Made by a program: the position numbers and the translations under genes
IMG/VR virus record: IMGVR_UViG_2778261375_000003
Source of the DNA: a virus
Lineage: Duplodnaviria > Heunggongvirae > Uroviricota > Caudoviricetes
DNA length: 64,000 bases
Reading direction: 5' to 3' (one strand)
The notes under the pieces: model-generated
Databases searched by the model: none
What the model was told of the DNA's origin: nothing
The model's input: the letters and a program-made list of their open reading frames with translations, nothing else
Part shown: piece after piece, positions 1 to 64,000 of the stretch
How the letters are laid out: each line of letters starts with the position of its first letter
How positions within the stretch are numbered: the stretch's first letter is position 1

Positions 1-5
1 GGTTT

Positions 6-1388
6 ATGACCTCGCTGAAATCGCTCGGTGAAATGGCCGGGATGGCGCGGGACAAAATCGGATCGAATCTTGCGGACGGACTGGCGGGGCAGATTGATAA
101 CCTGCGCAAAAAGATAATTGAAAATTTTCCCAAAATTGAAGTCACCATCACAAAGGTCATAAAGGGGATCCTCTGGCTGGGTGAGATAGTCGGGCGGGTA
201 GCATTTCGGATAGTCGATGGTGTCGGAGATATCATCGAGTGGTGGGGGAAACTGGATGCCGAAACGAAAACCCTGATAGAGGTTATCGGCGGTCTGGTTG
301 TCGCCATGCGGATACTTAACTCTACTTTCTGGATGTCACCTATAGGGCTGATTACCGGTCTGATCGTGGCTCTCGGTCTCTTGTGGGAAGACTACAAAAC
401 ATGGAAAGAAGGCGGTAACAGTCTTATCGACTGGGAAAAATGGCAACCGGCAATAGATAAAGCGAAGGATGCGATCACCTGGCTTCGTGACCACCTTCTG
501 GAACTAAAAGATGGTGTTGGCGGCTGGCAAAATGCACTGGAAATCCTTGGTACATTCATCGCGGGTGTCTGGGTATCCAGGGTTCTGGGGGCTTTCGGGA
601 AAATATCAGGTTTGCCGGTCCCGCCGTGGTTAAAAGGCTGGATGGCTTATGCTGCGTATTTGTACTCTGATCGCGAAAATATTGGTGCCAGTGCGAAGTC
701 ATCCTGGGATTACACGAAACAAAATATTGGAGATTCATTGCGCTGGCTTGGCATTGATACCGATTTTGGTCGTAATCCTCATACCGTAAAAGGCGCAAAT
801 ATTCAGTCAGATATTCCAGGTGCTGAGCCGGAACAATATGCACAGGCTACGAAACGAGGAGAACGGAATAACAATCCGGGAAACCTTAATTTTGCTGGTC
901 AGGCAGGGGCTTCTCTTGAACGCCCGGGCGGGCGATTTGCCAGATTTGAAACTGCCTTTGATGGATTACGGGCTCTTGCTCGTCAGTTAATGCTGTACGC
1001 CGGACGGGGAATAAACAGTGTGGAGAAAATTATCTCTACCTGGGCACCTGCGTCTGATAATAACAACACAACAGCGTATATCAGGGCTGTATCGCAACGA
1101 CTGGGAGTGGATCCCCGGGCTGCCCTGAATATGAGCGATCCGCAAACCATGTCAGCATTGATGAGCAGCATTATCCAGCATGAGAATGGAAGAAATATCT
1201 ATTCTCGAGAGCTGATTAATAAGGCTGCCGTGGCGGGAATTAGTGGCAAAGTGACAGAGGTTAACCAGCAAAATACCTACCACATTTACGGTGGCGGAGA
1301 TCCGCACGCTGTCGGTAATGAGGTTGCACGTCGGCAACAGTCTGCAAATGCTCAGGTCATGCGAAGTAATCAGGTGAGGGTGGGTTAG
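6..1388 (+). CDS. phage tail protein (tape-measure or DNA-circulation-like), probably 5'-truncated at window edge
   Basis: Reading frame is open to the window start; hydrophobic segments then a soluble C-terminal region; stop overlaps next start (TAGTG); sits directly upstream of coupled baseplate genes. Confidence 0.45.
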   Translation: MTSLKSLGEMAGMARDKIGSNLADGLAGQIDNLRKKIIENFPKIEVTITKVIKGILWLGEIVGRVAFRIVDGVGDIIEWWGKLDAETKTLIEVIGGLVVAMRILNSTFWMSPIGLITGLIVALGLLWEDYKTWKEGGNSLIDWEKWQPAIDKAKDAITWLRDHLLELKDGVGGWQNALEILGTFIAGVWVSRVLGAFGKISGLPVPPWLKGWMAYAAYLYSDRENIGASAKSSWDYTKQNIGDSLRWLGIDTDFGRNPHTVKGANIQSDIPGAEPEQYAQATKRGERNNNPGNLNFAGQAGASLERPGGRFARFETAFDGLRALARQLMLYAGRGINSVEKIISTWAPASDNNNTTAYIRAVSQRLGVDPRAALNMSDPQTMSALMSSIIQHENGRNIYSRELINKAAVAGISGKVTEVNQQNTYHIYGGGDPHAVGNEVARRQQSANAQVMRSNQVRVG

Positions 1389-1975
1389 TGGATATTCTCT
1401 CTACACTTTTTCATCAGCAGAGCAGAAAAATAGGAATGATTGTTCCCAGTGTTGTTATTTCAGAGAAGCATACAGATATGCTTGAAATAACAGAGCATCC
1501 GGTAGAGGTCGGGGCCGCTGTCGCTGATCATGCCTATAAAAAACCGTCAGAAGTGGTGATGGAGGTTGGTTTCGCCGGTGGCGGCGCATTGCTGGATTTT
1601 GCCAGTAACCTGACGGCTACCAGCCTGCTCGGCCTGAGTCCTCAGCAGACGTATCAGGAGCTACTGGGTCTGCAGGAAAGCCGTATCCCCTTCGATGTGG
1701 TAACCGGTAAACGGCTGTACAGCAACATGTTGATCCGGGCGCTGGAAGTGACGACGGACAAGACAACCGAAAACGTCCTGTCCGCCGTCCTCACCCTGAG
1801 GGAGGTCATTATCTCCCGGACACAGCAGATTACCGTCGCGGATAAAACCAACATGAAGGAAGGGGCCAGCACGTCGGCGGTACAGAACAGCGGCAACAAA
1901 ACCACAAAGCCTCCAGATACTTCACTGCTGAAAAGCATCACGGGTAACGTGGCGTCATTACTGGGGGGCGGCTAA
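1388..1975 (+). CDS. tail-module protein, function unknown
   Basis: 195-aa ORF translationally coupled on both sides (TAGTG, TAATG) inside the tail operon. Confidence 0.4.
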   Translation: MDILSTLFHQQSRKIGMIVPSVVISEKHTDMLEITEHPVEVGAAVADHAYKKPSEVVMEVGFAGGGALLDFASNLTATSLLGLSPQQTYQELLGLQESRIPFDVVTGKRLYSNMLIRALEVTTDKTTENVLSAVLTLREVIISRTQQITVADKTNMKEGASTSAVQNSGNKTTKPPDTSLLKSITGNVASLLGGG

Positions 1976-2277
1976 TGACAATTCAGGAAATTCCGCTGAC
2001 AGCGGACAACCAGCAGTTCTGCATCGTCCTGGGTGGTGTCACCTGGCGGATTAGCATCATATGGCGCGATCTGTACTGGATTATGGACCTGCAGAACGAC
2101 AGAGGGGAGCCGGTAATCTCCGGTATTCCTCTCGTCACTGGTGCTGACCTGCTGGCGCAGTACGCCTGTATGGGGCTTGGTTTTAAGCTGGTGGTGGTCT
2201 GTGATGACAACACACAGGATTACCCCACAAAAACTGACCTGGGCGGTCGCAGCCATTTACTGGTATCAACGGAGTAA
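1975..2277 (+). CDS. hypothetical tail-module protein
   Basis: 100-aa ORF coupled to flanking tail genes; no recognisable motif. Confidence 0.35.
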   Translation: MTIQEIPLTADNQQFCIVLGGVTWRISIIWRDLYWIMDLQNDRGEPVISGIPLVTGADLLAQYACMGLGFKLVVVCDDNTQDYPTKTDLGGRSHLLVSTE

Positions 2278-2279
2278 GC

Positions 2280-3347
2280 ATGTCACAGAACTGGATGAGA
2301 CATTTCGAGCTGCAGCTTGTGGACGGGAACGGTCAGGGAATTGAGCTAAGTGATTTCAAAGTCACCTTTACGATCGACTGGTTCAACATCAGCAGCGCGT
2401 CCCGGGTAGGGACTATCAAAATTTATAACCTCTCGGCAGATACTGTGAACCGAATTACCGGGCAAGAGTTTTCGAAAGTGCGTCTGATTGCCGGTTACGA
2501 CGGTATCGCGCCGGAGGTGTCAGCAAGCGACGTCGGGACAGTGCGGGAAGTTGACGCGGCGGACGTGGGCCAGAGTGATGGTCGCAACTACGGACTGATT
2601 TTCAGCGGTGAAATTCGCTACTCGGTTACAGGAAAAGACAGTCCGGTTGATTCCTACGTCCTGATTCAGGCAGCAGATACTGATCTGGCTTTTGCCACCA
2701 GTATAACCTCACAGACGCTGGCTGCCGGTTACACGGTCGCTGATGTAAACCGTGCGCTGATGAAAGACTTCGAAGCCAAAGGCGCGACCGAAGGCCTGAC
2801 GCCTGAAATGCCTGCTACTGTATTCCCCCGGGGGCGGGTACTCTTTGGCATGACGCGGCATCTAATGGATAACGTAGCCGGGCAATGTGGCGCAACATGG
2901 CAATTCGTGGATGGTCAGCGCCAGATGGTGGCGAATAACGAATATGTTCATGAAGCGATTGTGCTCAACAGCGCTACCGGGCTTATTGGCATGCCGCAGC
3001 AGACTATCGGTAACGGCGTAAACGTCCGCGCGCTTATTAATCCGAACATCCGGGTTAACGGACTTATTCAGCTGGATCAGGCTTCCGTGTATCGTACCGC
3101 CTTGTCGAACAACGATATCGCGATGGCCGGTGGGCAGATCACTGACCAGAACACGGACGGAAATATTACGCTAAGCGGCACCACATCGCAGCCTGCCAGC
3201 ATCGCAACGGATGGCGTTTATATTGTGCGCGGGATTATGTACACTGGCGACACAAGGGGCCAGGCGTGGTACATGGATATGATGTGCGAAGCGCGCGGTG
3301 CGGCGGATCTTCGTTCGGCGTCGTCTTTACAGCGTGAGGTAGGATAG
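2280..3347 (+). CDS. baseplate hub-like protein (Mu P / P2 gpD position)
   Basis: 355-aa ORF at the position preceding the spike gene in Mu-like order N-P-V-W-J-I-fibre; assignment by synteny only. Confidence 0.45.
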   Translation: MSQNWMRHFELQLVDGNGQGIELSDFKVTFTIDWFNISSASRVGTIKIYNLSADTVNRITGQEFSKVRLIAGYDGIAPEVSASDVGTVREVDAADVGQSDGRNYGLIFSGEIRYSVTGKDSPVDSYVLIQAADTDLAFATSITSQTLAAGYTVADVNRALMKDFEAKGATEGLTPEMPATVFPRGRVLFGMTRHLMDNVAGQCGATWQFVDGQRQMVANNEYVHEAIVLNSATGLIGMPQQTIGNGVNVRALINPNIRVNGLIQLDQASVYRTALSNNDIAMAGGQITDQNTDGNITLSGTTSQPASIATDGVYIVRGIMYTGDTRGQAWYMDMMCEARGAADLRSASSLQREVG

Positions 3348-3700
3348 TGAAAAAGTGGATTGTTATTGGACTCTGTTTCCTTCCGGGGTTCGCATTTGCT
3401 GCGAATCCTGGCGGTGTCACGCTTCAGTGTGGTGGCTACAAATTAGAGTTGATTCCTGATTCATTGTTCAGGATTAATGGTGAGACAGTTACCTCCCAGA
3501 AAATCAAAACGCTCGGCAACGGTAATGGAATGAAGGCGGATATGGGGCTTATGCCAGCCAAAGACGGTAACAATTACGGTTTCGAGTTCATTCGCCGTCC
3601 GGGTACCGAAACGCGATTCCTGAATGTCCAGCTTCTGCAGAACAGCATGGATGCGCCGAAAATCATCGGATCTTTCCCTTGTAAAAAAGTGGCTGGGTGA
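3347..3700 (+). CDS. secreted/periplasmic protein with N-terminal signal peptide (moron-like)
   Basis: N-terminus MKKWIVIGLCFLPGFAFAANP looks like a cleavable signal peptide; start overlaps hub stop; not a standard baseplate component. Confidence 0.5.
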   Translation: MKKWIVIGLCFLPGFAFAANPGGVTLQCGGYKLELIPDSLFRINGETVTSQKIKTLGNGNGMKADMGLMPAKDGNNYGFEFIRRPGTETRFLNVQLLQNSMDAPKIIGSFPCKKVAG

Positions 3701-3849
3701 AGGTAACCTGAAATTCGTAACGCCTGAAAAACAACAAAATGTGCTCTAAAAACTGTTGTTTTTTGAGACGAGCGATTACACTGCACTGACTTTTTGATGG
3801 TGGATTGCCATCGATATGCTACTTCATTAAAGCCAGGAATAACTAAAAC

Positions 3850-4581
3850 ATGAGTTTAGCGCAGCCAAAATCAGGAGAACTGTTAGATCTTCTGACTCCT
3901 TCATTAACTAAGGGTGAAAACCTTCTGAGTGAGTTTGAAATCCATCGAATCATTCGTGAAGCGAAGAAACTACCTGAACGTTATCAGGGGCTATCAATTG
4001 AAGGCTTAGCTAAGCTTGTTCTTGGTGAAATAGATGAAGGATGTTCACTCTGTGAGCGGGGGTTGAGAATAGCGCCTAACGATCCAGTTTCTTTTTGTAA
4101 CTATACGATTGCGCTGCGTAACTTAGGTTTGCATGCTCGCCAGTATGTGATGATTCAGAAAGCATCTGATTCACTTAATCCAACGATATTGGCTGAGGTT
4201 GCTACAATTTCTGCATACTGGGTTGATATCGATTTGCTTGAAAAGGTGATGCCGATGCTAACTGCAATGGAAGTACCGCGCCCTGAAGATATGGGCAAAT
4301 GGTATGACACGCTCAATTATCTGCATACCCAAAAAGATCATGCTCAGGAGCTAAAAACTATTGGGCGGCTCATGATGAACGTTGCAGAAAAGTACCGCGC
4401 TCGTCTTGCTGGCGCTCATGCTTTTTATGTAATGTCAGAACTTGATACGCTGTTCGTTGAAGTCAAAACAGACGATCCAGTGCTTCTTTCGCAGATGAAT
4501 AATGCCTTGGCTGATGAGATTATTATTGCGGGGCTTGCGGATTCAGAATGCGTCGGATGCTTTGAAGCCGGGGAACTCTAA
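3850..4581 (+). CDS. hypothetical helical protein (cassette gene 1)
   Basis: 243-aa ORF after a 150-bp AT-rich intergenic region; stop overlaps next start (TAATG); no motif I can name. Confidence 0.55.
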   Translation: MSLAQPKSGELLDLLTPSLTKGENLLSEFEIHRIIREAKKLPERYQGLSIEGLAKLVLGEIDEGCSLCERGLRIAPNDPVSFCNYTIALRNLGLHARQYVMIQKASDSLNPTILAEVATISAYWVDIDLLEKVMPMLTAMEVPRPEDMGKWYDTLNYLHTQKDHAQELKTIGRLMMNVAEKYRARLAGAHAFYVMSELDTLFVEVKTDDPVLLSQMNNALADEIIIAGLADSECVGCFEAGEL

Positions 4582-5009
4582 TGTCGGTTGAGCATACCTG
4601 TTTTCTTGAATTGGCTAAGCATTCCCTGGCTCTAAACGGTGAGATGTGGACGAGAAATGCTATTAGCCGAGCATACTATGGTATGTACCATTCCGCCTTA
4701 CGGATCACCAACAATCTGGTACCGACCGCTACACAAGATGGTGAAAAACTAAAAGGTGGAGTTCACATGCGAGTCTATACGGCCTTTTGTAGTGGTGAGG
4801 CAGCTGCACTTAACGATGTTGATGTTAACGCAGTAAAGAAAATCGGCGTTAAACTGAAAATGACGCATGCCCAACGTGTTAATTCTGATTACAAGCTTGA
4901 GCGGAAAATCAACCGGATTACCGCGAGAAGTGTAATTCTGGATGCGGAAGAGGTCGATGCAATCGTTAATCAATTACTGAAGATTGGTGATGACTCGTTA
5001 ACTGCATAA
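4581..5009 (+). CDS. hypothetical protein with R-x6-H (RAYYGMYH) HEPN-like motif (cassette gene 2)
   Basis: 142-aa ORF coupled to gene 1; Arg-x6-His inside an aromatic-rich helix; followed by a strong intrinsic terminator. Confidence 0.55.
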   Translation: MSVEHTCFLELAKHSLALNGEMWTRNAISRAYYGMYHSALRITNNLVPTATQDGEKLKGGVHMRVYTAFCSGEAAALNDVDVNAVKKIGVKLKMTHAQRVNSDYKLERKINRITARSVILDAEEVDAIVNQLLKIGDDSLTA

Positions 5010-5029
5010 GCTGAAATTTCTCAAAATTC

Positions 5030-5056
5030 AAACCCGCCACTTGGCGGGTTTTTTGC
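5030..5056 (+). terminator. rho-independent terminator
   Basis: Perfect hairpin ACCCGCCA-CTT-TGGCGGGT followed by a T-run, 23 nt after the stop at 5009. Confidence 0.7.
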
Positions 5057-5073
5057 TTTCTGGAGCCTACTAA

Positions 5074-5826
5074 ATGGCAGTATCTGACCAGACCCGCAGC
5101 GGCGACCTTGCCGAAACATTTAAATCTGAACGGGAAACAACAAAGAACCAGATCCGTGTCGCCTTGCCTGGCATTGTTCAGTCATTCGCTCCTGATGCGG
5201 TGACGGCGGTTGTACAGCCTGCTATCCGTTACGTTGAAATTGATAACGACGGCAACCGCATTACCAAAAATTACCCATTGCTGGTGGATGTGCCAGTGGT
5301 ATTCCCGCGTGGCGGAGGCTGTACGCTAACGTTTCCAGTTAAAGCCGGTGATGAATGTTTGGTGATTTTTGCCGATCGTTGTATTGATTTCTGGTGGCAG
5401 AGTGGCGGGATACAGGAGCCGGTCGATGACAGAATGCATGATTTATCGGATGCGTTTTGTATTGTCGGTCCCCAGTCGCAGGCAAGGAAGATTAGCGGTA
5501 TTAATACCAGTGCCACACAGTTGCGTAGTGATGACGGCAGCACCTATTTTGAGCTTAATCCTGATACCAGGAAAATTAAAATTGTCGCTCCGGGGGGCCT
5601 TGATGTGGTTGCCCCTCTGGCTGATTTTTCTGAGAAAGTAACCATTCATGGCCTGTTAACCTGGATGGGAGGCATGGTGGGGTCTGTTGTTTCTGGTGTG
5701 GCTTCAAAAATCACTGGTGCTGTTGAGTTTTTGGGTAGCGTGAAGGCTAACGGCAAGCCAATCGATGATACGCACACTCATGGTGGTGTTCAGCGCGGTG
5801 GAAGCAATACCGACGGAGTAAAATGA
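5074..5826 (+). CDS. baseplate spike protein (gpV / Mu gp45-like)
   Basis: OB-fold-like N-terminal region and C-terminal HTHGG motif typical of V-type spikes; first gene of a coupled V-W-J-I block. Confidence 0.6.
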   Translation: MAVSDQTRSGDLAETFKSERETTKNQIRVALPGIVQSFAPDAVTAVVQPAIRYVEIDNDGNRITKNYPLLVDVPVVFPRGGGCTLTFPVKAGDECLVIFADRCIDFWWQSGGIQEPVDDRMHDLSDAFCIVGPQSQARKISGINTSATQLRSDDGSTYFELNPDTRKIKIVAPGGLDVVAPLADFSEKVTIHGLLTWMGGMVGSVVSGVASKITGAVEFLGSVKANGKPIDDTHTHGGVQRGGSNTDGVK

Positions 5827-6179
5827 TGCGATACAGACGTGAAGACGCCGATGGCGATTACACCTTTGGCAGCGGTGATGACACCTGGCTGATTAACTCA
5901 CCGGAGGCCGTGGCGCAGGCGGTAAAAACGCGATTCGAATTGTGGTATGGGCAATGGTTTCTCGACACCACCGAGGGGACTCCGTGGATCCAGTCCGTAC
6001 TCGGTAAGCAGAAGCCGGAAACCTACAACCTAGCGATCAGAAAACGCATTCTGGAAACGCAGGGCGTTAAATCAATCCTCTCTTTCAATACGACGGTGGA
6101 TACCACGACCCGACGTGTCATGTTTTCCGCTGAAATCGACACTCTCTATGGAATAACGACTGTTACATCGGAGGCGTAA
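5823..6179 (+). CDS. baseplate protein (W / gp25 position)
   Basis: 118-aa ORF overlapping V stop (ATGA) and J start (TAATG); assignment by position. Confidence 0.45.
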   Translation: MMRYRREDADGDYTFGSGDDTWLINSPEAVAQAVKTRFELWYGQWFLDTTEGTPWIQSVLGKQKPETYNLAIRKRILETQGVKSILSFNTTVDTTTRRVMFSAEIDTLYGITTVTSEA

Positions 6180-7378
6180 TGGCTCTGAACCTTGATTCTC
6201 TCGGTTTATCTGCAAAGGTAACCGCGGAGGGGATCAGTGCGCCTGATTATCAGACGATACTCAGCACCCTGATTAGCTATTTTCAGCAGATTTATGGCAG
6301 TGATGCCTACCTCGAACCGGACAGCAAAGACGGCCAGATGGTGGCTCTGATGGCGCTGGCGATTCATGATGCCAATAATATGGCGATAACTGTCTACAAC
6401 TGTTTTTCACCGGCAACCGGCTATGGGGCTGCACTGACCAGTAACGTGAAAATAAATGGTATTTCACGTAAAGGCGCGACGAATTCTACGGTTGATTTGC
6501 TTCTTACAGGAACTGCCGGGGCAACCATCATTAATGGCAGCGTGAAAGACAGTAATAATGTGATATGGCGTTTGCCTGCTTCAGTGGTGGTCGGCGTGGA
6601 TGGTACAGTGATGGTGACCGCAACATGTTCCGTCAGTGGTGCAGTGGCGGCGCTGGCTGGAACTATCACTGAAATTAATACGCCAACCCGTGGCTGGATT
6701 TCGGTAACCAATCCTGCTGCAGCTACTGTAGGCACTCCAGCAGAAACTGATGCTGAGTTACGTATCCGCCAGTCGCAAAGTGTTGCGTTGCCATCAATAA
6801 CCCCATTTGAAGCACTGGATGGTGCTGTTTCTAATGTTGCCGGTGTAACCCGCCACAAACTCTATGAAAACGATACTGGTTCGGAGGACGGTAACGGGTT
6901 ACCGCCACACTCTGTTGCTGTAATTGTGGATGGTGGTGATGTGACGGATATTGCTCAGGCTATCAGAGGGAATAAAGGCCAGGGGACAGCCACTCACGGT
7001 ACAACATCCGTTACGGTTCTGGATAAATACGGCAATCCCCATGTAATCAAATTCTCGCGTTCCAGTGATGTACCTGTTTATGCCCGGATTAAATTAAAAG
7101 TTTTTACGGGTTATACCTCACAGATAGGGCAGCAGATCCAGCAGGCTATTTCCGACTATATCAATAGTCTGATGATTGGTGATTCGGTCCTTTTAAGTCG
7201 CATTTACTCACCGGCGAATCTTGGCGTGGTGAGTGGCGGGAATGCACGCTATTACGATATTCAGGAACTGACGATTGGGAAATCCCCGGGGGCTTTGTCG
7301 TCATCAAACATTGATATCAGATACAACGAATCTGCGTCCTGTACCCCGGAAAATATCGTTATAACGGTGGAGTCATGA
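6179..7378 (+). CDS. baseplate J-like protein
   Basis: 399-aa ORF at the J position, coupled to W and I. Confidence 0.55.
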   Translation: MALNLDSLGLSAKVTAEGISAPDYQTILSTLISYFQQIYGSDAYLEPDSKDGQMVALMALAIHDANNMAITVYNCFSPATGYGAALTSNVKINGISRKGATNSTVDLLLTGTAGATIINGSVKDSNNVIWRLPASVVVGVDGTVMVTATCSVSGAVAALAGTITEINTPTRGWISVTNPAAATVGTPAETDAELRIRQSQSVALPSITPFEALDGAVSNVAGVTRHKLYENDTGSEDGNGLPPHSVAVIVDGGDVTDIAQAIRGNKGQGTATHGTTSVTVLDKYGNPHVIKFSRSSDVPVYARIKLKVFTGYTSQIGQQIQQAISDYINSLMIGDSVLLSRIYSPANLGVVSGGNARYYDIQELTIGKSPGALSSSNIDIRYNESASCTPENIVITVES

Positions 7379-8055
7379 GCAAATACACCGAACTAATCAC
7401 AAACTACCACGCCACCAAACCTAAATTTCTTGCACATGTTGATCTGATGACCCGGCCGCTTATTGATGTTGCGGCTGCCACCAGAGGGCTGATTACTGCA
7501 TTTGATATTGACTCTGCGGTTGGTGTGCAACTTGACATTCTGGGATTGTGGATCGGACGTAGCCGTGTTGTCAGCCAGCCTATCTCAGGTGTCTATTTCA
7601 GCTGGGATACCGACGGGCTTGGATATGATCAGGGGGTATGGCAGGGACCATACGATCCTGATTCCGGATACATGTACCTCAGCGATGAAACTTATCGTGT
7701 CATTCTTAAAGCGAAGATTGCGATTAATAACTGGGACGGACGGAATGATTCGCTTCCGGCAATTCTTGACGCTGCAACAGCAGGATCCGGGCTGCGAATG
7801 CAGATAGTCGATAACCAGGACATGACGATATCGGTCTGGGTCTTTCCTGATACTGATATTTCAGATGTATCGCGTGAGTTAATTGCGGCAATTAAACAGG
7901 GGTATCTCACAGTAAAAGTCGCCGGGGTATGGGCGGGTGGCATTGAAACACCTTCGGTGGAAACCCCATCGGAAGGCTCAAAATTTTTTGGTTTTGATAT
8001 GGATAACGAATTCATCAGTGGTTTTGATGTAGGAGCATGGGGAGTATTACTCTGA
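7375..8055 (+). CDS. tail protein I-like (baseplate wedge)
   Basis: 226-aa ORF at the I position; stop overlaps fibre start (TGATG). Confidence 0.5.
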
Positions 8056-8828
8056 TGGCGAAAAATGACTTTAAAGCGTTTGCAACGGATCGAAATGCCA
8101 ATGTTATATCGCAGGAGGAATGGGAAGCGTTGCCCGCGCTTTTATCCGGATTTACAGCAGGGAAAGCCTCCAGTGCGCAAGTCAATAAGGTTATTCGGCA
8201 GGCCAGCTTTATTGCTGCAGCTCTGGCCCAGTTTGTAAGTGATAAAACGCAACGGGATGTGCTTGATAATGGTGATCTGCCCGGTTTTGTTGAATTGCTG
8301 GGATCGGGGTTTGCTGTTGAATACCTGAGCCGCAAGAATCCGTTTGGTGATATCAAATCGGATGGCACGGTGAAAACGGCTCTCGAAAACCTTGGTTTGG
8401 GAGAAGGTTCGGCATTACCCGTTGGTGTGCCTGTCCCGTGGCCTTCCGCCACTCCGCCAACAGGCTGGCTAAAATGCAATGGTGCGGCTTTTTCTGCTGA
8501 AGAATACCCGGAACTGGCAAAGGTTTATCCGACAAATAAATTGCCTGATTTACGCGGTGAATTTATTCGTGGATGGGATGATGGGCGTGGGGTGGATTCC
8601 TCTCGTGGTTTGTTGACATCTCAAGACCATTTATTTGCTTCTCATGGGCACTGGTTTGACAAGTACTATGCGCTAACAGGTTTTGATACAACGGGAGGTC
8701 GGTTCGTAGTTACGGCTGATGCTTTCGGGGAACTTATTAAGGCAAATTCAATTTCTACGGTATCGGTTGGTGGTTCTGAAACCCGGCCGCGCAACGTCGC
8801 ATTTAACTATATCGTGAGGGCAGCCTGA
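8055..8828 (+). CDS. short tail fibre protein with tail-collar-like domain
   Basis: Start taken at ATG 8055 ([12 protein letters not shown]...); motif [22 protein letters not shown] resembles the phage tail collar domain. Confidence 0.6.
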
Positions 8829-9430
8829 TGAATAAAGCCGTATTAAATAACGAACTCATTGCCATAAAAGCGGGAGACATTACCATTTATAATTATGATG
8901 GTGAAACGCGGGAATATATTTCCACATCAACTGAATATCTTGCGGTTGGCGTCGGTATACCGGCATGCTCCTGTTTAGATGCTCCTGACTCATATAAAGC
9001 TGGTTATGCAATCTGCCGTTCTGCAGATTTTAACTCATGGGTATATGTGCCAGACCACCGTGGTGAAACGGTATATAGCACTGAAACAGGAGAATCAAAA
9101 GAAATCACAGCTCCGGGTGATTACCCTGAAAATACAACCACTATCGCCCCGTTAACGCCATTCGATAAATGGGATGGTGAGAAATGGGTGACCGATACTG
9201 AGGCACAGCATTGCGCCGCAGTAGACGCGGCAGAAGCACAGCGTCAGTCACTGATTGATACTGCAATGGCTTCCATCAGTCTGATTCAACTGAAATTGCA
9301 GGCCGGGCGGAAGCTGACGCAGGCAGAAACCACCCGACTTAACGCTGTGCTGGATTACATTGACGCGGTGACGGCAACAGATACCAGCACCGCGCCGGAT
9401 GTCATCTGGCCTGAACTGCCGGAGGCGTAG
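8828..9430 (+). CDS. tail fibre assembly chaperone
   Basis: 200-aa ORF coupled to the fibre gene (TGATG); C-terminus ...DYIDAVTATDTSTAPDVIWPELP shared with the convergent chaperone. Confidence 0.6.
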   Translation: MNKAVLNNELIAIKAGDITIYNYDGETREYISTSTEYLAVGVGIPACSCLDAPDSYKAGYAICRSADFNSWVYVPDHRGETVYSTETGESKEITAPGDYPENTTTIAPLTPFDKWDGEKWVTDTEAQHCAAVDAAEAQRQSLIDTAMASISLIQLKLQAGRKLTQAETTRLNAVLDYIDAVTATDTSTAPDVIWPELPEA

Positions 9431-9842
9431 GCCATTCAATATCTGGCGCACCGGAAGTATCGACCAGTTCCAGTGCGTCCAGGTAATCCAGCCACAAATT
9501 ATATTGCGCCAGTTCGTCACCTTTCAGACGACCAATAGCCGCTTTACCAGGCCATTGTTTACTGTTCATATAATCGTTGGCCTGATTAATCAATTGCTGC
9601 TTCTCCAATTCGGCTGCAGCAATTTGTTCCTCATGTGTTGGTGGTGGAATTTCGGACCATGCAGGAAAACCATTTTCTCCAGCGATACGGATTTTTCCTT
9701 TCGGCGGTAATCCGGAAAACTCAATATACACTTGCTCATCAACTTCAACAGCATCATCTGGCCATGAGTCAGCTTGAGTGTAATCCTCTTTCATCCCCAG
9801 CGGATAGAAAGAGTTTGTAGTCGCGGAATATATGTAATTCAT
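9402..9842 (-). CDS. tail fibre assembly chaperone (U-like)
   Basis: 146-aa ORF directly downstream of the long fibre gene; C-terminus ...DYLDALELVDTSGAPDIEWPTPP; 3' end overlaps the + strand chaperone by 29 bp. Confidence 0.6.
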   Translation of the reverse strand: MNYIYSATTNSFYPLGMKEDYTQADSWPDDAVEVDEQVYIEFSGLPPKGKIRIAGENGFPAWSEIPPPTHEEQIAAAELEKQQLINQANDYMNSKQWPGKAAIGRLKGDELAQYNLWLDYLDALELVDTSGAPDIEWPTPPAVQAR

Positions 9843-9863
9843 TTTTCACTCCATATAGCTAAA

Positions 9864-11798
9864 TTAACAGCCTAACGCTAAAAATGAAGCGCCGAGGCCA
9901 GGAGTACTGGCTCTGGATATAAATTTAACCGGGTCGGGACTAAAACCTGCACAGGCAATATAACCAACAGCCCCGCTATCTGGTGTGTAGTCTTGTGAGA
10001 CCAAAACACGCAGACATCTGTTTGGAAATGCAATCGGGAAATGGGTTACTACATCCTGTGCAATGCCTGGTGCGCCGATTGAGCCCCACTGAAGAATAAA
10101 ACCTGATGGTAATTTTTGATATCCAGTACCTGAAACAGAAAGCGTGAAGCTACCCATATCAGGTATCTGATTCGCCCCTGTCCCTACATTCCTTTTAGCC
10201 GCTTCTCCCAAACCAAGGTATTGGATAACGGCCAGTGTGCTTGTTTTAGCCAGAATATCGCGACCGACTGACGTTAAATCAGTCTGAGCTACCGTATCCT
10301 TACCAGTGAAATAAGGCAGTTTGTTTGCACCAGTCGCAAGGGCAGCGAGAGCGGTTAAAGTTGCATCCAGAGGCTGTTTGCCTGCCAGCGCATTTGTCAT
10401 TGTTGTCGCAAAGTTCGGGTCATTGCCAAGTGCTGCGGCAAGCTCATTCAGGGTATCAAGAGCTTCTGGTGATGAACCAACCAATGCGGATATGGCAGCT
10501 CTTACATAAGCGGTCGTAGCAATCTGCGTGTTATTCGTACCCTGTGCAGCGGTAGGCGCAGTAGGGACACCCGTTAATGCAGGGCTTGCCAAAGGCGCTT
10601 TGAGAGCCAAGGCATTGTTGATAGTTGTGCTGTAATTCGGGTCGTTATTGATCGCAGCAGCTATTTCTTTAAGCGTATCCAGTGTGCCAGGCGCACCGTT
10701 GATAAGTGCAGTTATAGCTGCCTTAACAAAGGCTGTATTTGCGATCTGCGTGTTATTCGTACCCTGTGCAGCGGTAGGCGCAGTAGGTATTCCCGTTAAT
10801 GCAGGACTTGCTAAAGGAGCTTTAAGAGCCAGAGCATTGTTGATAGTTGTGCTGAAATTCGGGTCGTTATTGATCGCAGCAGCTATTTCTTTAAGCGTAT
10901 CCAGTGTGCCAGGTGCACCGTTGATAAGTGCCGTTATAGCTGCCTTAACAAAGGCTGTATTTGCGATCTGCGTGCTATTTGTACCTTGCGCTGCCGTCGG
11001 CGCGGTTGGCGTTCCTGTCAGACTCGGGCTTTCTATTGGCGCTTTGGTATCAGCCAGATCTTTTATAGACTTAACAGCTTTAGGGGTAGCCGCCATTGTT
11101 TCGCTGTCGCTGTTAGTTGCGCTACTGAGCTGAACTAATCCCTTTTGCGTTGTGCTTGCATCCTGTGCCGTATACTTGCTTTTCGCCAGATCGTAGGCTT
11201 TTTTAACTGCCAGCGAACTTGCAGCAACATCACTTCTGGTACTGGTTACAGAGTCTGAAATATCAATGCCGATCGAGCGGTTGATACGCTCGGATGTATC
11301 AATCATCTCCTGGGTAATGGCAGATACACTAGCAGGGATATTCACCGTACAAACAAGCAGCTCCCCATCTCCTAACTGATATGAATCGGTATAGGTTCTG
11401 GCAACAAATTCAGCCGCATGAATATGTGACGCGGTATTCACCTGGTAGGTATCTTCTCCAAGGAGGTATCTTCCCTTCAGCACAATTGCATATTTCTTGC
11501 CTGCACTAAGTGCAAGAGAAATATCCTTACGTTGCTGAATAGTTACCTGGTAAAATTCACCAATATCCACCGACGCCGCGCCTGCGGTTTTATCACCATC
11601 CACTGAGGTAATTAACAGGTTCATCCCACCGCCAGGCTTAGGTAAGAAACCGGCATAAAATCCCGGGTCAACAATCCCCCTGAATTTTCGGTTTAGCGCG
11701 GCTGACAGATATGGTTCGTGGTATTGCACATCGGCCACCAGAGCCAACGACTCGGATGATGGGTAAGTAACCGATGTAACAACTGTAACGTCATTCAT
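9864..11798 (-). CDS. tail fibre protein (S-like, long fibre)
   Basis: Start taken at MNDVTVV (ATG about 11798, AAGGA upstream); conserved [21 protein letters not shown] fibre motif; three tandem copies of a roughly 74-aa repeat ([30 protein letters not shown]...). Confidence 0.75.
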
Positions 11799-11809
11799 CA
11801 AGCATATCC

Positions 11810-12244
11810 TTATGCTGTAGTCGTGTTTATGGCCATAACTGCGGTATATGTTTTGCCCACATACAGCGAGTCTTCCTGGACACAAATAATGGCGATTGGC
11901 TTGTTCTCGTTATCCAGAACAACCAGAGTGTTGAATGGGTAGTTTTTCCCTTCCTGCAACTGGCTTTGATCAAGGTCCATTCGGACAGTAATTATCCCGC
12001 CTGAGTAGGTTGGGACGAGGTTGATGGTGCAAAATTGACTGGTCAGTTCTGCCAGTTCGAAAGCCTTTGGCAGTTCTCCAATCTCATAAGTGCCATCTCC
12101 TTTCTTAGTAACCAGCGAACTGGTACCGAAAACGGCCTTGCTGATTAAAAATCGAGAGCCTTTGTTAATGGACGATTCAGCGCGCCGCTGATAGTAATAG
12201 TCCAACAACTGACTCTTATAGAGGTTTGTTGAGACGTCAGACAT
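11810..12244 (-). CDS. tail/baseplate-associated protein
   Basis: 144-aa ORF immediately upstream of the fibre gene on the same strand. Confidence 0.4.
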
Positions 12245-12322
12245 GATTTTCCCTAATCAATGTTGTGAAGCCTCATTGTAAGATAAGTAACTTGTCACCC
12301 CGCCCTGCGGACGGGGTGATTA

Positions 12323-13162
12323 TCAGGCATCACTATCCAGCAGCAAATCATCTGCGCGGGTGCGATCAAACGTAGGCGTTGCTTTCACAATAGTGCCGCC
12401 CGGCGTTGCAGTGATCGGAGCGCTAATCGACGTAACTCCAGTAAGCGAAGTTGTATCCGAAGTTTCAAACCAGCAGTACGCTTTTTCGGTATCAGAAATC
12501 TCGTTCAAAGTGATCATGTCGGCGTGTTCATTTACAACAACCGACAAATAGAGCGTAAGCCCATCAAACACTATATGCAGTGGCAGTAGAGGCTTTACGA
12601 ACTGATTAAACTTTCTGAGAATTTCTTCTGTAATTGCGGACTGATCTATCGTGCCAGTAATCCCCATTGTCCGGGCCAGGTCGTTTATGGGAATACTGAT
12701 CATCCCTCTGGAAGTCAGAAACATCTCGCCGAATGTGCCGCCGGTAGTCTCCAGTGTGCTTTCAGGTATTAGAACCGTGCCATAGGGATGACGCTCAAGG
12801 TCCACCGGTGCATATATCGGATCCCATAAAACAGAAATACCGTTAAATTCGCGGTAAATTGTCTGGTTTATAGGGCGTTCAGTCCCCTTAAAGTGAATCT
12901 CATCAAGACGCTGTTGTAACAACATCGGAACGGAAGATGAGTTCGACGTTCTGATAGTAAAGAACTGGCCAAGTTCATTTGTCCTGGTCTCCAGATCCTC
13001 CTTGCTCATGGAAAAAATAGACTTCCGGTTGGTAATTCGCTCCAACCATGGGTCAACAAAGGTATCCATCATTGACTGAACCAAATCAGCCAATGATTTA
13101 TAGAGCAATGACTTTTGCTTAGCTGATGTAAGCCGGTTATTAAACCAGGAACGCTGCATCAC
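12323..13162 (-). CDS. baseplate wedge protein
   Basis: 279-aa ORF whose start overlaps the upstream J-like gene; position only. Confidence 0.4.
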   Translation of the reverse strand: MMQRSWFNNRLTSAKQKSLLYKSLADLVQSMMDTFVDPWLERITNRKSIFSMSKEDLETRTNELGQFFTIRTSNSSSVPMLLQQRLDEIHFKGTERPINQTIYREFNGISVLWDPIYAPVDLERHPYGTVLIPESTLETTGGTFGEMFLTSRGMISIPINDLARTMGITGTIDQSAITEEILRKFNQFVKPLLPLHIVFDGLTLYLSVVVNEHADMITLNEISDTEKAYCWFETSDTTSLTGVTSISAPITATPGGTIVKATPTFDRTRADDLLLDSDA

Positions 13163-14592
13163 TCCTCCTCATACGAAATATTAAAGGTGGAGTTTTCTGT
13201 ATCCAGATAAACGAAATCGTAAAAGCCGTTGGACTCATTCCACTCGACAAATTCCAGATAAAAGTCGCGGAAATAACCCAGCGTTTCGATAAATGCCCAA
13301 ACGTCTTTTTTCTTGATTAGGATGTACTTGCCAACACGGTTCGGATCAAAGAAAGTTGAGTCACGCCCAAATTTTGTTTCCAGTGCCGACTTCAGCTCAT
13401 CAGTCACGTTCTCAATGGTCAGGCTTGCCGATATCCGCCCGGTGATGGTGATCTTAAAGGGTAGTTTTCTGACCTCTTTATACGAGAATTTCTTGTTCAA
13501 CTCATTCGGCACCTTCTTAAAGGCAGCCAGGATCATTTCTTCAAGCTCTGACTGGCTTTTGTTTGGATGCCATCCTGAAATAAATATCTTATTGATATTC
13601 CGAACATTATAAGCACCATCTAATTTCTCTTGCTGGCCTTCGCCCCATGCCTTTACCCAGGACAGTCCCGGGATGTTACGCACCAGAAAATACGTATAGT
13701 CCCCGCCCCATACGACCTGATCATCATAGGCAAGGTAATATTGTGCACGATTACGTGTGATCTCCGTTGTTTCGGCATCGGTACCTGCGGTTATGGGTGT
13801 CATTGTCTTAACTGAAATCAAATTAGCTAAATTAGCCGCAGAATCGACAGGCGTCAGATTTTGGCCAGCAACCAAGGTTATATCTCCGTTGGTGCACCAT
13901 ACCTTAAGTGTAATGGTCGAGCCTTCTGGCGGTATTTGCCCAATTAGCCCATCACCGAATCGAACCCCCAACTGCTCGGATGGTTTATAAAACTCAACGT
14001 AGACCTGGCTTTTACTACCAGCTAACCGGAACATAGTGCTGGAAGACCACTGCGTGGTCTTACCATCGGTCGTCACGAATACTTCCAGCTTATAGCAGAC
14101 AGCAGTGAGAGCCTTTGATAACACGACTTCCAGAAATTCTTTGGCTGCCGTAACGGTATATGTCACCTCCTGGATTTCCAACTGTGCCACTTCTACCGTA
14201 CCGGTGCCGTCAACCAACCTGCATACATCCATAGTTATGTAAGGGTACTGGTCGTCAGATATTAAAGGCATGTTTTTGGGGATTACCGCTGGAGCATCTT
14301 CACTTGTGGCGGTGATCTCAATCATCCCCGATGACGGTGTTGGCTTGGTACCAACGTAACTATTCGTTTCTGCCGCTGCCAGGATAGAGGAACGCCGCGT
14401 CGCGGTCGATATAAAGCCTTCAGCCAGCGCCGCATCGGCATACTGAAAGCACCTGTAGACAATCTGGGTAATAAACAATGTCAGCATCGAGACAAATTGA
14501 GAGCCGACAAACTTCGACCAGAATGAATCTTTCTCGACAAGCTCTTCAAACTCTGCACGAATACTGTCTTTAGTCGGTGTTGTTTTACTCAT
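13159..14592 (-). CDS. baseplate J-like protein
   Basis: 477-aa ORF between gp25-like and wedge genes, coupled on both sides. Confidence 0.45.
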   Translation of the reverse strand: MSKTTPTKDSIRAEFEELVEKDSFWSKFVGSQFVSMLTLFITQIVYRCFQYADAALAEGFISTATRRSSILAAAETNSYVGTKPTPSSGMIEITATSEDAPAVIPKNMPLISDDQYPYITMDVCRLVDGTGTVEVAQLEIQEVTYTVTAAKEFLEVVLSKALTAVCYKLEVFVTTDGKTTQWSSSTMFRLAGSKSQVYVEFYKPSEQLGVRFGDGLIGQIPPEGSTITLKVWCTNGDITLVAGQNLTPVDSAANLANLISVKTMTPITAGTDAETTEITRNRAQYYLAYDDQVVWGGDYTYFLVRNIPGLSWVKAWGEGQQEKLDGAYNVRNINKIFISGWHPNKSQSELEEMILAAFKKVPNELNKKFSYKEVRKLPFKITITGRISASLTIENVTDELKSALETKFGRDSTFFDPNRVGKYILIKKKDVWAFIETLGYFRDFYLEFVEWNESNGFYDFVYLDTENSTFNISYEEE

Positions 14593-14948
14593 AGCACCAC
14601 GTCCTGTGTGATAGTTATATCCCTGATACGAATGGATATTTTCAACTTATCAAAAGCATCTCCCTCGGCTACTGACAAGCCAGAAATCGGTATGTCAGGT
14701 AAATCTACCGTCAGTTTTTGCAACAGCATTGCCTCAACCGCAATTTGAACATGCGACAAGTTGGTCGGTTCGTGTTTAAACTGCGGTAAAACATTGCCCC
14801 ATGACGGATCCCCGTATACCTCACCCTGATAAGTGTTTAGCCACTCATATAAACGAGCGCCCCAGGCCTCCTCCTGGGACTCATACGTTTTTACGCCGGA
14901 TAACTCCAGCGTCAGCAAAGGATCAATTTCGTTATTGTTGGCCATCAA
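14589..14948 (-). CDS. baseplate wedge protein (gp25 / W-like)
   Basis: 119-aa ORF; GEVYGDPSWGNVLPQF resembles the gp25/GPW core; overlaps the tape-measure stop. Confidence 0.5.
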   Translation of the reverse strand: MMANNNEIDPLLTLELSGVKTYESQEEAWGARLYEWLNTYQGEVYGDPSWGNVLPQFKHEPTNLSHVQIAVEAMLLQKLTVDLPDIPISGLSVAEGDAFDKLKISIRIRDITITQDVVL

Positions 14949-17900
14949 TCAACTCTCGCGTAGTCATTCATCAACGGATCATCAATTGACAGTGGTACCG
15001 TGCGCATAACGCCCGGCTGAGGCGTGCTGACCTTTACGACAGTTCCCTGGCCTTTCGCCGAGTCTTTGGTGTGCTCTTCAATCCTGGCAAGCAATGAGGC
15101 CATCTGCGCAAACAGCCGCTTCGTTTCACCATCAAGTGAAACGGTATTATCAGCCAACTGCATTGTCGGCTTGGCACCGGAGCCGCCAAGGTCACTAATA
15201 ACCTGTCCGTCTATCTGCATACGACCGGTTGGTTGCTGCAAATCGTTGGCGGCAGTCGTCACCTTGGACGTGGAGGCTGGTTCAGGCGCATTATTTTTCC
15301 GCATCCCCGGCGAGTTGCGGAGTTTATCGAATAGTCCATCAATCTCCATTTGTGCGCCGAGTTGGTCAAAGTAACTTGAGTTGTTGGCCACCGGACGCGC
15401 CTCTTCAACTGGCATCGGAGTATCAACATACACATTGCCAGCTGCTGTTGCGGTCCCCTTCCCTCGTGCACGTTCTTCGAGCGTTCCCTGAACGACTTCC
15501 CGACGCATACCCCGGCCATTCATGAATTTGTTGACCAGATCGTTAACGCCAACAGCATTGCCGATTTTGTCTACCAGACCGCCTTTCTCAAACGGGCTAT
15601 CACCAGGGGTAAATGCCAGGCCAGTAGACTGATCGATAACAGCGTTATCAGGCAGTGGTCCCCTCACTCCATATTGCGCCCCACCCTGTGCTCCTGCTCC
15701 AGGTGTATAGATTTCACCACCTAAATAGCGAGCACGATGAGTATTGACCTTGATCGCGTACTCACGGTTTTCTTTGGATAAGTCACCTGTGCCTTTTTTC
15801 CACTTATTGATAGTGCCAAACCCAGCGTTATATGCAGTGATGGCCTCGTTTAAGTCTCCATTGGCTTGCTTCAGATACTTGCTCATGAGAAGAGCCGCAG
15901 CTTCTGCCGATTTCACAGGATCAAACGATTCACCTTCAGCTAAGCCAGTCTCTTCACGAGCAATCCCCGTGAACTGAAACATTCCCAGAGCACCGGTTTG
16001 GGATTTTGCATACGGATTACCACCAGATTCAGTTGCAGCAATCGCGTAAAGAGTGCCTTCTGGAAGACCGTATTTATTCTCTAGTTCGGCAAAATACGGA
16101 GCCAACTTATCGAGATTTGCCTTACCTTCAGCGCCAAGACTTCCGACTTTTACATCTAAGTTGCCATTGTTGTAAGTATCCGCAGCTTTCTGAATGTCAT
16201 TCCTGGTGCCAGTAGTATTAAGCGACGATGATGATGAGCTATTTTGACCAATAGCATTATCAATTTTCTGCAACGCGCTATTGCCCGTTTCTACGGCATT
16301 TGCATTGATAATCTGATTGGCAGTTTCTTTAACTGTTTTATTGCTATCTTTCGCCGTATCTAGGGATGCATTTACAACACGAGTGACAATATTAGCCTTT
16401 TTAGGGGTATATTCAGTCTTAGGAGCATTGTCCTCCTGACTTTCTTTAGCTGGTGTTTTTAATTCAGGTGTAACCTCTTTCGCATCCGCTTTGTTGACTA
16501 GCTTTGATGCAACCCAGGCCACAGGGGTGCTCTGAACAGCGGCATCTGCAACCTCACCTGAAAGCTCTTTTGCGGCACTCCATAGATTACTGCCAGCTTC
16601 TTTAATGTATTTCCCTGGGTTCTTAATGAAATCAATTGCACTATCAATTGCATCACTGAAAACCTGTTTCAGGTTATCGACAGTAAAGAAGTTTTTGATG
16701 GCGTCTAATTTTTCGTTCAGGTTCTTTGTTGTGTCACTGAACCATGCTGAAATAGCATCACCAATCTTTGCAGTATAATCACTAAATGTCGTGGATATAG
16801 TATCACCAAGGTTAGAAATATATGTTTCTAAATTGGTAATCCCACTATCAATGGCCTGGGCAATACTTTCCGTCGAAAATGATTGCAACATATTGCCGAT
16901 ATCCTCAAATCCAAGTGATTTGAGAACGCCGCCAATGGCACTGCTAATACCAGATACCAGTCCTCCCATATCGAGAACGTTAGCCAGTGTATAAGCCGCT
17001 TTTTGCTGAAAAGATGGATCTTCCCCATCCTTAAGCCCAAAGGTCCGACGTTGTGCTTCTGTATCATTCCAACCGGTTACCGCATCATAGATACCTCCAG
17101 CCACCGTGCCGACTAGCGGAATTGCGCGTAAAGCCCCCTTTGCAAGAGCCTTAACACCTAGTTTCCCCAATCCCTTAGTTGCAAGTTTTCCGGCACCGCG
17201 AGTAGCCAATTCGCCAGCTTCTTTGGCAGCAGCTTTTTTCCCACCAAAGCCCAATAAGCTTGCAACTTTTTTTATACCTAAAGCGCCTAGTGCCATCGAG
17301 CCAACTTTCTTTAGTACCCCACGGCCAAAAATAAGGGAAGCAATACCACCGGCCCCCTTCCCTAACAGGCTAAATAGTTTGGACAGCAAGCCGCCCTTCT
17401 TTTTCCCGGTGTTTTTGGCTATCTGATCAAGGGCGCTGAGAATCTTGTCATTGCCCTCTTTAATTTCGCTGGTCTGCTCCTGAAGTTCCTGAACCGTCCG
17501 TTTTTGGGTGTTAACCTGAACGACATCGGCACTATTTTGCGATTTACGCCTAAAAAAACCTTTTCTACGGCTGTTATCGTCATTGCCACGAATCACATCG
17601 GCAATAGACTTTCTGGCACCATTAAGCGATCCACCAACTTCTTTTGATATCCCGCCAAGCTCCTTCCCTGCTGCCCACAATGGACCAGCAACGGCATAAC
17701 CTAACGCATCGACGGCACGAGTCTCTGAAGGGTTACCTATGCCTTCAGCTACTTTTGACAGTTTTTTTAATAAACCTGATTCAGCATTTAGACGCTCATC
17801 ATCCTCTTTGCGCCTGGCCTTTTCAGCACGTTCAGCACGGGCATCTTCCGCTGCGGCCTTACTCCCTGACTTTCCAATAAAACGACCACGCGCATCGCGT

Positions 17901-18640
17901 TGGTTTTGGCTTTTTTGCGCACCGCCTTTTTGATCGAACATTTTGCGAGCGTGTTCGGCTGCTTCGGTCCGTTGTGCCTTTATATCCTCTGGTATAGCCT
18001 TCCTGCGTCGTTTTTTACCCTTTGGTGTAGTTGATTTGGCCTGCTGTTCCTGTTGAGCAATGCCCTCCTGAACTACACGAGAAACGTCCCCTAAATTAAG
18101 CCGTTTCATTGCATCAACAATAGGGTCTACTGATGGCGCATTGGCCACAAAGTCTGGCCGGGAATTTTCGATTGTTCGATTTAATGCCGACACACTGCGA
18201 GATACTGGGTCAACCGTTGCAACGCGTTCCCCTTTCAAATCACGATCGAGTTTGACCGTTTCTAACCGCTGTGCTTTAACATCCTCTGTTATTGCCTCTC
18301 TTCGTCTATTTGGGGGATTGTGCGCTGTTGGTGCAGCCTGCTGTTCACGGTTAGTGACTTTGTCCTCCCGTATACGAGAAACGTCCCCTAAATTAAGCCG
18401 TTTCATTGCGTCAACAATAGAGTCCACTGATGGCGCATTGGTCACAAAGTCAGGACGTGAATTTTCGATTGTGCGATTTAATGCCGACACACTGCGAGAG
18501 ACAGGATCAACAGTTGCAACTCGTTCCCCTTTCAAATCTTCAACAGCTTCCCGAATACCTGCAAGCTCTTCCAGCTCTTTCGCGCTGGCGGTTTCAACTG
18601 TCCTTATAACATCGTCAATATTGGCGTTTTTTCTTTCCAT
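14945..18640 (-). CDS. sit: tape-measure / injection protein with lytic transglycosylase domain (Sit-like)
   Basis: 1231 aa; SLT motif YAIAATESGGNPYAKSQTGALGMFQF; Gly/Lys-rich repeats; internal duplicated segment near the N-terminus. Confidence 0.7.
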   Translation of the reverse strand: MERKNANIDDVIRTVETASAKELEELAGIREAVEDLKGERVATVDPVSRSVSALNRTIENSRPDFVTNAPSVDSIVDAMKRLNLGDVSRIREDKVTNREQQAAPTAHNPPNRRREAITEDVKAQRLETVKLDRDLKGERVATVDPVSRSVSALNRTIENSRPDFVANAPSVDPIVDAMKRLNLGDVSRVVQEGIAQQEQQAKSTTPKGKKRRRKAIPEDIKAQRTEAAEHARKMFDQKGGAQKSQNQRDARGRFIGKSGSKAAAEDARAERAEKARRKEDDERLNAESGLLKKLSKVAEGIGNPSETRAVDALGYAVAGPLWAAGKELGGISKEVGGSLNGARKSIADVIRGNDDNSRRKGFFRRKSQNSADVVQVNTQKRTVQELQEQTSEIKEGNDKILSALDQIAKNTGKKKGGLLSKLFSLLGKGAGGIASLIFGRGVLKKVGSMALGALGIKKVASLLGFGGKKAAAKEAGELATRGAGKLATKGLGKLGVKALAKGALRAIPLVGTVAGGIYDAVTGWNDTEAQRRTFGLKDGEDPSFQQKAAYTLANVLDMGGLVSGISSAIGGVLKSLGFEDIGNMLQSFSTESIAQAIDSGITNLETYISNLGDTISTTFSDYTAKIGDAISAWFSDTTKNLNEKLDAIKNFFTVDNLKQVFSDAIDSAIDFIKNPGKYIKEAGSNLWSAAKELSGEVADAAVQSTPVAWVASKLVNKADAKEVTPELKTPAKESQEDNAPKTEYTPKKANIVTRVVNASLDTAKDSNKTVKETANQIINANAVETGNSALQKIDNAIGQNSSSSSSLNTTGTRNDIQKAADTYNNGNLDVKVGSLGAEGKANLDKLAPYFAELENKYGLPEGTLYAIAATESGGNPYAKSQTGALGMFQFTGIAREETGLAEGESFDPVKSAEAAALLMSKYLKQANGDLNEAITAYNAGFGTINKWKKGTGDLSKENREYAIKVNTHRARYLGGEIYTPGAGAQGGAQYGVRGPLPDNAVIDQSTGLAFTPGDSPFEKGGLVDKIGNAVGVNDLVNKFMNGRGMRREVVQGTLEERARGKGTATAAGNVYVDTPMPVEEARPVANNSSYFDQLGAQMEIDGLFDKLRNSPGMRKNNAPEPASTSKVTTAANDLQQPTGRMQIDGQVISDLGGSGAKPTMQLADNTVSLDGETKRLFAQMASLLARIEEHTKDSAKGQGTVVKVSTPQPGVMRTVPLSIDDPLMNDYARVD

Positions 18641-18721
18641 GATCTTATCGCCTACCGTTTCGGTTTAAGTTTTTCTTCCAGTTTCTCCAACAGGAAAAAC
18701 GCATAGGATTCAGTAAGCCTT

Positions 18722-19603
18722 TCAGCGTCCTGAATCGGTATACCCCCATACAAAACCAGGTTGGACACTAAGGTCTGATAGCTTTTCAATCCCCACCTGT
18801 GGAATGAAGTCGGTAGCCCGAAAGGGCACCCACAGACGGGTATATGCACCCTCTGTGGACTCCTTTTTATCCTGATTTGGGCATTTATGCGGCGGGAGAC
18901 GAAGACGCATTTCACCTTTATCGATGTAGCACGGTAAACCATGTTCGAGCTTTTCATGAGCCAGTCGGATGTGTGCCGCCAGCTTCATAAATTCAGTATC
19001 AATGGCCATCCGTTTAATCGTTTCATAACGACGCTCAGCCTGATCTTCACGAGTACCGCTAACATCGTTATAAAGCTCACACTGATAAGCGAATTCCCAA
19101 AAACGCAAATCAACGATCGCTTCTTTGAATTCCGCGTCGTCTTCAGGTGGCAATGCTGCACGGCGCATCTCCAGCATTTCCATTGCCCAACCATCAAGCG
19201 GCACGATACGCCATTGATAAGGTACTCCCTCTACAGACACCTCAATATCGTCAATGAAAGGTTCCACTTCCAGGACCTGGATATCTTCAGCCAGAGCATT
19301 CATATCGCAATCGTAATAATGCTCTTTACCGCAATGTTTACAGGTGTAGGTGAATGTCTCGACCGGTGTTTCACGGGAGCCGGTAAATATCCACCATAAC
19401 GCGGTAATCCGGTCCTGCGCCGTCCATGTCAGGGGATCATGTTTCGCGGGTTCAGCAAGCAAGGCTTTTAAATACGCCGTTGTCTGTTGTTCTTGTTCCT
19501 CCGGTGTTATCGAGTTGAAACGCATCGCATCAGCAATATTTGGCTGACGGAACTGGATCAATTCAGTTGGCCGCGATGGTAGCGGGAAAAGAGGTAAAAG
19601 CAT
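18722..19603 (-). CDS. hypothetical structural protein with Cys cluster
   Basis: 293-aa ORF upstream of sit on the same strand; CKHCGKEHYYDCD cluster. Confidence 0.4.
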   Translation of the reverse strand: MLLPLFPLPSRPTELIQFRQPNIADAMRFNSITPEEQEQQTTAYLKALLAEPAKHDPLTWTAQDRITALWWIFTGSRETPVETFTYTCKHCGKEHYYDCDMNALAEDIQVLEVEPFIDDIEVSVEGVPYQWRIVPLDGWAMEMLEMRRAALPPEDDAEFKEAIVDLRFWEFAYQCELYNDVSGTREDQAERRYETIKRMAIDTEFMKLAAHIRLAHEKLEHGLPCYIDKGEMRLRLPPHKCPNQDKKESTEGAYTRLWVPFRATDFIPQVGIEKLSDLSVQPGFVWGYTDSGR

Positions 19604-19617
19604 CCTTGCTCCTTAAT

Positions 19618-20229
19618 TCAAAGAGAAAAGCTAAAGCCCAGAAGGGAAGCCAAAGAACTTGAGGATTGGTTAAACGTGCTGTGCAATGCGAAGGTCATTG
19701 GGAATGACTTAAATTCAGTAACCTGATCTCGCGCATAGGTGACATCGCCGGTAGTGACCGGGAATACCGTCATCTCATTTTCCAGTTTGGTTAAGCCGGA
19801 AGACAGCAACCGATAAATACGCACATTGAGCAAATATTTAGACGGTATATTCCCGGTACCGTCCGGATTGATCACCCGACTTTTTGCCGTCTTAAACCAG
19901 TCCAAAACGAGGCCATCAACGGTATCCCTGACCATCATTGTTATCTGCCCAGGCGAACGCTCCGTTGGTTGAAGGATATTCCCTCCGCCGATTTTAATCG
20001 TTTCATATTCGATGCTGTAATCGTGGTAGGTAATGTCTTTGGCAAAGAAGTCTGCCCCCTCCAGTCCATCAACTTCGACAGAGAACTGCCATCCTTGCGC
20101 GAACAGCATTTTGTTCATGATGATTGACGTCAGCTTACCAACTTCCCGCTCACCAACGCCGGAGCCAAATAATGTCGTCGTTAATGCCGAAGATACATAA
20201 GACTTTACTGAAGCAACATTAAGCCCCAT
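19618..20229 (-). CDS. hypothetical structural protein (possible tail tube)
   Basis: 203-aa ORF in the tail operon; size and position only. Confidence 0.35.
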   Translation of the reverse strand: MGLNVASVKSYVSSALTTTLFGSGVGEREVGKLTSIIMNKMLFAQGWQFSVEVDGLEGADFFAKDITYHDYSIEYETIKIGGGNILQPTERSPGQITMMVRDTVDGLVLDWFKTAKSRVINPDGTGNIPSKYLLNVRIYRLLSSGLTKLENEMTVFPVTTGDVTYARDQVTEFKSFPMTFALHSTFNQSSSSLASLLGFSFSL

Positions 20230-20239
20230 ATCAGCCCCC

Positions 20240-20830
<591 letters not shown>

Positions 20831-20886
20831 TTAACAGATTCTACGAGTTGTCATTTGTGACAGTATGCTCGCAATCGTAGTGATTA

Positions 20887-21426
20887 CTACCACCAACTGC
20901 TAGCTTTCTTCTCTCTAGCTTTTCCTTCGCTTTGCAGTAAATCTTTACTTCCTGTAGAAATATTTCTATTTGCATCAGCCTCAGACTGAATTACATCTGT
21001 CTTAGCTGCTCTCTCCTTCAACTCCTGCTCTATAAAATCGTTTTCTCGCTGGACACGAGCCGCTTTTGCTTGCAGTTCGAGCTTCATGCTTTCGAGTTGC
21101 AGCTTGCGAAGCTCATCCTCATAAGCTTGATCTCGCTTCTTGTCATTTGCTAGCTCGGCTTCTCGTTTCGCTCTACGTTCATTTTCTGCAGCAACACGCT
21201 GTTTTTCGCGTGCAGCAGCGGCAGATGCTGCTTTTTCTCTTCTAATACGTTCAGCTTGTGCTTGTTGGCGAATAAGTTCTTTTCTGGCATCCTCAGCTTG
21301 CTGCTCTTTAGCTCGCCCTTCATTTTCCGCTTGAGCAATAGCAGCAATTTGACTTTGCAACGAGTTAGCCAAGGCAGTGCCTACACTAAACGTAGAAAAG
21401 ATTAGAAATAAAATAATTTTATTCAT
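20887..21426 (-). CDS. secreted coiled-coil protein, Ala/Glu/Arg/Gln-rich
   Basis: N-terminal signal-like segment MNKIILFLIFSTFSVGTALA; remainder is low-complexity charged helix. Confidence 0.5.
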   Translation of the reverse strand: MNKIILFLIFSTFSVGTALANSLQSQIAAIAQAENEGRAKEQQAEDARKELIRQQAQAERIRREKAASAAAAREKQRVAAENERRAKREAELANDKKRDQAYEDELRKLQLESMKLELQAKAARVQRENDFIEQELKERAAKTDVIQSEADANRNISTGSKDLLQSEGKAREKKASSWW

Positions 21427-21429
21427 AAA

Positions 21430-21951
21430 TTATTTCTTTTCTGGACAAGTAGCATTTGGCTGAATTCGAGTTTCATTATCTTTAGTTGAAATAAGCACAG
21501 CAAGCCCCGTTGTAAACTGGCATGCTTTACCAACTTGAGTTGAAGTGAACACCTTAGTTCCTTCTTTATAAGTCAGTGAAACACCTTCAACAATTGTTTT
21601 ATCACTAACCAAAGAACCAGCCGCTGCACCAAGAGCCGCACCACCAGTACCGCCAGCTACAGCACCCAGTGTCGATGTGCCTTTAACATTATAACCGGCA
21701 ACGCCCCCAGCAACAGCTCCCAGTACCGCACCAAATGTCTGTGCCGCTTCTTTATTAGCTTTATTATCAACTTTCACTTTAGCTGGAAGCACAGAGATAA
21801 TATTGACTGTCTTTGTTTCCTGCTTCGAATTCAATTGAGCGGTATCATAAACATCGGCAGCATAATCAGCACCGCTAGATTGACACCCAGAAAGAAGAAT
21901 TGCAGATACAACAAGAGCGCATAAAGTATACTTTTTAGACATAAGAATCAT
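21430..21951 (-). CDS. glycine-zipper lipoprotein
   Basis: Lipobox-like LLSGC near the N-terminus; GxxxG-rich segment GAVLGAVAGGVAGY...GAVAGGTGGAALGAAAG. Confidence 0.55.
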   Translation of the reverse strand: MILMSKKYTLCALVVSAILLSGCQSSGADYAADVYDTAQLNSKQETKTVNIISVLPAKVKVDNKANKEAAQTFGAVLGAVAGGVAGYNVKGTSTLGAVAGGTGGAALGAAAGSLVSDKTIVEGVSLTYKEGTKVFTSTQVGKACQFTTGLAVLISTKDNETRIQPNATCPEKK

Positions 21952-22232
21952 CCCAGAAAAACAAAAACCGGCGAGAAGTTACCACGAGAACGGAAAGTAA
22001 ACAAGAATACTCCCATTGACTTATATCAATTAATCAACTTTTTATAAGCTATCCCTAACTTATTGTGTATAGCTGAAAAGTCAGAGACAAGTTCACCATC
22101 TGCATTATTTCTTAAGTTAATAGTTTATTGCTAACTTAATTTATGTATCGACTATTGATATCCATCTTAAAGTTACAATATCCCTCTGCATTATTTTTCA
22201 TCACAAATAATATATCTATTGCACTACACTCA

Positions 22233-22249
22233 CCTGCTCTAATAAATTT
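22233..22249 (+). promoter_or_regulatory. C1-type repressor operator upstream of the icd-ant operon
   Basis: CCTGCTCTAATAAATTT, 15/17 match to the P1 C1 operator consensus ATTGCTCTAATAAATTT (consensus from memory). Confidence 0.5.
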
Positions 22250-22563
22250 GTATTTTTAAGTCACAAATGCTATCTTTTCGCATCATATTGACCTTTTAAT
22301 CGTTCAGGCTTATAGTTCCGCCGTCGTAGCAAATTCTGCGACCGGGTTTAGCAGCCTGAATGATTGTGCGGACAGCCGCAGATATCCGATATTGCGGTAT
22401 TTTTGTGTCCGTAAAACCGTGTTACGCCCAAATTATGGTGGGGCGTGATGGGGAGGCTTCGGCCTGCTGGTTTCACAATCGCCAGTCTGCTAACCCCGTC
22501 ACGTCCTGCCACCTGTTTAGCAGCGGGTAGCAGGTTGTTAAACCTGATTGTGAGGCCGTAACT

Positions 22564-22785
22564 ATGGTTAATGCCAATCCTTGCGCACGCCAAGAATTCA
22601 TCTGGCGTTTCTATTCCTGTAAAAAACACCACTATCACTTCGTCATCGCAGCAACAGAAGACGAAGCACGCTCTCAATTGCCTGATGGCCCCTGCATTTT
22701 TACTGCCCGTTTTTCAACTAACTCGCGCAATTCACTTAGTTACTGGAACCTCCCCTTCTCTGCCGACGTTCAGGGGGATTTATGA
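22564..22785 (+). CDS. icd: Icd-like small protein
   Basis: 73-aa ORF whose stop overlaps the antirepressor start (ATGA), as I recall for P1 icd-ant1. Confidence 0.4.
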   Translation: MVNANPCARQEFIWRFYSCKKHHYHFVIAATEDEARSQLPDGPCIFTARFSTNSRNSLSYWNLPFSADVQGDL

Positions 22786-23825
22786 AAAAACCTCTCGTCA
22801 CCCGTAATGAAATAGCCGAAGCGATCGCCCTGCATACAACCTGTATGCCGACACGGGAGATCCCCGGCGCAATTGCCAACTATTTCATGATAACCAGACG
22901 TTTTTATACCCGAACAGATAAGGCTGTGATCAACAAGCTACTGATAGCCGAGATCAGGGATTATTTGATTGAACAAGGACGTCTACGTTACGCAACAGTG
23001 GCAGCAGAAATGAGAAAGGAGGCGCGCAGAATGACCGGTAATAATTTGAATGTTGAAAAACCAGCACCTGTTGCTTCAGCTACGCCATCACCAGCTGTGA
23101 ATGTTATCTCCAACACTGGAGACACAATCGACAGCCAGACACTGTTAAAGATGGTCAATGAAGCTCGTAAGTTATGTGGGGAACCAGAGGTTCGGAACAA
23201 CAAATTCATCGAAAAAATACTCGACGAATTAGAAGGTGAGGACGGTTACACAAAAAGTGCAACCGTGCCGCCAGGTGGCGGTACGCCTATGGTTGTCATA
23301 ACCATGACCTACAAACAAGCCCTGCGAGTCGCCGCACGCGAATCAAAAGCCGTCCGCCGTTCGCTGATCGACAAACTGGAAGAATTGCAGCAGGCAAACT
23401 CCCCTGCCCCATCGATCCCCCAAACATTACCAGAAGCTCTACGCCTGGCTGCCGAGTTGGCAGAACAGAAAATGCAGCTGGAACAACAGCTGGTGGCCGC
23501 CGCTCCTAAAGTCGATTTTGCCGACCGGGTATCAGTGGCTAATGGAATCCTGATCGGGAACTTTGCAAAGGTCGTTGGACTTAAGCAAAACGCCCTTTTC
23601 TCATGGTTGCGCCAGAACGGCATTCTCATGGCTTTTGGTGCGCGCAAAAACGTACCGCGCCAACAGTACATCAACGCCGGGTATTTCACGGTGAAAGAAG
23701 TGGTGCTGGATGATGAAAATGGCTACCAGATACGGCTGACGCCCCAATTAACGGGTAAAGGCCAGCAGTGGTTAACTCGCAAGCTACTTGATGCTGGTTT
23801 GTTAAAACCAGTAGCAATAGGTTAA
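22782..23825 (+). CDS. ant1: antirepressor with KilA-C-like C-terminal domain
   Basis: C-terminal PEALRLAAELAEQK...YFT...TGKGQQWL block is repeated in the next gene; typical phage antirepressor architecture. Confidence 0.6.
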   Translation: MKKPLVTRNEIAEAIALHTTCMPTREIPGAIANYFMITRRFYTRTDKAVINKLLIAEIRDYLIEQGRLRYATVAAEMRKEARRMTGNNLNVEKPAPVASATPSPAVNVISNTGDTIDSQTLLKMVNEARKLCGEPEVRNNKFIEKILDELEGEDGYTKSATVPPGGGTPMVVITMTYKQALRVAARESKAVRRSLIDKLEELQQANSPAPSIPQTLPEALRLAAELAEQKMQLEQQLVAAAPKVDFADRVSVANGILIGNFAKVVGLKQNALFSWLRQNGILMAFGARKNVPRQQYINAGYFTVKEVVLDDENGYQIRLTPQLTGKGQQWLTRKLLDAGLLKPVAIG

Positions 23826-23903
23826 CAAAAGAAAAAAACCTGCCAGCAAACTGGCAGGTTTCTGAGCAGATCGACCAACCCGATCTGGATCGAGTTAGAA
23901 AAA

Positions 23904-23920
23904 TTTGCTCTAATAAATTT
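23904..23920 (+). promoter_or_regulatory. C1-type operator upstream of kilA-repL
   Basis: TTTGCTCTAATAAATTT, 16/17 match, 70 bp upstream of the kilA start. Confidence 0.55.
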
Positions 23921-23989
23921 CGTTTTCTAAGTGCAAAGAATCACCATTTCGAGCTGGTGATTGAAGGTTGATGCAAATTTGGAGAAAAA

Positions 23990-24790
23990 ATGCAACAAAC
24001 ATTCAATGCGGATATGAATATATCAAACCTTCATCAAAATGTCGATCCTTCAACCACTCTGCCTGTTATTTGTGGTGTTGAAATTACGACCGACCGCGCT
24101 GGCCGTTACAACCTTAATGCTCTACACAGAGCGAGCGGACTCGGTGCCCATAAAGCGCCAGCTCAATGGCTAAGAACGCTGTCAGCCAAACAGCTCATCG
24201 AAGAGCTTGAAAAAGAAACTATGCAGAATTGCATAGTTTCGTTCGAAGGCCGTGGCGGCGGCACTTTTGCCCATGAATTGCTCGCTGTGGAGTACGCAGG
24301 CTGGATTTCTCCCGCATTTCGGCTGAAGGTAAACCAGACATTTATCGACTATCGAGCCGGAAGATTACAACCAGCTATTCCGCAGAGTCTCCCTGAAGCT
24401 CTCCGTTTGGCTGCCGACCTGGCAGAGCAAAAGCAACGGCTGGAGCAAAAAATGCTTATGGATGCACCTAAAGTCGAATTCGCCGAACGCGTTGCTACCG
24501 CTAGCGGGGTTCTAATCGGCAACTATGCCAAAGTGCTCGGCCTGGGCCAAAACTATCTCTTCACCTGGTTGCGTGATAACGGAATTCTGATCGCAACCGG
24601 TGAACGCAGGAACGTCCCCAAACAAGAATACATATCTCGTGGGTATTTCACCCTTAAAGAAACCGTGATCGATACAAGCAATGGAAGCAGGATTTCTTTC
24701 ACGACTCGTATAACCGGCAAAGGTCAGCAGTGGCTGATGAAGCGATTGCTTGATGCTGGTGTGCTGGTACCTGTCGCGGCAACGCGCTAA
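23990..24790 (+). CDS. kilA: KilA protein (KilA-N plus KilA-C domains)
   Basis: 266 aa; N-terminal KilA-N/AntA-like region and C-terminal block shared with the upstream antirepressor; precedes repL. Confidence 0.6.
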   Translation: MQQTFNADMNISNLHQNVDPSTTLPVICGVEITTDRAGRYNLNALHRASGLGAHKAPAQWLRTLSAKQLIEELEKETMQNCIVSFEGRGGGTFAHELLAVEYAGWISPAFRLKVNQTFIDYRAGRLQPAIPQSLPEALRLAADLAEQKQRLEQKMLMDAPKVEFAERVATASGVLIGNYAKVLGLGQNYLFTWLRDNGILIATGERRNVPKQEYISRGYFTLKETVIDTSNGSRISFTTRITGKGQQWLMKRLLDAGVLVPVAATR

Positions 24791-24819
24791 CAGACGTAGT
24801 AAGAACCACCAGCATTGTA

Positions 24820-25665
24820 ATGCTGGCTAAAGTCACTTTCCTGAGCTGTATAACGATGAGCGATTTTACTTTTTCTGGCTATGAATTGGCCTGCTTTGTA
24901 ACACACTCCGGTCTATCCCGTAGCGCCGGGCATATCCTGTCGCAATGTGCAAATCTCGCGGCAACAACCAGTGAATACTTCATTCACAAGCCTCACCGCC
25001 TGATCGCGGCAGAAACTGGTTATAGCCAATCAACCGTCGTTCGTGCATTCCGTGAAGCTGTAAACAAAGGAATTCTGTCTGTAGAGATTGTTATCGGCGA
25101 TCACCGTGAACGTCGCGCTAACCTGTACCGGTTTACACCATCCTTTTTGGCCTTCGCACAACAAGCCAAAAATGCGCTGATAGAAAGCAAATTAAAGATC
25201 TCTTCAGCGGCAACCAAGGTTAAAGCTGTTCTCGCTAAGACATTGGCTTTATTTAATTTTTTATCCACACCCCCATGTCAAAATGATACCCCCTCCCCCT
25301 GTCAGGATGACGTGGCAATAAAGAATAAGAAGTCACAAGTTAAAAAAACAAAAAGATCAGTTTCCGGCGGTGCCGGAACGACCAGCCTCAAAAAATTGAC
25401 TTCATGGATCGCTAAGGCAAAAGCAAAGGCTGACAATCTGCGGTTATCCAAAAAACGCACTCAAAAACATGAGTTCAAGCAGAAAGTAGAGGCGGCTGCG
25501 CGGAAATATGCTTACCTGAAGAACAAGCGTTCGCCTGATATTGGCGGGATATCAAACTTCGATAACCTACCGCATTGCATGACGGTAAACGAAGCTCTTA
25601 ATGCGGTTTTAGCCAAAAATAAAGATAACGAACAATGGGGTATACCGGCAGGATTCAGAGGGTAA
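24820..25665 (+). CDS. repL: RepL-like lytic replication protein
   Basis: 281 aa with HTH-like segment AETGYSQSTVVRAFREAVNKGIL; position after kilA; true start may be an internal Met. Confidence 0.5.
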   Translation: MLAKVTFLSCITMSDFTFSGYELACFVTHSGLSRSAGHILSQCANLAATTSEYFIHKPHRLIAAETGYSQSTVVRAFREAVNKGILSVEIVIGDHRERRANLYRFTPSFLAFAQQAKNALIESKLKISSAATKVKAVLAKTLALFNFLSTPPCQNDTPSPCQDDVAIKNKKSQVKKTKRSVSGGAGTTSLKKLTSWIAKAKAKADNLRLSKKRTQKHEFKQKVEAAARKYAYLKNKRSPDIGGISNFDNLPHCMTVNEALNAVLAKNKDNEQWGIPAGFRG

Positions 25666-25833
25666 TGAATTGCTCTAATTATAACCATGCATACTTTCAA
25701 CACCTCTAGTTTGCCATGAGGCAAACTCATAGGTGTCCTGGTAAGAGGACACTGTTGCCAAAACTGGACGCCCCATTATTGCAATTAATAAACAACTAAC
25801 GGACAATTCTACCTAACAATAAGTGGAGTTAAC

Positions 25834-26538
25834 ATGTTGAACCGAAGAACATTTAATGTATTCTGCGATGAATCCTGTCACCTACTAAATGATCATAATA
25901 AAGTCATGGTATTGGGTGCGCTTTGGTGTCCCGGCACTATCACAAAAAAAATTGCTAGAGACATCAAGGAATTAAAATTAAAACACAATCTAAAACCTGA
26001 TTTCGAAATCAAGTGGACTAAAGTATCTGCGTCCAAAGTTGAATTTTACTTAGATGTCGTAGATTACTTCTTCAGCAACCCTGCATTGCGCTTTAGAGGT
26101 GTTGTTGTTCCTGATAAAGAGCAACTGGACCATGCTCGATTCCATCAAGATCATAATACTTTCTATTATAAGATGTTTTTTTATGTCTTAAAAAACATAA
26201 TAGAAAGTAACAACACATACAATATCTACCTAGATATAAAAGATACTTTAGGTATTGAAAAAATTGAGAAATTAAGAGGGGTTCTTCACAATGATCGCTA
26301 TGATTACAATCATGAGTCGATAAACAGAATTCAACATATACGATCTCATGAAGTGCAGCAATTGCAGCTAACGGATCTTTTCATTGGCGCGTTAGGCTAC
26401 GTTCATCGAGGAATGAATAGCAACGCGGGAAAAATCCAAGTCATAAACAGAATAAAATCACATACAAACAGGGAGTTACTAAAAAGTACTCTTCCAACAG
26501 AAAGTAAATTTAATATTTTCGTGTGGGAGGCTCGCTGA
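25834..26538 (+). CDS. DUF3800-like protein (N-terminal FCDES motif), AT-rich island gene 1
   Basis: 234-aa ORF with GGAG ribosome-binding site; markedly AT-rich; N-terminus FNVFCDESCH resembles the DUF3800 xDESG start (from memory). Confidence 0.55.
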   Translation: MLNRRTFNVFCDESCHLLNDHNKVMVLGALWCPGTITKKIARDIKELKLKHNLKPDFEIKWTKVSASKVEFYLDVVDYFFSNPALRFRGVVVPDKEQLDHARFHQDHNTFYYKMFFYVLKNIIESNNTYNIYLDIKDTLGIEKIEKLRGVLHNDRYDYNHESINRIQHIRSHEVQQLQLTDLFIGALGYVHRGMNSNAGKIQVINRIKSHTNRELLKSTLPTESKFNIFVWEAR

Positions 26539-27002
26539 TGCTTCAAATGCCAGATTTATTGTACTTCAATGGAAGTTGGCAAGAGTATATAGACGATGTA
26601 TATGATGTTGTTAGAGAAGATATTTTAATATCTAATATAACGTTTAAGGGTCTCCCTGTTCGATTACGTTATTCACCGGAATATAATGGGAAAGAATTCG
26701 GATTTTGGCATTTAGTATCAGAGGGAAAAATAGAAGAAGAACGTATACCCGATCTTGAACGGTGCAAGCGAATTCGCTGGATCGCGCACATGATAAGGAA
26801 TTATAACCATTGCGATATATCATGTTGGTCTGAAAGACGAGGACCAACTGAAGAGTGGGTAATCTGGAATGAGTGTGAAAACTACGTTGTTGTGCTATCC
26901 GCACGTAGAGACTATTGGCTTCTCAAAACAGCCTATGTTGTAACCTATGACAGTAAAATCAGAACACTCAAACAAAGCAGAAAAAGAGCACTTGGGACAT
27001 AA
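26538..27002 (+). CDS. hypothetical protein, AT-rich island gene 2
   Basis: Start taken at ATG 26538, overlapping the upstream stop as TGATG, with GGGAGG ribosome-binding site; Cys/His-containing; no motif I can name. Confidence 0.5.
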   Translation: MLQMPDLLYFNGSWQEYIDDVYDVVREDILISNITFKGLPVRLRYSPEYNGKEFGFWHLVSEGKIEEERIPDLERCKRIRWIAHMIRNYNHCDISCWSERRGPTEEWVIWNECENYVVVLSARRDYWLLKTAYVVTYDSKIRTLKQSRKRALGT

Positions 27003-27167
27003 AAAGCTGAACCCGACACATATTGCTATGTATCGGGTTCGATCGCTCTTTCTACACATGGTAGATGAGTAATGCAAATCTAACCGATCTACTTTAGCTT
27101 TTCAATAGCTAGCTATAACTTTCCGCACATATTCTTCTGATAATTCCGGGAGAGCGGTTGGGTTTTT

Positions 27168-27464
27168 TCATGCTTTTCTGCGCAGAGAAGCACACTTATT
27201 CAGCAATAATAAGTGCAATTCTTTGTTATCACTAAGTATTTCTACACACCAATATCGTAACGTGTTCACTTCAAGTGTAGCCAGCACCTTATGTCGAAAA
27301 GCCCCCTCCCCTACACATAACGATGGCTGACATTCTGCTAAGGCACATAACCATGTATTGGCATCATAGAGAATCCAATAATGCTCCTCGGAAATAGTTT
27401 TGCATCCAATTATTTCGAATCTTCGTTCTATCGTTTCAGGAGAGTATGAAAAATCAATTTCCAT
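27168..27464 (-). CDS. hypothetical small protein convergent on the island
   Basis: 98-aa AT-rich ORF on the opposite strand, between the island and the structural-operon terminator. Confidence 0.35.
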   Translation of the reverse strand: MEIDFSYSPETIERRFEIIGCKTISEEHYWILYDANTWLCALAECQPSLCVGEGAFRHKVLATLEVNTLRYWCVEILSDNKELHLLLLNKCASLRRKA

Positions 27465-27504
27465 AATATGCTCAAAATTTCGCTATATTGACATGATTTA
27501 AGCA

Positions 27505-27529
27505 CAAAAAAGCTCCCGAAGGAGCTTTA
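27505..27529 (-). terminator. rho-independent terminator of the structural operon
   Basis: Hairpin AGCTCC-CGAA-GGAGCT with a T-run on the minus strand, just downstream of the gene ending at 27548. Confidence 0.55.
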
Positions 27530-27547
27530 AAATACAAGGGATGACTC

Positions 27548-28057
27548 TTAATCCCACTCAATCCAGTTGTAGACGATACGAAGTGACGGGCGCACAGCGG
27601 CAGTCACATCTTCGGTACTAAAGTCGATTGCATCACTGTAGATTTTGCAGTCCAACATTTCAATTGTTGTAGCAGCTTTTGTCACAGCGTTAACCCCGGA
27701 AGATTTGGATTCAGGGGTCGCAGCCATCGTGATATCAACATAGTCCTTCGCCGCAATGCGATCTTTAATGAACTGAAGAATATCGCCTTCGATAGTCTCC
27801 ACGCACTGGACCTGGATTTCCCCAGAGTTTCGAATTGGACCGTGCTGGTTGAACTTCACACCATTCGGACCATAGTCCTCCACATCCTCGCGGGTCATTT
27901 CAGGAATTTGCGACGTGCGAACCAGTACGCTGATATCTTCATGGCCTGCAAAAGTGAGCTGGAATTCAGAAGATACCAGTCGTTCGCCTTTGGCCGCGTT
28001 GGCAGTATAGCGGCCCTTAATAAATTTACGGTTTCCCTTAGTGTTATTGTGCCCCAT
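27548..28057 (-). CDS. structural protein (tail tube-like size)
   Basis: 169-aa ORF ending the minus-strand structural operon. Confidence 0.4.
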   Translation of the reverse strand: MGHNNTKGNRKFIKGRYTANAAKGERLVSSEFQLTFAGHEDISVLVRTSQIPEMTREDVEDYGPNGVKFNQHGPIRNSGEIQVQCVETIEGDILQFIKDRIAAKDYVDITMAATPESKSSGVNAVTKAATTIEMLDCKIYSDAIDFSTEDVTAAVRPSLRIVYNWIEWD

Positions 28058-28068
28058 ATAAAATCCTT

Positions 28069-28650
28069 TTACTGGAACGCCCGAACAATATCGGAGCTGT
28101 TATATATCGAAGAACCGGTCAACTGGAGGTTGACGGTGTTTTTCAGGAAATGCCCATTGCTGTCCCTGGGCGCATCGAGATCGAAACTTATGTCCTGGAT
28201 AGCGACATCAATGATGTTGATCCGGCGACCAATGTTTAGCGTCACACGCTCCGGGATTCGACCACCAATGCTGGCATCTTTAAGTTCCGGGCTAATCATC
28301 GCTGACAATGCGGCGATAGCTCCTGAAACCTCAGTGAATGGGTCAAACAAAGCGATGAAAGTTACTGGCAGCGTGAAAGTCGGCGGTGTTCCCCCCTCCC
28401 AAACCATTAAGCTGTTCCAACGGGCCACCGACGTTGTTTCAGTACCAACCTGCGCAAAACCACTGAAAGCACCAGCAACAGACCCCATGGACATACCGGT
28501 AAACGGCGCTTCCCAATTCTGGGCCATGTTCATTGCTGCCCCCTGGCTGATATATCCGGTAACCTGGTACTGAGAGTTCGTTAAAGTAACTTTCAGAAAT
28601 GGCGATACACCGTCAGCCTGGCTGTAAACCCCATAAGGTATAGGTGCCAT
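28069..28650 (-). CDS. structural protein, function unknown
   Basis: 193-aa ORF in the structural operon. Confidence 0.4.
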   Translation of the reverse strand: MAPIPYGVYSQADGVSPFLKVTLTNSQYQVTGYISQGAAMNMAQNWEAPFTGMSMGSVAGAFSGFAQVGTETTSVARWNSLMVWEGGTPPTFTLPVTFIALFDPFTEVSGAIAALSAMISPELKDASIGGRIPERVTLNIGRRINIIDVAIQDISFDLDAPRDSNGHFLKNTVNLQLTGSSIYNSSDIVRAFQ

Positions 28651-28685
28651 TCAAGTTAAAGGCCGGAGTTCTCCGGCCTCCTCCT

Positions 28686-29501
28686 TTAGCCAAGGCGCTT
28701 ACGGCGCAGTTTCATTGACTTTTTGCGGGCAAGTTTTGCCGCGCCGGTCTGGGCTTTTCGACGCGCTTTTTTCAGCGCCGATTTTTGAGCCGCAGTCAGA
28801 CGTTTTTTACGCAGGCGTTTACGGATGAGTTTGATCTCACCGTTACGAACAACCTTCTTAAATGCTTCAGTCAGCATTTCATCAGAAGTGCCAGCAACAA
28901 CAAACGCCGCTTCCAGTTCGTCGCGGTCGTCGCTATCTAAACCAGCGATAGAGGCACCAACATCAGCAGCTGCGTCGTCGTCTTCATCGTCAGCCAGTGC
29001 TTCGATCAGGTCATCATCTACACCGCATGCTGCGAGGAAGTCAGCAACATTTGCCCATGCTTCGTTATAGGCATCGTCCTGTTCTTCTGTAACTTCGGAG
29101 TCGTCGTCATCAGAGATACCAGCGATAGCCTGAACGAAACCATCAAGGGAGTCGAAAGTCAGATCACCGCTATCAGCCCAGGAGAAAACGGCGTCGGCCG
29201 CATCACTCAACGCATTCTGCATAGCACTTCGATTTGCAGCTTCCAGAATCATCTGGTGCGCCTGTTCGACGGTCCATTCTTTACCGTCTTTCCCTTCCAG
29301 GATTTGCTCTGGAGCCGGGGCAGATGGAACGTTATCGTTAGTCTGTGCCGCCGGTTCCGGATTATTATTAATAACCGGATCTGTTGGCGGTTCGGCGCTT
29401 GCTCGGGCAGACTCCATCAGCTGCACAGGATCAGAGTTCAAAGCGAAACGGGACAGTCCATTCCCCAAAAATGCCCCGGATTGAAAAAAGTTTTTGCTCA
29501 T
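28686..29501 (-). CDS. hypothetical protein with acidic core and basic C-terminal tail
   Basis: 271 aa; Asp/Glu-rich centre and Lys/Arg-rich C-terminus. Confidence 0.4.
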   Translation of the reverse strand: MSKNFFQSGAFLGNGLSRFALNSDPVQLMESARASAEPPTDPVINNNPEPAAQTNDNVPSAPAPEQILEGKDGKEWTVEQAHQMILEAANRSAMQNALSDAADAVFSWADSGDLTFDSLDGFVQAIAGISDDDDSEVTEEQDDAYNEAWANVADFLAACGVDDDLIEALADDEDDDAAADVGASIAGLDSDDRDELEAAFVVAGTSDEMLTEAFKKVVRNGEIKLIRKRLRKKRLTAAQKSALKKARRKAQTGAAKLARKKSMKLRRKRLG

Positions 29502-29510
29502 TGTATTCCC

Positions 29511-31100
29511 TTACTTAATAAGCAGCGGTACGCCCTGGATACGACGGGCTACGCCAGTCGGGCAGCAGGCCCAGACTACTTCCCATTTATCGAATTCCGC
29601 CTGCGTAACTTTCAGCACATACGGTTCTGTACCGTCAGCATCGGGATCACGAGGAGCCACCAGAGCGCCGGAGGCGACAAAGCGATCTAAAAGTTTGGTC
29701 ATCCCTTTAGTCAGGCCAGCCGCAGTAATACCGTCCGGGCTATGCTTCATCTGTCGGGCTAACTGGACAAAGAAACGGCTGATTGCATTCATCAGGGATG
29801 GGACGTGCTGGAAGTGCAGATAGTTATCCTGCGTGCAGCAAGTTAAAGCATCGTCGATGATCATCTGGCCAGAGGTGCCAACAGATACTTTATTGAGACG
29901 GCCCTTGACCATTGCTTCTTCGTCCGGGGTATCTTCCGGATACAGCGGTTGAATTGACGCACGAGCAATGACGGCACGTTCTTCACCAGCCGGTGAGTAA
30001 TGCCAACCGCCGACATCAGAGTTTTTCTTGACGCCACGAGCTTTCGCCGCATACGCCGCGCCAGACAGACCGAAGACCACACGGGATTGGGTCCATTTGT
30101 CTTTGCAGGAGAACGGGTAGTGATAGACAGAACAGCTTACATAATCGGTACCAAGTAAACCGGTACCCTCAACAGCTGTTAGTGCTTCTGCGTACCTTAA
30201 TGTCGGTTTGACATCAAAGAAGCCATCAATCAGGCGATCTGCACAGATTTTACCTAATGCGGTGATAGCCGCATTGTCATAGCAGCCCAGGCCAAGAACA
30301 GCGGTGTACATGTACGGCGCATTGTTCAGCACTTTCACCGCACGCAGGTACGCAGCGGTTGAGATTTTCGACTGATCACCGTTGGTACCACCAGTGAACG
30401 CCAACGATTTTTTGTTTGTTACTTTCGCTGTAGAAATCAGATCTTCATTAACAACCGCGCGCAGATATTTAGAACGAGCTTCCAGAGCCGTAGGCAGATA
30501 ACACAAGCGGCCCATGTCATCTTTCGCTTCTTCCGCCAAAGACACAGTGTGTGTCTCCAGGGTCGTTACCACGCCGAGCGAAGTCGTCTGGGTCAGTTTT
30601 AAGAGGAAGCGTTCATTACCCGCGCTGTCCGCTGTTGCCGTTTCGATGGTTAACTCTCGGGTAGGTGAAATACACGGATCACCATCATCAACGTAGATAG
30701 CAAAGGCTTCGCCACTATCAAGTTCAATTTCAGAACCGTATGGCAACGCACTGTAAGCCGGTTCGCCTGATTCATCGAACATAATAATCGGGAACTTCGC
30801 ATCATCCGGAACAGCGCGAACAACATAACCAGATGTTTGCTGAATAGCTTCGTATACATGGCGAATTGGTTCGAACTGTGAGCCGGAAGACGGCTTCAGC
30901 GGTTCGCCGAGAACATCTTCGTAATTGGACTCAGTAACCGCAAGAACAGTAAACGGCTTGCCACGCGCAAATACGCCAATACCAGCCCACAAGCTGCTAT
31001 TTAATGCAACACCGGTAGATAACGTCGCATCGGCATTGATCGGGCTAACCGCGACGCCGGATGCATTACCTAATGACTGTTGAATTGAATATTGAGACAT
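29511..31100 (-). CDS. putative tail sheath protein
   Basis: 529-aa ORF directly downstream of the putative capsid gene; size and position match my recollection of P1 gene 22; no motif confirmation. Confidence 0.4.
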   Translation of the reverse strand: MSQYSIQQSLGNASGVAVSPINADATLSTGVALNSSLWAGIGVFARGKPFTVLAVTESNYEDVLGEPLKPSSGSQFEPIRHVYEAIQQTSGYVVRAVPDDAKFPIIMFDESGEPAYSALPYGSEIELDSGEAFAIYVDDGDPCISPTRELTIETATADSAGNERFLLKLTQTTSLGVVTTLETHTVSLAEEAKDDMGRLCYLPTALEARSKYLRAVVNEDLISTAKVTNKKSLAFTGGTNGDQSKISTAAYLRAVKVLNNAPYMYTAVLGLGCYDNAAITALGKICADRLIDGFFDVKPTLRYAEALTAVEGTGLLGTDYVSCSVYHYPFSCKDKWTQSRVVFGLSGAAYAAKARGVKKNSDVGGWHYSPAGEERAVIARASIQPLYPEDTPDEEAMVKGRLNKVSVGTSGQMIIDDALTCCTQDNYLHFQHVPSLMNAISRFFVQLARQMKHSPDGITAAGLTKGMTKLLDRFVASGALVAPRDPDADGTEPYVLKVTQAEFDKWEVVWACCPTGVARRIQGVPLLIK

Positions 31101-31160
31101 AACTTTCCCTGTTATGCGCCCCGCACGGGGGCGCTATGTTAAACGGAGAACTTCCCCTGA

Positions 31161-32867
31161 TTACTCAGAGTCACCGGCATCAATCGTGTCGCCGCTAATG
31201 AAGTTAAGCCCGCCTTTTTTGGCCATTGTCAGCGTTACACGAGTGAAGTAATCAGCGCCGTTGCGTGGGTGCATATCGTTGATAGCCGAACCCCACAGTG
31301 TGGTACGGTTGACCAGCGCCGGAGTGGTCGGATGCTGGAACGGGATAGCCGGGACAGCATCACCAGTCACGAAGCCTGCTTTACCCGGATTTTCATCACG
31401 GACGTAGCACAGCACATCCATCGAGCTGAACTGAATGTTCTCTGTCGTTAAGTTCTTACAAATACCAGCAGGTACTTCGTACACTTTCACGTTACCGAAC
31501 AGGGTACCGATGTAGTGAACATACGGAGTCTGGATATAGTCTTCGGCTGGCTGGAAGAAATCCTTCGGCAACTGTTTGAAGAAAGATGCTGCATCAGCAC
31601 CAGCAAACATCCCCATCGCACCAGAAGATTTAACGCGCTCAATAATGTCGCGATATACAGTCTGGAATTTGCCACGAATGATGGTTGCCCATACATCAAA
31701 GGACTGGTTAACCGGCAGAGCGATGTCAAAGGTGTCGGTCGCAAGAGTACGCCAGATCATGATGCGAAGACGCAGCATATCCTGTTCATGAGACAGGTAT
31801 TCCTTCAGGGTGCGGAACTGTAGGGAACCCAGGTCCAGACCAAATTCACGCTGTGCTTCATACGCCGCCTGTACCGTGTGCTCAGCCGCGATAACGAACT
31901 GGCTTGGGAACAGGGTGTATTTCTTCATTTCGTGGTTGATCAGCGGGATCAGCTCAGGAGCGGCTTCAATATTGATTTCCGTCTCAATTGCGATCTCAGT
32001 GCCTTTATCCGGCGCTTTGGAGAACGACAGGGCAATCTGACCAATGTTGTAGTTCAGAGAGCAGGTAACAGTGATTTGCTCACCAGCAGCATTAGTAAAC
32101 GAGTGAAGTAGGCTGCCGGAACCGTTATCAACAACAGACTTAATACGGTTAACGTAGATGTTAGTGCGACCTTTTCGGATTGGTACATTCTGGCCTTCGA
32201 AGTCTTCCATCTTGAAGGTTGCGGTTTTGCTGGTGCCATCGGAGCTTGCCACCAGCACATAGCGGCGACGTAACTGGCTGTACACACCGACGGATTGCAT
32301 GTCCAGAACATCACCAGCAGCATAAGAACCAAAAGATGAACCTGCCACGTTAAAGACTTCATAGATGTCGGACTGGTCACGCGTAACCGGAATGAAGGTA
32401 CACGCATCAGCGGTAGCTGCCCCCAACTGAACAGGCAGGATCATCGCGAGGAATAAAGGCAGACGCATAACACCGTCAGAAACGCTCATCATCTCTGCTG
32501 CGACGGATTCCAGCATCGCTTTATTAGTGGCATCCATGCTATTGCGGGTGGACTCAATCAGGCAGTTTTCCAGCGTCTGGTGGCAGGAGGCCAGAATTTC
32601 CGGACGCGGCATAGATTTATGTGCTGCGGCGTAGTCAGCCAGTGCACTTGCCCACGCTGTAGCGATTTGAGCGGTGGCATTATCAGAGATACCCGCAAAA
32701 ACCGGGTCTTTACGTGCAGCTTCAAGGATAGATGCGGCACGCGCGGCATCATCTTTAATGAATTGGTTATCAGTACCGAACTGCGCAGTGCTTGCCCAGC
32801 CAAGCACAGCTTTAGAGCGTTTTGCGATATCTGCAATACGATTCTGGTATTCGCGTAAGTTACTCAA
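31161..32867 (-). CDS. putative major head protein
   Basis: About 568 aa, start taken at TTG 32867 with AGGAAG ribosome-binding site; adjacent to parS/parB as I recall for P1 gene 23. Confidence 0.4.
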   Translation of the reverse strand: MSNLREYQNRIADIAKRSKAVLGWASTAQFGTDNQFIKDDAARAASILEAARKDPVFAGISDNATAQIATAWASALADYAAAHKSMPRPEILASCHQTLENCLIESTRNSMDATNKAMLESVAAEMMSVSDGVMRLPLFLAMILPVQLGAATADACTFIPVTRDQSDIYEVFNVAGSSFGSYAAGDVLDMQSVGVYSQLRRRYVLVASSDGTSKTATFKMEDFEGQNVPIRKGRTNIYVNRIKSVVDNGSGSLLHSFTNAAGEQITVTCSLNYNIGQIALSFSKAPDKGTEIAIETEINIEAAPELIPLINHEMKKYTLFPSQFVIAAEHTVQAAYEAQREFGLDLGSLQFRTLKEYLSHEQDMLRLRIMIWRTLATDTFDIALPVNQSFDVWATIIRGKFQTVYRDIIERVKSSGAMGMFAGADAASFFKQLPKDFFQPAEDYIQTPYVHYIGTLFGNVKVYEVPAGICKNLTTENIQFSSMDVLCYVRDENPGKAGFVTGDAVPAIPFQHPTTPALVNRTTLWGSAINDMHPRNGADYFTRVTLTMAKKGGLNFISGDTIDAGDSE

Positions 32868-33000
32868 TTTACTCTTCCTTAAACACAAGGCACTTGTGTG
32901 AATCCCTTTTCGGAAGAGATTTTATTGAAAGTCACTTGTTGACTTTCTCGTGACAAGCAATTTTTTTATTTTTTTCGGGAGTAGGGGAGGAAGGTAAAAT

Positions 33001-33030
33001 CCAAGGTGAAATCGTGGCGATTTCACCTTG
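33001..33030. promoter_or_regulatory. parS-like partition site
   Basis: Palindrome GGTGAAATCGTGGCGATTTCACC with heptamer ATTTCAC and hexamer TGGCGA boxes, just downstream of parB. Confidence 0.55.
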
Positions 33031-33092
33031 AAATTTTAGATAGATTTACTTTAAAAACAGTATGTTAATAGTGAAATTTGAATGGCGAAAGT

Positions 33093-34094
33093 TTAAGGCT
33101 TCGGCTTTTTATCGAGGCTCTTTCTAAGGATATGCCCAATCATCCTGTCGAGTTCTTCCTGTAACTCTTTTGAGAGTCGATTAAACTCATAAGAAAATGC
33201 ACGGCCTTTCACGCGCTTCCTTGCAAAGCGATCCTTGTCCTCAAATTTCCATAATTCAGTAACTACGGACTTATCTTTAGAACCTTTATCCGTGAGTAGT
33301 GAGGCTTCCTTTGTTATCAAGCGCAGGATTTTATTTTTAACTTCATCTTCGGCCATTTCTTCAATGGATAAGATGTCGTTTATTTCCGGGGATATGTTTT
33401 GAATAAGCTGATCAAACTCTAAATTCTTGTTCCCCATTTCGTCGCCAACAGCACAAAGCGTTTTGTAGTCCGAAAAGGTTAATTCCGACTGCACAGGGAA
33501 AAGGGCGACTAATTCTTCCGGAGCACTCGCTGCCTGGAGAGCACGCGTGACCTTCGCCTGAGACAGCCCTTCTTTGGCTGCAATATCCTTCTGACTCATC
33601 CCATCATTTTTCATTCGCATCAAACGCAGACCTATTTCTCGAATGCTGTGCTGCAATGCTGTCTGAACGTCTTTCGCTAAATTTTGCGCTTCCTGAACGC
33701 TGATCTCCTGGTCCGTGACTAAAACCCGCAACCCTACGTTCTCTAAGATGGCAGAAGCTCGACGCCGGGAACCATCCAAAATTTCAATTTTCCCTGTAGC
33801 CCGTCTAACACCTATTGCAGGGTAAAATTGCTGATGCTTAATAGTGCTTCGGATACTTTTTAATGATTTTGGCGTAAGAGATGCCTGGTCACGCCCGTTG
33901 TTATGCTGATCAACAAAGGTATCGCTTTCTACCTGGTTCGGAGGTATTACCTCTTCAATAAATGTGGCCTGGCGACCAGTTGATAACTTGAATACCTGCT
34001 CGACTCGATCGCCAGAGGCTGAAGAACTATCAAATCCGCTTAATATTGAAGGATTAAGGGTTCGCCCAATTGTTGGTCTGTTTTTCTTTGACAT
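33093..34094 (-). CDS. parB: partition protein ParB
   Basis: 333 aa, ParB-like; downstream of parA and upstream of parS; length matches my recollection of P1 ParB. Confidence 0.8.
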   Translation of the reverse strand: MSKKNRPTIGRTLNPSILSGFDSSSASGDRVEQVFKLSTGRQATFIEEVIPPNQVESDTFVDQHNNGRDQASLTPKSLKSIRSTIKHQQFYPAIGVRRATGKIEILDGSRRRASAILENVGLRVLVTDQEISVQEAQNLAKDVQTALQHSIREIGLRLMRMKNDGMSQKDIAAKEGLSQAKVTRALQAASAPEELVALFPVQSELTFSDYKTLCAVGDEMGNKNLEFDQLIQNISPEINDILSIEEMAEDEVKNKILRLITKEASLLTDKGSKDKSVVTELWKFEDKDRFARKRVKGRAFSYEFNRLSKELQEELDRMIGHILRKSLDKKPKP

Positions 34095-34110
34095 GGGGGT
34101 TTCTTACTCC

Positions 34111-35307
34111 TCAGTTAGATCTGATAAATTCAATACGGTCAAAAACTGCTTTAGCAAAATCTTCCGCAGCAATTCGCGCGTTCTTCAATGCATCAGCACT
34201 ACCAACATACGTTGCCGGGTTAGCTGAAATAACAGTGTCAAAAGACTCGCCGCAGCGTTCAAAACCGTCAAGGCGAGGGAGGACAACATCAAGCATATCC
34301 CCACCGAACACTTCTTTAGCCAGGCTATGGCAATACTTATGGTCTGCCTTGTTACTCAACTTGGACATAAAACCAATGTTAGTTGCAAGCTGACACTCGC
34401 AGCCTTCATCCGAAATGAGTTTCACCAACTCAGGAAGGCGGGCAACGTATTTAAGCGATGAGTGGAAATCAACCGTTGCAGGCGGCAGAGGTGTAAACAG
34501 TATATTGGCCGAGGCCAAAGCATTTTTCAGGAAGGCGTCAAGGTGAGGACCACTATCAACGAGGATAAAGTCATAATCGCTCTTCAGCTTATCAATCACA
34601 TTTTCTTTCAGGACTGCATGGATGTTCTGACCCGGTAGATGCTCATTGCACAGCTCTCTCCAATCGGATGCAATAAAGGCATCGTCAATCGACGCAGGCA
34701 TAACGTCAACCCCAGGTACAACAGAAGGAACAATAAACTCCTCTAACAGCTCTTCACGGCTTACATTCTGCAACATAGCCTGTGCAGATGTTGCGTTTAC
34801 GATACCAATAGAGTGTTTATGGCTTAAAAACATCGTTGCTGAAGATTGCGGATCAAGGTCAATAACCAGAATCCTTAAATCTTCCATCAGAAGATGAGGG
34901 TGGGCACGCATTGCATGCGCCAGAGAAACCGTCGATACAGTTTTTGACACACCGCCTTTAAGATTGGAGATGAAAATCACATACGCTTCGCTGTAGCGAT
35001 CCCGGTATTTTGGCACTCCGCGATGTTCATATATGTCAATGATGTTCTGAATTGACATCGCATATTTCATTGAAGAGCCAGCAGGGCGTTTATCGAAAAC
35101 ATAACCCTTTTCTTCCATTTCACTTACGGCATAGTCAACGTTCGCTCGAGTCAGTAGAGGCAATTTTGCCAGTGCCGCTTTCGCATAGACCTGGTAAAAC
35201 TCGTTCGCGTGTAGCTCATCCTTTTGCAACTGTACTTGTTCAGTCAGAACATTGAGCATTCTGTTTGCTCTTTGAGCAACCTTGTGAAGCTGGCTGGAAT
35301 CACTCAT
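34111..35307 (-). CDS. parA: partition ATPase ParA (type Ia, N-terminal HTH extension)
   Basis: 398 aa; deviant Walker A KGGVSKT; N-terminal extension; length matches my recollection of P1 ParA. Confidence 0.85.
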   Translation of the reverse strand: MSDSSQLHKVAQRANRMLNVLTEQVQLQKDELHANEFYQVYAKAALAKLPLLTRANVDYAVSEMEEKGYVFDKRPAGSSMKYAMSIQNIIDIYEHRGVPKYRDRYSEAYVIFISNLKGGVSKTVSTVSLAHAMRAHPHLLMEDLRILVIDLDPQSSATMFLSHKHSIGIVNATSAQAMLQNVSREELLEEFIVPSVVPGVDVMPASIDDAFIASDWRELCNEHLPGQNIHAVLKENVIDKLKSDYDFILVDSGPHLDAFLKNALASANILFTPLPPATVDFHSSLKYVARLPELVKLISDEGCECQLATNIGFMSKLSNKADHKYCHSLAKEVFGGDMLDVVLPRLDGFERCGESFDTVISANPATYVGSADALKNARIAAEDFAKAVFDRIEFIRSN

Positions 35308-35444
35308 CGAAAGTCATCCTTTATGCTGTATTTTTGAATTTAATTAAAAATGCTGCATAAAATAATAATGTATGCGTAGATGCTTGTACATAGCATTCTC
35401 TGCATGTTTGGTTCATTTTGCACGATTGAGAGTTACAAGAAAGG

Positions 35445-35470
35445 CACAAAAAAGCCCCGTTCAGGGGCAT
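35445..35470 (-). terminator. rho-independent terminator downstream of the GIY-YIG-like gene
   Basis: Hairpin GCCCC-GTTCA-GGGGC with a T-run on the minus strand, immediately after the stop at 35476. Confidence 0.5.
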
Positions 35471-35475
35471 CAGTG

Positions 35476-36285
35476 TTATTTGCTAAGAGCAGCGAATAAT
35501 CGTTCGAAATCGATAGTATCTATAGCACGCGTAAGCGCCGGAAGTTCAGCCTCAAAGTACCCGTGTCGATCGTAAAAGAAGGGACCGAAGAGCGAGGCAT
35601 GTTGGATTCTACTTCGCCCCAGCCCGGACACACAGTTAAGCCCATTACCGGCTAAAAGGCTAAAAAACTTCTCTGGATTATCGTGGTAAAGCTGGGAATC
35701 AATGGTGGCGGTTAACTCTTCCATAGGGAAGCACACCCGCCCTGTATCCCAGGGATATTTAGTCCGAAGCATAAACATTGCTTTCAGCAATTCACATTGA
35801 GCGCGGATCGCGTCCGGTTCATAGCCAGATATGGAGACATAAGCCACGTCCCTCATTCCTGCGTCATCTTTGAAAGTCACGATAGAAGTAACATCCAGCT
35901 CTTTTTCGAAAGAGCAAGCAGCATCTACTGGACGCTGAAGTAAATCATTCGACTTAATGCGCTCGAGAATCCCTCCCCACATATCATTTAGATATTCGAT
36001 ATGAGCCAAAACCTTATCAAGACACTCTCGTGTAAACCATTCAGTATGCCCGCCACCGACGCTTTTCTCCCACGGCGCATTCCAGGGGAAAAAGGTTGCG
36101 TGTAAAGCCCGCTCAAGATTAACCATTGCCAAACGTGTACCACGATAGACCCGTGAAAGCGCAAAATCGGGACTCACTTGTAGCCCTTTAAACCGTGCCA
36201 ATGGACCACATGAAATGCCGATTTTAAAAGTATCTCCGTTCTCTGGCACCAGAACGTAGAGGTAGTGTTGTTTCTCTTCTTGCAT
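35476..36285 (-). CDS. GIY-YIG / T5orf172-like domain protein
   Basis: N-terminus HYLYVLVPENGDTFKIGIS...GGHTEWF resembles the GIY-YIG/T5orf172 motif; 170-aa C-terminal extension of unknown function; sits between parA and the repA iterons. Confidence 0.5.
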   Translation of the reverse strand: MQEEKQHYLYVLVPENGDTFKIGISCGPLARFKGLQVSPDFALSRVYRGTRLAMVNLERALHATFFPWNAPWEKSVGGGHTEWFTRECLDKVLAHIEYLNDMWGGILERIKSNDLLQRPVDAACSFEKELDVTSIVTFKDDAGMRDVAYVSISGYEPDAIRAQCELLKAMFMLRTKYPWDTGRVCFPMEELTATIDSQLYHDNPEKFFSLLAGNGLNCVSGLGRSRIQHASLFGPFFYDRHGYFEAELPALTRAIDTIDFERLFAALSK

Positions 36286-36319
36286 ATCAATACCACTGCT
36301 TGATGAGAACCGCGCAAAT

Positions 36320-36577
36320 GTTGACTATGCGCGAAGGTTAATGTGAATAGTTGACTATGCGCGATGTGACTACAGTCAAAAGTTGACTGTAGTCGATTTA
36401 ACTCCACCAAAGATCGACTATGTAAGATATTGTCGGGAGAAACGTTGACTATACGCGATGAAATGACCCTAAAAACCATCTCAATAGCGACTTGAAGAAT
36501 ATTGACTCCAGCAAAAATCCACCAGCGTCAATGAATGTCGCCTATAGTCAACTTCTCGCTATCGCATATAGTCAATA
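36320..36577. repeat. incA-like iteron array downstream of repA
   Basis: At least eight copies of TTGACTATGCGCGA-type repeats in both orientations. Confidence 0.6.
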
Positions 36578-37462
36578 TTATGGATTGCGCTTATGGATCT
36601 GGAAGCCGATTTTCCTGCCGTTTTTTATCTCTGAAAATTTAAGATATTCAATAGCTTCTAAATCTTTCATGGCTTTTCTGATAACGCTATTTTGCACGCT
36701 AACGGATGATTTGAGATTAAGCCTTGCTCTAAGGCGCTCAATGCTGACAGGTGCAGGGTTGGCGGGTAGAGCCTCAAAGAATGTATACAGTACCTTGGCC
36801 GTCTCTTTGCGCCCGAGCTTATCCAGCATCTTCAGCTTCAGGATTCGCTTATAGTCAACATAGTAAAGTTCAGATAGCTGTTTCTGCGGCTGGATCTCGA
36901 TAACATCAAGCTCGGTATTCAGGCTGCTATATGCCAACAAGTTGACGTTAATGTTATTGAGATGACCTTTTGCCGCCGGGAAGCGGAATTTGACAACTGT
37001 CTGCTGAATGCGTGTCAGAGAATCATCAATACTTTTACGGAACGCCTTTGAAAGGCGCTTACGTGGATAGCCGCATCGATCGGCAAACTCGGAGAATGGC
37101 AGGGTGATTATACCGTCATCATCAGGTGCGTAGTCAAACAACGCGGAGGTTATGCCCACCCACACCTTAAAATCAGTATCCATATCCAGGCGTGGACCAT
37201 GAATTTCAATTCCCTCATAGCCTTCCTGCTCAACAATTTTGAGGCTTGATAGTTCTTCGGTTGCGTTCGTTGTGTTTGTAGTAACTGACGATCCGCGACG
37301 TAGTGCCACATTGGTAGATTTTAAGGTTGGCACAAACACACCTAAGCGCAACAAAGCGATGGGTTGTATAGTGCTATTGTTATTGGGTTTCAGGCTGTGG
37401 ATTTCTCCTGTATTTCCAGCAACTTCTTCAACGCTAAGGAAGCCTTTATTTTCTTCCGGCAT
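36578..37462 (-). CDS. repA: iteron-binding replication initiator RepA
   Basis: 294-aa ORF flanked by iterons on both sides; RepFIB/P1 RepA-like organisation. Confidence 0.75.
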   Translation of the reverse strand: MPEENKGFLSVEEVAGNTGEIHSLKPNNNSTIQPIALLRLGVFVPTLKSTNVALRRGSSVTTNTTNATEELSSLKIVEQEGYEGIEIHGPRLDMDTDFKVWVGITSALFDYAPDDDGIITLPFSEFADRCGYPRKRLSKAFRKSIDDSLTRIQQTVVKFRFPAAKGHLNNINVNLLAYSSLNTELDVIEIQPQKQLSELYYVDYKRILKLKMLDKLGRKETAKVLYTFFEALPANPAPVSIERLRARLNLKSSVSVQNSVIRKAMKDLEAIEYLKFSEIKNGRKIGFQIHKRNP

Positions 37463-37540
37463 CGTGGTTTCTCCATATGTGGCGCGGCCTGGCGTTAATT
37501 TAGATGACTGTTATCAACAGCTGTGAATATTCAGGCTCTA

Positions 37541-37644
37541 AAATCGCGTACAGTCAACGTTTCTGTCGCGTATAGTCAACAATAAATCGCGTGCAGTCAA
37601 CATAAAATCGCACACAGTCAACATAAAATCGCGTATAGTCAATG
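37541..37644. repeat. five direct iterons with 21-bp periodicity (incC / oriR-like)
   Basis: AAATCGCGTA(C/T)AGTCAAC(A/G) repeated five times with exact 21-bp spacing, immediately upstream of repA. Confidence 0.7.
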
Positions 37645-37683
37645 TTGATCCCGTTTCAGGCCATGAACGGCGCGGCTTACAGC

Positions 37684-37754
37684 GATCCGGGATCTTCTTT
37701 GGATCTTCCTAGGTTCTCTTTGGGATCTGTTTATTGGATCTATGCTGTGGATAA
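37684..37754. promoter_or_regulatory. origin region: GATC cluster plus DnaA box
   Basis: Five GATC sites within about 55 bp in GGATCT-type repeats, then TGTGGATAA (DnaA box) at 37746-37754. Confidence 0.55.
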
Positions 37755-37796
37755 GTTGAATAAACCGGCCAACATAGCCGGTTGGAAGGAAGGGTA

Positions 37797-38189
37797 TTAT
37801 TCTACGCTTTCGATAAGAAGACCATGTTCATAACATTTAAGCTCATCGCCTTCGTACAGGAATTGGTATCCAATACCACCATATTCAGGCACATTAGGGA
37901 ATAACTCATCACTTACCGAAGAACAAATCACACCAATGCAGCGATCAACGCCTTCTCGTTCTTCAGTGCTGAAAAAATCCTCTTCGGTAAGAACATGAGT
38001 ACATTGCTCATCAGCATAGGTCGGAAATACATGCTCGATGCAATCCGGGTGTTTTAAACCAAGCTGATCGGCAAGCTCGAAAGCATGACGGTATTGTTCA
38101 GATCCTGGCTTGCCAACAGTGATGTGCTCAATTTTGTAGATTGAAGTCGCTTTGTTGATAGTTTGCTTTACTGTTACTTTATCAGACAT
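37797..38189 (-). CDS. hypothetical protein
   Basis: 130-aa ORF followed by a hairpin at about 37765-37790. Confidence 0.4.
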   Translation of the reverse strand: MSDKVTVKQTINKATSIYKIEHITVGKPGSEQYRHAFELADQLGLKHPDCIEHVFPTYADEQCTHVLTEEDFFSTEEREGVDRCIGVICSSVSDELFPNVPEYGGIGYQFLYEGDELKCYEHGLLIESVE

Positions 38190-38200
38190 AAAAATCCCTT

Positions 38201-38455
38201 TTAGTTACCGCTGATAGCGCGGTTGTAATCATTAACGTTGCGATTCTTCCTGTTAATCCCCATCAGCATCGTTTCTGTATCGAGGATATACGCTGGCAGA
38301 TCATCAAAATATTCACTGCTAAACTCTGGCATCCTGCACATAAATGCACTTTTTGGGGCAGGGTGGTTAACCTTTGTCGGCGTCGGCGTTAAATTCGCTG
38401 ATCGACTCCCGGAGCAACCGCTGAGTGTCAGCAGGAATACGCTGGCGAACATTAC
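38201..38455 (-). CDS. small outer-membrane lipoprotein (o-spanin-like)
   Basis: Lipobox LTLSGC after internal Met; Pro/Thr-rich mature part; 5' region overlaps the upstream gene in another frame. Confidence 0.35.
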   Translation of the reverse strand, partial: VMFASVFLLTLSGCSGSRSANLTPTPTKVNHPAPKSAFMCRMPEFSSEYFDDLPAYILDTETMLMGINRKNRNVNDYNRAISGN

Positions 38456-38789
38456 CCGCCGCAACAAGTTGTTTCTGAACTTCAGCTTTTCGTTCCATTT
38501 GCCTGTCAGCATACTTGGCTTGTTCTGATTCATTTTTCACTTCCTGGCTGTGAAAATGTTGCTCTGCTTTGTTCATCGTCTCAATGGTCTGGTTAAGATC
38601 CATTATTGACTTATCACGTTCCTTAACAGCCTGATCAAGACTGCCAATTTTCTCCATGGCTTGCTTTAGCTGATGACGTTCCCACGCAAACCCAGCACCA
38701 ACAAGTGCGCAAATCAGAACAAGAACACCAGTAGCAGCAAGTTTCTCCTTCAAAGACAAAGCTGTTTTTAATGTAGAAAAGAATGACAT
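38367..38789 (-). CDS. membrane-anchored coiled-coil protein (i-spanin-like)
   Basis: Start taken at MSFFSTLK; one N-terminal transmembrane helix then charged coiled coil; 3' end overlaps the lipoprotein gene. Confidence 0.35.
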   Translation of the reverse strand: MSFFSTLKTALSLKEKLAATGVLVLICALVGAGFAWERHQLKQAMEKIGSLDQAVKERDKSIMDLNQTIETMNKAEQHFHSQEVKNESEQAKYADRQMERKAEVQKQLVAAGNVRQRIPADTQRLLRESISEFNADADKG

Positions 38790-38828
38790 GTCTTCCTCCT
38801 GAAGAAAAATTATCAATGAAGTCCTTTG

Positions 38829-62377: not shown

Positions 62378-63027
62378 CAATTGACTATCAGGTACTGCGT
62401 GAGGCGGCAGAAAAGGCAACACCAGACGAATGGGTCGCATTTATTTCGACGGATACTGGTACTTATGCGGTGCACACGCCCGGTGATGAACGATGTGAAG
62501 ACGTTATCAAATGGACCGGCTTTGATGGACAGAAAAATGCAGAGAACAACGCTCGTCATGTTGCCGCGTTCAACCCAAAGGTTGCACTGGAGCTGCTTGG
62601 TGAAATTAAGTGCTTGGAGGACACAAATATTGATGCCACGTGCCGAATTTCAGAGCTTGAGACTAATCTCGCTGCGCTGGTGGCAGAGAACGCTGGGCTG
62701 AAACACGCAATGGCCGTAACTCTTGAGCATGTGTCGGTCACGGATGCAGGGCAGGCCGGAGTTGCTGCAATGATTATCAACGATGCCCTGCACCACAGCG
62801 AAACTCCAGCTACCGATGCTTTCCTGTCTGAAGTGCGGGCGCAGGGGGTGGATGCTGCTATAGAAGCTGCAAAAAATCTGGTGGCCCAAGAATATGAGTA
62901 TAAGGATTTCAAAGCGGCGCAGAGTGATTGCTGTATGCACCCTGGTTCAGACCTGGTAGGGAAGGTTGAAATGACTGAGTGGTTAGTTGACTTTGCTGCC
63001 CAGCTTCGCAAAGGAGGCAACCAGTGA
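62374..63027 (+). CDS. hypothetical protein (N-terminal YQVLREAAEKA family), ends in AAQLRKGGNQ
   Basis: Start taken at ATG 62374; N-terminus paralogous to the next gene; C-terminus paralogous to 61497-61736. Confidence 0.4.
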   Translation: MTIDYQVLREAAEKATPDEWVAFISTDTGTYAVHTPGDERCEDVIKWTGFDGQKNAENNARHVAAFNPKVALELLGEIKCLEDTNIDATCRISELETNLAALVAENAGLKHAMAVTLEHVSVTDAGQAGVAAMIINDALHHSETPATDAFLSEVRAQGVDAAIEAAKNLVAQEYEYKDFKAAQSDCCMHPGSDLVGKVEMTEWLVDFAAQLRKGGNQ

Positions 63028-63776
63028 GCGAAATTAATTACCAGGCACTGCGTGAGGCGGCGGAACGTGCAATTCCAGCAATGGAACGCCTGTTAATGTT
63101 GCCAGCTGATGATGATTTGTTAAGTGAACAGGAACTTAAAGATTACGGTGTGGATATTGATGCGCTCAACGCCTTCAAATTTCTGACCGGACCAGAAACC
63201 GTGCTGGCGCTGCTGGATGAACGGGAAAGAAACCAGCAATACATAAAACGCCGCGATCAGGAGAACGAGGATATTGCGCTAACGGTAGGGAAGCTGAGAG
63301 TTGAGCTTGAGGAAGTAAAACAACACGCTGAAGAATTATCCGAAACCAAGGCTGTTCGTAACCAATGGCGGCCAGATATTTGCCCAATAACCGGACGTGC
63401 ATTTTTCATGTGGATTGAGCATCCAACATTGGGAAATGTGCCGACATATGGTGGCCCATTAGATAGTTACACCATTCCAACAAAGGACGGTGACGGTGAG
63501 TTTTCATGTGAGCGTTACGATCATGATTTTGGCGGTTGGGTAGAAAGCGAATGTCTTGGGTTATATCTGATTGATGATAGAGAACAATGCAGGGTCTACG
63601 AACTGGAGGAACGCGTTAAGGAACTGGATGCTCGGGAAATATCGCTCCCGGAACGTAGCAGCATGCTTCATCGAACAGATTTTCACGATGATTACCAAAC
63701 GGTAATGGCATACAAAGTTTCTGAAGTCATCGCTGCAATCCGCGCCGCAGGCATTCGCATCAAAGGAGGTGAGTAA
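63024..63776 (+). CDS. hypothetical protein (N-terminal YQALREAAERA family)
   Basis: GTG start inside the second copy of the conserved junction; N-terminal paralogy with the upstream gene. Confidence 0.4.
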   Translation: MSEINYQALREAAERAIPAMERLLMLPADDDLLSEQELKDYGVDIDALNAFKFLTGPETVLALLDERERNQQYIKRRDQENEDIALTVGKLRVELEEVKQHAEELSETKAVRNQWRPDICPITGRAFFMWIEHPTLGNVPTYGGPLDSYTIPTKDGDGEFSCERYDHDFGGWVESECLGLYLIDDREQCRVYELEERVKELDAREISLPERSSMLHRTDFHDDYQTVMAYKVSEVIAAIRAAGIRIKGGE

Positions 63777-63777
63777 T

Positions 63778-63954
63778 GCGTGTGGCATGTATCGGCTTGT
63801 TACCGTACCCGACTCGTTTTTGGGCTTCTGCGCTAATTGCAAAGCCGTATGTCCTGATGGCTGACAACATCATCCCGGCACCAAAGCGCCGCCATACCGG
63901 TATTGCAGCGGCACGACGAGCAGCAAAGAGACGCAGGAGAGCAAAGCGATGAAA
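63778..63954 (+). CDS. small basic protein (58 aa)
   Basis: ATG with strong AAAGGAGGTGAG ribosome-binding site; Arg/Lys-rich C-terminus; below the ORF-track cut-off. Confidence 0.3.
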
Positions 63955-64000
63955 AACCGTAAGGCAAAACGACTTTTTTTACAGCGACCTGTGCGTGTGG

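Follow-up and report, generated by a model that had tools for sequence, protein, structure and literature searches.

The region between the baseplate hub and spike genes of this phage was found to be a recombinational cargo slot, occupied here by two coupled genes, A and B, which encode a TPR-like protein and a HEPN-fold protein and which recur together in many other loci. We infer a defence or toxin function for this pair, and consider the chances evenly balanced that it constitutes a mobile toxin-antitoxin-like or abortive-infection module. The window, that is the whole 64,000-nucleotide stretch of viral DNA that was analysed, contains in its first part (1–10.2 kb) the module encoding the tail and baseplate of a temperate, SEN34/Brunovirus-like myovirus. 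All the features described below are on the plus strand.

Between positions 1388 and 9430, the genes of this module follow one another with overlaps of 1 or 4 nt. The small exceptions were a 2-nt gap (2277/2280) and a fibre gene whose start is ambiguous (8037/8055), and the two large ones were a gap of 149 nt before gene A and a gap of 64 nt after gene B. The original prediction that the tight junctions are broken in the hub–spike interval held, the small exceptions aside, with the large gaps lying only around the pair. The baseplate hub gene (2280–3347), conserved and flanking the variable region on the left, matched phrog_196 (baseplate hub, E = 5e-89) and PF22759 (E217_gp41, E = 6e-5), and its identity was 83–100% across 84 related loci. 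The right conserved flank is the spike gene (5074–5826), which matched PF18352 (E = 4e-43) and the Apex motif, and which has 595 relatives in IMG/VR. The hub-to-spike gap spanned 538 to 1886 bp in the 84 loci and contained at least 13 alternative cargoes, and for this reason it is called a hotspot; the accessory, or "moron", position proposed earlier was thereby supported. The slot is delimited on the left by the conserved 3′ end of orfS and on the right by a conserved terminator and the spike ribosome-binding site, with sharp boundaries at both the gene end and the terminator. Matches to the flanks were present in 336 of 5426 complete E. coli genomes (about 6%), and only 33 carried the A/B cassette. 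The slot also exists in Klebsiella, Enterobacter, Pantoea and Salmonella. A YafO toxin pair is among its other cargoes, as is a protein in which a HEPN-like motif (RNNLFHGG) occurs, and none of the slot cargoes matched a validated defence system. Since these other cargoes are also uncharacterised, the slot is not a validated defence hotspot, and no published description of a SEN34/Brunovirus hotspot at this position was found in the literature.

The gene next to the hub, orfS (3347–3700), encodes a 117-aa protein matching phrog_3443 (E = 1e-46), and its start is coupled to the hub stop codon (TAGTG). The predicted signal peptide, of Sec type, could be read directly from the sequence (MKKWIVIGLCFLPGFAFA/ANPGG). 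This secreted protein had been counted as part of the inserted cassette. It is instead a conserved phage backbone gene and not cargo, as it was present in 71 of the 84 related loci with any type of cargo. The DNA similarity between loci stops at the last codons of orfS, and the 3′ end of the gene (…GSFPCKKV) is, by sequence comparison, the left recombination boundary of the slot. The right boundary is a strong intrinsic terminator (5030–5057) located about 20 nt before the spike ATG, with the sequence AAACCCGCCA-CT-TGGCGGGTTT followed by TTTTGC. As expected from the first reading, which had placed a terminator after gene B, a stem of 9–10 bp with six GC pairs (5030–5051) followed by a T-run was the top hit of the terminator scan; Rfam returned only sub-threshold terminator look-alikes, at 5030–5057. 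The stem was kept, with variable loops, in 18 of 19 sampled loci carrying different cargo, so that the terminator is a backbone element of the slot and not of the insert.

The spacer upstream of A (3701–3849) has a GC content of 38%. A weak AT-rich hairpin had been noticed there, and it is indeed present at 3727–3763, at the 5′ edge of the type-1 cassette, as a perfect 10-nt inverted repeat (AAAAACAACA-N17-TGTTGTTTTT) followed by Ts. Its predicted fold had an energy of −16.8 kcal/mol with a z-score of only −1.6, and the hairpin was kept in diverged cassette alleles. It may be a weak orfS terminator or a regulatory element. The conserved 5′ leader of the cassette (3727–3849) also contains a short palindrome (GATGG-N7-CCATC) and a weak Shine–Dalgarno sequence. 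Its divergence between alleles was 8–11%, compared to 20–42% at the synonymous sites of A. To judge from these divergences, the leader is under constraint, and it is presumed to be regulatory. The promoter-like hexamers reported upstream of A were not recovered: a scan of positions 3680–3852 gave no sigma-70-like site at a threshold of 9/12 or 8/12. Elsewhere, sigma-70-like sites were seen 5′ of the cargo in 25 of 48 loci, where the background rate predicts about 0.4 hits in total. Of the "promoter-to-terminator cassette" first described, the terminator is real but slot-wide rather than specific to the cassette, and the promoter was not found. As no consensus promoter precedes A in the window, the pair may or may not be expressed in the lysogen. 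We also considered whether the 150-nt spacer might hold a small RNA or the RNA element of a type III toxin-antitoxin system; this was rejected, there being no tandem repeats and, from Rfam, only the sub-threshold look-alikes at 5030–5057.

The TAATG coupling of the two genes (3850–4581 and 4581–5009) is seen in the sequence as stated before. The A–B junction was tight, from −20 to +8 nt, in 16 of 16 variants checked, and an A-like partner lay beside B in all 16 variants examined. A pair of A-like and B-like genes was present in 34 of the 84 related loci, in at least six sequence types, and missing from 50, which carry other cargo. The identity between variants was 31–40% for A compared to 48–58% for B, indicating that A diverges faster. 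The pair, with a dN/dS of 0.05–0.13, is under purifying selection. It was located in at least nine different genomic backbones: in tail clusters of lambda-like, Mu-like and other sipho- and myoviruses, in a nin-like region, in the gpA–portal locus of a Vibrio P2-like phage, and in one chromosomal islet with no phage genes nearby. The gpA–portal locus is the old/tin locus of P2, a validated defence hotspot (PMC9122126). Members of the family come exclusively from Enterobacterales, Aeromonas and Vibrio, or from temperate phages of these bacteria. The A/B pair is horizontally mobile between accessory loci. Like a moron, it is present or absent between the flanking genes of related phages and deviates in base composition, with 44% GC and a GC3 of 0.38–0.41 as compared to 0.44–0.64 in the flanking tail genes.

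This distribution bears on the possibility that A and B serve tail assembly or are structural accessories, such as a TPR chaperone and a co-factor required for baseplate maturation. The location between hub and spike and, in several types of phage, close to tape-measure genes would agree with such a role, and TPR proteins are frequently chaperones. We consider it very improbable: the 50 tail modules from which the pair is missing have hub and spike genes that are 89–100% identical, with unrelated genes in the slot instead. Moreover, the pair is also found in non-structural loci and in the chromosomal islet, and its base composition sets it apart from the operon.

The pair shows the generic layout of type II-like toxin-antitoxin systems, with two small genes, co-directional and coupled, that move together. 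It could then be a pure addiction module stabilising the prophage or the slot, with no role against other phages. The order of the coupled genes, with the putative antitoxin first, the existence of a YafO toxin-antitoxin pair in the same slot of other prophages, and the behaviour of the pair as a selfish unit travelling among many loci are in line with this explanation, which we nevertheless hold to be unlikely. With its 243 aa, its TPR-like structure and no DNA-binding domain, A does not resemble typical labile antitoxins. The at least six sequence types in a single slot, together with the faster divergence of A, are more reminiscent of an arms-race diversification, and post-segregational killing would be of little use to a chromosomally integrated prophage.

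Gene A (3850–4581) encodes a protein of 243 aa described as TPR-like from its fold matches. A TPR-like alpha-solenoid covers approximately residues 7–181 and is followed by a small C-terminal beta-beta-alpha-beta domain (residues 186–240). The first description of A as all-helical and devoid of recognisable motifs must consequently be revised. No DNA-binding or enzymatic domain typical of antitoxins was observed in A. The idea of a disguised nucleotidyltransferase was discarded, given the TPR fold and the lack of a GS…DxD motif. The A families are homologous to one another (hhalign probability of 96.6%). When the A profile was searched against 1.84 billion representatives, only about 55 of the best 150 matches were full-length relatives (about 220–276 aa), the rest being generic TPR repeats, and no informative fusion was present among these 150.

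Gene B (4581–5009), encoding 142 aa, was analysed by fold and profile comparison. It has the four-helix up-and-down HEPN fold, in agreement with the original prediction of a HEPN-like protein, and within this fold it probably belongs to the UPF0332/PF05168 (HEPN-T, "class II") type. The Arg-x6-His pattern (RAYYGMYH) previously taken for the HEPN active site corresponds to R30 and H37 on helix 2. It is the "sRAYYamfH" signature of UPF0332/PF05168-type HEPN proteins and not the canonical site, and its residues vary, the Arg being a Thr in AF0298 and the His a Tyr in 9xbd. The canonical position on helix 4 is occupied by R99-VNS-D103-Y104 with no His after it, and the Rx4-6H catalytic motif is absent from this position. 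R99, D103, Y104 and H37 were invariant, and H62 nearly invariant, across relatives with 25–30% identity. In HEPN-T proteins, an Asp replaces the canonical His and a conserved His is located elsewhere (Anantharaman 2013, PMC3710099 Table 1), and the same arrangement exists in B. With no Pfam match at E ≤ 1, B falls below the PF05168 threshold, and its relative L006_123 scored 19.3 bits against PF05168 for a cut-off of 22. The superfamily profile A4 retrieved 9xbd at E = 3e-6 and 2hsb at E = 7e-6, and some members of the B family are named UPF0332 or HEPN, or tagged PF05168, in the source databases. The PF05168/class II HEPN proteins are kept apart from the active RX4HXY HepT class (PMC7641770), and some HEPN-T-like domains, among them those of human sacsin and the C-terminal domain of kanamycin nucleotidyltransferase, are thought to be non-catalytic (PMC3710099). 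We found no publication that ascribes RNase activity or toxicity to PF05168/class II HEPN proteins, and queries on UPF0332 with HEPN, on 9XBD/9XBC and on the two RefSeq accessions of the pair produced nothing relevant.

As B lacks the catalytic His, and as HEPN was first defined as a nucleotide-binding domain, B could be a non-catalytic sponge for nucleotides or RNA, or an inhibitor, with A as the adaptor targeting a host factor involved in immunity or translation. In that case the pair would be expressed late and serve phage counter-defence or host takeover. The lack of a consensus promoter before A, the co-directional position of the cassette inside the late operon and the recurrence of the pair within tail clusters would all fit. 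We regard this explanation as quite unlikely, as the residues invariant at 25–30% identity (R99, D103, Y104 and H37, and H62 almost so), which stand in for the canonical site, are conserved as expected of an enzyme. In addition, only about 10% of the E. coli prophages of SEN34/Brunovirus-like type carry the pair, which also exists at the P2 old/tin locus and in the islet without nearby phage genes, and the cassette leader is conserved on its own.

If A and B do form a toxin-antitoxin-like or abortive-infection module, B would be the effector, an RNA- or nucleotide-targeting toxin active in the form of a HEPN dimer, in which R99/D103/Y104 on helix 4 and the His of helices 2 and 3 (H37, H62) would make up the active site; the helix topology suggests that these five residues cluster. 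A would bind B and restrain it, in place of the MNT nucleotidyltransferase of classical HEPN/MNT pairs, and its fast-evolving TPR surface could make it either a labile antitoxin or the sensor of a phage-derived cue. The outcome would be an abortive-infection or exclusion-type protection of the lysogen, or an addiction benefiting the prophage. Against a module of this kind, A has no typical antitoxin domain and B no canonical catalytic His; the want of a consensus promoter before A in the window is a further such point.

In at least six phage backbones unrelated to one another, the pair recurs in tail operons, with tape-measure, hub and spike genes as its neighbours. It is possible, although we find it doubtful, that A and B belong to a new family of phage-borne abortive-infection systems, in which B would be a non-canonical HEPN-T nuclease (R-x3-D-Y plus the His of helices 2 and 3) that A, a fast-evolving TPR sensor, retains and then releases on sensing a protein of the incoming phage, and in which the placement in the tail operon is functional. 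This placement could tie the A:B ratio to late transcription and so avoid self-killing on induction; alternatively, it could relate to the sensing of tail components.

An active pair would give a first functional handle on the PF05168-type ("class II") HEPN proteins, which are widespread, and would show that the part of the MNT nucleotidyltransferase in regulating HEPN can be taken over by a TPR-like protein. If B were truly a nuclease, it would provide the first demonstrated catalytic mechanism for a class II HEPN. The hub–spike slot of SEN34/Brunovirus-like prophages would also join the phage hotspots worth mining, and at least a dozen other uncharacterised cargoes in this slot are open to similar screening. 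If inactive or merely selfish, the pair would be an ordinary moron.

The statement that the pair matches no named system stands after profile and catalogue searches. Neither A nor B, searched as a single sequence, had a significant match in Pfam, NCBIfam, PADLOC or the PDB; in PADLOC-DB v2, the best hit for B was HEPN_IX at E = 0.009 and there was none for A. The accessions of the pair (WP_000050470 and WP_000110002) are absent among the entries listed in the DefensePredictor 2026 supplementary tables, which is weak evidence. The one two-gene HEPN system retrieved from these entries, in which a "HEPN family nuclease" of 163 aa is accompanied by a protein of 252 aa, was unrelated to A and B.

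Among the closest systems are the class II HEPN/MNT pairs (PF05168, UPF0332; 2hsb AF0298, 1ufb TT1696, 1wol ST0689, 9xbd). These are archaeal or thermophile-rich, unlike the A/B family, and their partner is a minimal nucleotidyltransferase, whereas here it is the 243-aa TPR-like A with its beta-beta-alpha-beta domain. No MNT (PF01909) partner lies next to B, and A has no nucleotidyltransferase match. The type VII HepT/MntA system (DUF86 HEPN with MNT; SO_3166/SO_3165, PDB 5yep) has an RX4HXY toxin motif and a GSX10DXD antitoxin motif (PMC7641770), neither of which occurs in our A/B alignments (A1, A4 and A2). Since RX4HXY, an MNT gene and GSX10DXD are all missing, neutralisation by AMPylation as in HepT/MntA is inapplicable to A/B. 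Partnerships of HEPN with TPR or Sel1 proteins have been predicted, AbiU2 with a Sel1-repeat gene and LA2681 fused to or in an operon with TPR (PMC3710099 Table 1). As with A/B, a HEPN effector accompanies a helical-repeat partner in conflict-associated loci, but these HEPN families keep Rx4-6H, unlike B, and the systems are likewise computational predictions. No sequence relationship of the AbiU2 or LA2681 families to A or B was detected. Tha, a tail-activated HEPN anti-phage protein of S. aureus prophages, offers a working analogy for a prophage-borne HEPN in abortive defence. It differs in consisting of one protein (301 aa), in having a canonical RNSIMH motif, in the location of its gene in the lysogeny module and in its inhibitor, Ith, which is encoded antisense; homology to A/B does not go beyond the fold. 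The slot itself was compared with P2 old/tin and Z/fun, P4 psu-int (Rousset 2022; Vassallo 2022) and the lambdoid morons. Conserved flanks and many alternative cargoes, with putative expression signals of their own and a deviating base composition, are common to these prophage hotspots and to the present slot, and one relative of A/B sits in the P2 gpA–portal hotspot. Unlike the P2 and P4 hotspots, the present slot is located inside the baseplate operon of SEN34/Brunovirus-like phages.

Up to 9.4 kb, the window encodes on its + strand the baseplate module of a contractile tail. The module opens with a tape measure that has a lytic-transglycosylase end (6–1388) and continues with a Dit-like protein (1388–1975), a Pam3_gp18-like plug (1975–2277), the hub (2280–3347), the spike (5074–5826), a sheath-initiator-like gene (5823–6179) and baseplate J (6179–7378); a DUF2612 gene comes next, then the genes for a fibre and for its assembly. 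As the original prediction had it, nearly every junction is a tight overlap (-1 or -4 nt), apart from a +2 gap at 2277/2280 and the ambiguous start of the fibre gene, and the break lies around genes A (3850–4581) and B (4581–5009), with +149 nt upstream of A and +64 nt downstream of B. The two genes overlap each other in the TAATG already noticed. Both have a GC content of 44% and a GC3 of 0.38–0.41, compared to a GC3 of 0.44–0.64 in the flanking tail genes; the spacer GC is 38%. Salmonella phage SEN34, of the genus Brunovirus, matches the region, as do many E. coli prophages. The prophage of E. coli A15, adjoining torT, is 99% identical, and both A and B are annotated there as hypothetical.

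The window itself is a hybrid, Brunovirus-like in the tail module (1 to approximately 10200) and P1-like, of the phage-plasmid type, from 10203 to 64000 (S, R, gene 16 … dam, parB). The two parts meet inside a tail-fibre invertible segment, which is flanked by inverted cix/gix-like sites at 8376–8401 and 10196–10226 (…GAAAACCTTGGTTTGGGAGAAGG / CTTCTCCCAAACCAAGGTATTGG…). Of the complete E. coli genomes that matched best, none spanned the join, the best coverage being 91%. Either an invertase joined the two parts as a cointegrate, or the assembly is chimeric.

The hub-spike interval was proposed to be an accessory (moron-type) position, and the comparison of related loci supports this. Among 5426 complete E. 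coli genomes, 336 matched the 2-kb query, mostly at the flanks, and only 32–33 carried this cassette; a YafO toxin pair, or DUF2335, DUF4282 or "HMG-box" proteins, occupied the interval elsewhere. Eighty IMG/VR loci recovered via the spike protein and 10 annotated loci gave 84 usable loci, in which the hub, orfS (the gene of a 117-aa Sec-signal protein), A, B and the spike were placed by tblastn. The hub-to-spike distance varied from 538 to 1886 bp, and the intervening ORFs clustered into at least 13 types of cargo. Judged from where DNA similarity between loci breaks off, at the last codons of orfS (…GSFPCKKV), and picks up again, exactly at the terminator stem, the limits of this slot are the orfS 3' end on the left and the terminator with the spike ribosome-binding site on the right. 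A stretch of 80 bp from the 3' end of orfS (window 3626–3706) has unannotated matches of 90–97% identity in a few E. coli genomes (hits H35–H37) where nothing else matches the query; these may be slot-boundary remnants.

The secreted protein encoded by orfS (3347–3700) does not belong to the cassette as had been supposed. It is a backbone gene, since it is coupled to the stop codon of the hub gene and present in 71 of the 84 loci whatever the cargo. It corresponds to phrog_3443, a conserved secreted protein with a variable N-terminal half and a strongly conserved C-terminal half. In a minority of loci another protein takes its place, either a lipoprotein of 241 aa, annotated 'HMG-box', or a secreted protein of 158 aa, so that a second, smaller variable slot adjoins the first.

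Two other cargo types are of the toxin kind. In 8 of the 84 loci a YafO-family toxin (138 aa) follows a 190-aa non-YafN-like protein (L003 2670–3660; L029; L030). Elsewhere a protein of 165–173 aa carries a canonical HEPN-like R-N-N-L-F-H-G-G motif (L008 1977–2489, L073 3920–4441); Pfam and PADLOC searches with it gave no match, and it may be a second, unrelated HEPN candidate.

Each cargo is accompanied in the slot by its own upstream region. Sigma-70-like sites were present in 25 of 48 such regions, compared to approximately 0.4 expected in total from the rate in structural genes, and in none from the cargo type of this window. The promoter-like hexamers proposed before A are thus unsupported, as no sigma-70-like site was visible upstream of A even with the threshold relaxed to 8/12. 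The AT-rich hairpin of the spacer does exist (3727–3763) and is weak (z = -1.6). The 123-nt leader of this cassette type differs by 8–11% between alleles, below the 20–42% at synonymous sites of A, a divergence which indicates a putative constrained regulatory element. Downstream of B, the intrinsic terminator is present as a hairpin at 5030–5051 with a GC-rich stem of 9–10 bp and a T-run, the top terminator-like site in 10 kb. Its stem (window 5030–5057; homologous sites in L002–L089) is kept, with varying loop bases, in 18 of 19 sampled loci with different cargo. In these 18 the late baseplate operon contains a strong intrinsic terminator approximately 20 nt before the start codon of the spike gene, so that late transcription must either pass through this site or begin anew beyond it.

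A pair of A-like and B-like genes was found in 34 of the 84 loci, in at least six sequence types (A + B lengths of 243 + 142, 243 + 140, 258 + 123, 257 + 131, 256 + 131 and 257 + 126 aa). Homology between the two A-like clusters extends over their full length (hhalign probability 96.6%, E = 6e-10). A came first and was co-directional with B in each of the 16 variants examined, the junction measuring -20 to +8 nt. The cassette assorts independently of orfS and spike alleles, and both genes are under strong purifying selection (dN/dS 0.05–0.13). The pair also occurs between the tape measure and the distal tail genes in a Lelliottia lambda-like prophage, between the tape measure and gpN in an Aeromonas Mu-like prophage, just ahead of the tape measure in two siphoviruses, behind the sheath and tube genes in a Serratia myovirus, and behind the spike in Dickeya. 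Klebsiella phage Chronis has it in its nin-like region, and a Vibrio P2-like phage has it between portal/ogr and gpA; one further copy is in a chromosomal islet that has no phage genes in its vicinity. The Vibrio site corresponds to the old/tin locus, a defence hotspot by experiment (PMC9122126). These results show that A and B form a self-contained, mobile, selected two-gene module of temperate-phage accessory loci. That the pair would be a tail-assembly accessory is very improbable and largely excluded by its patchy distribution and its presence at non-tail locations.

Pairs of this type adjoin tape-measure, hub or spike genes in the tail clusters of six or more unrelated phage backbones (L091, L092, L094, L095, L101, L108), a recurrence which could be functional or a chance preference of morons for tail operons. 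In Klebsiella phage ST405-OXA48phi1.3 (L101 4053–4396) the B-like gene is annotated as two ORFs of 43 and 71 aa, 3' of an intact A-like gene, suggesting a frameshifted B or a mis-annotation.

Protein A (243 aa) had been read as all-helical with no motif that could be placed. The confident model (pLDDT 90) shows instead ten helices (7–181) followed by a beta-beta-alpha-beta domain (186–240), and profile matches to consensus TPR proteins mark a TPR-like segment at residues 58–112. The BFVD matches were two phage proteins, both uncharacterised and equal to A in size. Against 1.84 billion representatives, the best 150 profile matches included approximately 55 full-length relatives, all stand-alone proteins of ~220–276 aa, with no fusion among them.

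Protein B (142 aa) gave no match in Pfam and NCBIfam searches, and its best PADLOC match, HEPN_IX, was marginal (E = 0.009). The close family of B is a small one of ~30 clusters (90% identity), all of them from Enterobacterales, and some members bear the JGI label "UPF0332 family". The AlphaFold model is confident (pLDDT 91), with helices at 5–17, 21–43, 61–78, 82–104 and 112–132. A profile including divergent same-slot relatives matched PDB 9xbd/9xbc ("HEPN domain-containing protein", E = 3e-6) and 2hsb (E = 7e-6), and one relative reached 19.3 bits against the PF05168 threshold of 22. In relatives only 25–30% identical, E21, R25, S29, R30, Y32, Y33, H37, P48, L92, R99, D103, Y104 and L106 are invariant and H62 nearly so. 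R30 and H37 of RAYYGMYH are conserved, but the motif is not the canonical HEPN active site, as had been proposed originally: it sits on helix 2, where it corresponds to the "sRAYYamfH" branch signature, and in solved structures its Arg is Thr in AF0298 and its His is Tyr in 9xbd. The canonical catalytic position, in helix 4, reads R99-VNS-D103-Y104 without His, in agreement with two published descriptions, those of HEPN-T and of the class II HEPN of Yao et al., the latter defined as being without RX4HXY (PMC7641770). We found no report in the literature of RNase activity for class II HEPN proteins. A lytic-cycle or counter-defence role, with B as a non-catalytic HEPN, is quite unlikely.

The most economical mechanism, to which we give about an even chance, is a predicted HEPN-based module of the toxin-antitoxin-like or abortive-infection type. 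B would be the effector, and A would bind it as a regulator or sensor. The toxin-type cargo in the same slot (YafO and the RNNLFHGG protein) fits this reading, as does the faster divergence of the regulator (31–40% identity for A versus 48–58% for B in the same pairs). The missing catalytic His of B and the lack of a recognisable promoter before A weigh against it. A pure addiction module is unlikely.

The pair had not been matched to any named system originally, and it has no match in PADLOC v2, which reportedly covers the Vassallo systems, or among the DefensePredictor entries listed. No description of the hub-spike hotspot in SEN34-like phages was found in the literature. Each ingredient is familiar, from the HEPN effector and its helical-repeat partner to the hotspot in a prophage. 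A bears no resemblance to the nucleotidyltransferase (MNT) partner of classical HEPN pairs, whose place it would take, and the computational precedents of HEPN proteins with TPR or Sel1 partners fit a toxin-antitoxin-like or abortive-infection module.

Follow-up and report, generated by a model that had tools for sequence, protein, structure and literature searches.

The stretch between positions 8387 and 10216 of the window, the 64,000-nucleotide part of E. coli contig NOEJ01000003.1 that we analysed, is an invertible tail-fibre host-range cassette of the Cin/Pin/Gin type (Din family) with the layout Sv-U / U'-Sv'. On the left it adjoins a chromosomal contractile-tail prophage, namely the constant part of that prophage's fibre; on the right comes the constant portion of P1 gene S, after which the sequence is a collinear P1-like genome. 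The cassette is a unit of 1,830 bp, measured from crossover core to crossover core, and is present on the contig in two copies that are 100% identical. Our preferred reading is that the prophage and the P1-like element share the cassette, and that in most cells the P1-like element is probably a free plasmid; its physical integration into the chromosome, as the contig depicts it, seems doubtful.

Genes and crossover sites of the cassette

Two fibre genes converge on the cassette, each with its tip inside and its constant part outside. On the + strand, the 257-aa prophage tail fibre (8055-8828) is composed of the constant part Sc1 (8055-8391) and the variable part Sv, which carries a Collar domain (8394-8828), and is followed by U, the 200-aa tail-fibre assembly chaperone for Sv (8828-9430; Caudo_TAP, E 5.5e-33). 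On the - strand, the 644-aa P1 tail fibre S (9864-11798; Phage_fiber_2 repeats and Gp53-like_C) is composed of the constant part Sc (10217-11798) and the variable part Sv' (9864-10214; Gp53-like_C), with U', the 146-aa chaperone for Sv', beyond it (9402-9842; Caudo_TAP, E 8.5e-37). The opposite strands therefore hold two alternative fibre tips, Collar with Caudo_TAP (+) and Gp53-like_C with Caudo_TAP (-). When the cassette is flipped in silico, the prophage fibre is 257 or 229 aa and the P1 fibre 644 or 672 aa, all in frame.

The converging fibre and chaperone genes, with a 29-bp tail-to-tail overlap of the chaperones at 9402-9430, had been described in the original prediction, and this gene layout is real. 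The C-terminal motif it assigned to both chaperones was also borne out, U and U' sharing 38% identity over 72 aa (E 1e-11). The overlap had in addition been read as the junction of two tail systems. Yet the same 29-bp overlap occurs in the cassettes of unrelated Mu-like and P2-like prophages, which also encode an identical U' protein, and we rejected the overlap as a recombination scar on this ground. The overlap and the common C-terminal motif are native to the cassette. The exact sequence of U is on record for this strain only (two places on the contig and one Logan contig), and the cassette as a whole is strain-specific, its best match elsewhere reaching 97.2%. Mu-like and P2-like prophages carry the same type of cassette beside an invertase, as does phage vB_EcoM-606R2, and related Mu-like prophages show it in either orientation (L005 and L008 versus L010).

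At each end of the cassette lies a 26-bp crossover site; the two are inversely oriented, have a TT core and do not differ in their inner halves. The left site, on the side of the prophage fibre, lies on the + strand at 8380-8405 (CTCTCGAAAACC TT GGTTTGGGAGAA), and the right site, which is P1 cixR, on the - strand at 10203-10228 (read on that strand, TTATCCAATACC TT GGTTTGGGAGAA). It had been stated that the region holds no inverted repeats; we found one of 24 nt, 92% complementary, at 8383-8406 and 10202-10225. Its 18-nt core is present exactly twice in the window, once per strand, against an expectation of 0.03, and none of 100 shuffled sequences reached two. The right site matches annotated P1 cixR at 12/12 positions in the outer half and 10/12 in the inner half, and the cin-side site of the second cassette copy has the outer half of annotated P1 cixL (12/12). 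All four sites of both copies have the TT core and one identical inner half-site. The left crossover core falls within the Leu codon of ...ENLGLGE... in the prophage fibre. The two sites of the window are cix-type sites, one sitting in frame in each fibre gene where the constant part meets the variable part.

A resemblance to the Mu G and P1 C segments had been noted earlier and is real, but the accompanying dismissal of an invertible segment was wrong, as the region is such a segment. The P1 C segment, reportedly described by Iida and colleagues in 1982, is likewise switched by a serine invertase at 26-bp sites that have a TT core (cin, cixL/cixR; AF234172), and the right site here is similarly located in gene S at the ...YLGLGE... 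boundary, with the outer half of cixR. However, the C segment spans 4.2 kb and contains long internal inverted repeats, whereas the present cassette spans 1.8 kb and lacks them. P1's own Sv and U are also unrelated to those found here, and a megablast match to P1 starts only at 10203. In the Mu G/gin and e14 P/pin systems, as here, the segment encloses Sv-U / U'-Sv', and the constant part of the fibre lies beyond it. The resident prophage here is nevertheless neither Mu nor e14, but has a baseplate of the Dit-like/DUF2612 type and adjoins pphA.

The flanking elements and the second cassette copy

The genes to the left of the cassette (6-8055, + strand) encode the distal tail and baseplate of the prophage, with ORFs and Pfam matches for a Dit-like protein, a plug, a spike, a sheath initiator, Baseplate_J (6179-7378) and a DUF2612 wedge (7375-8055); a Pam3_gp18-like protein is also present. 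Positions 1-9665 are 97.9% identical to the prophage-type phage vB_EcoM-606R2, and the module is collinear with the prophage that adjoins pphA in E. coli CS6L. Its content of Dit-like, Pam3_gp18-like, sheath-initiator, Baseplate_J and DUF2612 genes ruled out assigning this module to the Mu-like or P2-like phages.

From 10203 to 22000 the window matches the P1-like phage phi456 at 100%, and gene S from 10203 onwards is 100% identical. The constant part Sc contains a 222-bp tandem repeat in 2.2 copies (10522-11003) that resembles the annotated P1 b1/b2 repeats. The tail/baseplate operon that follows on the - strand (11810-21951; R, gp16, bplA, pmgA, sit, pmgB, tub, pmgC and downstream genes) is collinear with phi456 at 99.8% identity, and about 96-97% identical to P1 and P7. 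Collinearity with P1-like genomes, in Punavirus gene order, extends from 10203 to 64000, and the parB-parA-repA stretch (replicon and partition) is 98.2% identical to phi456. The genes at 48910-50551 (- strand), thought earlier to be a third spike/hub pair, give a weak Phage_base_V match and are 99-99.5% identical to genes annotated in P1-like phages as baseplate hub and tail-stability genes. They are ordinary P1 baseplate DNA belonging to the same P1 tail, and a third tail system was rejected.

The meeting of a P1-like genome with a different tailed prophage in the deposited sequence, as originally proposed, is thus confirmed by a switch in similarity from vB_EcoM-606R2 to phi456, and the join does lie inside homologous fibre/chaperone DNA. 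It had been added that native carriage of the + strand module by P1-like plasmids would speak against a fusion; this applies to the Sv-U part from 8387 onwards, but not to the baseplate module.

The second 1,830-bp copy is located 95,441 bp to the right (L015 9560-11389) in direct orientation. It sits between P1 cin and the prophage's own Pin-like invertase gene, beyond which pphA-yebW-yebV-rsmF follow, and the identity of the two copies stops exactly at the crossover cores. Because an identical cassette copy lies 95 kb away, the contig draws a whole P1-like phage-plasmid inserted in a chromosomal prophage; in this drawing, one copy has cixL and the other cixR, with 95 kb between them. When the 95,441 bp are cut out in silico, the remaining sequence is collinear with the CS6L chromosome in a single alignment across the join, and the reciprocal excision product is collinear with P1-like plasmids. 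The topology is that of a single crossover between the prophage and a P1-like plasmid within their common cassette, and both elements appear whole.

The second copy also bears on the earlier remark that no invertase is present. Inside the window this holds: a profile search of the neighbouring ORFs gave no Resolvase match beside this copy of the cassette, and the window contains no enhancer-like sequence (best 36/72). On the same contig, however, two intact serine invertase genes flank the second copy. One encodes a Cin 98% identical to P1 Cin, with an enhancer matching at 70/72 positions, and the other a Pin-like invertase 83% identical to Cin; the second enhancer there matches at 55/72. If the P1-like element were actually free, both elements would have an adjacent invertase and enhancer.

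Integrated or free

The path of the contig, from prophage to cassette, through all 95,441 bp of the P1 genome to the second cassette and on into the chromosome, could have been produced by either of two routes: a single crossover in the cassette, or an assembler traversing the loop of a free circular plasmid at an exact repeat that it shares with the chromosome. For a de Bruijn assembler, a free plasmid and a prophage that share such a repeat give the same short-read assembly graph as the integrated form. The assembly was probably made from short reads only, as one Logan match suggests. Namely, contig SRR5336230_181 is exactly the 1,830-bp unit, stand-alone and with 0 mismatches, and SRR5336230 is the only run on record with the U variant of this strain. 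With short reads and a repeat of 1.83 kb, the assembler would have chosen its path without read support. Neither the Sc1-cassette-P1 S junction nor the cin-cassette-pin junction was found in complete E. coli genomes (0/5,426 for each, with no place covering 80% of the query), in which P1-like DNA is in a plasmid at 688 of 703 places and in the chromosome at 15. The complete genome of APEC20/16 contains a Mu-like prophage whose cassette is 99.2% identical, over 1,888 bp, to that of a free P1-like plasmid in the same genome; since that plasmid is free, integration is not needed for cassettes to be nearly identical. In our view, a misjoin in assembly is the more likely account of the join between prophage and P1. 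The contig would then represent two co-resident elements of one E. coli isolate, a pphA-adjacent prophage and a P1-like phage-plasmid with 100% identical cassettes, the P1-like element being at most in a reversible RecA-mediated equilibrium with the cointegrate. As a counterpoint to the free-plasmid view, the submitted contig runs through both copies of the repeat; many assemblers would break there, so a real cointegrate may have the backing of long-range data, from mate pairs or long reads, that went unreported.

A cointegrate formed by RecA through one crossover between identical 1.83-kb cassettes, with integration of the whole plasmid, strikes us as rather unlikely. In its favour, one reciprocal crossover would give precisely this topology, the deposited contig shows the integrated state, and RecA would have ample substrate in 1,830 bp of perfect homology. 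There is also some precedent for P1-like elements in chromosomes, at the 15 of 703 places above and in the 12 integrated regions reported by Pfeifer & Rocha 2024 (PMC10879196). Each junction would then have one copy of the cassette, the two forming a direct repeat, and the plasmid could be excised again by recombination between them. Against this, the free state yields the same assembly graph, short-read data leave the repeat unjoined, the junctions are missing from the complete genomes, and P1-like elements are free plasmids in those genomes about 50 times more often than they are integrated. The chromosomal P1-like element of strain 131, considered as a precedent, was set aside as a different kind of event, with S truncated beside yicL and no cix-like site. 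A cointegrate could alternatively have arisen by site-specific recombination, in which Cin or the prophage invertase would have carried out a rare intermolecular exchange between cix and the prophage site at the 2-bp core. The intact invertase genes, the TT core and inner half-site common to all four sites, and the end of copy identity exactly at the cores are consistent with such an exchange, and low-frequency replicon fusion mediated by Cin was reportedly observed by Iida and colleagues in 1984. Yet homology ends at the cores in any case, so the breakpoints are uninformative on mechanism. Furthermore, Din-family invertases strongly disfavour intermolecular reactions, this route leaves the identity of the two cassettes unexplained, and the caveat regarding assembly applies to it equally. 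We consider it improbable.

On the original prediction, taken as a stable hybrid phage, a P1 backbone had acquired a foreign Mu/P2-like baseplate-and-fibre module, possibly by recombination in the chaperone genes. Two distal-tail gene sets do face each other in the window. However, the P1 part is complete and the second junction leads into ordinary chromosome, while the left module runs on into a full prophage that exists natively in a P1-free form. The breakpoints are at the crossover sites, outside the chaperone genes, and the chaperone overlap belongs to the cassette. This reading, to which we give almost no weight, is refuted by the second junction and the in-silico excision.

From the perfect identity of strain-specific cassettes we infer that the prophage and the P1-like element recombined in this lineage, which would account for the two copies having become identical and makes a cointegrate intermediate plausible. 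For the physical state, the free plasmid remains the reading that we prefer.

Probable exchange of cassettes between co-resident phages

The main lesson is one of caution, as an exact repeat common to a plasmid and a chromosome can appear as an integration in a draft assembly. What is secure in the biology is that two unrelated elements of one cell, a P1-like phage-plasmid and a prophage, have a strain-specific cassette that is identical core to core, and the complete genome of APEC20/16 shows the same tendency. Din-family invertases are interchangeable and their cassettes are common to unrelated phages, and recombination in homologous segments can join P1 with another phage. The MuhP1 hybrid, reportedly obtained by Toussaint and colleagues in 1978, is a cassette replacement, whereas a whole-genome cointegrate is drawn here. 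Taken together, our findings suggest that phages of different families residing in one cell actively exchange their inversion cassettes.

We regard it as unlikely, though worth stating, that the cointegrate is physically real and that an unrelated chromosomal prophage harbours a whole P1-like phage-plasmid within its inversion cassette. The chromosomal elements compiled by Pfeifer & Rocha 2024 (PMC10879196) are similar in that P1-like DNA lies within the chromosome, and the integration routes proposed for them are Cre-lox or transposable elements; integration through a shared inversion cassette forms no part of their account, and in the present case it is a candidate route, drawn by the contig. 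If true, it would be a new route of P1-like integration beyond Cre-lox and IS elements, and a natural one both for integrating phage-plasmids and for transferring host-range cassettes between phage families. The fibre genes of the two phages would read into the same cassette copy, each from its own end, making a two-headed switch, while the other copy would be silent, bracketed by both invertases and both enhancers. The two phages would carry complementary host ranges at any moment, each flip would swap them, and the arrangement would exemplify in nature a single switch used by two phages.

Gene layout and the meeting of two genomes

The window lies on contig NOEJ01000003.1 (271,099 bp) of E. 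coli assembly GCA_002517405.1, where the record coordinate equals the window position plus 120,480. Our ORF map agrees with the gene layout originally predicted. On the + strand, Baseplate_J (6179–7378), near the end of the baseplate series, and a DUF2612 wedge protein (7375–8055), its last member, are directly followed by a 257-aa Collar-domain fibre (8055–8828) and the 200-aa Caudo_TAP chaperone U (8828–9430). The − strand carries the 146-aa Caudo_TAP chaperone U' (9402–9842), a 644-aa fibre with Phage_fiber_2 repeats and a Gp53-like_C tip (9864–11798), and P1-type R (11810–12244). The chaperone genes overlap tail-to-tail by 29 bp, as claimed, and their common C-terminal motif is borne out by 38% identity across 72 aa. 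The constant part of the longer fibre, P1 S, contains a 222-bp tandem repeat (2.2 copies, 92% identity, 10522–11003), the counterpart of the b1/b2 repeats annotated in P1, whose copy number varies among P1-like elements.

The proposal that two different genomes meet here was confirmed by megablast, which splits the window cleanly in its left third. Positions 1–9665 are 97.9% identical to vB_EcoM-606R2, an induced E. coli prophage, and comparison with P1-like genomes gave 100% identity of 10203–22000 to phage phi456 and ~96–97% to P1, P7, SJ46, and RCS47. The remaining window, including parB, parA, and repA, is collinear in gene order with P1-like genomes. The genes at 48910–50551, originally read as a third spike/hub pair, are 99–99.5% identical to genes that P1-like phages annotate as baseplate hub and tail-stability proteins, and therefore belong to the same P1 tail.

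Other features of the P1-like part were also observed. Phi456 (OR339795.1) has the same sequence as the window from 10203 on, yet it encodes a gpS of 818 aa, after which come small ORFs and lydA (locus 13874–17445), with no cin, U, or invertible segment annotated there, and looks like a P1-like phage whose switch was lost or fixed. Positions 25680–27505, in the repL/rlfA-rlfB neighbourhood, do not align to phi456, are low in G+C (0.367 at 26001–27000), and are probably a replaced accessory module. Just past repA, 37921–38004 appears to be an insertion hot-spot of P1-like plasmids, occupied by IS629-like transposase genes in phi456 and by ISEcp1-IS5-blaCTX-M-55 (~4 kb) in JL22, unlike the window, which has no insertion at this point.

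An invertible fibre cassette present twice

Inverted repeats had been described as missing, but a 24-nt repeat, 92% complementary, was found at 8383–8406 and 10202–10225. Its 18-nt core, ACCTTGGTTTGGGAGAAG, is present at exactly two places in the 64 kb, one on each strand, where 0.03 would be expected. Our search for cix-like sites recovered two, reading from outer half through core to inner half as CTCTCGAAAACC TT GGTTTGGGAGAA on the left and, on the − strand, TTATCCAATACC TT GGTTTGGGAGAA on the right. The annotated cixR of P1 is TTATCCAATACC TT GGTTTAAGAGAA, which the right site matches at 12/12 positions of its outer half. Each site lies inside LGLGE codons at the constant/variable boundary of its fibre gene, and flipping the cassette in silico keeps both fibres in frame (257 to 229 aa and 644 to 672 aa).

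Mu-like and P2-like prophages carry this cassette, 29-bp overlap included, in both orientations and beside a serine invertase; in vB_EcoM-606R2 it likewise adjoins an invertase. The converging pairs of fibre and chaperone genes thus show the ordinary arrangement of a Cin/Pin/Gin-type host-range switch and, contrary to the original reading, are not a mark of fusion. A related prophage in NZ_CM148343.1 (locus 7556–11606), adjoining torT instead of pphA, carries the same cassette with no invertase and with an XF1762-family gene after the Sv' (variable tip) fragment; its switch apparently needs an invertase in trans or is frozen.

Both chaperone proteins were found again elsewhere on the same contig. 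From the P1 side, the gene order at this second copy is darA-hdf-lydB-lydA, cin, a Collar fragment, U, U', a Gp53 fragment, and a second invertase, beyond which follow pphA-yebW-yebV-rsmF-yebT-yebS-msrC-proQ-prc. Of the two invertases, the first shares 98% identity with P1 Cin and has the annotated enhancer at 70/72; the second shares 83% with Cin. The two copies are direct repeats at a distance of 95,441 bp and are 100% identical across 1,830 bp (window 8387–10216), the identity stopping exactly at the crossover cores. At the second copy, the outer half of the cin-side site matches cixL at 12/12 positions, and the second invertase adjoins the prophage's own site.

When window 1–10216 was joined in silico to the sequence beyond the second copy, the product aligned collinearly to the E. 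coli CS6L chromosome in a single alignment spanning the join (prophage, cassette, pinE, pphA onwards), and the reciprocal product was collinear with P1-like plasmids. The contig therefore matches exactly the expected product of one reciprocal crossover, within the cassette, of a circular ~95-kb P1-like plasmid with a native prophage.

Integration or assembly join

A chromosome and a free circular plasmid with one exact repeat in common give the same assembly graph as a cointegrate, and we lean towards a P1-like element that is free beside the chromosome, its integration having been drawn by assembly. Of all runs on record, only SRR5336230 has this strain's U variant; its Logan assembly gives the 1,830-bp unit as a separate contig of its own (0 mismatches), which points to short-read data unable to span the repeat. 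Among 5,426 complete E. coli genomes, neither the left junction nor the double-invertase junction was found (0/5,426 each), and P1-like DNA resides on plasmids at 688 of 703 places. Near-identity of cassettes does not require integration, since the complete genome of APEC20/16 combines a Mu-like prophage (chromosome NZ_CP127297.1) with a free P1-like plasmid (NZ_CP127299.1) whose cassettes are 99.2% identical across 1,888 bp. However, the submitters' contig runs through both cassette copies, and integrated P1-like elements do exist, both among the places surveyed and in the literature (PMC10879196). The cassette is also strain-specific (best match elsewhere 97.2%) though identical in both contexts, so prophage and P1-like element recombined in this lineage, plausibly with a cointegrate as intermediate. 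On balance, the join is mediated by a repeat, and we consider it unlikely that the element is physically integrated in most cells.

Two further P1-like elements were seen in larger sequences. In the chromosome of E. coli strain 131 (NZ_CP093011.1, locus 11900–34380), one adjoins yicL with a truncated S gene and no cix-like site at the break, and its integration route differs from the cassette-mediated one considered here. In GCA_900042775.1, P1-like genes (FCOZ01000006.1, record 214651–235403) sit on a 244-kb draft contig, far above P1 plasmid size, and may be another element drawn in, or truly in, a larger replicon.

Predicted consequences for tail fibre switching

Whether the P1-like element is free or integrated, the prophage fibre consists of Sc1-Sv (its constant part and tip) with chaperone U, and P1 S of Sc-Sv' with U'. 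A free P1-like element would leave each cassette beside its own invertase and enhancer, and both would switch normally. If integrated, the expressed copy would have two inward-facing constant parts and would invert poorly because no enhancer-like sequence was found in the window; the other copy, lying between the two invertases, would be expressed from neither end. Inversion of the expressed copy would then exchange the fibre tips of the two phages, and the plasmid would be freed again by RecA recombination between the direct repeats of 1.83 kb. Overall, the original observation is confirmed in part and its interpretation upheld in part, the cassette being a new sequence example of a well-known kind of host-range switch. 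In APEC20/16, all 15 cassette mismatches are central (alignment positions 725–1566) and both ends are identical, a pattern suggesting that co-resident phages repeatedly exchange cassettes.

Follow-up and report, generated by a model that had tools for sequence, protein, structure and literature searches.

A P1-like phage-plasmid whose tail-fibre repeat array probably gained an in-frame chimeric unit by unequal recombination

Main finding

The tandem repeat in the tail-fibre gene of this P1-like phage-plasmid is very probably the b-repeat of the P1 Sc region carrying one extra in-frame unit, which would have arisen by unequal recombination and would add one module to the fibre shaft. The repeat itself has long been known, being annotated as b1 and b2 in the P1 GenBank records, and the feature is real but ordinary, a familiar repeat of a textbook phage gene in one of its less common alleles, longer by one module. 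What is new is the chimeric nature of the extra unit, the position of its crossover at the longest stretch that the parental units share, and a polymorphism of one to four units with independent origins. No description of the chimeric unit, of the crossover mapping, or of this copy-number polymorphism was found in the literature searched, and these details fit the general pattern of modular fibre evolution. Throughout, the window is the whole 64,000-nucleotide stretch of DNA analysed, and all coordinates refer to it.

The array lies in gene S of a P1-like phage-plasmid

The original prediction, made from the DNA letters and a list of open reading frames, placed the repeats inside a long tail-fibre gene. 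The placement held up, since the gene has P1 homology and Pfam matches to Phage_fiber_2 and Gp53-like_C, but "long" does not suit a product of 644 aa when that of P1 has 988 aa. Rightwards of about position 10203, megablast gave 96-99.9% identity to P1, P7, RCS47, SJ46, and phi456, and the same region matches several hundred P1-like plasmids (624 plasmid records). The genes upstream of S (R, 16, bplA, pmgA, and sit) stand in the order known from P1, and P1's C4 antisense RNA and P1 tRNA genes occur elsewhere in the window. Together with an exact match to the P1 late promoter LPs, this degree of identity and this gene content identify the array-bearing gene as the tail-fibre gene S of a P1-like phage-plasmid. 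The minus-strand ORF that holds the array runs from 9864 to 11885, with a TTG at 11885 as its upstream start. The true start of S is the ATG at 11798 and not this TTG, because the product then opens MNDVTVV exactly as P1 gpS does; in a protein alignment, the N-terminal 274 aa are identical to those of P1 gpS. The features of the operon are as follows.

12275-12293, minus strand: late promoter LPs of the R-S-U operon (-22 and -10 boxes), an exact match to the annotated P1 LPs
11810-12244, minus strand: gene R, for tail-fibre structure or assembly, located upstream of S in its operon and assigned by the position and product of P1 R and by Pfam Phage_P1_tail_fiber_R in the precomputed annotation
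9864-11798, minus strand: tail-fibre gene S (644 aa), from the ORF list, P1 homology, and Pfam Phage_fiber_2 and Gp53-like_C
10216-11798, minus strand: Sc, the P1-type constant part of S; homology to P1 begins near 10203, and the end is set at the cixR crossover by alignment to P1 cixR
11175-11210, minus strand: P1 "repeated element a0" (36 bp), exact match to P1 a0
11043-11174, minus strand: P1 "repeated element a1" (132 bp), exact match to P1 a1

The P1 records M81956 and NC_005856 annotate four repeated elements in Sc, namely a0 (36 bp), a1 (132 bp), b1 (222 bp), and b2 (222 bp). Read in the codon phase of the annotated b1 and b2, the array consists of three consecutive in-frame units of 222 bp (74 aa) on the minus strand, which together make up 666 bp (10377-11042).

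10821-11042, minus strand: u1, b1-type repeat unit (aa 253-326), 95.9% identical to P1 b1, phase as in M81956
10599-10820, minus strand: u2, the extra unit (aa 327-400), which has no counterpart in P1; nt 1-75 b2-type and nt 76-222 b1-type
10377-10598, minus strand: u3, b2-type repeat unit (aa 401-474), 91.0% identical to P1 b2

Tandem Repeats Finder, run on positions 8000-14000, returned a single array at 10522-11003 with a period of 222, 2.2 copies, 92% matches, no indels, and a score of 831. In the phase chosen by the program, 12 of 222 positions distinguish the two full copies (10522-10743 and 10744-10965), an identity of 94.6%. Identity drops to only 45-50% in the neighbouring 222-bp blocks to the left and right, taken in the same register, which places the repeat far beyond chance. 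The tandem 222-bp repeat first proposed, with two nearly identical units and a diverged third, is thus real, and the peptide consensus quoted for it occurs in the units; the interval originally given, 10520-10990, covers both near-identical copies but does not span the full array. Unit by unit, u1 and u2 are 86.9% identical in DNA and 91.9% in amino acids, u2 and u3 69.4% and 73.0%, and u1 and u3 62.2% and 68.9%.

The extra unit is a chimera of b2-type and b1-type sequence

P1, P7, RCS47, and SJ46 align with the window over 1876 bp against 2098 bp in the window, a difference of exactly 222 bp, and the extra b2/b1 hybrid unit is missing from all four. At the protein level, S has an exact, clean insertion of 74 aa relative to P1, and phi456 has it too. 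The first 75 nt of u2 share 92% identity with u3, 85-92% with b2-type units, and 69% with u1, and the remaining 147 nt (76-222) are 98.6% identical to P1 b1. By its two-part composition, u2 is a chimera in which 75 nt of b2-type sequence at the 5' end are followed by 147 nt of b1-type sequence, with informative sites placing the switch between unit nt 69 and 81. P1 b1 and b2 are 63% identical to one another, and their longest in-register identity is the 11-nt stretch ACGCAGATCGC at unit nt 70-80, which encodes TQIA. That the join in u2 falls at this longest shared stretch is the signature of unequal exchange.

In the mechanism that we propose, the b2 of one DNA copy would have exchanged unequally, in register, with the b1 of another, leaving a hybrid unit in the middle of the array. 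Because the shared stretch is so short (11 nt), the primary event was most likely replication slippage or short-homology recombination. Once the duplication had formed, the array held perfect in-register runs of 58 nt (u1/u2) and 44 nt (u2/u3). The homology requirements of RecA are the basis for expecting crossing-over to be easier at identities of this length, and the two runs should permit RecA-type unequal crossing-over towards four units or towards loss of a unit. The change preserves the reading frame and does not touch the baseplate-proximal N-terminus or the receptor-binding tip joined at cix. The expected outcome is one module more in each chain of the trimeric fibre shaft; any effect on adsorption we infer.

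Copy number varies from one to four units among relatives

Invariance of the repeat count across relatives had been named in advance as the observation that would refute the proposal, and it was not seen: relatives carry one, two, three, or four units, each of these states being represented on closed plasmids. Copy number is therefore polymorphic, with two units in the majority, and all alleles from one to four units remain in frame. Among the best 120 protein clusters found with Sc, a list biased towards the query, 78 have two units, 39 three, and 3 four. Evenly spaced sampling of the PLSDB hits gave 29 full-length matches, 28 of them with the 1367-bp length of two units and one with the 1589-bp length of three, and two Escherichia fergusonii plasmids of the sample have a 1145-bp span, that is, a single unit. 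Their one unit is a hybrid reciprocal to u2, with b1-type sequence as far as nt 39 and b2-type sequence starting at nt 45; the 1-unit allele might conceivably represent the ancestral state and not the product of a deletion. An Sc match was found in 542 of 5,426 closed E. coli genomes, and at least 10 replicons among the 288 full-length records have three units. Seven of the 3-unit records are 99.9% identical, so much of the spread of this allele is clonal and not recurrent.

Other alleles of the array differ in their make-up. In the 3-unit allele of NZ_CP150020, the middle unit derives from that allele's own u3 and u1 and differs from the u2 of the window. The D6-like lineage includes one closed plasmid with three units and another with four, the latter (NZ_AP027678) having two identical units. 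The middle unit of NZ_CP150020 and the identical pair of NZ_AP027678 show that the duplication arose independently at least three times. The D6-like allele is the only 4-unit allele on a closed plasmid, those of P1 type being partial proteins from draft assemblies that are possibly mis-assembled.

Phage phi456, a myovirus that can be induced, produces plaques on E. coli MC1061 (PMC10967188). As it carries the 3-unit S of the window, the 3-unit fibre is functional in a live phage. Alleles with three units are joined to Sv parts of several lengths, as judged from the window (644 aa), phi456 (819 aa), and the protein lengths of the listed matches. We considered whether extra units compensate for a short Sv and set the idea aside, as an informal comparison of protein lengths made no coupling apparent and inversion pairs one Sc with two Sv parts.

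Alternative readings of the third unit

A mis-counted tandem repeat would be a natural suspicion, given that the window belongs to contig NOEJ01000003.1 of a draft assembly (GCA_002517405.1) and that a 222-bp unit is about as long as a short read. Closed replicons, NZ_CP030784.2, NZ_CP074369.1, and NZ_CP117721.1 among them, nevertheless carry a 3-unit Sc at 99.9-100% identity, the genome of the isolated phage phi456 has the same 3-unit Sc, and the 12-29 differences per 222 positions between units allow reads to be placed unambiguously. We therefore consider an assembly artefact very improbable.

A bolder alternative accepts the third unit and makes of the array a dedicated contingency device, in which frequent expansion and contraction within lysogen populations would tune fibre length to the host surface alongside inversion of the C-segment. 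The duplications with at least three independent origins, the existence of products of both gain and loss, the perfect in-register identities of 44-58 nt within the 3-unit array, and the place of the array directly beside a known host-range switch all speak for such a device. Set against these are the mere four states observed, the two units in 28 of 29 full-length matches of the spread sample, the largely near-clonal descent of the 3-unit alleles, and the primary crossovers, which used no more than 5-11 nt of identity and hence imply rare events; a unit of 222 bp that stays in frame also sets the array apart from known contingency repeats. On balance, a dedicated high-frequency device is improbable, though less so than a mis-counted repeat. 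The claim that the b-array is a recombination-driven length tuner, with RecA-type crossing-over yielding variants of two, three, and four units at a measurable rate in a single lysogen lineage, is somewhat less improbable again, but we still think it unlikely. The preferred reading remains the P1 Sc b-repeat with one extra unit gained by unequal recombination.

The repeat unit as a fibre-shaft module

Each unit encodes a 74-aa module with an N-terminal half rich in Pro, Thr, and Ala that ends in TQIAxTAFV and a C-terminal half with LDTLxExAAAxxNDPN. The description of the units as "collagen-like" in the original prediction proved wrong, as Gly makes up 5.9% and Pro 8.1% of the repeat region, the repeats contain no G-X-Y run, and the only run of three or more such triplets in S lies outside them. 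Nor do the units belong to Phage_fiber_2 of Pfam (PF03406, "phage tail fibre repeat"): a search with the three b units by themselves gave no match to this 42-residue profile, which falls on aa 196-252, i.e., the a0/a1 elements just upstream (E=6e-23). The sole Pfam matches to the b units, MtrD and Acyl-CoA_ox_N, were rejected as compositional false positives that pass the gathering score only when units are summed; they have been carried over into the precomputed annotation of proteins with three or four units.

The unit was found by tblastn in 844 phage records, and its C-half alone in mycobacteriophage minor tail proteins. An exhaustive profile-free search with a cut-off of E<=0.001 yielded 32,422 representative proteins, and in many of them 10-23 stretches match. 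Among the best 150 of these representatives, the core motif occurs 0-20 times per protein, most commonly at a spacing of 74 aa and next at 39 and 36 aa, the shorter spacings representing the N-half repeated alone. By these searches, the b unit is a widespread fibre-shaft module, and variable copy number appears to be a general way in which such fibres evolve.

Among solved structures, the C-half resembles 9d93, "tail collar fibers gp4" (E=5e-9), and the N-half 9k09, "tail fiber protein" (E=0.006); P1 S is not among the solved structures matched by either half. An AlphaFold2 prediction of aa 196-500 made without an alignment had a mean pLDDT of 40.5, too low for interpretation. With each extra unit, the trimeric shaft would plausibly become longer by one module.

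The antisense open reading frame is a by-product of the repeats

An antisense ORF at 10648-11133 had been reported and called spurious, and it is present exactly as described.

10648-11133, plus strand: antisense ORF (161 aa, TTG start), wholly inside S, judged not to be a gene

That it is a by-product of the repeats is borne out by the growth of the open frame with copy number: the plus-strand frame through the repeats has at most 72 codons in the 1-unit allele, 91 in P1 with two units, and 165 here with three. The frame is bounded on the left by a TAA at 10633, opposite the Asn-Tyr codons (AAT TAC) of u2, and it stays open through u1 because u1 has Phe at the position of that Asn-Tyr.

Apart from the presence of a 161-codon open frame, little would recommend a real small hydrophobic protein, which we consider next to impossible. 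The frame follows the number of repeats (91 codons with two units, at most 72 with one), no clear ribosome-binding site was seen upstream of its TTG start, and the product, repetitive and rich in Ala, Val, and Ile, is what results from translating the strand complementary to an Ala/Thr-rich gene. None of the related records inspected annotates the ORF. Its third codon positions coincide with those of S, so dN/dS is of no use in judging it.

The invertible cassette and the junction with a resident prophage

The array ends 161 bp upstream of the cixR crossover, beyond which S continues into a variable part, Sv, that is not homologous to P1 Sv.

10206-10225, unstranded: cixR-type crossover site at the Sc/Sv boundary, crossover at 10215/10216, outer half identical to P1 cixR
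8383-8402, unstranded: cixL-type crossover site inside the collar-fibre gene of the adjoining non-P1 prophage, from the inverted repeat and comparison with P1 cix
9864-10215, minus strand: Sv, the variable C-terminal part now fused to Sc, with Gp53-like_C (PF21882) on aa 562-644
9402-9842, minus strand: tail-fibre assembly gene (U equivalent) serving the current S, Pfam Caudo_TAP (E=8.5e-37)
8393-10215, unstranded: invertible cassette of 1823 bp, which carries the gene pair Sv'(collar)/U' on the plus strand and U/Sv on the minus strand and has the cix inverted repeat at its bounds

An inverted repeat of 24 nt (8383-8406 and 10202-10225, 92% complementary) delimits the cassette, and the layout is that of a Cin-type C-segment, with two inverted cix sites around convergent Sv/U gene pairs. 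Within the window, no invertase gene adjoins the cassette, which is flanked on the left by fibre and baseplate genes of the other phage and on the right by P1 Sc; cin and pinE adjoin a second copy about 95 kb away on the same contig.

The left part of the window (1-9665) is not P1. It matches, at 98% identity, the tail and baseplate module found in myovirus prophages of 42 kb, namely vB_EcoM-606R2 and its kin, with SEN34 as a distant relation. This module ends with a collar-type fibre gene, and the fibre genes of the two phages converge on the cassette. Where the non-P1 prophage sits in a chromosome in its ordinary form, pinE comes after the same cassette. The contig of which the window is part is 271 kb long. 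Its second cassette copy lies some 95 kb further along, as insertion predicts, and is flanked on one side by P1 darA-lydB-lydA-lydC-cin and on the other by pinE and the E. coli core genes pphA, rsmF, pqiAB, proQ, and prc. From one cix core to the other, the two copies do not differ at a single position (100% identity), and what separates them is a full-length P1-type genome (about 95 kb).

It is possible, though doubtful, that this strain really has a P1-like plasmid inserted in a resident prophage, brought there by recombination inside the shared cassette or at its edges. The contig may instead be a mis-join, in which the assembler threaded a circular plasmid into the chromosome through the collapsed shared repeat; the assembly graph alone gives the same picture for both, leaving them indistinguishable. 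A second example of the junction was sought among 5,426 closed E. coli genomes, in which no site covers at least 80% of window positions 7000-11000. The chromosomal P1-like elements OU349840.1, APEC17, and PK8241 are none of them joined by way of an invertible tail-fibre segment: OU349840.1 and APEC17 retain an intact C-segment of their own beside cin, and PK8241 has no cin and no inverted cassette at that place. All three, having no cassette junction, must have integrated elsewhere. Pfeifer and Rocha reported that integrated P1-like elements adjoin resident prophages, for a cause that "remains to be clarified" (PMC10879196), and recombination in a shared cassette is a concrete candidate route for such integration beside prophages.

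Implications

The alleles of one to four modules, as products of probable unequal exchange, show that the Sc shaft is not strictly constant. Were the length-tuner reading true, P1-like phages would have heritable heterogeneity in fibre length which, together with inversion of the C-segment, could widen adsorption across LPS, O-antigen, and capsule depth. P1-like phage-plasmids are common, with about 9-10% of closed E. coli genomes having this tail-fibre operon, and as they spread resistance genes and serve as delivery vectors, a change in fibre geometry could affect host range. For engineers, the alleles offer a natural guide to sites at which shaft modules may be added or removed. For annotators, the repeat is a source of both a spurious antisense ORF and spurious Pfam matches.

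Comparison with known systems

The closest known system is the b1/b2 array of P1 Sc, which has the same gene, the same place between a1 and cixR, and the same 222-bp size and codon phase; that P1 has two units and the window three is an allelic difference, and membership in the P1 b-array stands. Beyond the P1-like group, a P2 tail protein has a full-length equivalent of u3 at 82% amino acid identity. The full 74-aa b2-type unit recurs at 80-85% in P2, Xuanwuvirus, a Yersinia phage, and phage 500465-2, and the full unit at 64-68% in Goslar and JenK1. These P2-type and other enterobacterial fibres differ in unit number and context, the direct b1-b1'-b2 order being specific to P1-like Sc. Other predicted phage fibres share the motifs and the modal period of 74 aa, but their arrays reach 10-20 copies against one to four in P1-like phages.

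Collagen-like repeats are known in phage receptor-binding proteins, for example those of Streptococcus thermophilus phages. Those arrays are likewise in-frame repeats in fibre genes that recombine and vary in length, but their unit is the 3-aa G-X-Y, whereas the P1 units have 74 aa and lack a G-X-Y periodicity. Contingency repeat loci have units of 1-9 nt, and a change in copy number shifts the reading frame or promoter spacing at high frequency; the b-array, with its 222-nt unit and with every 1-4-unit allele in frame, falls outside that class. The Cin/C-segment, Gin, Pin, and Min switches resemble the repeat change in varying the same fibre. Cin-type inversion, however, is site-specific, reversible, and enzyme-catalysed, and exchanges the receptor-binding tip, whereas the repeat change would be a homology-driven shift of copy number in the shaft that requires no dedicated enzyme.

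Tail-fibre cassette among unrelated phages

An identical 146-aa assembly protein is encoded in tail operons of Mu-like, P2-like, SEN34-like and P1-like type (loci L013-L022), and the cassette in these four operon types is therefore apparently the same one. In most of the contexts shown among these loci, a resolvase-family invertase gene adjoins the assembly-protein gene. These operons clearly exemplify a single tip-and-chaperone cassette circulating among unrelated myoviruses. In the window as assembled, one invertible cassette lies between two convergent fibre genes from unrelated phages (8037-11798), and one inversion would swap the receptor-binding tips between both of them. The reading frames are compatible with such a swap, the residues ...LGL at the cix crossover site ending both constant parts. 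A collar tip is fused to the constant part (Sc) of the P1 fibre in NZ_AP027678, and a Gp53-like tip occurs on fibres of both Mu-like and P2-like prophages.

Junctions with a SEN34-like prophage and the P1-type backbone

On contig NOEJ01000003.1, a full-length P1-like genome (~95 kb) is apparently inserted in a chromosomal SEN34-like prophage. The junctions and the backbone markers are as follows.

Window 1-10215: left junction, meeting P1 Sc at 10216, in the order prophage fibre, cassette, P1 Sc
NOEJ01000003.1 record, ~224-226 kb: right junction, in the order P1 cin, cassette, pinE and E. coli core genes
Window 22310-22516 and 44358-46214: C4 antisense RNA of P1 immI together with the a1/b1 target of this RNA; also three tRNA genes, all as in P1

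Two copies of the 1.8-kb invertible tail-fibre cassette, 100% identical to each other, flank the ~95-kb P1-like genome. Either the P1-like genome integrated into the prophage via the shared cassette, or the join between prophage and P1 is the path that the assembler took through a collapsed repeat. The same P1/prophage junction was absent from the 5,426 closed E. coli genomes searched. Integration via the shared cassette, if true, would be one possible route by which P1-like phage-plasmids enter the chromosome. The three tRNA genes are Asn-GTT, Thr-TGT and one with a CAT anticodon; these genes and the C4 antisense RNA, occurring as they do in P1, confirm the rest of the window as P1-type backbone.

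Annotation of the S gene and its repeats

The cixR coordinates in the public record M81956 look like an annotation slip: "crossover site cixR" and the repeated element b2 are given identical coordinates there (2005-2226), and the boundary between Sc and the variable part, Sv, truly lies at 2388/2389. In the mechanical ORF, the tail-fibre gene S is extended upstream through window 11799-11885 to a TTG that overlaps the last part of gene R. The same extension is present in some NCBI protein records (e.g., P0006, 675 aa). The conserved start is that of P1, the ATG at 11798.

The 74-aa b unit is covered by no Pfam family, though more than 32,000 representative proteins match it. When at least three units are present (window 10377-11042), MtrD (PF04207, 28.5 bits) and Acyl-CoA_ox_N (PF14749, 26.7 bits) exceed the cut-off of 25, but these are unrelated families lifted above their gathering scores by the repetition, and we rejected both as b-unit domains. 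The precomputed annotation of three- and four-unit S proteins (matches P0001-P0032) carries both false domains.

Sc alleles with one b unit occur in the E. fergusonii plasmids NZ_CP099340, where S is without annotation in the PLSDB table, and NZ_CP053046, where it is annotated as intact. The crossover in these alleles is at GCGCC (unit nt 40-44), a short shared stretch that differs from the one used in the b-unit duplications.

Follow-up and report, generated by a model that had tools for sequence, protein, structure and literature searches.

A tandemly duplicated 99-codon unit in the tape measure gene sit of a P1-like phage, and copy-number variation of the unit among relatives

The window, by which we mean the whole 64,000-nucleotide stretch of virus record IMGVR_UViG_2778261375_000003 that was analysed, contains a tail gene region in which the longest open reading frame runs on the minus strand from an ATG at position 18640. 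This frame is the sit gene, and the features of the gene and its upstream neighbour were as follows:

14945-18640, minus strand: sit, 1231 AA, the tape measure protein or structural injection transglycosylase of a P1-like phage, defined by open reading frame and translation
15767-16096, minus strand: SLT lytic transglycosylase domain (PF01464), Sit residues 849-958, E = 4.8e-27
16439-16489, minus strand: a second length-variable element, a 17-residue unit around KEVTPELK that is present in a single copy, Sit residues ~718-734
18722-19603, minus strand: pmgB (phrog_1854), immediately upstream of sit

The window, and with it the sit gene, was 100% identical to Escherichia phage phi456 (OR339795.1), a P1-like phage, and the gene shared about 92% nucleotide identity with sit of phage P1. 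In a PHROG profile search the protein matched phrog_2533 with 2439 bits, the 1130-position profile covering residues 134-1231 and a second matched stretch reflecting the extra unit described below, and the PF01464 domain scored 94.3 bits against a cut-off of 21.3. The gene order tub - pmgB - sit - pmgA - bplA was that of P1, and it places sit between the tail tube and chaperone genes on one side and the baseplate genes on the other, as is found for tape measure genes. Sit is labelled 'putative structural injection transglycosylase; putative tail ruler' in the P1 record, has been found in P1 virions by LC-MS/MS and assigned as the tape measure (Gonzales et al., PMC9024508), and was listed as the tape measure of the tail lumen and baseplate in a 2026 cryo-EM study, where low-resolution density was seen at the baseplate centre, the tape measure was reported as ejected from contracted particles, and Sit itself was unresolved in the maps (PMC12810830). 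We concluded that the protein belongs to the P1 Sit family and, by position and literature, of the tape measure class, in agreement with an earlier note on this DNA, which had called the gene a tape-measure/injection gene. A small open reading frame at 18652-18957 (minus strand, 101 codons) overlaps the 3' end of pmgB and the pmgB-sit spacer; it had no PHROG match, and its counterpart in phi456 is Orf23, annotated as a 39-AA hypothetical protein.

A direct-repeat search of the gene returned one long family, 18030-18241 and 18327-18538, with copies of 212 nt at 84% identity and a spacing of 297. Two adjoining 297-nt blocks aligned without gaps at 77% nucleotide identity, with differences at 67 of the 297 positions. 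They form a tandem duplication, head to tail and in frame, of a 297-nt (99-codon) unit. Each unit consists of a conserved core followed by a diverged tail:

18248-18544, minus strand: repeat unit A, Sit residues 33-131, the extra unit that is absent from P1, P7, SJ46, and RCS47
18374-18544, minus strand: core of unit A, 57 codons, conserved
18248-18373, minus strand: tail of unit A, 42 codons, IREDKVTNREQQAAPTAHNPPNRRREAITEDVKAQRLETVKL, a marker of alleles that have at least two units
17951-18247, minus strand: repeat unit B, Sit residues 132-230, with a tail that corresponds to the tail of P1's single unit
18077-18247, minus strand: core of unit B, 57 codons, conserved
17951-18076, minus strand: tail of unit B, basic and containing KGKKRRRK

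The 57-codon core has the sequence LKGERVATVDPVSRSVSALNRTIENSRPDFV.NAPSVD.IVDAMKRLNLGDVSR. Over unit codons 4-57, cores A and B were 92% identical in nucleotide sequence (13 differences in 162 nt) and identical at 52 of 54 amino acids, compared with 60% nucleotide and 41% amino acid identity for the two tails, which are charged and still alignable (EQQA, RRR, AI.ED.KAQR). Tail B was 94% identical to the tail of P1. Because the 132 nt between the cores are diverged tail and not a spacer, the repeat is strictly tandem with a period of 297. The earlier note had marked two near-identical segments of about 165 bp, 297 bp apart. Those segments exist, at 18077-18241 and 18374-18538, and correctly mark the cores, although "near-identical" suits the protein and overstates the match of the DNA, and the intervening 132 nt belong to the true unit. 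The peptide that the note quoted, its place near the N-terminus, and the in-frame nature of the duplication were all borne out, on the minus strand. In 20 shuffles of the gene the best ungapped 162-nt self-match never exceeded 44%, whereas in sit itself it was 92%, which excludes chance. Tandem Repeats Finder did not report the array, since two copies at 77% identity score too low.

The copy number of the unit in relatives was determined on DNA, a protein search with the N-terminal 363 AA having given mostly fragments, and tail A was counted at an identity of at least 95% in PLSDB plasmids and complete E. coli genomes. One unit with a B-type tail was found in P1, P7, SJ46, JL22, RCS47, and MH422554, two units in vB_EcoM-673R5, and three in vB_EcoM-813R1, with frameshifts interrupting sit in the records of the latter two phages. 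Among PLSDB plasmids, sit was present in 479 records and tail A, and hence at least two units, in 137 of these; eight records had two tail-A places, and the order A-A-B was verified in three. Among 5426 complete E. coli genomes, 470 carried sit and 198 of the carriers (42%) had tail A, with the three-unit junction tailA-core-tailA in eight genomes. For IMG/VR, the best 80 of 95 loci comprised 60 one-unit and 19 two-unit alleles and no three-unit allele. Intact three-unit reading frames were found in pEC2_5 (1340 AA) and in a plasmid of strain A_5 (1322 AA), and four other three-unit records formed one lineage with a downstream frameshift in sit, verified in pEC15-3 and pXH987. Lengths of intact Sit proteins were 1100-1145 AA with one unit, 1225-1263 AA with two, and 1322-1340 AA with three. 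The copy number in homologues, which the earlier note had proposed comparing, thus varies from one to three. A two-unit Sit is functional, given that phi456 yields plaques and myovirus particles (PMC10967188).

Several observations on individual records accompanied this survey. In pEC15-3 and pXH987 (L010 and L011, a Hangzhou lineage) the frameshift falls near codon 460, after ...DDNSRRK, and leaves reading frames of 505 and 846 AA; either tail assembly may be impaired in these phage-plasmids or a sequencing error may account for the frameshift. The record NZ_CP029117.1 was considered as a three-unit case and rejected, as it holds two separate two-unit copies or places. In two RefSeq/PGAP records the annotation of sit departs from the reading frame: in NZ_CP020522.1 (L092) the sit CDS begins about 700 nt downstream of the true ATG and omits unit A, and in NZ_CP195583.1 (L095) an uninterrupted 1322-codon frame is split into a 'partial' pseudogene and a shorter CDS. 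In some multi-unit alleles, current automatic annotation thus yields a shortened or divided sit, which makes the polymorphism easy to overlook, and we found no mention of it in the searchable structural, proteomic, and comparative papers on P1. One predicted protein, P0018 (1009 AA), is chimeric: it begins inside tail A, continues across unit B as far as about GKELGGI, and from there on is unrelated sequence. It represents a rearranged P1-like element or else an assembly error. The 17-residue unit in the middle of the gene, EANAKEITPELKAPVNS, occurs once here and in P1 and in two or three tandem copies in some relatives (variation was seen in L010 at 5781-8321, L015, and L023). Part of the remaining variation in Sit length derives from this mid-gene repeat, with one to three copies, together with other small indels.

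Divergence between the two copies was estimated as dN and dS by the method of Nei and Gojobori. Between the cores we obtained a dN of 0.017 and a dS of 0.32 (dN/dS 0.05), with 11 of the 13 differences synonymous in the sit frame, and this low ratio and the predominance of synonymous differences indicate that both cores are held by purifying selection on the protein. Between the tails, dN was 0.475 and dS 0.97 (dN/dS 0.49), and the charged tail evolves freely. For comparison, phi456 and P1 differed over the 200 codons after the repeat by a dN of 0.004 and a dS of 0.037 (dN/dS 0.12), so that, judged at silent sites, the split between A and B is roughly ten times older than that between phi456 and P1.

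These values bear on the reading that the duplication is an assembly artefact or a very recent event private to this genome. Tandem repeats can be mis-assembled, and the frameshifted sit of the 673R5 and 813R1 records could be taken in the same sense, but here the copies differ at more than a fifth of their positions and the two-unit structure recurs in the finished plasmids, in the complete E. coli genomes, and in the IMG/VR contigs counted above, while a recent duplication is contradicted by a core dS far above that of the flank (0.04). We regard this reading, which was implied in the earlier note, as extremely improbable, and the array as old. It is equally improbable, in our judgement, that the core is conserved on account of a DNA-level element or an opposite-strand gene and not of Sit. 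There is indeed a plus-strand frame of 175 codons antisense to the repeat (18141-18668), and an antisense frame of 274 codons in three-unit alleles, but the core differences are mainly synonymous in the frame of sit, the plus-strand frame had no PHROG match, and its length simply rises with the number of repeats. Such a frame is the expected by-product of a repeat without stop codons.

To describe how the units are related across alleles, we defined as diagnostic those sites at which the first and the second unit of two-unit alleles consistently differ. In 63 of 65 one-unit alleles the core was A-like at its 5' end (sites 1-71) and mostly B-like from site 86 onward, and was followed by tail B; three rare alleles had the switch point elsewhere. 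The middle unit of three-unit alleles had the opposite arrangement, with a core that was B-like at the 5' end and A-like at the 3' end and was followed by tail A, and its switch points lay at sites 102-119 in pEC2_5, 44-71 in strain A_5, and 119-171 in pEC15-3. Some two-unit alleles had a mosaic core in unit 1. Hybrid junction units of reciprocal polarity, as in arrays shaped by unequal recombination, were thus present, and from their sequences the hybrid cores are the reciprocal products expected of unequal homologous crossover or conversion inside the core of about 170 bp. From the differing breakpoints it follows that at least three expansions were independent. In the mechanism that we propose, the cores would be sufficiently alike to serve as sites of unequal homologous recombination, between or within phage genomes, and whole units would be gained or lost, giving rise to the sit alleles of one, two, and three units in the population. 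The suggestion in the earlier note that the duplication is a substrate for recombinational length variation is supported by this polymorphism and by the hybrid cores.

This pattern suggests that one-unit alleles of the P1 type arose by contraction from an older two-unit allele. The opposite course is possible, namely that a diverged block was imported into a one-unit allele; a single-unit allele with tail A, which would represent the donor lineage, was found in none of the 65 one-unit sequences. A runs test on the hybrid pattern of P1 gave p ~0.07, and the outgroups were too diverged at silent sites for polarising one-unit versus two-unit ancestry, so we advance the contraction as a suggestion. 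The surrounding sequence had a variability pattern of its own. The first ~400 nt of sit (~18250-18640, comprising the N-terminus, the core, and tail B) had 5-9 differences per 100 nt among P1-like genomes, compared with 0-3 per 100 nt in pmgB and in the sit codons past the repeat, and two-unit alleles were found on several flank haplotypes. The 5' portion of sit is a local hotspot of recombination or diversity.

The consequences of an extra unit for the protein depend in part on its structure. An AlphaFold2 model of Sit residues 1-440 had a mean pLDDT of 38.9, with helices at residues 8-37 and from about residue 262 onward, and in this low-confidence model both units were mostly coil with two short helices. 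As long helices begin only at about residue 262, the units may lie outside the rigid ruler. The 11-residue aromatic periodicity described for siphophage tape measure repeats (PMC8616913) was not apparent in Sit, where 9 of 101 pairs of F or W within 110 residues were spaced at multiples of 11, as expected by chance. Searches of the unit against Pfam, NCBIfam, PDB, and PHROGs identified no known domain beyond the Sit families, and when a single unit was searched exhaustively with HMMER in a set of 1.84 billion representative proteins, no relatives outside P1-like Sit proteins were found; a weak match in seven stretches to a repetitive surface protein (P0021, 26% identity) was judged spurious. 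A single, poorly conserved unit is present in each of the distant relatives P0017 (44% identity) and Cronobacter phage JK004 (47%), a finding that fits a tolerant and variable N-terminal region, and in P0017 the region downstream of the unit is strongly conserved.

Such features could be accommodated by a neutral or near-neutral length polymorphism in a flexible N-terminal segment that is not part of the ruler, where additional residues would be taken up as slack in the lumen or near the terminator and tail length would be unchanged. The predicted non-helical character of the units (in a low-confidence model), their weak conservation in P0017, and the many other indels tolerated across intact Sit proteins of 1100-1340 AA all favour this reading. 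Strong purifying selection on both cores is difficult to reconcile with dispensable sequence, however, and in phages lambda, T4, and TP901-1 large in-frame indels all changed the length of the tail. We consider neutral slack a credible minority view. The combination of a short, strongly conserved core with a freely evolving charged linker might instead indicate a binding module, directed for example at PmgB, the tail terminator, the DNA end, or, once Sit has been ejected, a component of the host envelope, whose copy number would tune assembly or injection and not length. The adjacency of pmgB, whose product has been put forward as a tape-measure chaperone (PMC9024508), and the reported ejection of the tape measure before full DNA release (PMC12810830) are compatible with such a role; a unit that matches no known domain and is confined to P1-like Sit proteins argues against it, and we think this explanation unlikely.

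Taking these results together, we somewhat favour the explanation that sit carries a two-unit array with both cores under selection, that unequal recombination changes its copy number, and that a longer tail is the most likely phenotype. The earlier note had suggested that the duplication could alter tail length or injection-channel properties, and both are to be read as possible effects. If the length of the tape measure itself sets that of the tail, an extra unit would give a longer tail. In lambda, T4, and TP901-1 the tail changes in length when the tape measure is lengthened or shortened in frame, which makes a longer tail the likeliest effect and, by analogy, a plausible one here, and to our knowledge large in-frame insertions or deletions have changed tail length in every tape measure tested experimentally. 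These cases are in-frame deletions and duplications, engineered or spontaneous, reportedly studied by Katsura and Hendrix for lambda gpH, Abuladze et al. for T4 gp29, and Pedersen et al. (2000) for the TP901-1 TMP. The P1 tail measures 2450 Å and has 53 rings with a rise of ~40 Å (PMC10304247). Spread over the P1 trunk, the 1140 residues of its Sit correspond to ~1.86 Å per residue, more than the 1.5 Å of an α-helix, so that part of the protein must be extended; at 1.5 Å per residue, 1140 AA would span 171 nm and so fall short of the 212-nm trunk. The extra unit would add ~149 Å (3.7 rings) at 1.5 Å per residue or ~184 Å (4.6 rings) at 1.86 Å, and each additional unit would thus be predicted to lengthen the tail by ~15-18 nm, or 4-5 tube and sheath rings beyond the 53 of P1. 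Gonzales et al. argued that the ~750 helical residues of Sit fit a '120 nm' P1 tail (PMC9024508), but the length argument for a purely helical ruler does not close for Sit, because the tail seen by cryo-EM is 245 nm long and not 120 nm.

More speculatively, the alleles of one, two, and three units could correspond to discrete tail-length classes of about 53, 57-58, and 61-62 rings that are recurrently interconverted by unequal recombination, a natural and reversible 'tail-length switch' that we put forward as a tentative idea with the odds against it. If true, the classes would possibly be maintained because different host envelopes favour different reach, and as a corollary the textbook sit allele of P1 would have arisen secondarily, by contraction from an ancestor with two units. 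P1-like phage-plasmids are widespread and carry resistance genes, and P1 itself is a classical model phage. Tests of the ruler mechanism have so far relied almost entirely on laboratory mutants, and sit offers a natural allelic series of one, two, and three units (1100-1340 AA) in a phage whose 53 rings have been counted, which therefore permits a direct test of whether an N-terminal and probably non-helical segment counts toward the ruler.

Among known systems, the closest is P1 Sit itself (AAQ14011.1, 1140 AA), an orthologue that shares the operon position, N-terminus, SLT domain, and C-terminus of the protein described here but has a single 99-residue unit, whose core is a hybrid of core A (5') and core B (3') and precedes a B-type tail; our protein has the additional A-type unit and a length difference of 8 AA elsewhere. 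The tape measures of phage T5 (pb2) and mycobacteriophage TM4 resemble Sit in that a muralytic domain is fused to the tape measure, and the likeness of Sit to tape measures fused with a peptidoglycan hydrolase has been pointed out previously (Gonzales et al., PMC9024508). The enzyme families and phage morphotypes of T5 and TM4 are other than those of Sit, and our literature search found no comparable 99-residue copy-number polymorphism for these two tape measures. That tape measures evolve in length as repeats are gained and lost is already known in principle, as is recombination between tandem repeats. Tandem repeat units with an 11-residue aromatic periodicity in siphophage tape measures were reportedly described by Belcaid et al. 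in 2011, and their length evolves by gain and loss of units as in sit, the 99 residues of our unit being 9 x 11. Those repeats are short and helical with a periodicity that Sit lacks, whereas the Sit unit is a 99-residue core-plus-linker. Finally, lambda gpH, T4 gp29, and the TP901-1 TMP resemble sit in the in-frame length change of a protein that occupies the tail lumen, from which a proportional change of the tail would be expected, and differ from it in that the repeat of sit falls in a region modelled, at low confidence, as mostly coil. They are laboratory constructs with measured tails, whereas sit presents a natural and frequent polymorphism in a contractile-tailed phage-plasmid.

Follow-up and report, generated by a model that had tools for sequence, protein, structure and literature searches.

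What do two adjacent minus-strand genes, lying beside the tail genes of a tailed phage and encoding what look like envelope proteins, do for the element that carries them? The original prediction had described their products as a glycine-zipper lipoprotein and a signal-peptide-bearing, Ala/Glu/Arg-rich partner, both aimed at the cell envelope and foreign to the virion, and had proposed superinfection exclusion or membrane remodelling as their function. Both genes are indeed present as open reading frames in the window (i.e., the whole 64,000-nt stretch of DNA that was analysed), encode 173 and 179 aa, respectively, and are separated by a gap of 3 nt (Table 1). Strong homologues of both (E 3e-43 to DUF5384; relatives in the hundreds) mark them as real genes and not chance reading frames, and with a lipobox in one product and a Sec signal peptide in the other, both proteins are predicted to be exported.

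The gene pair and the sim slot

Positions 20700-22800 of the window are 99.3% identical to phage P7 and 99.5% identical to phage phi456, and many P1-like phage-plasmids are collinear with this segment. By this similarity, the window is a P7-type, P1-like phage-plasmid (Punavirus). The pair is embedded among Punavirus neighbours, namely pmgC, tub, pmgB and sit downstream on the minus strand (PHROG matches) and, on the plus strand, the C4 antisense RNA with its a1/b1 targets, followed by icd, ant1/2 and kilA (Rfam, open reading frames and P7 annotation). In the P7 record, the same loci are designated upf50.5 (lipoprotein) and upf50.0 (partner), are placed upstream of the late promoter LPsit, and are annotated as of unknown function with similarity to E. 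coli K-12 proteins. A literature search for upf50.x and DUF5384 returned nothing relevant. The genes as such are thus already annotated in P7 and the locus is a published variable region; new here are the exact cassette boundaries, the homology to SlyB, the prediction of the partner as a single helix, its reappearance in temperate phages of unrelated kinds, the dN/dS data and a corrected operon layout.

Table 1 Features of the locus and its flanks, in window coordinates
Feature	Position	Strand	Description and basis
Conserved hairpin	20813..20847	-	5′ arm includes the LPsit -10 box; 3′ arm includes most of the pmgC Shine-Dalgarno sequence
Late promoter LPsit	20838..20858	-	-22 box ACAAATGAC (20858-20850), -10 box TAGAAT (20843-20838); exact match to P7/P1 annotations
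Swap cassette	20859..22234	-	1376 bp, 40.5% GC; replaces the 1513-bp simC-simB-simA of P1
YfgI-like secreted DUF5384 gene (P7 upf50.0)	20887..21426	-	Predicted; starts 3 nt past the lipoprotein stop codon
YfgH-like outer-membrane lipoprotein gene (P7 upf50.5)	21430..21951	-	Predicted; open reading frame, identical to P7 locus, YfgH homology
AT-rich upstream region of the cassette	21952..22234	-	Non-coding, 31.8% GC versus 47.7% for the window; presumed promoter site
C1 repressor operator Oc4	22233..22249	+	Mapped from P7 annotation, no indels; right edge of slot
immI leader	22288..22516	+	Promoter scan and Rfam

Comparison with P1 delimits the pair precisely. Homology to P1 ends at position 20858 and resumes at 22235, with P7 collinear throughout, and the segment in between shares no nucleotide similarity with the P1 sim cassette that it replaces. 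On the left, four cassette variants share exactly the same junction. Among PLSDB plasmids carrying both flanks, the slot falls into at least three classes, i.e., the sim type, the type seen in the window, and a third type encoding proteins of 224 and 158 aa. All products seen in these three types start with a signal peptide, and one secreted protein of the third cassette resembles a segment of the injection protein Sit (23/47 residues identical, E 7e-9). An IS-type TnpB gene is also found inserted in the sim slot. Neither member of the pair resembles SimA, SimB or SimC (best BLASTP E 0.26) or the proteins of the third cassette. Thus, like simABC, the pair lies between LPsit and Oc4, on the same strand and with signal peptides throughout; unlike it, the P7-type cassette has two genes instead of three and is unrelated in sequence.

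The slot itself has been described from several angles. Eight variable, low-GC regions have been listed for P1-like elements, simABC among them (PMC9603915), the P1 sim genes proved non-essential for lytic growth in a CRISPRi screen (PMC10695390), and Sim is cited as keeping the DNA of superinfecting phages out of the cytoplasm (PMC8546580). As judged from its boundaries, the pair is an accessory ('moron') swap cassette in the P1 simABC slot. The assignment to the envelope and away from the virion accordingly gains ground, with a lipobox and a Sec signal in the proteins and slot genes that P1 can dispense with during lytic growth.

The two genes had been taken for the last two of the tail operon. 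Instead, they are the most upstream on the minus strand and are split from pmgC by LPsit: since minus-strand transcription runs from high to low coordinates, the pair comprises the first two genes of the run, and since it lies upstream of LPsit, late transcription begins after it. LPsit drives pmgC-tub-pmgB-sit, bounds the swap slot on the left and is invariant in the four cassette variants. Exact copies of its -22 box occur in the window only at LPsit and at 53703-53711, and a search upstream of the cassette for a second late-promoter -22 box with 2 mismatches did not exceed expectation (198 matches versus 223 expected). Read from this layout, the pair is a transcription unit separate from the late tail operon.

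The boundary between the two units is marked by a conserved hairpin. The minus-strand segment 20795-20890 folds with -30.3 kcal/mol (z = -5.5), and the pmgC Shine-Dalgarno sequence GAGG occupies 20815-20812, with G20812 just outside the hairpin arm. An RNA beginning at ~20832 is predicted to be unstructured. The hairpin is kept in P1 and in the other cassette variants.

An AT-rich non-coding stretch (21960-22330) had been noted as following the pair. A non-coding, AT-rich region is indeed present, yet it precedes the genes, and only the part up to 22234 belongs to the cassette; from 22233 onward, the sequence is that of the divergent immI operon, with its C1 operator, c4 promoter and C4 target sites. 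Within the region upstream of the lipoprotein gene lies a near-palindrome, TTGATATAAGTCAA, at 22029-22016, and two further mobile copies of the pair likewise have a TTGA-N6-TCAA palindrome, at -77 and -88. A promoter scan returned 3 sites versus 4.1 expected from shuffled sequences, and the sole sigma-70-like site on the minus strand (22218..22190, 9/12) was at chance level. As promoter sites were no commoner than in the shuffles, we claim no promoter for the pair. The region displayed no detectable similarity to that upstream of chromosomal yfgHI. On its far side, Oc4 controls the divergent c4-icd-ant operon (immI; P7 annotation), whose leader contains a promoter-like site (TTGACC-17-TATAGT, 22288-22316), the C4 targets a1/b1 (22310-22362) and the C4 antisense RNA (22431-22516), with Rfam matches to RF03163 (55.5 bits) and RF01695 (69.6 bits).

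Two predicted envelope proteins related to YfgH and YfgI

The lipoprotein gene, read from the ATG at 21951, yields the 173-aa product; an alternative ATG at 21942, with GGGA 8 nt upstream, gives a protein beginning MSKKY. In an alignment of 37 homologues, the cysteine of its lipobox (LSGC, residues 20-23) is invariant and the preceding Gly22 nearly so. Cys144 and Cys169 are likewise invariant across the 37, suggesting a disulphide formed in an oxidising compartment. Gln at position +2 means that an Asp-type inner-membrane retention or Lol-avoidance signal is missing, which hints at the outer membrane as destination. The glycine zipper foreseen in the original prediction corresponds to residues 74-113, which are 60% Gly and Ala.

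With 67% identity to K-12 YfgH, the lipoprotein has an obvious chromosomal counterpart, and a profile of the YfgH family matched SlyB (7ojf) at E 2.8e-9 over its full length (residues 9-162). Queried as single sequences, neither the lipoprotein nor its partner had a meaningful match in the PDB; only the family profile reached SlyB. The Pfam model PF05433 scored 18.2 bits on the lipoprotein, below its cut-off of 24.2. An AlphaFold2 monomer, of low confidence (pLDDT 54.5), was used only for the order of secondary-structure elements and for a Foldseek check: it placed a strand before two helices spanning the glycine zipper (residues 64-88 and 94-113), followed by further strands. Foldseek with this model returned SlyB as top match (E 2e-6, TM 0.50/0.60), in agreement with the sequence profile. 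The second match was TraT (9fsm_A), which was non-significant (E 0.2, TM 0.27/0.21), as was the TraT Pfam model PF05818 below threshold (23.1 bits versus a cut-off of 31). Taken together, the profile and the predicted fold classify the lipoprotein as a member of the YfgH/SlyB-like glycine-zipper family. The label 'DNA methyltransferase' attached to such proteins (phrog_1277, RefSeq) is a misannotation, as the protein contains no methyltransferase domain and has the lipobox and glycine zipper instead.

The partner is matched by Pfam PF17358 (DUF5384) with 147.8 bits, far above the cut-off of 25, over positions 4-145 of the 145-position profile (E 3e-43), and is 47% identical to K-12 YfgI. Its predicted signal peptide ends in GTALA and is followed by NS, and 65% of the mature part consists of Ala, Glu, Arg, Lys and Gln, with no Pro and no Cys, in line with the composition initially reported. 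AlphaFold2 modelled the protein as a single uninterrupted helix from residue 3 to 178 (pLDDT 88). Conservation among homologues is confined to the C-terminal ~85 residues, with a variable N-terminal half. Assuming 0.15 nm per residue, the ~157 helical residues of the mature form would extend over ~23 nm, a length comparable to the width of the periplasm.

Both proteins were compared by BLASTP with all six-frame reading frames of the window, in search of mimicry of a virion protein, and with the defence models of PADLOC-DB 2.0; the former gave no match and the latter no family at E ≤ 0.01.

The closest known system is the E. coli pair yfgH-yfgI, located next to guaA. It shares with the phage pair the gene order, nearly the same lengths (172/179 aa versus 173/179 aa), the lipobox, the glycine zipper, the two conserved cysteines, the signal peptide and the conserved C-terminal module. 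It differs in that the phage pair is carried on a phage-plasmid within a swap cassette, and the two diverge most in the loop between the zipper helices and in the N-terminal half of the YfgI-like protein. A second relative is SlyB (7OJF/7OJG), an outer-membrane lipoprotein that is induced by PhoPQ and whose rings enclose lipids and outer-membrane proteins. It has the lipobox, β-strand, glycine-zipper helical hairpin and β-domain in the same layout, but is only ~25% identical and comes without a DUF5384 partner gene.

Spread and selection of the pair

To gauge how common the cassette is, we surveyed complete E. coli genomes. The adjacent tub-pmgC region is present in 482-509 of 5426 (~9%), and the cassette occurs in 183 of these ~482-509 genomes with a P1-like element (~38%). 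Among matching PLSDB plasmid records, 168 of 628 carry it. In 165 records of complete E. coli genomes the cassette is at least 99% identical, and both reading frames were intact in the copies inspected. The cassette also matches chromosomal yfgI-yfgH, at ~69% nucleotide identity, in 5420 of the 5426 genomes; the phage copy is therefore an addition to a chromosomal one.

Gene maps of eight other contexts showed the two genes adjacent and in the same order in every case (8/8). Besides the E. coli chromosomal yfgH-yfgI locus and a transposase-rich island, these contexts comprise a Salmonella prophage, with the pair between anti-repressor and tail-fibre genes; a Salmonella contig of ~100 kb with replication, exonuclease and tail-fibre genes; a second Salmonella contig of ~100 kb with primase (Toprim) and ParA genes; an Enterobacter contig with a Tad2-like gene; an E. 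coli prophage, with the pair at its end, next to tail genes and to a PLD nuclease similar to defence proteins; and a P1-like element of E. albertii, whose corresponding slot holds a diverged allele along with third-cassette fragments. The lipoprotein of this E. albertii allele is 88% identical to that of the window.

In a neighbour-joining tree, the mobile copies fall into several separate clades (i.e., they are polyphyletic), and the window allele does not group with the chromosomal gene of E. coli. dN/dS was 0.06-0.09 where dS could be estimated, with dS at or near saturation, even between the two alleles from the P1 slot, whose flanks are well conserved. Saturated synonymous sites despite conserved flanks, combined with the low dN/dS, argue that alleles are exchanged by recombination and kept under purifying selection. 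The same saturation points to a separate, mostly mobile clade and not to a recent copy of the E. coli genes. On the evidence of gene maps and tree, at least three further phage backbones have picked up the pair in independent events.

Some apparent carriers were rejected. The record of phage TL-2011b ends in a yfgG-like gene (DUF2633) followed by yfgH- and yfgI-like genes, which is host flank. Dozens of IMG/VR matches at 47% identity, located 532-1065 nt from contig ends, reflect the same artefact.

Possible functions in the lysogen

What is known of the host pair concerns outer-membrane integrity. According to a December 2025 preprint, deletion of yfgH leads to SDS/EDTA sensitivity and higher outer-membrane permeability, and YfgH overexpression rescues knock-downs of outer-membrane biogenesis. 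YfgH co-purifies with OmpA/C/F, BamA and LptD, a set that includes common phage receptors, and suppressors map to clsA for yfgH mutants and to the Mla pathway for slyB mutants. An earlier genetic map had tied yfgH to lptD and outer-membrane integrity. For YfgI, the sole phenotype found in the literature is the nalidixic-acid sensitivity of a yfgI mutant, and the yfgHI orthologues of Salmonella Typhi, srgIL, are induced by SdiA.

With modest confidence, we favour the interpretation that the cassette is a diverged second copy of the host envelope pair yfgH-yfgI, serving lysogenic conversion of the outer membrane and protection from stress. The lipoprotein would be exported via Sec, acylated at Cys23 and, given Gln at +2 and no Lol-avoidance signal, sorted to the outer membrane. 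There, its glycine-zipper helical hairpin would insert into the bilayer and the protein would oligomerise into SlyB/YfgH-type rings corralling lipids and outer-membrane proteins, an arrangement that is putative for chromosomal YfgH as well. The partner would be secreted into the periplasm as a helical rod working with the lipoprotein, and its C-terminal module probably docks on the ring or on another envelope component. Presumably expressed in the prophage from a start in its upstream region, whether or not the late genes are transcribed, the pair would provide the lysogen with an extra dose of the YfgH/YfgI system. Most probably, the lysogen would better withstand membrane stress caused by detergent, chelator or host-derived damage, and it might, as a by-product, admit other phages less readily. 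We rank stress protection first since the two proteins are under constraint and closely paralogous to a membrane stabiliser that protects when overexpressed, and superinfection exclusion second since the other tenants of the slot and the precedent of TraT point there. The two functions are not mutually exclusive.

Several observations run counter to stress protection. The other slot occupants, P1 Sim and the Sit-mimic protein, point to exclusion and not to host fitness. The host already has yfgHI, and what it would gain from a second copy with 67% identity is not evident. In addition, no promoter rises above chance level, and the lipoprotein model is of low confidence.

A possible, if tentative, alternative is that the pair constitutes a dedicated superinfection-exclusion module and functionally replaces P1 Sim. 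The ring might cage or mask receptors (outer-membrane proteins or LPS), or ring and rod might together obstruct the tail tube, Sit or the incoming DNA. The slot speaks for such a role, being shared with simABC, reported to encode a block to DNA entry; all alternative cassettes seen there encode signal-peptide proteins, and the Sit motif of the third cassette suggests a slot devoted to the injection step. Elsewhere, the pair occupies accessory positions beside tail-fibre genes, an anti-repressor and the PLD nuclease, and phage receptors are among the proteins co-purifying with YfgH. At the same time, the lack of similarity to SimA/B/C or the third-cassette proteins and the lack of a PADLOC match for either protein weigh against it, and purifying selection together with 67% identity to a housekeeping-type stabiliser suggests that an ancestral activity has been kept and not a new specificity gained. 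P1 forms plaques on P7 lysogens, and P7 on P1 lysogens; if this holds here, a single copy of the cassette does not exclude P1.

Two further groups of known lipoproteins invite comparison. TraT, an outer-membrane lipoprotein that assembles into rings, derives from the chromosome and was recruited by plasmids for exclusion (PMC11733297), provides a precedent for this alternative, and the IncF protein (9FSM) is both the second Foldseek match and the sub-threshold Pfam match described above, with weak similarity over the Gly-rich region of the phage lipoprotein. However, these scores leave the phage lipoprotein outside the TraT family, and TraT acts on conjugation and without a partner protein. 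Llp (T5), Cor (phi80/N15) and Bor (lambda) are small phage- or prophage-encoded outer-membrane lipoproteins that alter the host surface, as the lipoprotein described here is predicted to do; unlike it, each is a small protein acting singly, with neither a glycine-zipper hairpin nor a helical partner. Cor blocks FhuA, and Bor confers serum resistance. Llp binds FhuA. Extending the TraT parallel, temperate phages may have repeatedly captured yfgH-yfgI as an outer-membrane exclusion device, built from a ring and a periplasm-spanning rod, with the sim slot as a hotspot of interchangeable entry blockers that differ in mechanism (Sim, Sit mimic and YfgHI); this broader proposal we hold to be slightly more doubtful still than a role as Sim replacement. 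The initial suggestion of exclusion or membrane remodelling as candidate functions has been strengthened, by the simABC slot on the one hand and by paralogy to YfgH, a SlyB-like stabiliser, on the other.

The consequences would differ accordingly. Should the pair make the outer membrane more robust, a widespread mobile element would be changing the envelope permeability and stress tolerance of its hosts, with consequences for their susceptibility to antibiotics and detergents and for their fitness in the gut. Should it block phage entry instead, this would represent a new exclusion mechanism based on SlyB-type rings and the first function for DUF5384. Either way, the phage copy is a portable natural handle for studying YfgH and YfgI, whose biology has been described only recently.

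That the two genes are neutral passengers, i.e., a fragment of enterobacterial chromosome captured in a tolerant region without a selected role, is improbable. The variable, low-GC nature of the sim region (PMC9603915), the dispensability of the P1 slot genes and the landing of a TnpB gene in the slot would fit such a scenario, but dN/dS values of 0.06-0.09 between mobile alleles near synonymous saturation do not. Nor do the intact, near-identical copies in ~38% of P1-like elements, the diverged allele in the same slot of E. albertii, or the independent acquisitions by other phage backbones and the polyphyletic tree.

Finally, a structural or lytic role as tail or virion assembly factors, or as envelope-disruption helpers expressed with the late tail operon, is very improbable: the pair adjoins pmgC-tub-pmgB-sit on the same strand and one phage record labels it 'minor tail protein' and 'tail tip protein', but it lies upstream of LPsit, its Sec and lipoprotein signals would direct both products away from cytoplasmic virion assembly, P1 makes virions without it, and read-through from the pair would fold the pmgC ribosome-binding site into the conserved hairpin.

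As a side observation on the neighbouring operon, sit contains a duplication, which is missed by Tandem Repeats Finder and detected by a direct-repeat search.

Sit and the third sim-slot cassette

In the third type of cassette found in the sim slot, a gene encodes a secreted protein of 224 aa, residues 131-177 of which match a C-terminal segment of the window's Sit (23/47 identical; E 7e-9), the two proteins having the motif GMRxxxVQGTLEERARGxGT in common. Sit is an injection/tape-measure protein, and a periplasmic Sit decoy would be a plausible means of keeping related phages from injecting. At the other end of the 224-aa protein, the first 50 residues are 90% identical to P1 SimA (52 aa); P1 simA therefore appears to be the shortened leftover of a recombination event between cassettes.

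The window's sit itself carries a 297-bp direct duplication with copies 84% identical, and its product is therefore 1231 aa long versus 1130 aa in P7. As Sit is annotated as a putative tail ruler, this lengthening could give the window phage a longer tail.

Candidate regulatory elements around the yfgHI-like pair

The arms of a conserved hairpin at the late promoter LPsit comprise, on the 5′ side, the LPsit -10 element and, on the 3′ side, most of the pmgC Shine-Dalgarno sequence (GAGG). According to the predicted fold, the pmgC ribosome-binding site would be hidden in read-through RNAs coming from the accessory cassette; late transcripts, which start inside the hairpin, would leave it accessible.

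A near-palindrome precedes the lipoprotein gene in the window, and 78 of 2000 shuffles scored as well when the window was considered alone. Two other mobile copies, in L014 and L010, have TTGAC-N4-GTCAA at a similar distance (-77 and -88 from the start codon, respectively), and apart from the palindrome their upstream regions barely align. In its TTGA-N6-TCAA form, this candidate palindrome upstream of mobile lipoprotein genes resembles FNR/CRP-family sites.

Features of the window and of related loci (window coordinates unless a locus is named)
Feature	Coordinates	Strand	Details
sit	14945-18640
Copies of the sit duplication	18030-18241 and 18327-18538
Conserved hairpin	20813-20847	-	fold of 20795-20890, -30.3 kcal/mol, z = -5.5
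Lipoprotein gene	21430-21951	-
Near-palindrome	22016-22029	-	TTGAT-ATAA-GTCAA, 87 nt upstream of lipoprotein start codon
Gene for 224-aa protein, third cassette	L004:1354-2028	-
P1 simA	L002:3943-4101
Gene for 424-aa PLD-family protein beside the pair, E. coli prophage	L015:3104-4378
TnpB gene, Salmonella Agona plasmid	L007:6096-7304
Enlarged sim slot, E. albertii element	L014:3032-7298
Diverged yfgHI allele	L014
118-aa fragment of Sit-motif protein	L014
YfjT-like relative of third cassette's 158-aa protein	L014
389-aa SH3-domain protein	L014

Labels, flanks and neighbors of the pair

PHROGs (phrog_1277) and RefSeq phage records name the lipoprotein a 'DNA methyltransferase', and in one record the two proteins go by 'minor tail protein' and 'tail tip protein'; the RefSeq records concerned are NC_050152, NC_042128 and NC_031129. 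We rejected all three labels, which are propagating misannotations, because no such domain is present. Many 'viral' matches to YfgI (47% identity) lie 532-1065 nt from the ends of ~40-kb prophage contigs in IMG/VR (L041-L097), and at the end of the phage TL-2011b record (L013) a yfgG-like (DUF2633) gene precedes the pair. These matches are not phage cargo but host chromosome bordering prophages that integrated next to yfgI/guaA.

One E. coli prophage has the pair at its end, close to the tail genes, where it adjoins the gene of a 424-aa PLD-family protein. The resemblance of this protein to the defense nucleases DpdK and DrmC (E 1.6e-8) suggests that this prophage end is an accessory or defense hotspot.

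The sim slot of an E. albertii P1-like element is enlarged and mosaic, and contains the four L014 components listed in the table. In a P1-like plasmid of Salmonella Agona, a gene for TnpB (RNA-guided endonuclease family) is inserted in the sim slot, with the sim genes on one side and c4 on the other.

What the first reader, a model, noticed from the sequence alone, without database searches (positions are those of the whole stretch)
22250..22785. Structured leader with complementary elements upstream of icd-ant, consistent with a c4-type antisense RNA
The 300 bp between the operator and icd contain complementary segments (for example TCTGCTAAC at about 22488 and GTTTAGCAG at about 22516), and icd is translationally coupled to the antirepressor. 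This fits the immunity-I arrangement in which a processed antisense RNA blocks icd/ant translation, but I cannot place the RNA ends from sequence alone.
Basis: inference. Interest (0 to 1): 0.4.

Follow-up and report, generated by a model that had tools for sequence, protein, structure and literature searches.

The report
P7-type c4 antisense immunity RNA
This stretch is the well-known immunity-I control region of a P1/P7-family phage-plasmid, whose 77-base c4 antisense RNA is identical to phage P7's and is predicted to block translation of icd and the antirepressor; it is real but ordinary.

Summary
Rfam places a C4 antisense RNA at 22431-22516 (69.6 bits, threshold 45). It also places the companion c4-a1b1 target motif at 22310-22362 (55.5 bits, threshold 46.7). 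The region is 99.0% identical to phage P7. Transferring the P7 annotation puts the RNA ends at 22437-22513 (77 nt), and this sequence is base-for-base identical to P7 c4.

The two recognition elements of C4 are b' (22473-22480) and a' (22487-22493). Each has an exact complement upstream (a1 22348-22354, b1 22362-22369) and downstream (a2 22517-22523, b2 22546-22553). Element b2 overlaps the icd Shine-Dalgarno sequence. The icd stop overlaps the ant1 start (ATGA).

P1 differs from P7 and the window by compensatory changes in all six elements, so this element has P7-type immunity specificity. Among 200 related loci, 2 a-types and 7 b-types reassort (12 combinations). In 73 of 77 distinct leaders the loops and all four targets match exactly, which is strong natural covariation for the pairing.

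Processing by RNase P and repression in trans rest on the literature and were not tested here. Verdict: already known, low interest. The multi-allelic specificity set is a modest side observation.

The parts
22233..22249 (+). C1 repressor operator Op(c4), formerly Op51: CCTGCTCTAATAAATTT
   Evidence: Transferred from the P7 annotation (window = L001 coordinate + 20699) and the P1 annotation. 16 of 17 bases match P7; position 1 differs.
22247..22276 (+). Promoter P2c4 (formerly P51a), overlapping the operator; -10 TATCTT at 22271-22276
   Evidence: Position transferred from the P1 annotation through alignment A1. One base (22265) differs from P7.
22288..22316 (+). Promoter P1c4 (formerly P51b): TTGACC, 17-nt spacer, TATAGT
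   Evidence: Found independently by the consensus scan (10 of 12 matches). It coincides with the annotated P1 promoter and is invariant between P1, P7 and the window.
22310..22362 (+). c4-a1b1 RNA motif (Rfam RF03163): two small hairpins in the 5' part of the transcript, the second presenting a1 in its loop
   Evidence: 55.5 bits against a gathering score of 46.7, E = 2.7e-11.
22348..22354 (+). a1 target element TTAGCAG, complement of a'
   Evidence: (D5, I1). Covaries with a' in 16 of 16 aligned sequences. Exact in 191 of 194 loci.
22362..22369 (+). b1 target element GATTGTG(C), complement of b'
   Evidence: (D4, I14). Covaries with b' in 16 of 16 aligned sequences. Exact in 192 of 194 loci.
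22437..22513 (+). Mature C4 antisense RNA, 77 nt (ends placed by homology): a long closing stem, a UUCG-capped hairpin, a hairpin whose loop carries b', and a single-stranded segment carrying a'
   Evidence: Rfam C4 at 22431-22516, 69.6 bits. P7 misc_RNA c4 maps to these coordinates. Identical to P7 c4, 5 differences from P1. Fold -45.4 kcal/mol, z = -5.1.
22473..22480 (+). b' recognition element UCACAAUC in the loop of the third helix (P7 type)
   Evidence: Unpaired in the predicted fold. Exact complement of b2 over 8 nt and of b1 over 7 nt (I9 and I14).
22487..22493 (+). a' recognition element CUGCUAA in the single-stranded joint (P7 type)
   Evidence: Unpaired in the predicted fold. Exact complement of a2 and a1 over 7 nt; 14 of 16 bases with the a1 region (I16 and I1).
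22517..22523 (+). a2 target element TTAGCAG in the icd-ant mRNA leader, 4 nt after the C4 3' end
   Evidence: 100% paired with compensatory changes. Exact in 198 of 199 loci.
22546..22553 (+). b2 target element GATTGTGA. Its last two bases are the first two of the icd Shine-Dalgarno GAGG (22552-22555), 8 nt before the ATG
   Evidence: (I9). 6 of 7 pairs show double-sided changes. Exact in 197 of 199 loci.
22564..22785 (+). icd, 73 aa, cell-division inhibitor; the gene whose translation C4 blocks
   Evidence: ORF. NCBIfam phage_ICD_like 52.7 bits against a cut-off of 25. 72 of 73 residues identical to P7 Icd.
22782..23825 (+). ant1, 347 aa, antirepressor with a KilAC domain. Its start overlaps the icd stop (ATGA). 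The in-frame ant2 start is at 23031, after AGGAGG
   Evidence: ORF. Pfam ANT PF03374, 106.4 bits. P7 and P1 annotation. 310 of 348 residues identical to P7 Ant1 and 321 of 347 to P1 Ant1.

Best explanation
This is the immI (immunity-I) operon leader of a P1/P7-family phage-plasmid. Transcription starts at two promoters, one of them overlapped by a C1 repressor operator, and yields a single c4-icd-ant1/2 transcript. A 77-nt RNA, C4 (22437-22513), is cut out of this transcript. Per the literature its 5' end is made by host RNase P. C4 folds into a three-helix scaffold that exposes two short elements, b' and a'. These pair with b2 and a2 on icd-ant transcripts, made either by the resident prophage or by a superinfecting phage of the same type. 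Pairing at b2 covers the icd ribosome-binding site, so icd is not translated. Because ant1 is coupled to icd, the antirepressor is not made either, C1 stays active, and lysogeny and superinfection immunity hold. The a1/b1 copies upstream of C4 are a second matched target set on the same transcript, and their role is not established. The window carries the P7 alleles of all six elements, so it should be homoimmune with P7 and heteroimmune with P1 at immI. Shown here: family membership, RNA identity with P7, complementarity, overlap of b2 with the SD, gene overlap, and covariation. Taken from the literature and not tested here: processing, action in trans, and the coupling of ant expression to icd translation.
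For: Rfam matches C4 at 69.6 bits (threshold 45) and c4-a1b1 at 55.5 bits (threshold 46.7). The region is 99.0% identical to P7 over 22200-22800, with the annotated order Op(c4), c4, icd, ant1/ant2, then Op(rep)-kilA. C4 is identical to P7 c4. None of the six differences from P7 falls in c4, a1, b1, a2, b2 or the icd SD/ATG. The predicted fold leaves a' and b' unpaired. P1 differs from P7 and the window by compensatory changes at a', b' and all four targets. Predicted duplex energies favour cognate over non-cognate pairs: -33.1 and -32.3 kcal/mol against -16.1 to -24.7. In 16 sampled leaders both target sets pair 100%, with double-sided changes at 8 of 14 pairs, while slid controls pair 25-52%. 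Among 200 loci the exact complement is present at a2 in 198 of 199, b2 in 197 of 199, a1 in 191 of 194 and b1 in 192 of 194. 73 of 77 distinct leaders are fully matched, and non-cognate b targets occur in 2 of 462 comparisons. Literature support: C4 is about 77 nt, is processed by RNase P, and b' occludes the RBS (PMC5320573, PMC2190699). c4 RNA blocks antirepressor synthesis and underlies P1/P7 heteroimmunity (PMC12197685, PMC8546580, PMC8198154, PMC6906374).
Against: Nothing in the sequence contradicts this. The limits are that no expression or processing data exist for this particular element. The RNA ends are placed by homology only. The scaffold is invariant among relatives, so its helices get no covariation support from this sample; their support comes from the Rfam model. 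The claim that blocked icd translation causes premature transcription termination ahead of ant is my recollection of Biere, Citron and Schuster 1992, and I could not read that paper here. The Ant1 protein is a P1/P7 mosaic (89% identical to P7, 93% to P1), so the downstream effector is not strictly P7's.
Confidence: 0.95

Rival explanations
1. c4 is a protein-coding gene. The 56-aa ORF at 22360-22530, which spans the RNA, would encode a small repressor protein. This was the historical view, and some GenBank records still annotate a CDS there.
For: An ATG-initiated ORF of 56 aa exists on the + strand. The JL22 and phi456 records annotate a 'hypothetical protein' at the homologous place, and record X15639 lists c4 as a CDS.
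Against: The ORF is not conserved among relatives. Its start lies at -164, -77, -71, -44, -32 or -2 relative to the C4 5' end, and its stop at +40, +91, +121 or +346, depending on the variant. The P1-type b' (CACTAAC) puts an in-frame TAA in the loop. The ATG itself lies inside b1 and is lost in other b-types. There is no Pfam or NCBIfam hit. The variation is confined to positions that covary as RNA pairs.
Confidence: 0.01
2. The complementary segments form only a cis-acting leader structure, an intramolecular attenuator that hides the icd ribosome-binding site within the same transcript. No discrete trans-acting small RNA would be involved.
For: All six elements lie on one transcript. The whole-leader fold is much more stable than shuffles (z = -5.2) and predicts long-range pairing around C4. 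No intrinsic terminator follows C4.
Against: In the whole-leader fold C4 keeps its own compact structure with a' and b' unpaired. The predicted long-range helix (22343-22358 with 22531-22546) is altered in the CGTAAGT-type leaders. The literature reports that c4 acts in trans and is excised by RNase P (PMC5320573, PMC8546580, PMC12197685). Contigs that carry two C4 copies always carry two different b' types (5 of 5 pairs), which makes sense only if the RNAs act in trans and must not cross-react.
Confidence: 0.03
3. The complementarity is a chance occurrence in an otherwise unremarkable intergenic leader.
For: The individual elements are only 7-8 nt long. GATTGTG occurs 7 times and CTGCTAA 6 times in the window.
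Against: The composite a-b pattern occurs 3 times against 0.04 expected, and all 3 are in this locus. Rfam E-values are about 1e-11. Covariation is perfect across variants.
Confidence: 0.005

Closest known systems
Phage P7 c4 antisense RNA and immI operon (AF503408, c4 at 51057-51133)
   Same: The 77-nt RNA is identical, as are a1, b1, a2, b2 and the icd SD/ATG. The gene order is the same: operator, c4, icd, ant1/2, kilA, repL. The upstream neighbours are the same (upf50.0, upf50.5).
   Different: There are six substitutions in 601 bp, one of them at position 1 of the C1 operator and one in icd. Ant1 is only 89% identical and 347 rather than 348 aa. The surrounding genome is a P1/P7 mosaic and matches no collection record above about 98% over 25 kb.
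Phage P1 c4 antisense RNA and immI operon (AF234172, c4 at 48343-48419)
   Same: The scaffold, promoters, spacing, icd coupling and mechanism are the same. The region is 95% identical.
   Different: There are five base differences in C4 (positions 41, 43, 54, 55, 61), with matching changes in a1, b1, a2 and b2. The specificity is therefore different, giving heteroimmunity. P1 has simABC upstream where the window has the P7-type genes.
Rfam clan CL00128 C4-like RNAs outside the P1 group, for example in Acinetobacter baumannii (PMC5320573), and locus L016 from an Achromobacter MAG
   Same: The three-helix scaffold is the same. In L016 matched targets again lie on both sides, and b2 overlaps the SD of the downstream gene.
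   Different: The loop sequences, and in L016 the b' loop length, differ. The downstream genes differ and no icd-ant was recognised. The host element is different, an integrative island carrying an int-alpA RNA.
Phage P22 sar antisense RNA (PMC12197685)
   Same: It is a small phage RNA that blocks antirepressor (ant) translation by pairing at the ribosome-binding site and so supports lysogeny.
   Different: sar is transcribed from the opposite strand of ant and is fully complementary to it. C4 is encoded on the same strand, upstream of its target, is excised from the same transcript, and recognises its target through two short loop elements. The two RNAs are not homologous.

Membership tests
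C4 antisense RNA (Rfam RF01695) | Covariance-model score at or above the curated gathering score, over the full model length | tested here: met
   69.6 bits against 45, model positions 1-87 of 87, E = 1.7e-11. The match is expected, because the sequence equals that of P7, a founding member.
C4 antisense RNA (Rfam RF01695) | Three-helix fold (long closing stem, tetraloop hairpin, second hairpin) that leaves the two recognition elements single-stranded | tested here: met
   The MFE and centroid folds agree, at -45.4 kcal/mol with z = -5.1. b' lies in the 9-nt loop and a' in the 7-nt joint. The helices are invariant in relatives, so this sample gives no covariation evidence for or against them.
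P1/P7 immI antisense control | a' and b' are complementary to a2 and b2 in the downstream mRNA, with b2 at the icd ribosome-binding site | tested here: met
   7-nt and 8-nt exact complements. b2 (22546-22553) overlaps GAGG (22552-22555), 8 nt before the ATG. Covariation.
c4-a1b1 motif (Rfam RF03163) | A second copy of both targets upstream of C4, within a conserved two-hairpin motif | tested here: met
   55.5 bits against 46.7. a1 is at 22348-22354 and b1 at 22362-22369. Covariation with a' and b'.
P1/P7 immI antisense control | Operon context: C1-controlled operator and promoters, then c4, then icd overlapping ant1/ant2 | tested here: met
   The operator, both promoters, icd (NCBIfam Icd-like), ant1 (Pfam ANT) and the ATGA overlap are all present.
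P1/P7 immI antisense control | C4 is excised from the precursor as a discrete 77 +/- 1 nt RNA, with its 5' end made by RNase P | not testable with these tools
   Only the sequence identity to P7 c4 and the GGU start after AUUAU can be shown. Processing is known from the literature (PMC5320573, PMC2190699).
P1/P7 immI antisense control | C4 acts in trans to repress icd/ant and confers type-specific superinfection immunity | not testable with these tools
   Literature only (PMC12197685, PMC8546580, PMC6906374). Indirect support comes from contigs with two C4 copies, which always carry different b' types.
P7 immunity specificity, as opposed to P1 | a' = CUGCUAA and b' = CACAAUC with matching targets (P1 has CUGUCAA and CACUAAC) | tested here: met
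   Alignment of the window, P7 and P1; element table.

The most novel reading that the evidence does not exclude
The window's c4 locus is one allele (a-P7 / b-P7, the commonest at 50 of 200) of a multi-allelic, two-element RNA 'address code' in P1-like phage-plasmids. At least 2 a-types and 7 b-types reassort into at least 12 combinations, far beyond the classical P1/P7 pair. The loop and both target copies stay matched even though the six elements are interleaved on the DNA. Some genomes carry a second c4 module with a different b-type. If this has not been described, it predicts many mutually heteroimmune immI types and a recombination or conversion process that keeps three dispersed sites matched. 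I found no description in the searchable literature, but I could not read key papers such as Gilcrease and Casjens 2018 on phage D6.
Probability: 0.35. Interest if true: 0.4.

Novelty: already known. Interest (0 to 1): 0.12.

Why it matters
For this window it matters little beyond annotation. It identifies the element as a P1/P7-family phage-plasmid with P7-type immI specificity and gives exact coordinates for an RNA gene that several GenBank records still miss or annotate as a hypothetical protein. It predicts the element's immunity behaviour: it should exclude P7-type but not P1-type antirepressor expression. The broader survey suggests that immI specificity is much more polymorphic in nature than the two textbook types. 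That bears on which P1-like plasmids, many of them carrying resistance genes, can coexist in or superinfect the same cell.

Tried and rejected
(1) My first three collection scans used patterns with one N too many in the b' loop. Their near-empty results are void. The corrected pattern was first verified on the window and on fetched loci and then returned 120+ viral and 59 metagenome loci. By accident it found a longer-loop C4 in an Achromobacter MAG (L016).

(2) I tried to read the primary papers: the P1 genome paper PMC523184, Riedel 1993 PMC204598, Citron and Schuster 1992 PMC312442, and Gilcrease and Casjens 2018 by DOI. None is held, so the mechanism is cited through secondary open-access sources.

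(3) The protein-coding reading of the 56-aa ORF over c4 was rejected because the ORF is not conserved and has no family hits. The 109-aa minus-strand ORF at 22348-22677 was disregarded, since it is antisense to icd and c4.

(4) The long-range helix in the whole-leader fold (22343-22358 with 22531-22546) was not adopted. Its 3' arm changes in the CGTAAGT-type leaders without compensation in the a1 region.

(5) RNAduplex energies are given only as a relative cognate versus non-cognate comparison. The predicted duplexes open the C4 hairpin and are not a model of the real complex.

(6) No intrinsic terminator was found after C4. This fits excision from a longer transcript rather than termination.

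Full report
**1. What is at the coordinates.** The interval 22250-22785 lies between a leftward lipoprotein gene (21430-21951) and a rightward 347-aa ORF (22782-23825). A gathering-threshold Rfam scan of the whole window gave five hits. Three are tRNAs far away and two lie inside the finding. One is the C4 antisense RNA (RF01695) at 22431-22516 on the + strand, with 69.6 bits against a gathering score of 45, E = 1.7e-11, over the full model. The other is the 'a1, b1 targets of C4' motif (RF03163) at 22310-22362 on the + strand, with 55.5 bits against 46.7.

**2. The observation itself.** TCTGCTAAC is at 22486-22494 and is unique in the window. GTTTAGCAG is at 22515-22523 and also at 22346-22354. 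Exact complementarity between them is 7 nt (CTGCTAA with TTAGCAG, I16). Both target sequences recur upstream as direct repeats (D4 and D5). The composite pattern TTAGCAG-N(5-30)-GATTGTG occurs three times in 64 kb on both strands, against 0.04 expected. The three sites are the upstream targets, the downstream targets, and the complement of the RNA itself. The RNA segment folds at -45.4 kcal/mol, with z = -5.1 and no shuffle as good. Both recognition elements are unpaired in that fold. The icd stop and the ant1 start overlap as ATGA at 22782-22785.

**3. Identity of the element.** The 601 bp around the finding are 99.0% identical to phage P7 (AF503408) and 95.1% identical to P1. The P7 record annotates, in order:
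- a C1-controlled operator
- c4 as a misc_RNA
- icd
- ant1 with the in-frame ant2
- a second operator
- kilA

The upstream genes upf50.0 and upf50.5 also match the window. The P1 record adds the two promoters and names the targets a1, b1, a2 and b2.

Transferring coordinates gives:

| Feature | Window coordinates |
|---|---|
| Operator | 22233-22249 |
| P2c4 promoter | 22247-22276 |
| P1c4 promoter | 22288-22316 |
| a1 | 22348-22354 |
| b1 | 22362-22369 |
| C4 RNA (77 nt) | 22437-22513 |
| a2 | 22517-22523 |
| b2 | 22546-22553 |
| icd | 22564-22785 |
| ant1 | 22782-23825 |
| ant2 | starts at 23031 |

The consensus scan found the P1c4 promoter independently. The 77-mer is identical to P7 c4. 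The six differences from P7 in 22200-22800 lie at 22225, 22231, 22233, 22265, 22420 and 22778. None is in c4, a target, or the icd start signals. Icd matches NCBIfam 'Icd-like' and is 72 of 73 residues identical to P7 Icd. Ant1 carries the Pfam ANT/KilAC domain. Over 25 kb the window matches JL22 at 97.3% (98% covered) and P1 at 97.2% (92% covered) among phage records, and an E. coli plasmid best at 98.2%. It is therefore a mosaic member of the P1/P7 group (Punavirus), not P7 itself.

**4. Specificity.** Aligning the window, P7 and P1 shows that the leader is almost invariant except at the six elements. P1 has CUGUCAA and CACUAAC where P7 and the window have CUGCUAA and CACAAUC, and all four targets change in step. 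The window therefore carries P7-type immI specificity. Predicted duplex energies rank cognate above non-cognate combinations: -33.1 and -32.3 kcal/mol against -16.1 to -24.7. This comparison is relative only.

**5. Independent test by natural variation.** The plasmid collection holds 618 records with this leader, of which 178 are at 99% identity or more. I sampled 13 of them across the identity range without knowing their element types and aligned them with the window, P7 and P1.
- Two a-types and four b-types appeared. In every sequence the loop and both target copies had switched together.
- Pair counting gave 100% standard pairs for C4 with a2/b2 and for C4 with a1/b1. Double-sided changes occurred at 8 of 14 pairs. 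Only 25-52% of cells paired when partners were slid by 1-3 columns.
- The C4 scaffold never varied apart from one G-C to G-U change, so this sample says nothing for or against its helices.

A corrected pattern scan then brought in 120 viral and 59 metagenome loci.
- Among 200 C4 copies there are 2 a-types and 7 b-types in 12 of the 14 possible combinations. The window's combination is the commonest, at 50.
- Exact complements are present at a2 in 198 of 199, b2 in 197 of 199, a1 in 191 of 194 and b1 in 192 of 194.
- Collapsing duplicates leaves 77 distinct leaders, 73 of them fully matched. Non-cognate b targets appear in only 2 of 462 comparisons.
- Variation within the 77-mer is concentrated at positions 39-44, 54-55 and 61.

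These counts are of sequences, not independent events. Still, the number of combinations means many separate exchanges.

**6. Mechanism.**
- Directly shown here: b2 overlaps the icd Shine-Dalgarno sequence (GAGG 22552-22555, ATG 22564). icd and ant1 overlap. A C1 operator overlaps the upstream promoter. The pairing partners covary.
- From the literature: C4 is a 77 +/- 1 nt RNA excised from a longer transcript, with its 5' end made by RNase P. Its b' loop occludes the ribosome-binding site while a' binds upstream (PMC5320573; RNase P substrate list in PMC2190699). c4 RNA prevents antirepressor synthesis and underlies P1/P7 heteroimmunity (PMC12197685, PMC8546580, PMC8198154, PMC6906374). Both RNA motifs were defined comparatively by Weinberg et al. 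(PMC2864571).
- From my own recollection, not verifiable here: blocked icd translation leads to premature termination of transcription before ant (Biere, Citron and Schuster 1992).
- The role of a1/b1 is labelled 'putative' in the P1 record. The survey shows it is under the same matching constraint as a2/b2.

**7. Rivals.**
- The historical protein-coding reading of c4 (ORF 22360-22530, still annotated as a hypothetical protein in JL22 and phi456) is rejected. The ORF's start and stop shift from variant to variant, the P1-type loop introduces an in-frame stop, and it has no family hit.
- A purely cis-acting leader structure is unlikely. C4 keeps its own fold inside the whole-leader prediction. 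The predicted enclosing helix is not conserved. Genomes with two C4 copies always hold two different b-types, which is expected for RNAs acting in trans.
- Chance is excluded.

**8. Novelty and score.** The feature is the textbook c4 RNA, identical to P7's, with curated Rfam models for both the RNA and its upstream targets. It is already known, and the interest is low. The survey result is the only part that might be new: many immI specificity alleles, interleaved yet matched, and second modules with a different b-type. No paper in the searchable library combines c4 RNA with P1-like phage-plasmids. However, the most likely place for such a description, the D6 genome paper, could not be read. 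I therefore give it only moderate probability of being undescribed.

Noticed in passing
window 25834-27002 (+): Two overlapping ORFs directly after repL. The first is 234 aa with Pfam DUF3800 and PADLOC PDC-M04A (317.6 bits). The second is 159 aa with PADLOC PDC-M04B (174.9 bits). Together they form a candidate two-gene anti-phage defence system, sitting where P1 carries rlfA/rlfB.
   Followed up: partly
loci L022-L200: immI specificity is multi-allelic. There are 2 a' types and 7 b' types (CACAATC, CACTAAC, CATTCGT, CGTAAGT, CATGTAC, CACAAGT, CTTGAAC) in 12 combinations. The loop and both target copies match in 73 of 77 distinct leaders. The elements are interleaved on the DNA (a1 b1 b' a' a2 b2), so exchanging one set alone needs at least three exchange points. 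How this happens is unexplained.
   Followed up: partly
L036/L071, L074/L082, L033/L095, L171/L184, L194/L196: Five contigs carry two C4 copies. In all five the two copies have different b' types, and one of them is always CATGTAC. This suggests a second c4 module with non-cross-reacting specificity; PMC6799933 mentions a second c4-icd region in D6-like plasmids.
   Followed up: partly
L062, L154, L157, L173, L175: These leaders have one or two elements that do not match the C4 loops: only b2, only a1, a1+b1, only b', or only a'. They may be recombination intermediates, or chimeric assemblies of short or low-coverage metagenome contigs.
   Followed up: no
L016 3440-3665 (Achromobacter MAG contig JBEBWV010000114.1): A C4 RNA (69.3 bits) sits in an integrative island that also holds an int-alpA RNA. 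Its a' is CTGCAAA and its b' loop is one base longer (CCUUUUAC). Exact targets lie on both sides, and b2 (GTAAAAGGAG) overlaps the SD of the next ORF (ATG at 3662). This is the same architecture far outside the P1 group.
   Followed up: partly
window 22421-22429 and 22554-22562: GTTACGCCC lies in the leader just 5' of the C4 processing site. It is 8 of 9 complementary to GGCCGTAAC, which lies between the icd SD and ATG (I10). Both are nearly invariant in relatives, so covariation cannot test whether the unprocessed transcript also masks the icd start in cis.
   Followed up: no
window 20887-21951 (-): Upstream of immI the window has the P7-type genes upf50.0 (DUF5384, 147.8 bits) and the upf50.5 lipoprotein, instead of P1's simABC superimmunity genes.
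   Followed up: partly
window 44358-44430, 44436-44508, 46139-46211 (+): Three tRNA genes (74.5, 72.9 and 64.7 bits), found by the Rfam scan only.
   Followed up: no
GenBank records ON018986 (JL22) and OR339795 (phi456), homologous to window 22360-22530: Both records annotate a 'hypothetical protein' CDS across c4 and do not annotate the RNA. PLSDB gene tables for the sampled plasmids list only icd there. The RNA gene is commonly missed in annotation.
   Followed up: yes

What the first reader, a model, noticed from the sequence alone, without database searches (positions are those of the whole stretch)
25666..27547. AT-rich three-gene island between repL and the structural operon: DUF3800-like protein coupled to a small partner, with a convergent small gene
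Base composition drops sharply across about 1.9 kb between the repL stop (25665) and the structural-operon terminator (about 27505-27529). The island holds a 234-aa protein starting FNVFCDES (DUF3800-like by my recollection), a 154-aa Cys/His-containing partner coupled by a TGATG overlap with its own GGGAGG site, and a convergent 98-aa gene. A weak C1-operator-like site (ATTGCTCTAATTATAAC, 25669-25685) and two hairpins precede it. This is the position I recall for the uncharacterised rlfA/rlfB genes of P1, so it may be conserved yet still functionally undescribed.
Basis: partly seen in the sequence, partly recalled or inferred. Interest (0 to 1): 0.7.

Follow-up and report, generated by a model that had tools for sequence, protein, structure and literature searches.

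The report
P1 rlfA-rlfB: candidate nuclease defence cassette
This low-GC stretch is the already annotated rlfA-rlfB-pmgF region of phage P1, and the evidence suggests rlfA-rlfB is a dispensable, horizontally moving two-gene nuclease cassette of a catalogued but untested candidate anti-phage family, not a replication function.

Summary
The window is bacteriophage P1 itself: the region is 100% identical to AF234173 and NC_005856. The finding covers the annotated C1 operator Orlf (Op55), rlfA, rlfB and pmgF. Every descriptive claim checks out. It is the lowest-GC 1.9-kb stretch of the 64 kb.

The two genes are an obligate pair. An RlfB homologue follows RlfA in 80 of 80 bacterial loci from many phyla, and in 78 of 80 viral loci (the other two are cut by contig ends). 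The stop/start overlap is usually conserved. Both proteins hit PADLOC's candidate system PDC-M04, which was predicted by embedding and has not been validated. I reproduced that embedding between hsdS and hsdR of type I restriction-modification operons.

In P1-like elements the cassette sits in a variable cargo slot, present in about 15-18% of them. Published CRISPRi data show it is non-essential. pmgF is not part of the conserved module.

My best reading is an accessory anti-MGE or abortive-infection nuclease module. The mechanism is inferred, not shown.

The parts
25669..25685 (+). Orlf (former Op55), a monovalent C1 repressor operator: ATTGCTCTAATTATAAC
   Evidence: It is annotated in AF234173. 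Its exact 11-nt operator core, ATTGCTCTAAT, is strongly over-represented in the window. Homology to other P1-like phages that lack the island ends at 25679, which is the end of that core.
25680..27505 (.). Variable low-GC cargo segment of P1-like phage-plasmids, replaced by unrelated genes in RCS47, SJ46 and Ro157c2YLVW
   Evidence: blastn breakpoints fall at 25679 (25632 for SJ46) and at 27506. The alternative contents of this slot are shown. The GC minimum of the whole window lies here. PMC9603915 lists rlfA-rlfB-pmgF as variable region 5, associated with low G+C.
25708..25752 (+). Two hairpins in the rlfA leader (25708-25727 and 25733-25752), function unknown
   Evidence: The RNA fold of 25666-25840 has an MFE of -45 kcal/mol, z = -3.4 against shuffles. 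No Rfam family matches here at E<=10, including the DUF3800-associated motifs.
25779..25807 (+). PrlfA, a predicted sigma-70 promoter (GenBank prediction only)
   Evidence: It is annotated as 'predicted' in AF234173. It was not recovered by the consensus scan used here, so it is weak or uncertain.
25834..26538 (+). rlfA: a 234-aa DUF3800 protein with a predicted RNase HII/H2-like fold, the putative metal-dependent nuclease of the cassette
   Evidence: - Pfam DUF3800, E = 3.5e-14.
- PADLOC PDC-M04A, E = 1e-95.
- AF2 model pLDDT 87.7.
- D12, E13, D134, K136, D137, Q178 and D181 are invariant; all of these except D12, E13 and Q178 also reach 95% or more among the 78 sequences.
- Median pairwise identity is 56% across phyla.
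26538..27002 (+). rlfB: a 154-aa obligate partner of RlfA, translationally coupled (TGATG overlap, GGGAGG Shine-Dalgarno), family without Pfam annotation
   Evidence: - PADLOC PDC-M04B, E = 1.3e-51.
- No Pfam hit and no PDB sequence hit.
- 1804 50%-identity clusters found, of which the 150 best are nearly all stand-alone proteins of about 150-190 aa.
- Immediately downstream of RlfA in 80/80 and 78/80 loci.
- AF2 pLDDT 91.4.
- Foldseek against the PDB finds nothing significant.
27009..27040 (.). Hairpin between convergent rlfB and pmgF; terminator-like on the minus strand (T-run follows)
   Evidence: The scan reports a 14-pair stem followed by AGCTTTTTAT on the minus strand. On the plus strand it lies 7 nt after the rlfB stop codon.
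27168..27464 (-). pmgF: a 98-aa gene of unknown function, not part of the conserved RlfAB module
   Evidence: - No Pfam, NCBIfam or PADLOC hit.
- PHROG 7349, function unknown.
- Residues 3-67 are 43% identical to the N-terminus of a 198/210-aa protein at the same position in RCS47 and SJ46.
- Homologues occur only in P1-like loci.
- Non-essential (PMC10695390).
27509..27528 (-). Intrinsic terminator after bplB, the end of the structural operon and the right boundary of the variable segment
   Evidence: The terminator scan finds an 8-bp GC-rich stem plus a T-run. This junction (query bases 1841-1882, window 27506-27547), not the island itself, is what matches in the roughly 530 further P1-like plasmids of each collection that lack the island.

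Best explanation
rlfA-rlfB is a horizontally acquired, dispensable two-gene cassette. It occupies a variable cargo slot between the lytic replicon (repL/oriL) and the tail/baseplate operon of P1.

**What the two proteins are.** RlfA is a DUF3800-family enzyme with an RNase HII/H2-type fold and a complete set of invariant acidic residues (D12, E13, D134, D181). I take it to be a Mg2+/Mn2+-dependent nuclease acting on RNA-containing substrates, such as RNA:DNA hybrids or structured RNA. RlfB is a small, faster-evolving protein that is always encoded immediately downstream and is translationally coupled. I take it to form a complex with RlfA and to gate or target it, as a sensor, regulator or specificity subunit.

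**What the pair does.** It belongs to PADLOC candidate system PDC-M04. Its most likely role is an anti-mobile-element function (phage defence or abortive infection) that benefits the element carrying it. It is probably not a role in P1 lytic replication.

**Shown here.** Identity with P1; the predicted folds; residue conservation; obligate pairing; translational coupling; defence and prophage-cargo contexts; patchy presence among P1-like elements.

**From the literature.** Non-essentiality for lytic growth.

**Inferred.** Nuclease activity and substrate; physical A-B interaction; which partner is effector and which is regulator; any anti-phage phenotype; whether C1 binding at Orlf silences the cassette in lysogens.
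For: 1. **Family.** RlfA hits PDC-M04A (1e-95) and RlfB hits PDC-M04B (1e-51). These PADLOC candidates were defined by embedding in BREX, DISARM and type I R-M loci (bioRxiv 10.1101/2024.01.29.577857).
2. **Independent reproduction of the context.**
   - In 80 bacterial loci from many phyla the pair is always adjacent and on the same strand.
   - 18 of 65 immediate upstream neighbours are type I S subunits, and 8 of 53 downstream neighbours are type I R subunits.
   - Other neighbours include MmeI/Eco57I-type enzymes, GmrSD, Mrr, KwaB and AAA_15/21.
   - Explicit examples are hsdM-hsdS-rlfA-rlfB-hsdR in L081 and hsdM-hsdS-rlfAB-GmrSD-hsdR in L072.
3. **Prophage context.** In non-P1 prophage contigs the pair sits beside integrases, CI-type repressors and lysis genes, which is the usual cargo position.
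5. **Coupling and evolutionary rate.** The stop/start overlap is -4, -1 or -8 in 57 of 77 loci. A is more conserved than B in 98% of sequence pairs (56% against 38% median identity).
6. **Accessory nature in P1.**
   - It has the lowest GC of the window.
   - It is present in 117 of 652 E. coli genomes with P1-like elements and in 99 of 651 matching plasmids.
   - It is replaced by other cargo in RCS47, SJ46 and Ro157c2YLVW.
   - CRISPRi knock-down of rlfA, rlfB or pmgF does not stop plaque formation (PMC10695390).
   - The repL regions annotated as shared with P1-based vectors end at or before window 25830, upstream of rlfA.
Against: - **No phenotype.** No experiment shows an anti-phage phenotype for PDC-M04 or for P1 rlfAB. 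A full-text search for 'PDC-M04' returned nothing.
- **The context evidence is by association.** About 70% of loci are not embedded in R-M.
- **C1 control.** An annotated C1 operator lies upstream. The genes are grouped with the lytic replication genes, and rlfB with the early ones, in an RNA-seq preprint. If they are repressed in lysogens, a classical prophage-encoded defence role is less natural.
- **No named system matches.** Known DUF3800 partners (structured RNAs, RT, TPR-Cas12) are absent here, so mechanisms cannot be transferred directly. No named, validated system in PADLOC-DB 2.0 matches either protein.
Confidence: 0.45

Rival explanations
1. Lytic-replication accessory, the original GenBank suggestion. 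RlfA would act as an RNase H-type enzyme that processes the transcript or R-loop at the transcription-activated origin oriL inside repL, in the manner of primer maturation. RlfB would be its cofactor.
For: - The genes lie directly downstream of repL/oriL on the same strand, and are annotated 'possibly associated with lytic replication'.
- A C1 operator lies upstream, as for other early P1 genes.
- They are grouped with the replication genes, and rlfB with the early ones, in RNA-seq data (preprint 10.64898/2025.12.28.696737).
- The RNase H2-like fold would suit RNA:DNA hybrid processing.
Against: - Non-essential for plaque formation (PMC10695390).
- Absent from about 82-85% of P1-like elements, and the three island-lacking phages examined (RCS47, SJ46, Ro157c2YLVW) keep repL at 96-98% identity.
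- The repL regions annotated as shared with P1-based vectors end at or before window 25830 and so exclude rlfA and rlfB.
- The same gene pair occurs in more than 140 loci of unrelated bacteria and prophages where no repL was seen among the nearest neighbours, often inside R-M operons.
- The low GC and sharp breakpoints mark it as foreign cargo.
Confidence: 0.1
2. A toxin-antitoxin or addiction module that stabilises the plasmid prophage. One partner is a toxic RNase: either RlfB, as a RelE/colicin-D-like toxin, or RlfA. The other partner neutralises it. This overlaps with the best explanation where TA systems act as abortive-infection defences.
For: - Two small overlapping genes, mobile and found on plasmids, prophages and defence islands.
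- The second gene evolves faster, as antitoxins often do.
Against: - Natural variants keep an intact rlfA with rlfB truncated by IS600 (also L097 and L099). B is split in 3 of 80 loci. So B is unlikely to be an indispensable antitoxin of A, unless A is silent.
- No typical antitoxin DNA-binding domain was found.
- P1 already carries phd-doc (established knowledge).
- An RNase-H-fold enzyme about 56% identical across phyla is unlike a classical antitoxin.
Confidence: 0.15
3. A phage counter-defence function. RlfAB would be expressed early in lytic growth to destroy a host immune nucleic acid, for example retron msDNA, guide RNAs or signalling oligonucleotides.
For: - The cassette is phage-borne, lies downstream of a C1 operator, and is transcribed with the replication genes during infection.
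- The RNase H-like fold could attack RNA:DNA hybrids such as msDNA.
- Its patchy distribution is typical of accessory arms-race genes.
Against: - Homologous pairs are mostly chromosomal, embedded between hsdS and hsdR or beside other defence genes in bacteria of many phyla. This is the signature of defence genes rather than anti-defence genes.
- In other prophages the pair sits by the integrase/repressor cargo slot.
- No similarity to known anti-defence proteins was seen.
Confidence: 0.1

Closest known systems
PADLOC phage defence candidate PDC-M04 (Payne et al., guilt-by-embedding candidates)
   Same: Both proteins match its HMMs strongly (A 1e-95, B 1e-51). The gene order, same-strand adjacency and frequent embedding in type I R-M operons were reproduced here.
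   Different: PDC-M04 is only a prediction, with no reported phenotype or mechanism. The P1 copy is not embedded in an R-M system. It lies on a phage-plasmid behind a C1 operator.
DUF3800 effectors of type VII retrons (Mestre et al. 2020, PMC7736814)
   Same: The same Pfam family, the same N-terminal DE motif, and the same RNase H2-like structural prediction.
   Different: Retron DUF3800 proteins are fused or adjacent to a reverse transcriptase and an msr/msd RNA. They lack the Q of the QxxD motif and carry DEED. RlfA has QxxD and D at the third position, has no RT or ncRNA partner in P1, and pairs instead with RlfB.
TPR-DUF3800 accessory proteins of CRISPR-Cas V-A2 (Cas12a2), Cas12a3 and VI-F loci (PMC10910872, PMC12669027, bioRxiv 10.64898/2026.01.16.699850)
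   Same: A DUF3800 RNase-H-fold nuclease serving as an add-on to an immune module.
   Different: Those proteins carry TPR repeats and sit in CRISPR loci. RlfA is a stand-alone 234-aa domain with a protein partner and no CRISPR context.
DUF3800-associated structured RNAs (DUF3800-I to -XI, drum, skipping-rope; Weinberg et al. 2017, PMC5737381)
   Same: They show that DUF3800 proteins typically work with a dedicated, rapidly diversifying partner encoded next to them.
   Different: No such RNA was detected next to rlfA or in 20 related loci. In this subfamily the constant neighbour is a protein, RlfB.
PrrC anticodon nuclease embedded in the EcoprrI type I R-M locus
   Same: Many RlfAB homologues occupy the same kind of genomic position, between hsdS and hsdR. 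A nuclease is held next to an R-M system. Payne et al. cite PrrC as the archetype of embedded defence.
   Different: There is no sequence or fold relationship. PrrC is a single ABC-ATPase/nuclease protein. Most RlfAB copies, including P1's, are not R-M embedded, so any dependence on R-M proteins is unlikely.
Type 2 RNases H (RNase HII / H2A)
   Different: Sequence identity is 7-13%, and there is no Pfam RNase_HII hit. RlfA has extra invariant residues (C15, H16, C32, E58, K60, H100, H107, K136, D137 and a conserved C-terminal 45 aa) and an obligate partner. It is not a housekeeping RNase H.

Membership tests
Pfam DUF3800 (PF12686) | HMM score above the gathering threshold | tested here: met
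   RlfA scores 54.2 bits against a cut-off of 21, E = 3.5e-14, covering profile positions 1-148 of 149.
Pfam DUF3800 (PF12686) | N-terminal DE motif and C-terminal QxxD motif | tested here: met
   D12-E13 (CDESCH) and Q178-L-T-D181 are invariant in alignment A1. D181 is present in 78 of 78 sequences. The motif definition comes from PMC7736814.
Pfam DUF3800 (PF12686) | RNase H-like fold | tested here: met
PADLOC PDC-M04 (candidate defence system) | Both component HMMs (M04A and M04B) hit | tested here: met
   PDC-M04A at 1e-95 and PDC-M04B at 1.3e-51, with 11 further M04B models also hitting.
PADLOC PDC-M04 (candidate defence system) | The two genes are adjacent on one strand | tested here: met
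   P1 has a 1-nt overlap. The arrangement holds in 80/80 genome loci and 78/80 viral loci.
PADLOC PDC-M04 (candidate defence system) | Family members embedded in known defence systems | tested here: met
   This holds for the family: 18/65 upstream neighbours are type I S and 8/53 downstream are type I R, with explicit examples in L081 and L072. The P1 copy itself is not embedded.
PADLOC PDC-M04 (candidate defence system) | Protection against phage infection | not testable with these tools
   No published assay was found. Plaque assays are needed.
Type 2 RNase H (RNase HII/H2) | Sequence-family membership | tested here: not met
Type 2 RNase H (RNase HII/H2) | Catalytic carboxylate tetrad in the structurally equivalent positions | tested here: inconclusive
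   Invariant D12/E13 lie near the C-terminal end of strand 5-14, D134 lies at the end of strand 127-134, and D181 lies in helix 175-191. These fit the expected topology, but no residue-level superposition was available.
Type 2 RNase H (RNase HII/H2) | Cleavage of RNA in RNA:DNA hybrids | not testable with these tools
   A biochemical assay is required.
RelE/ParE - colicin D - CdiA-CT (BECR-type) RNase toxins, for RlfB | Shared fold | tested here: inconclusive
RelE/ParE - colicin D - CdiA-CT (BECR-type) RNase toxins, for RlfB | Sequence-family membership | tested here: not met
   No Pfam toxin family was found for any of 19 RlfB homologues, even at E<=10. There is no PDB sequence hit.
P1 lytic replicon (kilA-repL-oriL) | Co-inheritance with repL among P1-like elements | tested here: not met
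   The whole island is present in 117 of 652 E. coli genomes carrying the P1-like junction, and in 99 of 651 plasmids. repL is retained at 96-98% identity in phages lacking it.
P1 lytic replicon (kilA-repL-oriL) | Required for lytic growth or oriL function | not tested
   I ran no test. The literature reports CRISPRi knock-down as non-essential (PMC10695390). The repL regions annotated as shared with P1-based vectors end upstream of rlfA.
DUF3800-associated RNA motifs (Rfam) | A covariance-model match next to the DUF3800 gene | tested here: not met
   There is no relevant match in window 25000-28200 at E<=10, and none at gathering score in 20 related loci totalling 105 kb.

The most novel reading that the evidence does not exclude
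RlfAB (PDC-M04) is a genuine, very widespread two-protein immune module. An RNase-H2-fold nuclease is controlled by a dedicated small protein, RlfB, which takes the place held by structured RNAs, reverse transcriptases or TPR-Cas12 in other DUF3800 systems. In P1 the module is wired to the C1 repressor, so it fires on induction or infection. That would be a phage-deployed nuclease used against competing elements or host immune nucleic acids during the lytic cycle.
Probability: 0.2. Interest if true: 0.7.

Novelty: already known. Interest (0 to 1): 0.4.

Why it matters
P1 is one of the best-studied phages, yet rlfA and rlfB still carry a positional guess as their annotation: 'replication-linked'. 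That guess has been propagated into PHROGs and RefSeq as 'replication protein', and some RlfB homologues are even called 'oxidoreductase'.

The evidence here suggests these names are unsupported. The pair belongs to a large, cross-phylum family of RNase-H-fold nuclease plus small partner. There are at least 1800 RlfB clusters at 50% identity, and they sit in defence contexts.

P1 offers a highly tractable genetic system, and the cassette is non-essential. It would therefore be a convenient place to test whether PDC-M04 is a real defence system and what DUF3800 nucleases cleave. That question also bears on type VII retrons, on Cas12a2/a3 and VI-F accessory proteins, and on the eleven orphan DUF3800 RNA motifs. 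The object itself is already annotated and catalogued, so what this adds is a re-interpretation and a testable hypothesis, not a discovery.

Tried and rejected
- **Structured RNA partner.** I looked for a DUF3800-associated structured RNA. Rfam found nothing in the P1 region at E<=10 or in 20 related loci at gathering score. The leader hairpins are real, but I could not assess their conservation, because they lie inside the variable segment that other P1-like phages lack and the closest relative, P7, is about 97% identical.
- **Solved DUF3800 structure.** A PDB sequence search with the RlfA profile gave only chance-level hits.
- **Domain fusions of RlfB.** The 150 best of 1804 representative hits are almost all stand-alone proteins of about 150-190 aa.
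- **pmgF as a third component.** No homologue sits next to any non-P1 RlfAB pair.
- **Using natural disruptions to decide which partner is toxic.**
  - rlfB truncated by IS600 with rlfA intact exists.
  - Truncated rlfA variants also exist, but with rlfB lost or not called.
  - This is not decisive, because expression in lysogens is unknown.
- **Literature.** Nothing was found for 'PDC-M04'. The only relevant papers mentioning rlfA or rlfB were comparative genomics, one CRISPRi screen and one RNA-seq preprint. The P1 genome paper (Lobocka et al. 2004) is not held.
- **sigma-70 promoter.** The consensus scan did not recover the promoter predicted in GenBank, and found no more promoter-like sites than shuffled sequence gives.
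Full report
**1. What the region is**

A megablast of window 25666-27547 against the phage collection gives 100% identity over the full length to Escherichia phage P1 (AF234172, AF234173 and NC_005856, at 51572-53453). It gives 96-97% identity to P7, JL22 and vB_EcoM-813R1. So the window is P1 itself.

The GenBank annotation of AF234173 places these features here, converted to window coordinates:
- the C1-controlled operator Orlf, formerly Op55, at 25669-25685;
- a predicted promoter, PrlfA, at 25779-25807;
- rlfA at 25834-26538 (+);
- rlfB at 26538-27002 (+);
- pmgF at 27168-27464 (-);
- bplB from 27548 onwards.

**2. Check of the observation**

- **ORFs and junction.** The ORFs are as described. 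The rlfA/rlfB junction is GGGAGGCTCGCTGATGC, with a 1-nt stop/start overlap.
- **GC content.** The region is 37.4% GC, against a window mean of 47.7% (sd 2.7% for 1882-bp windows). It is the single lowest such window in the 64 kb (profile).
- **Operator.** The operator-like site is the annotated Orlf. Its first 11 nt, ATTGCTCTAAT, recur exactly six times in the window. Allowing one mismatch there are 8 matches against 1.6 expected, and none of 100 shuffles reaches 8.
- **Leader.** The leader 25666-25840 contains two hairpins, at 25708-25727 and 25733-25752. It folds more stably than its shuffles (z = -3.4).
- **Terminators.** The terminator at 27509-27528 belongs to the minus strand, after bplB. 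A second hairpin, at 27009-27040, separates the convergent rlfB and pmgF.

**3. The proteins**

*RlfA (234 aa).*
- It passes the Pfam DUF3800 threshold.
- An AlphaFold2 model built on 14 diverse homologues has pLDDT 87.7.
- D12-E13, D134 (with K136 and D137) and Q178-x-x-D181 are invariant in alignment A1; D134, K136, D137 and D181 are also in 78 of 78 sequences in the larger set. They sit near the end of the first strand, at the end of the fourth strand, and in a C-terminal helix. That is the layout expected of an RNase H carboxylate tetrad. This is my inference, because no residue-level superposition was available.
- The result agrees with what others predicted for DUF3800 (PMC7736814; PMC10910872; PMC12669027).
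- A subfamily-specific cluster of C15, H16 and C32 (with C11 in most sequences) lies next to the DE motif.

*RlfB (154 aa).*
- It has no Pfam, NCBIfam or PDB sequence match.
- Its model is confident (pLDDT 91.4). It has N-terminal helices, a four-stranded antiparallel sheet and a C-terminal helix.
- Foldseek against the PDB finds nothing significant.
- I treat the RelE-like resemblance as a lead, not an assignment.
- Conserved residues are P5, F56-W-H58, R69, D72, R75, R78, W81, W97, R123 and T131.

*PmgF (98 aa).* It matches only PHROGs of unknown function.

**4. The pair is obligate and widespread**

RlfA-type proteins are numerous: 5464 hits in the word-indexed search, still about 55% identical in Bacteroidota and Nitrospirota. 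A profile of RlfB finds 1804 clusters at 50% identity; the 150 best are almost all stand-alone proteins of about 150-190 aa.

I scanned one genome per species with an RlfA alignment and took the 80 best loci. They come from Proteobacteria, Bacteroidota, Nitrospirota, Chloroflexota, Cyanobacteria, Acidobacteriota, Planctomycetota and other phyla.
- Every locus has an RlfB homologue immediately downstream on the same strand. In three of them it is split.
- In 80 viral or prophage contigs, 78 have it, and the other two end at the contig edge.
- The stop/start overlap is -4 in 34 loci, -1 in 13 and -8 in 10, out of 77.
- RlfA is more conserved than RlfB in 98% of sequence pairs (median identity 56% against 38%).

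The GenBank notes already recorded adjacent Shewanella oneidensis homologues of both proteins, NP_719790 and NP_719789, in 2004.

**5. Genomic context elsewhere**

*Immediate neighbours in the 80 bacterial loci.*
- 16-18 of 65 upstream genes are type I specificity subunits.
- 8-11 of 53 downstream genes are type I restriction subunits.
- The remainder include MmeI/Eco57I-type enzymes, GmrSD, Mrr, KwaB, AAA_15/AAA_21 ATPases and other PADLOC candidates.
- Explicit examples are hsdM-hsdS-rlfA-rlfB-hsdR in an Acidobacteria genome (L081) and hsdM-hsdS-rlfAB-GmrSD-hsdR in Flavobacterium cheongpyeongense (L072).

*PADLOC.* Both P1 proteins hit the PADLOC models PDC-M04A (1e-95) and PDC-M04B (1e-51). 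According to Payne et al. (bioRxiv 10.1101/2024.01.29.577857), the PDC systems are candidates inferred from embedding in BREX, DISARM and type I R-M loci. They were not among the seven systems those authors validated.

*Non-P1 prophage contigs.* The neighbours are integrases (11 of 120 neighbour proteins scanned, from about 35 non-redundant loci), HTH and S24 repressors, holins and amidases. That is the usual cargo slot of temperate phages.

*RNA partners.* No Rfam family, including the DUF3800-associated motifs of Weinberg et al. (PMC5737381), was found next to rlfA or in 20 related loci.

**6. Status within P1-like elements**

- **Boundaries.** Homology between P1 and RCS47, SJ46 and Ro157c2YLVW stops at 25679 (25632 for SJ46) and resumes at 27506.
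- **Alternative cargo.** Between those points the other phages carry different genes: an IS transposase plus a 198-aa protein, a Lom-like outer-membrane protein plus hypothetical proteins, or small hypothetical proteins.
- **Frequency.** Of 652 complete E. coli genomes that contain the P1-like junction, 117 carry the whole island. The figure for PLSDB plasmids is 99 of 651.
- **Published descriptions.** Others have listed rlfA-rlfB-pmgF as a low-GC variable region of P1-like phage-plasmids (PMC9603915) and described its replacement or deletion (PMC6906374).
- **pmgF.** It is not part of the conserved module. Its residues 3-67 are 43% identical to the N-terminus of the 198/210-aa protein at the same position in RCS47 and SJ46. 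No homologue accompanies any non-P1 RlfAB pair.

**7. Function**

The annotation 'possibly associated with lytic replication' rests on position only. The evidence against it:
- CRISPRi knock-down of rlfA, rlfB or pmgF leaves plaque formation intact, whereas the neighbouring bplB is essential (PMC10695390).
- The repL regions annotated as shared with P1-based vectors end at or before window 25830, upstream of rlfA.
- Most P1-like elements lack the genes, and the three island-lacking phages examined keep repL.
- The same pair occurs in many loci where no repL was seen among the nearest neighbours.

The evidence for an anti-MGE role is by association, but it is consistent across independent data sets: R-M embedding, defence-gene neighbours, prophage cargo position, patchy distribution, foreign base composition, and the use of DUF3800 domains by retrons and by Cas12a2/a3 and VI-F loci.

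I therefore commit to this model. RlfA is a metal-dependent RNase-H-type nuclease effector. RlfB is its translationally coupled regulator or sensor. The cassette interferes with invading or competing genetic elements, by defence or abortive infection. Confidence is about 0.45.

The following are unresolved:
- what the substrate is;
- whether A and B interact;
- which partner, if either, is toxic;
- how C1 binding at Orlf affects expression.

The last point matters. If the cassette is silent in lysogens and expressed with the lytic replication genes, as the grouping in an RNA-seq preprint suggests, its role would be exerted during lytic growth rather than by the prophage.

Natural variants exist with rlfB truncated by IS600 and rlfA intact (also L097 and L099). 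This argues mildly against RlfB being an indispensable antitoxin of RlfA.

**8. Rivals**

The rivals are a replication accessory (0.1), a toxin-antitoxin or addiction module (0.15, overlapping with abortive infection) and phage counter-defence (0.1). The evidence for and against each is given in the rival section.

**9. Novelty and verdict**

- The object is the reference P1 sequence.
- The genes have been named since 2004.
- RefSeq already labels RlfA as DUF3800.
- The pair is already in PADLOC as candidate PDC-M04.

The feature is therefore already known, and I score novelty accordingly.

What remains open, and easy to test in P1, is the function. The analysis also shows that the propagated names for RlfB lack support: 'replication protein' (PHROG 16230 and RefSeq) and 'oxidoreductase'. 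Interest is moderate, at 0.4.

Noticed in passing
L008:4464-5969 (Algoriphagus pacificus NZ_JAFKCU010000003.1): A 502-aa reverse transcriptase (Pfam RVT_1, 4e-14) lies directly upstream of the RlfAB-like pair, between hsdM and hsdR. Type VII retrons pair an RT with DUF3800, so this could be an RT-plus-RlfAB combination or simply a neighbouring defence RT.
   Followed up: no
L085:4166-6727 (E. coli plasmid pAUSMDU00014361_02); also L097 and L099: P1-like plasmids in which rlfB is truncated while rlfA remains an intact 234-aa ORF. In L085 the truncation is to about 88 aa and is caused by an IS600 insertion, and a cnf3 toxin gene lies nearby. L097 and L099 carry a similarly shortened rlfB ORF, cause not examined. 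This bears on whether RlfB is needed to tolerate RlfA.
   Followed up: partly
window 26538-27002 (rlfB) and its homologues P0002, P0007, P0008, P0010, P0016: RlfB is called 'replication protein' in RefSeq and PHROG 16230, and its homologues are called 'oxidoreductase' by NCBI. I found no domain or experimental basis for either name. This looks like annotation propagated from position or error.
   Followed up: partly
window 25669-25679: The homology breakpoint between P1 and the island-lacking P1-like phages RCS47 and Ro157c2YLVW falls at the last base of the conserved 11-nt core of the C1 operator Orlf. Those phages therefore keep the operator core but have a different 3' half and different downstream cargo.
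   Followed up: no
window 39992, 43673, 57358, 57413 (-), 59499; one-mismatch copies at 23904 and 53740 (-): Further exact copies of the C1 operator core ATTGCTCTAAT occur elsewhere in the window. The copy at 23904 is the annotated OrepL/Op53. The pair at 57358 and 57413 is inverted and 45 bp apart. I did not map the others to annotated operators.
   Followed up: no
window 25864-25881 and 25927-25929 (RlfA residues C11, C15, H16, C32): The RlfA subfamily has a conserved Cys/His cluster (C-D-E-S-C-H ... W-C-P) immediately around the catalytic DE motif. C15, H16 and C32 are invariant and C11 is near-invariant. It may be a metal or redox site. I recall the generic DUF3800 motif reading DESG instead; that was not checked here.
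   Followed up: no
window 21800-22400: A second marked GC trough (0.34) lies a few kb upstream of the finding. It lies close to the sim/c4 end of the immunity region (the simA promoter maps to about window 22200), and the sim genes are listed as another low-GC variable region of P1-like phage-plasmids (PMC9603915). I did not examine it.
   Followed up: no
window 22782-23825 (ant1) and 23990-24790 (kilA): The two proteins share a long, similar C-terminal half (...PQ(T/S)LPEALRLAA(E/D)LAEQK...GKGQQWL...LLDAG(L/V)L), visible in the ORF translations. They are paralogous KilA-N/ANT-type proteins placed back to back upstream of repL.
   Followed up: no
window 27168-27464 (pmgF) versus L082:3775-4371 and L083:3775-4407: PmgF shares only its N-terminal ~65 residues (43% identity) with a 198/210-aa protein at the same position in RCS47 and SJ46. 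This suggests a modular protein whose C-terminal part has been swapped or lost. The name 'putative morphogenetic function' has no support, and the gene is non-essential.
   Followed up: partly
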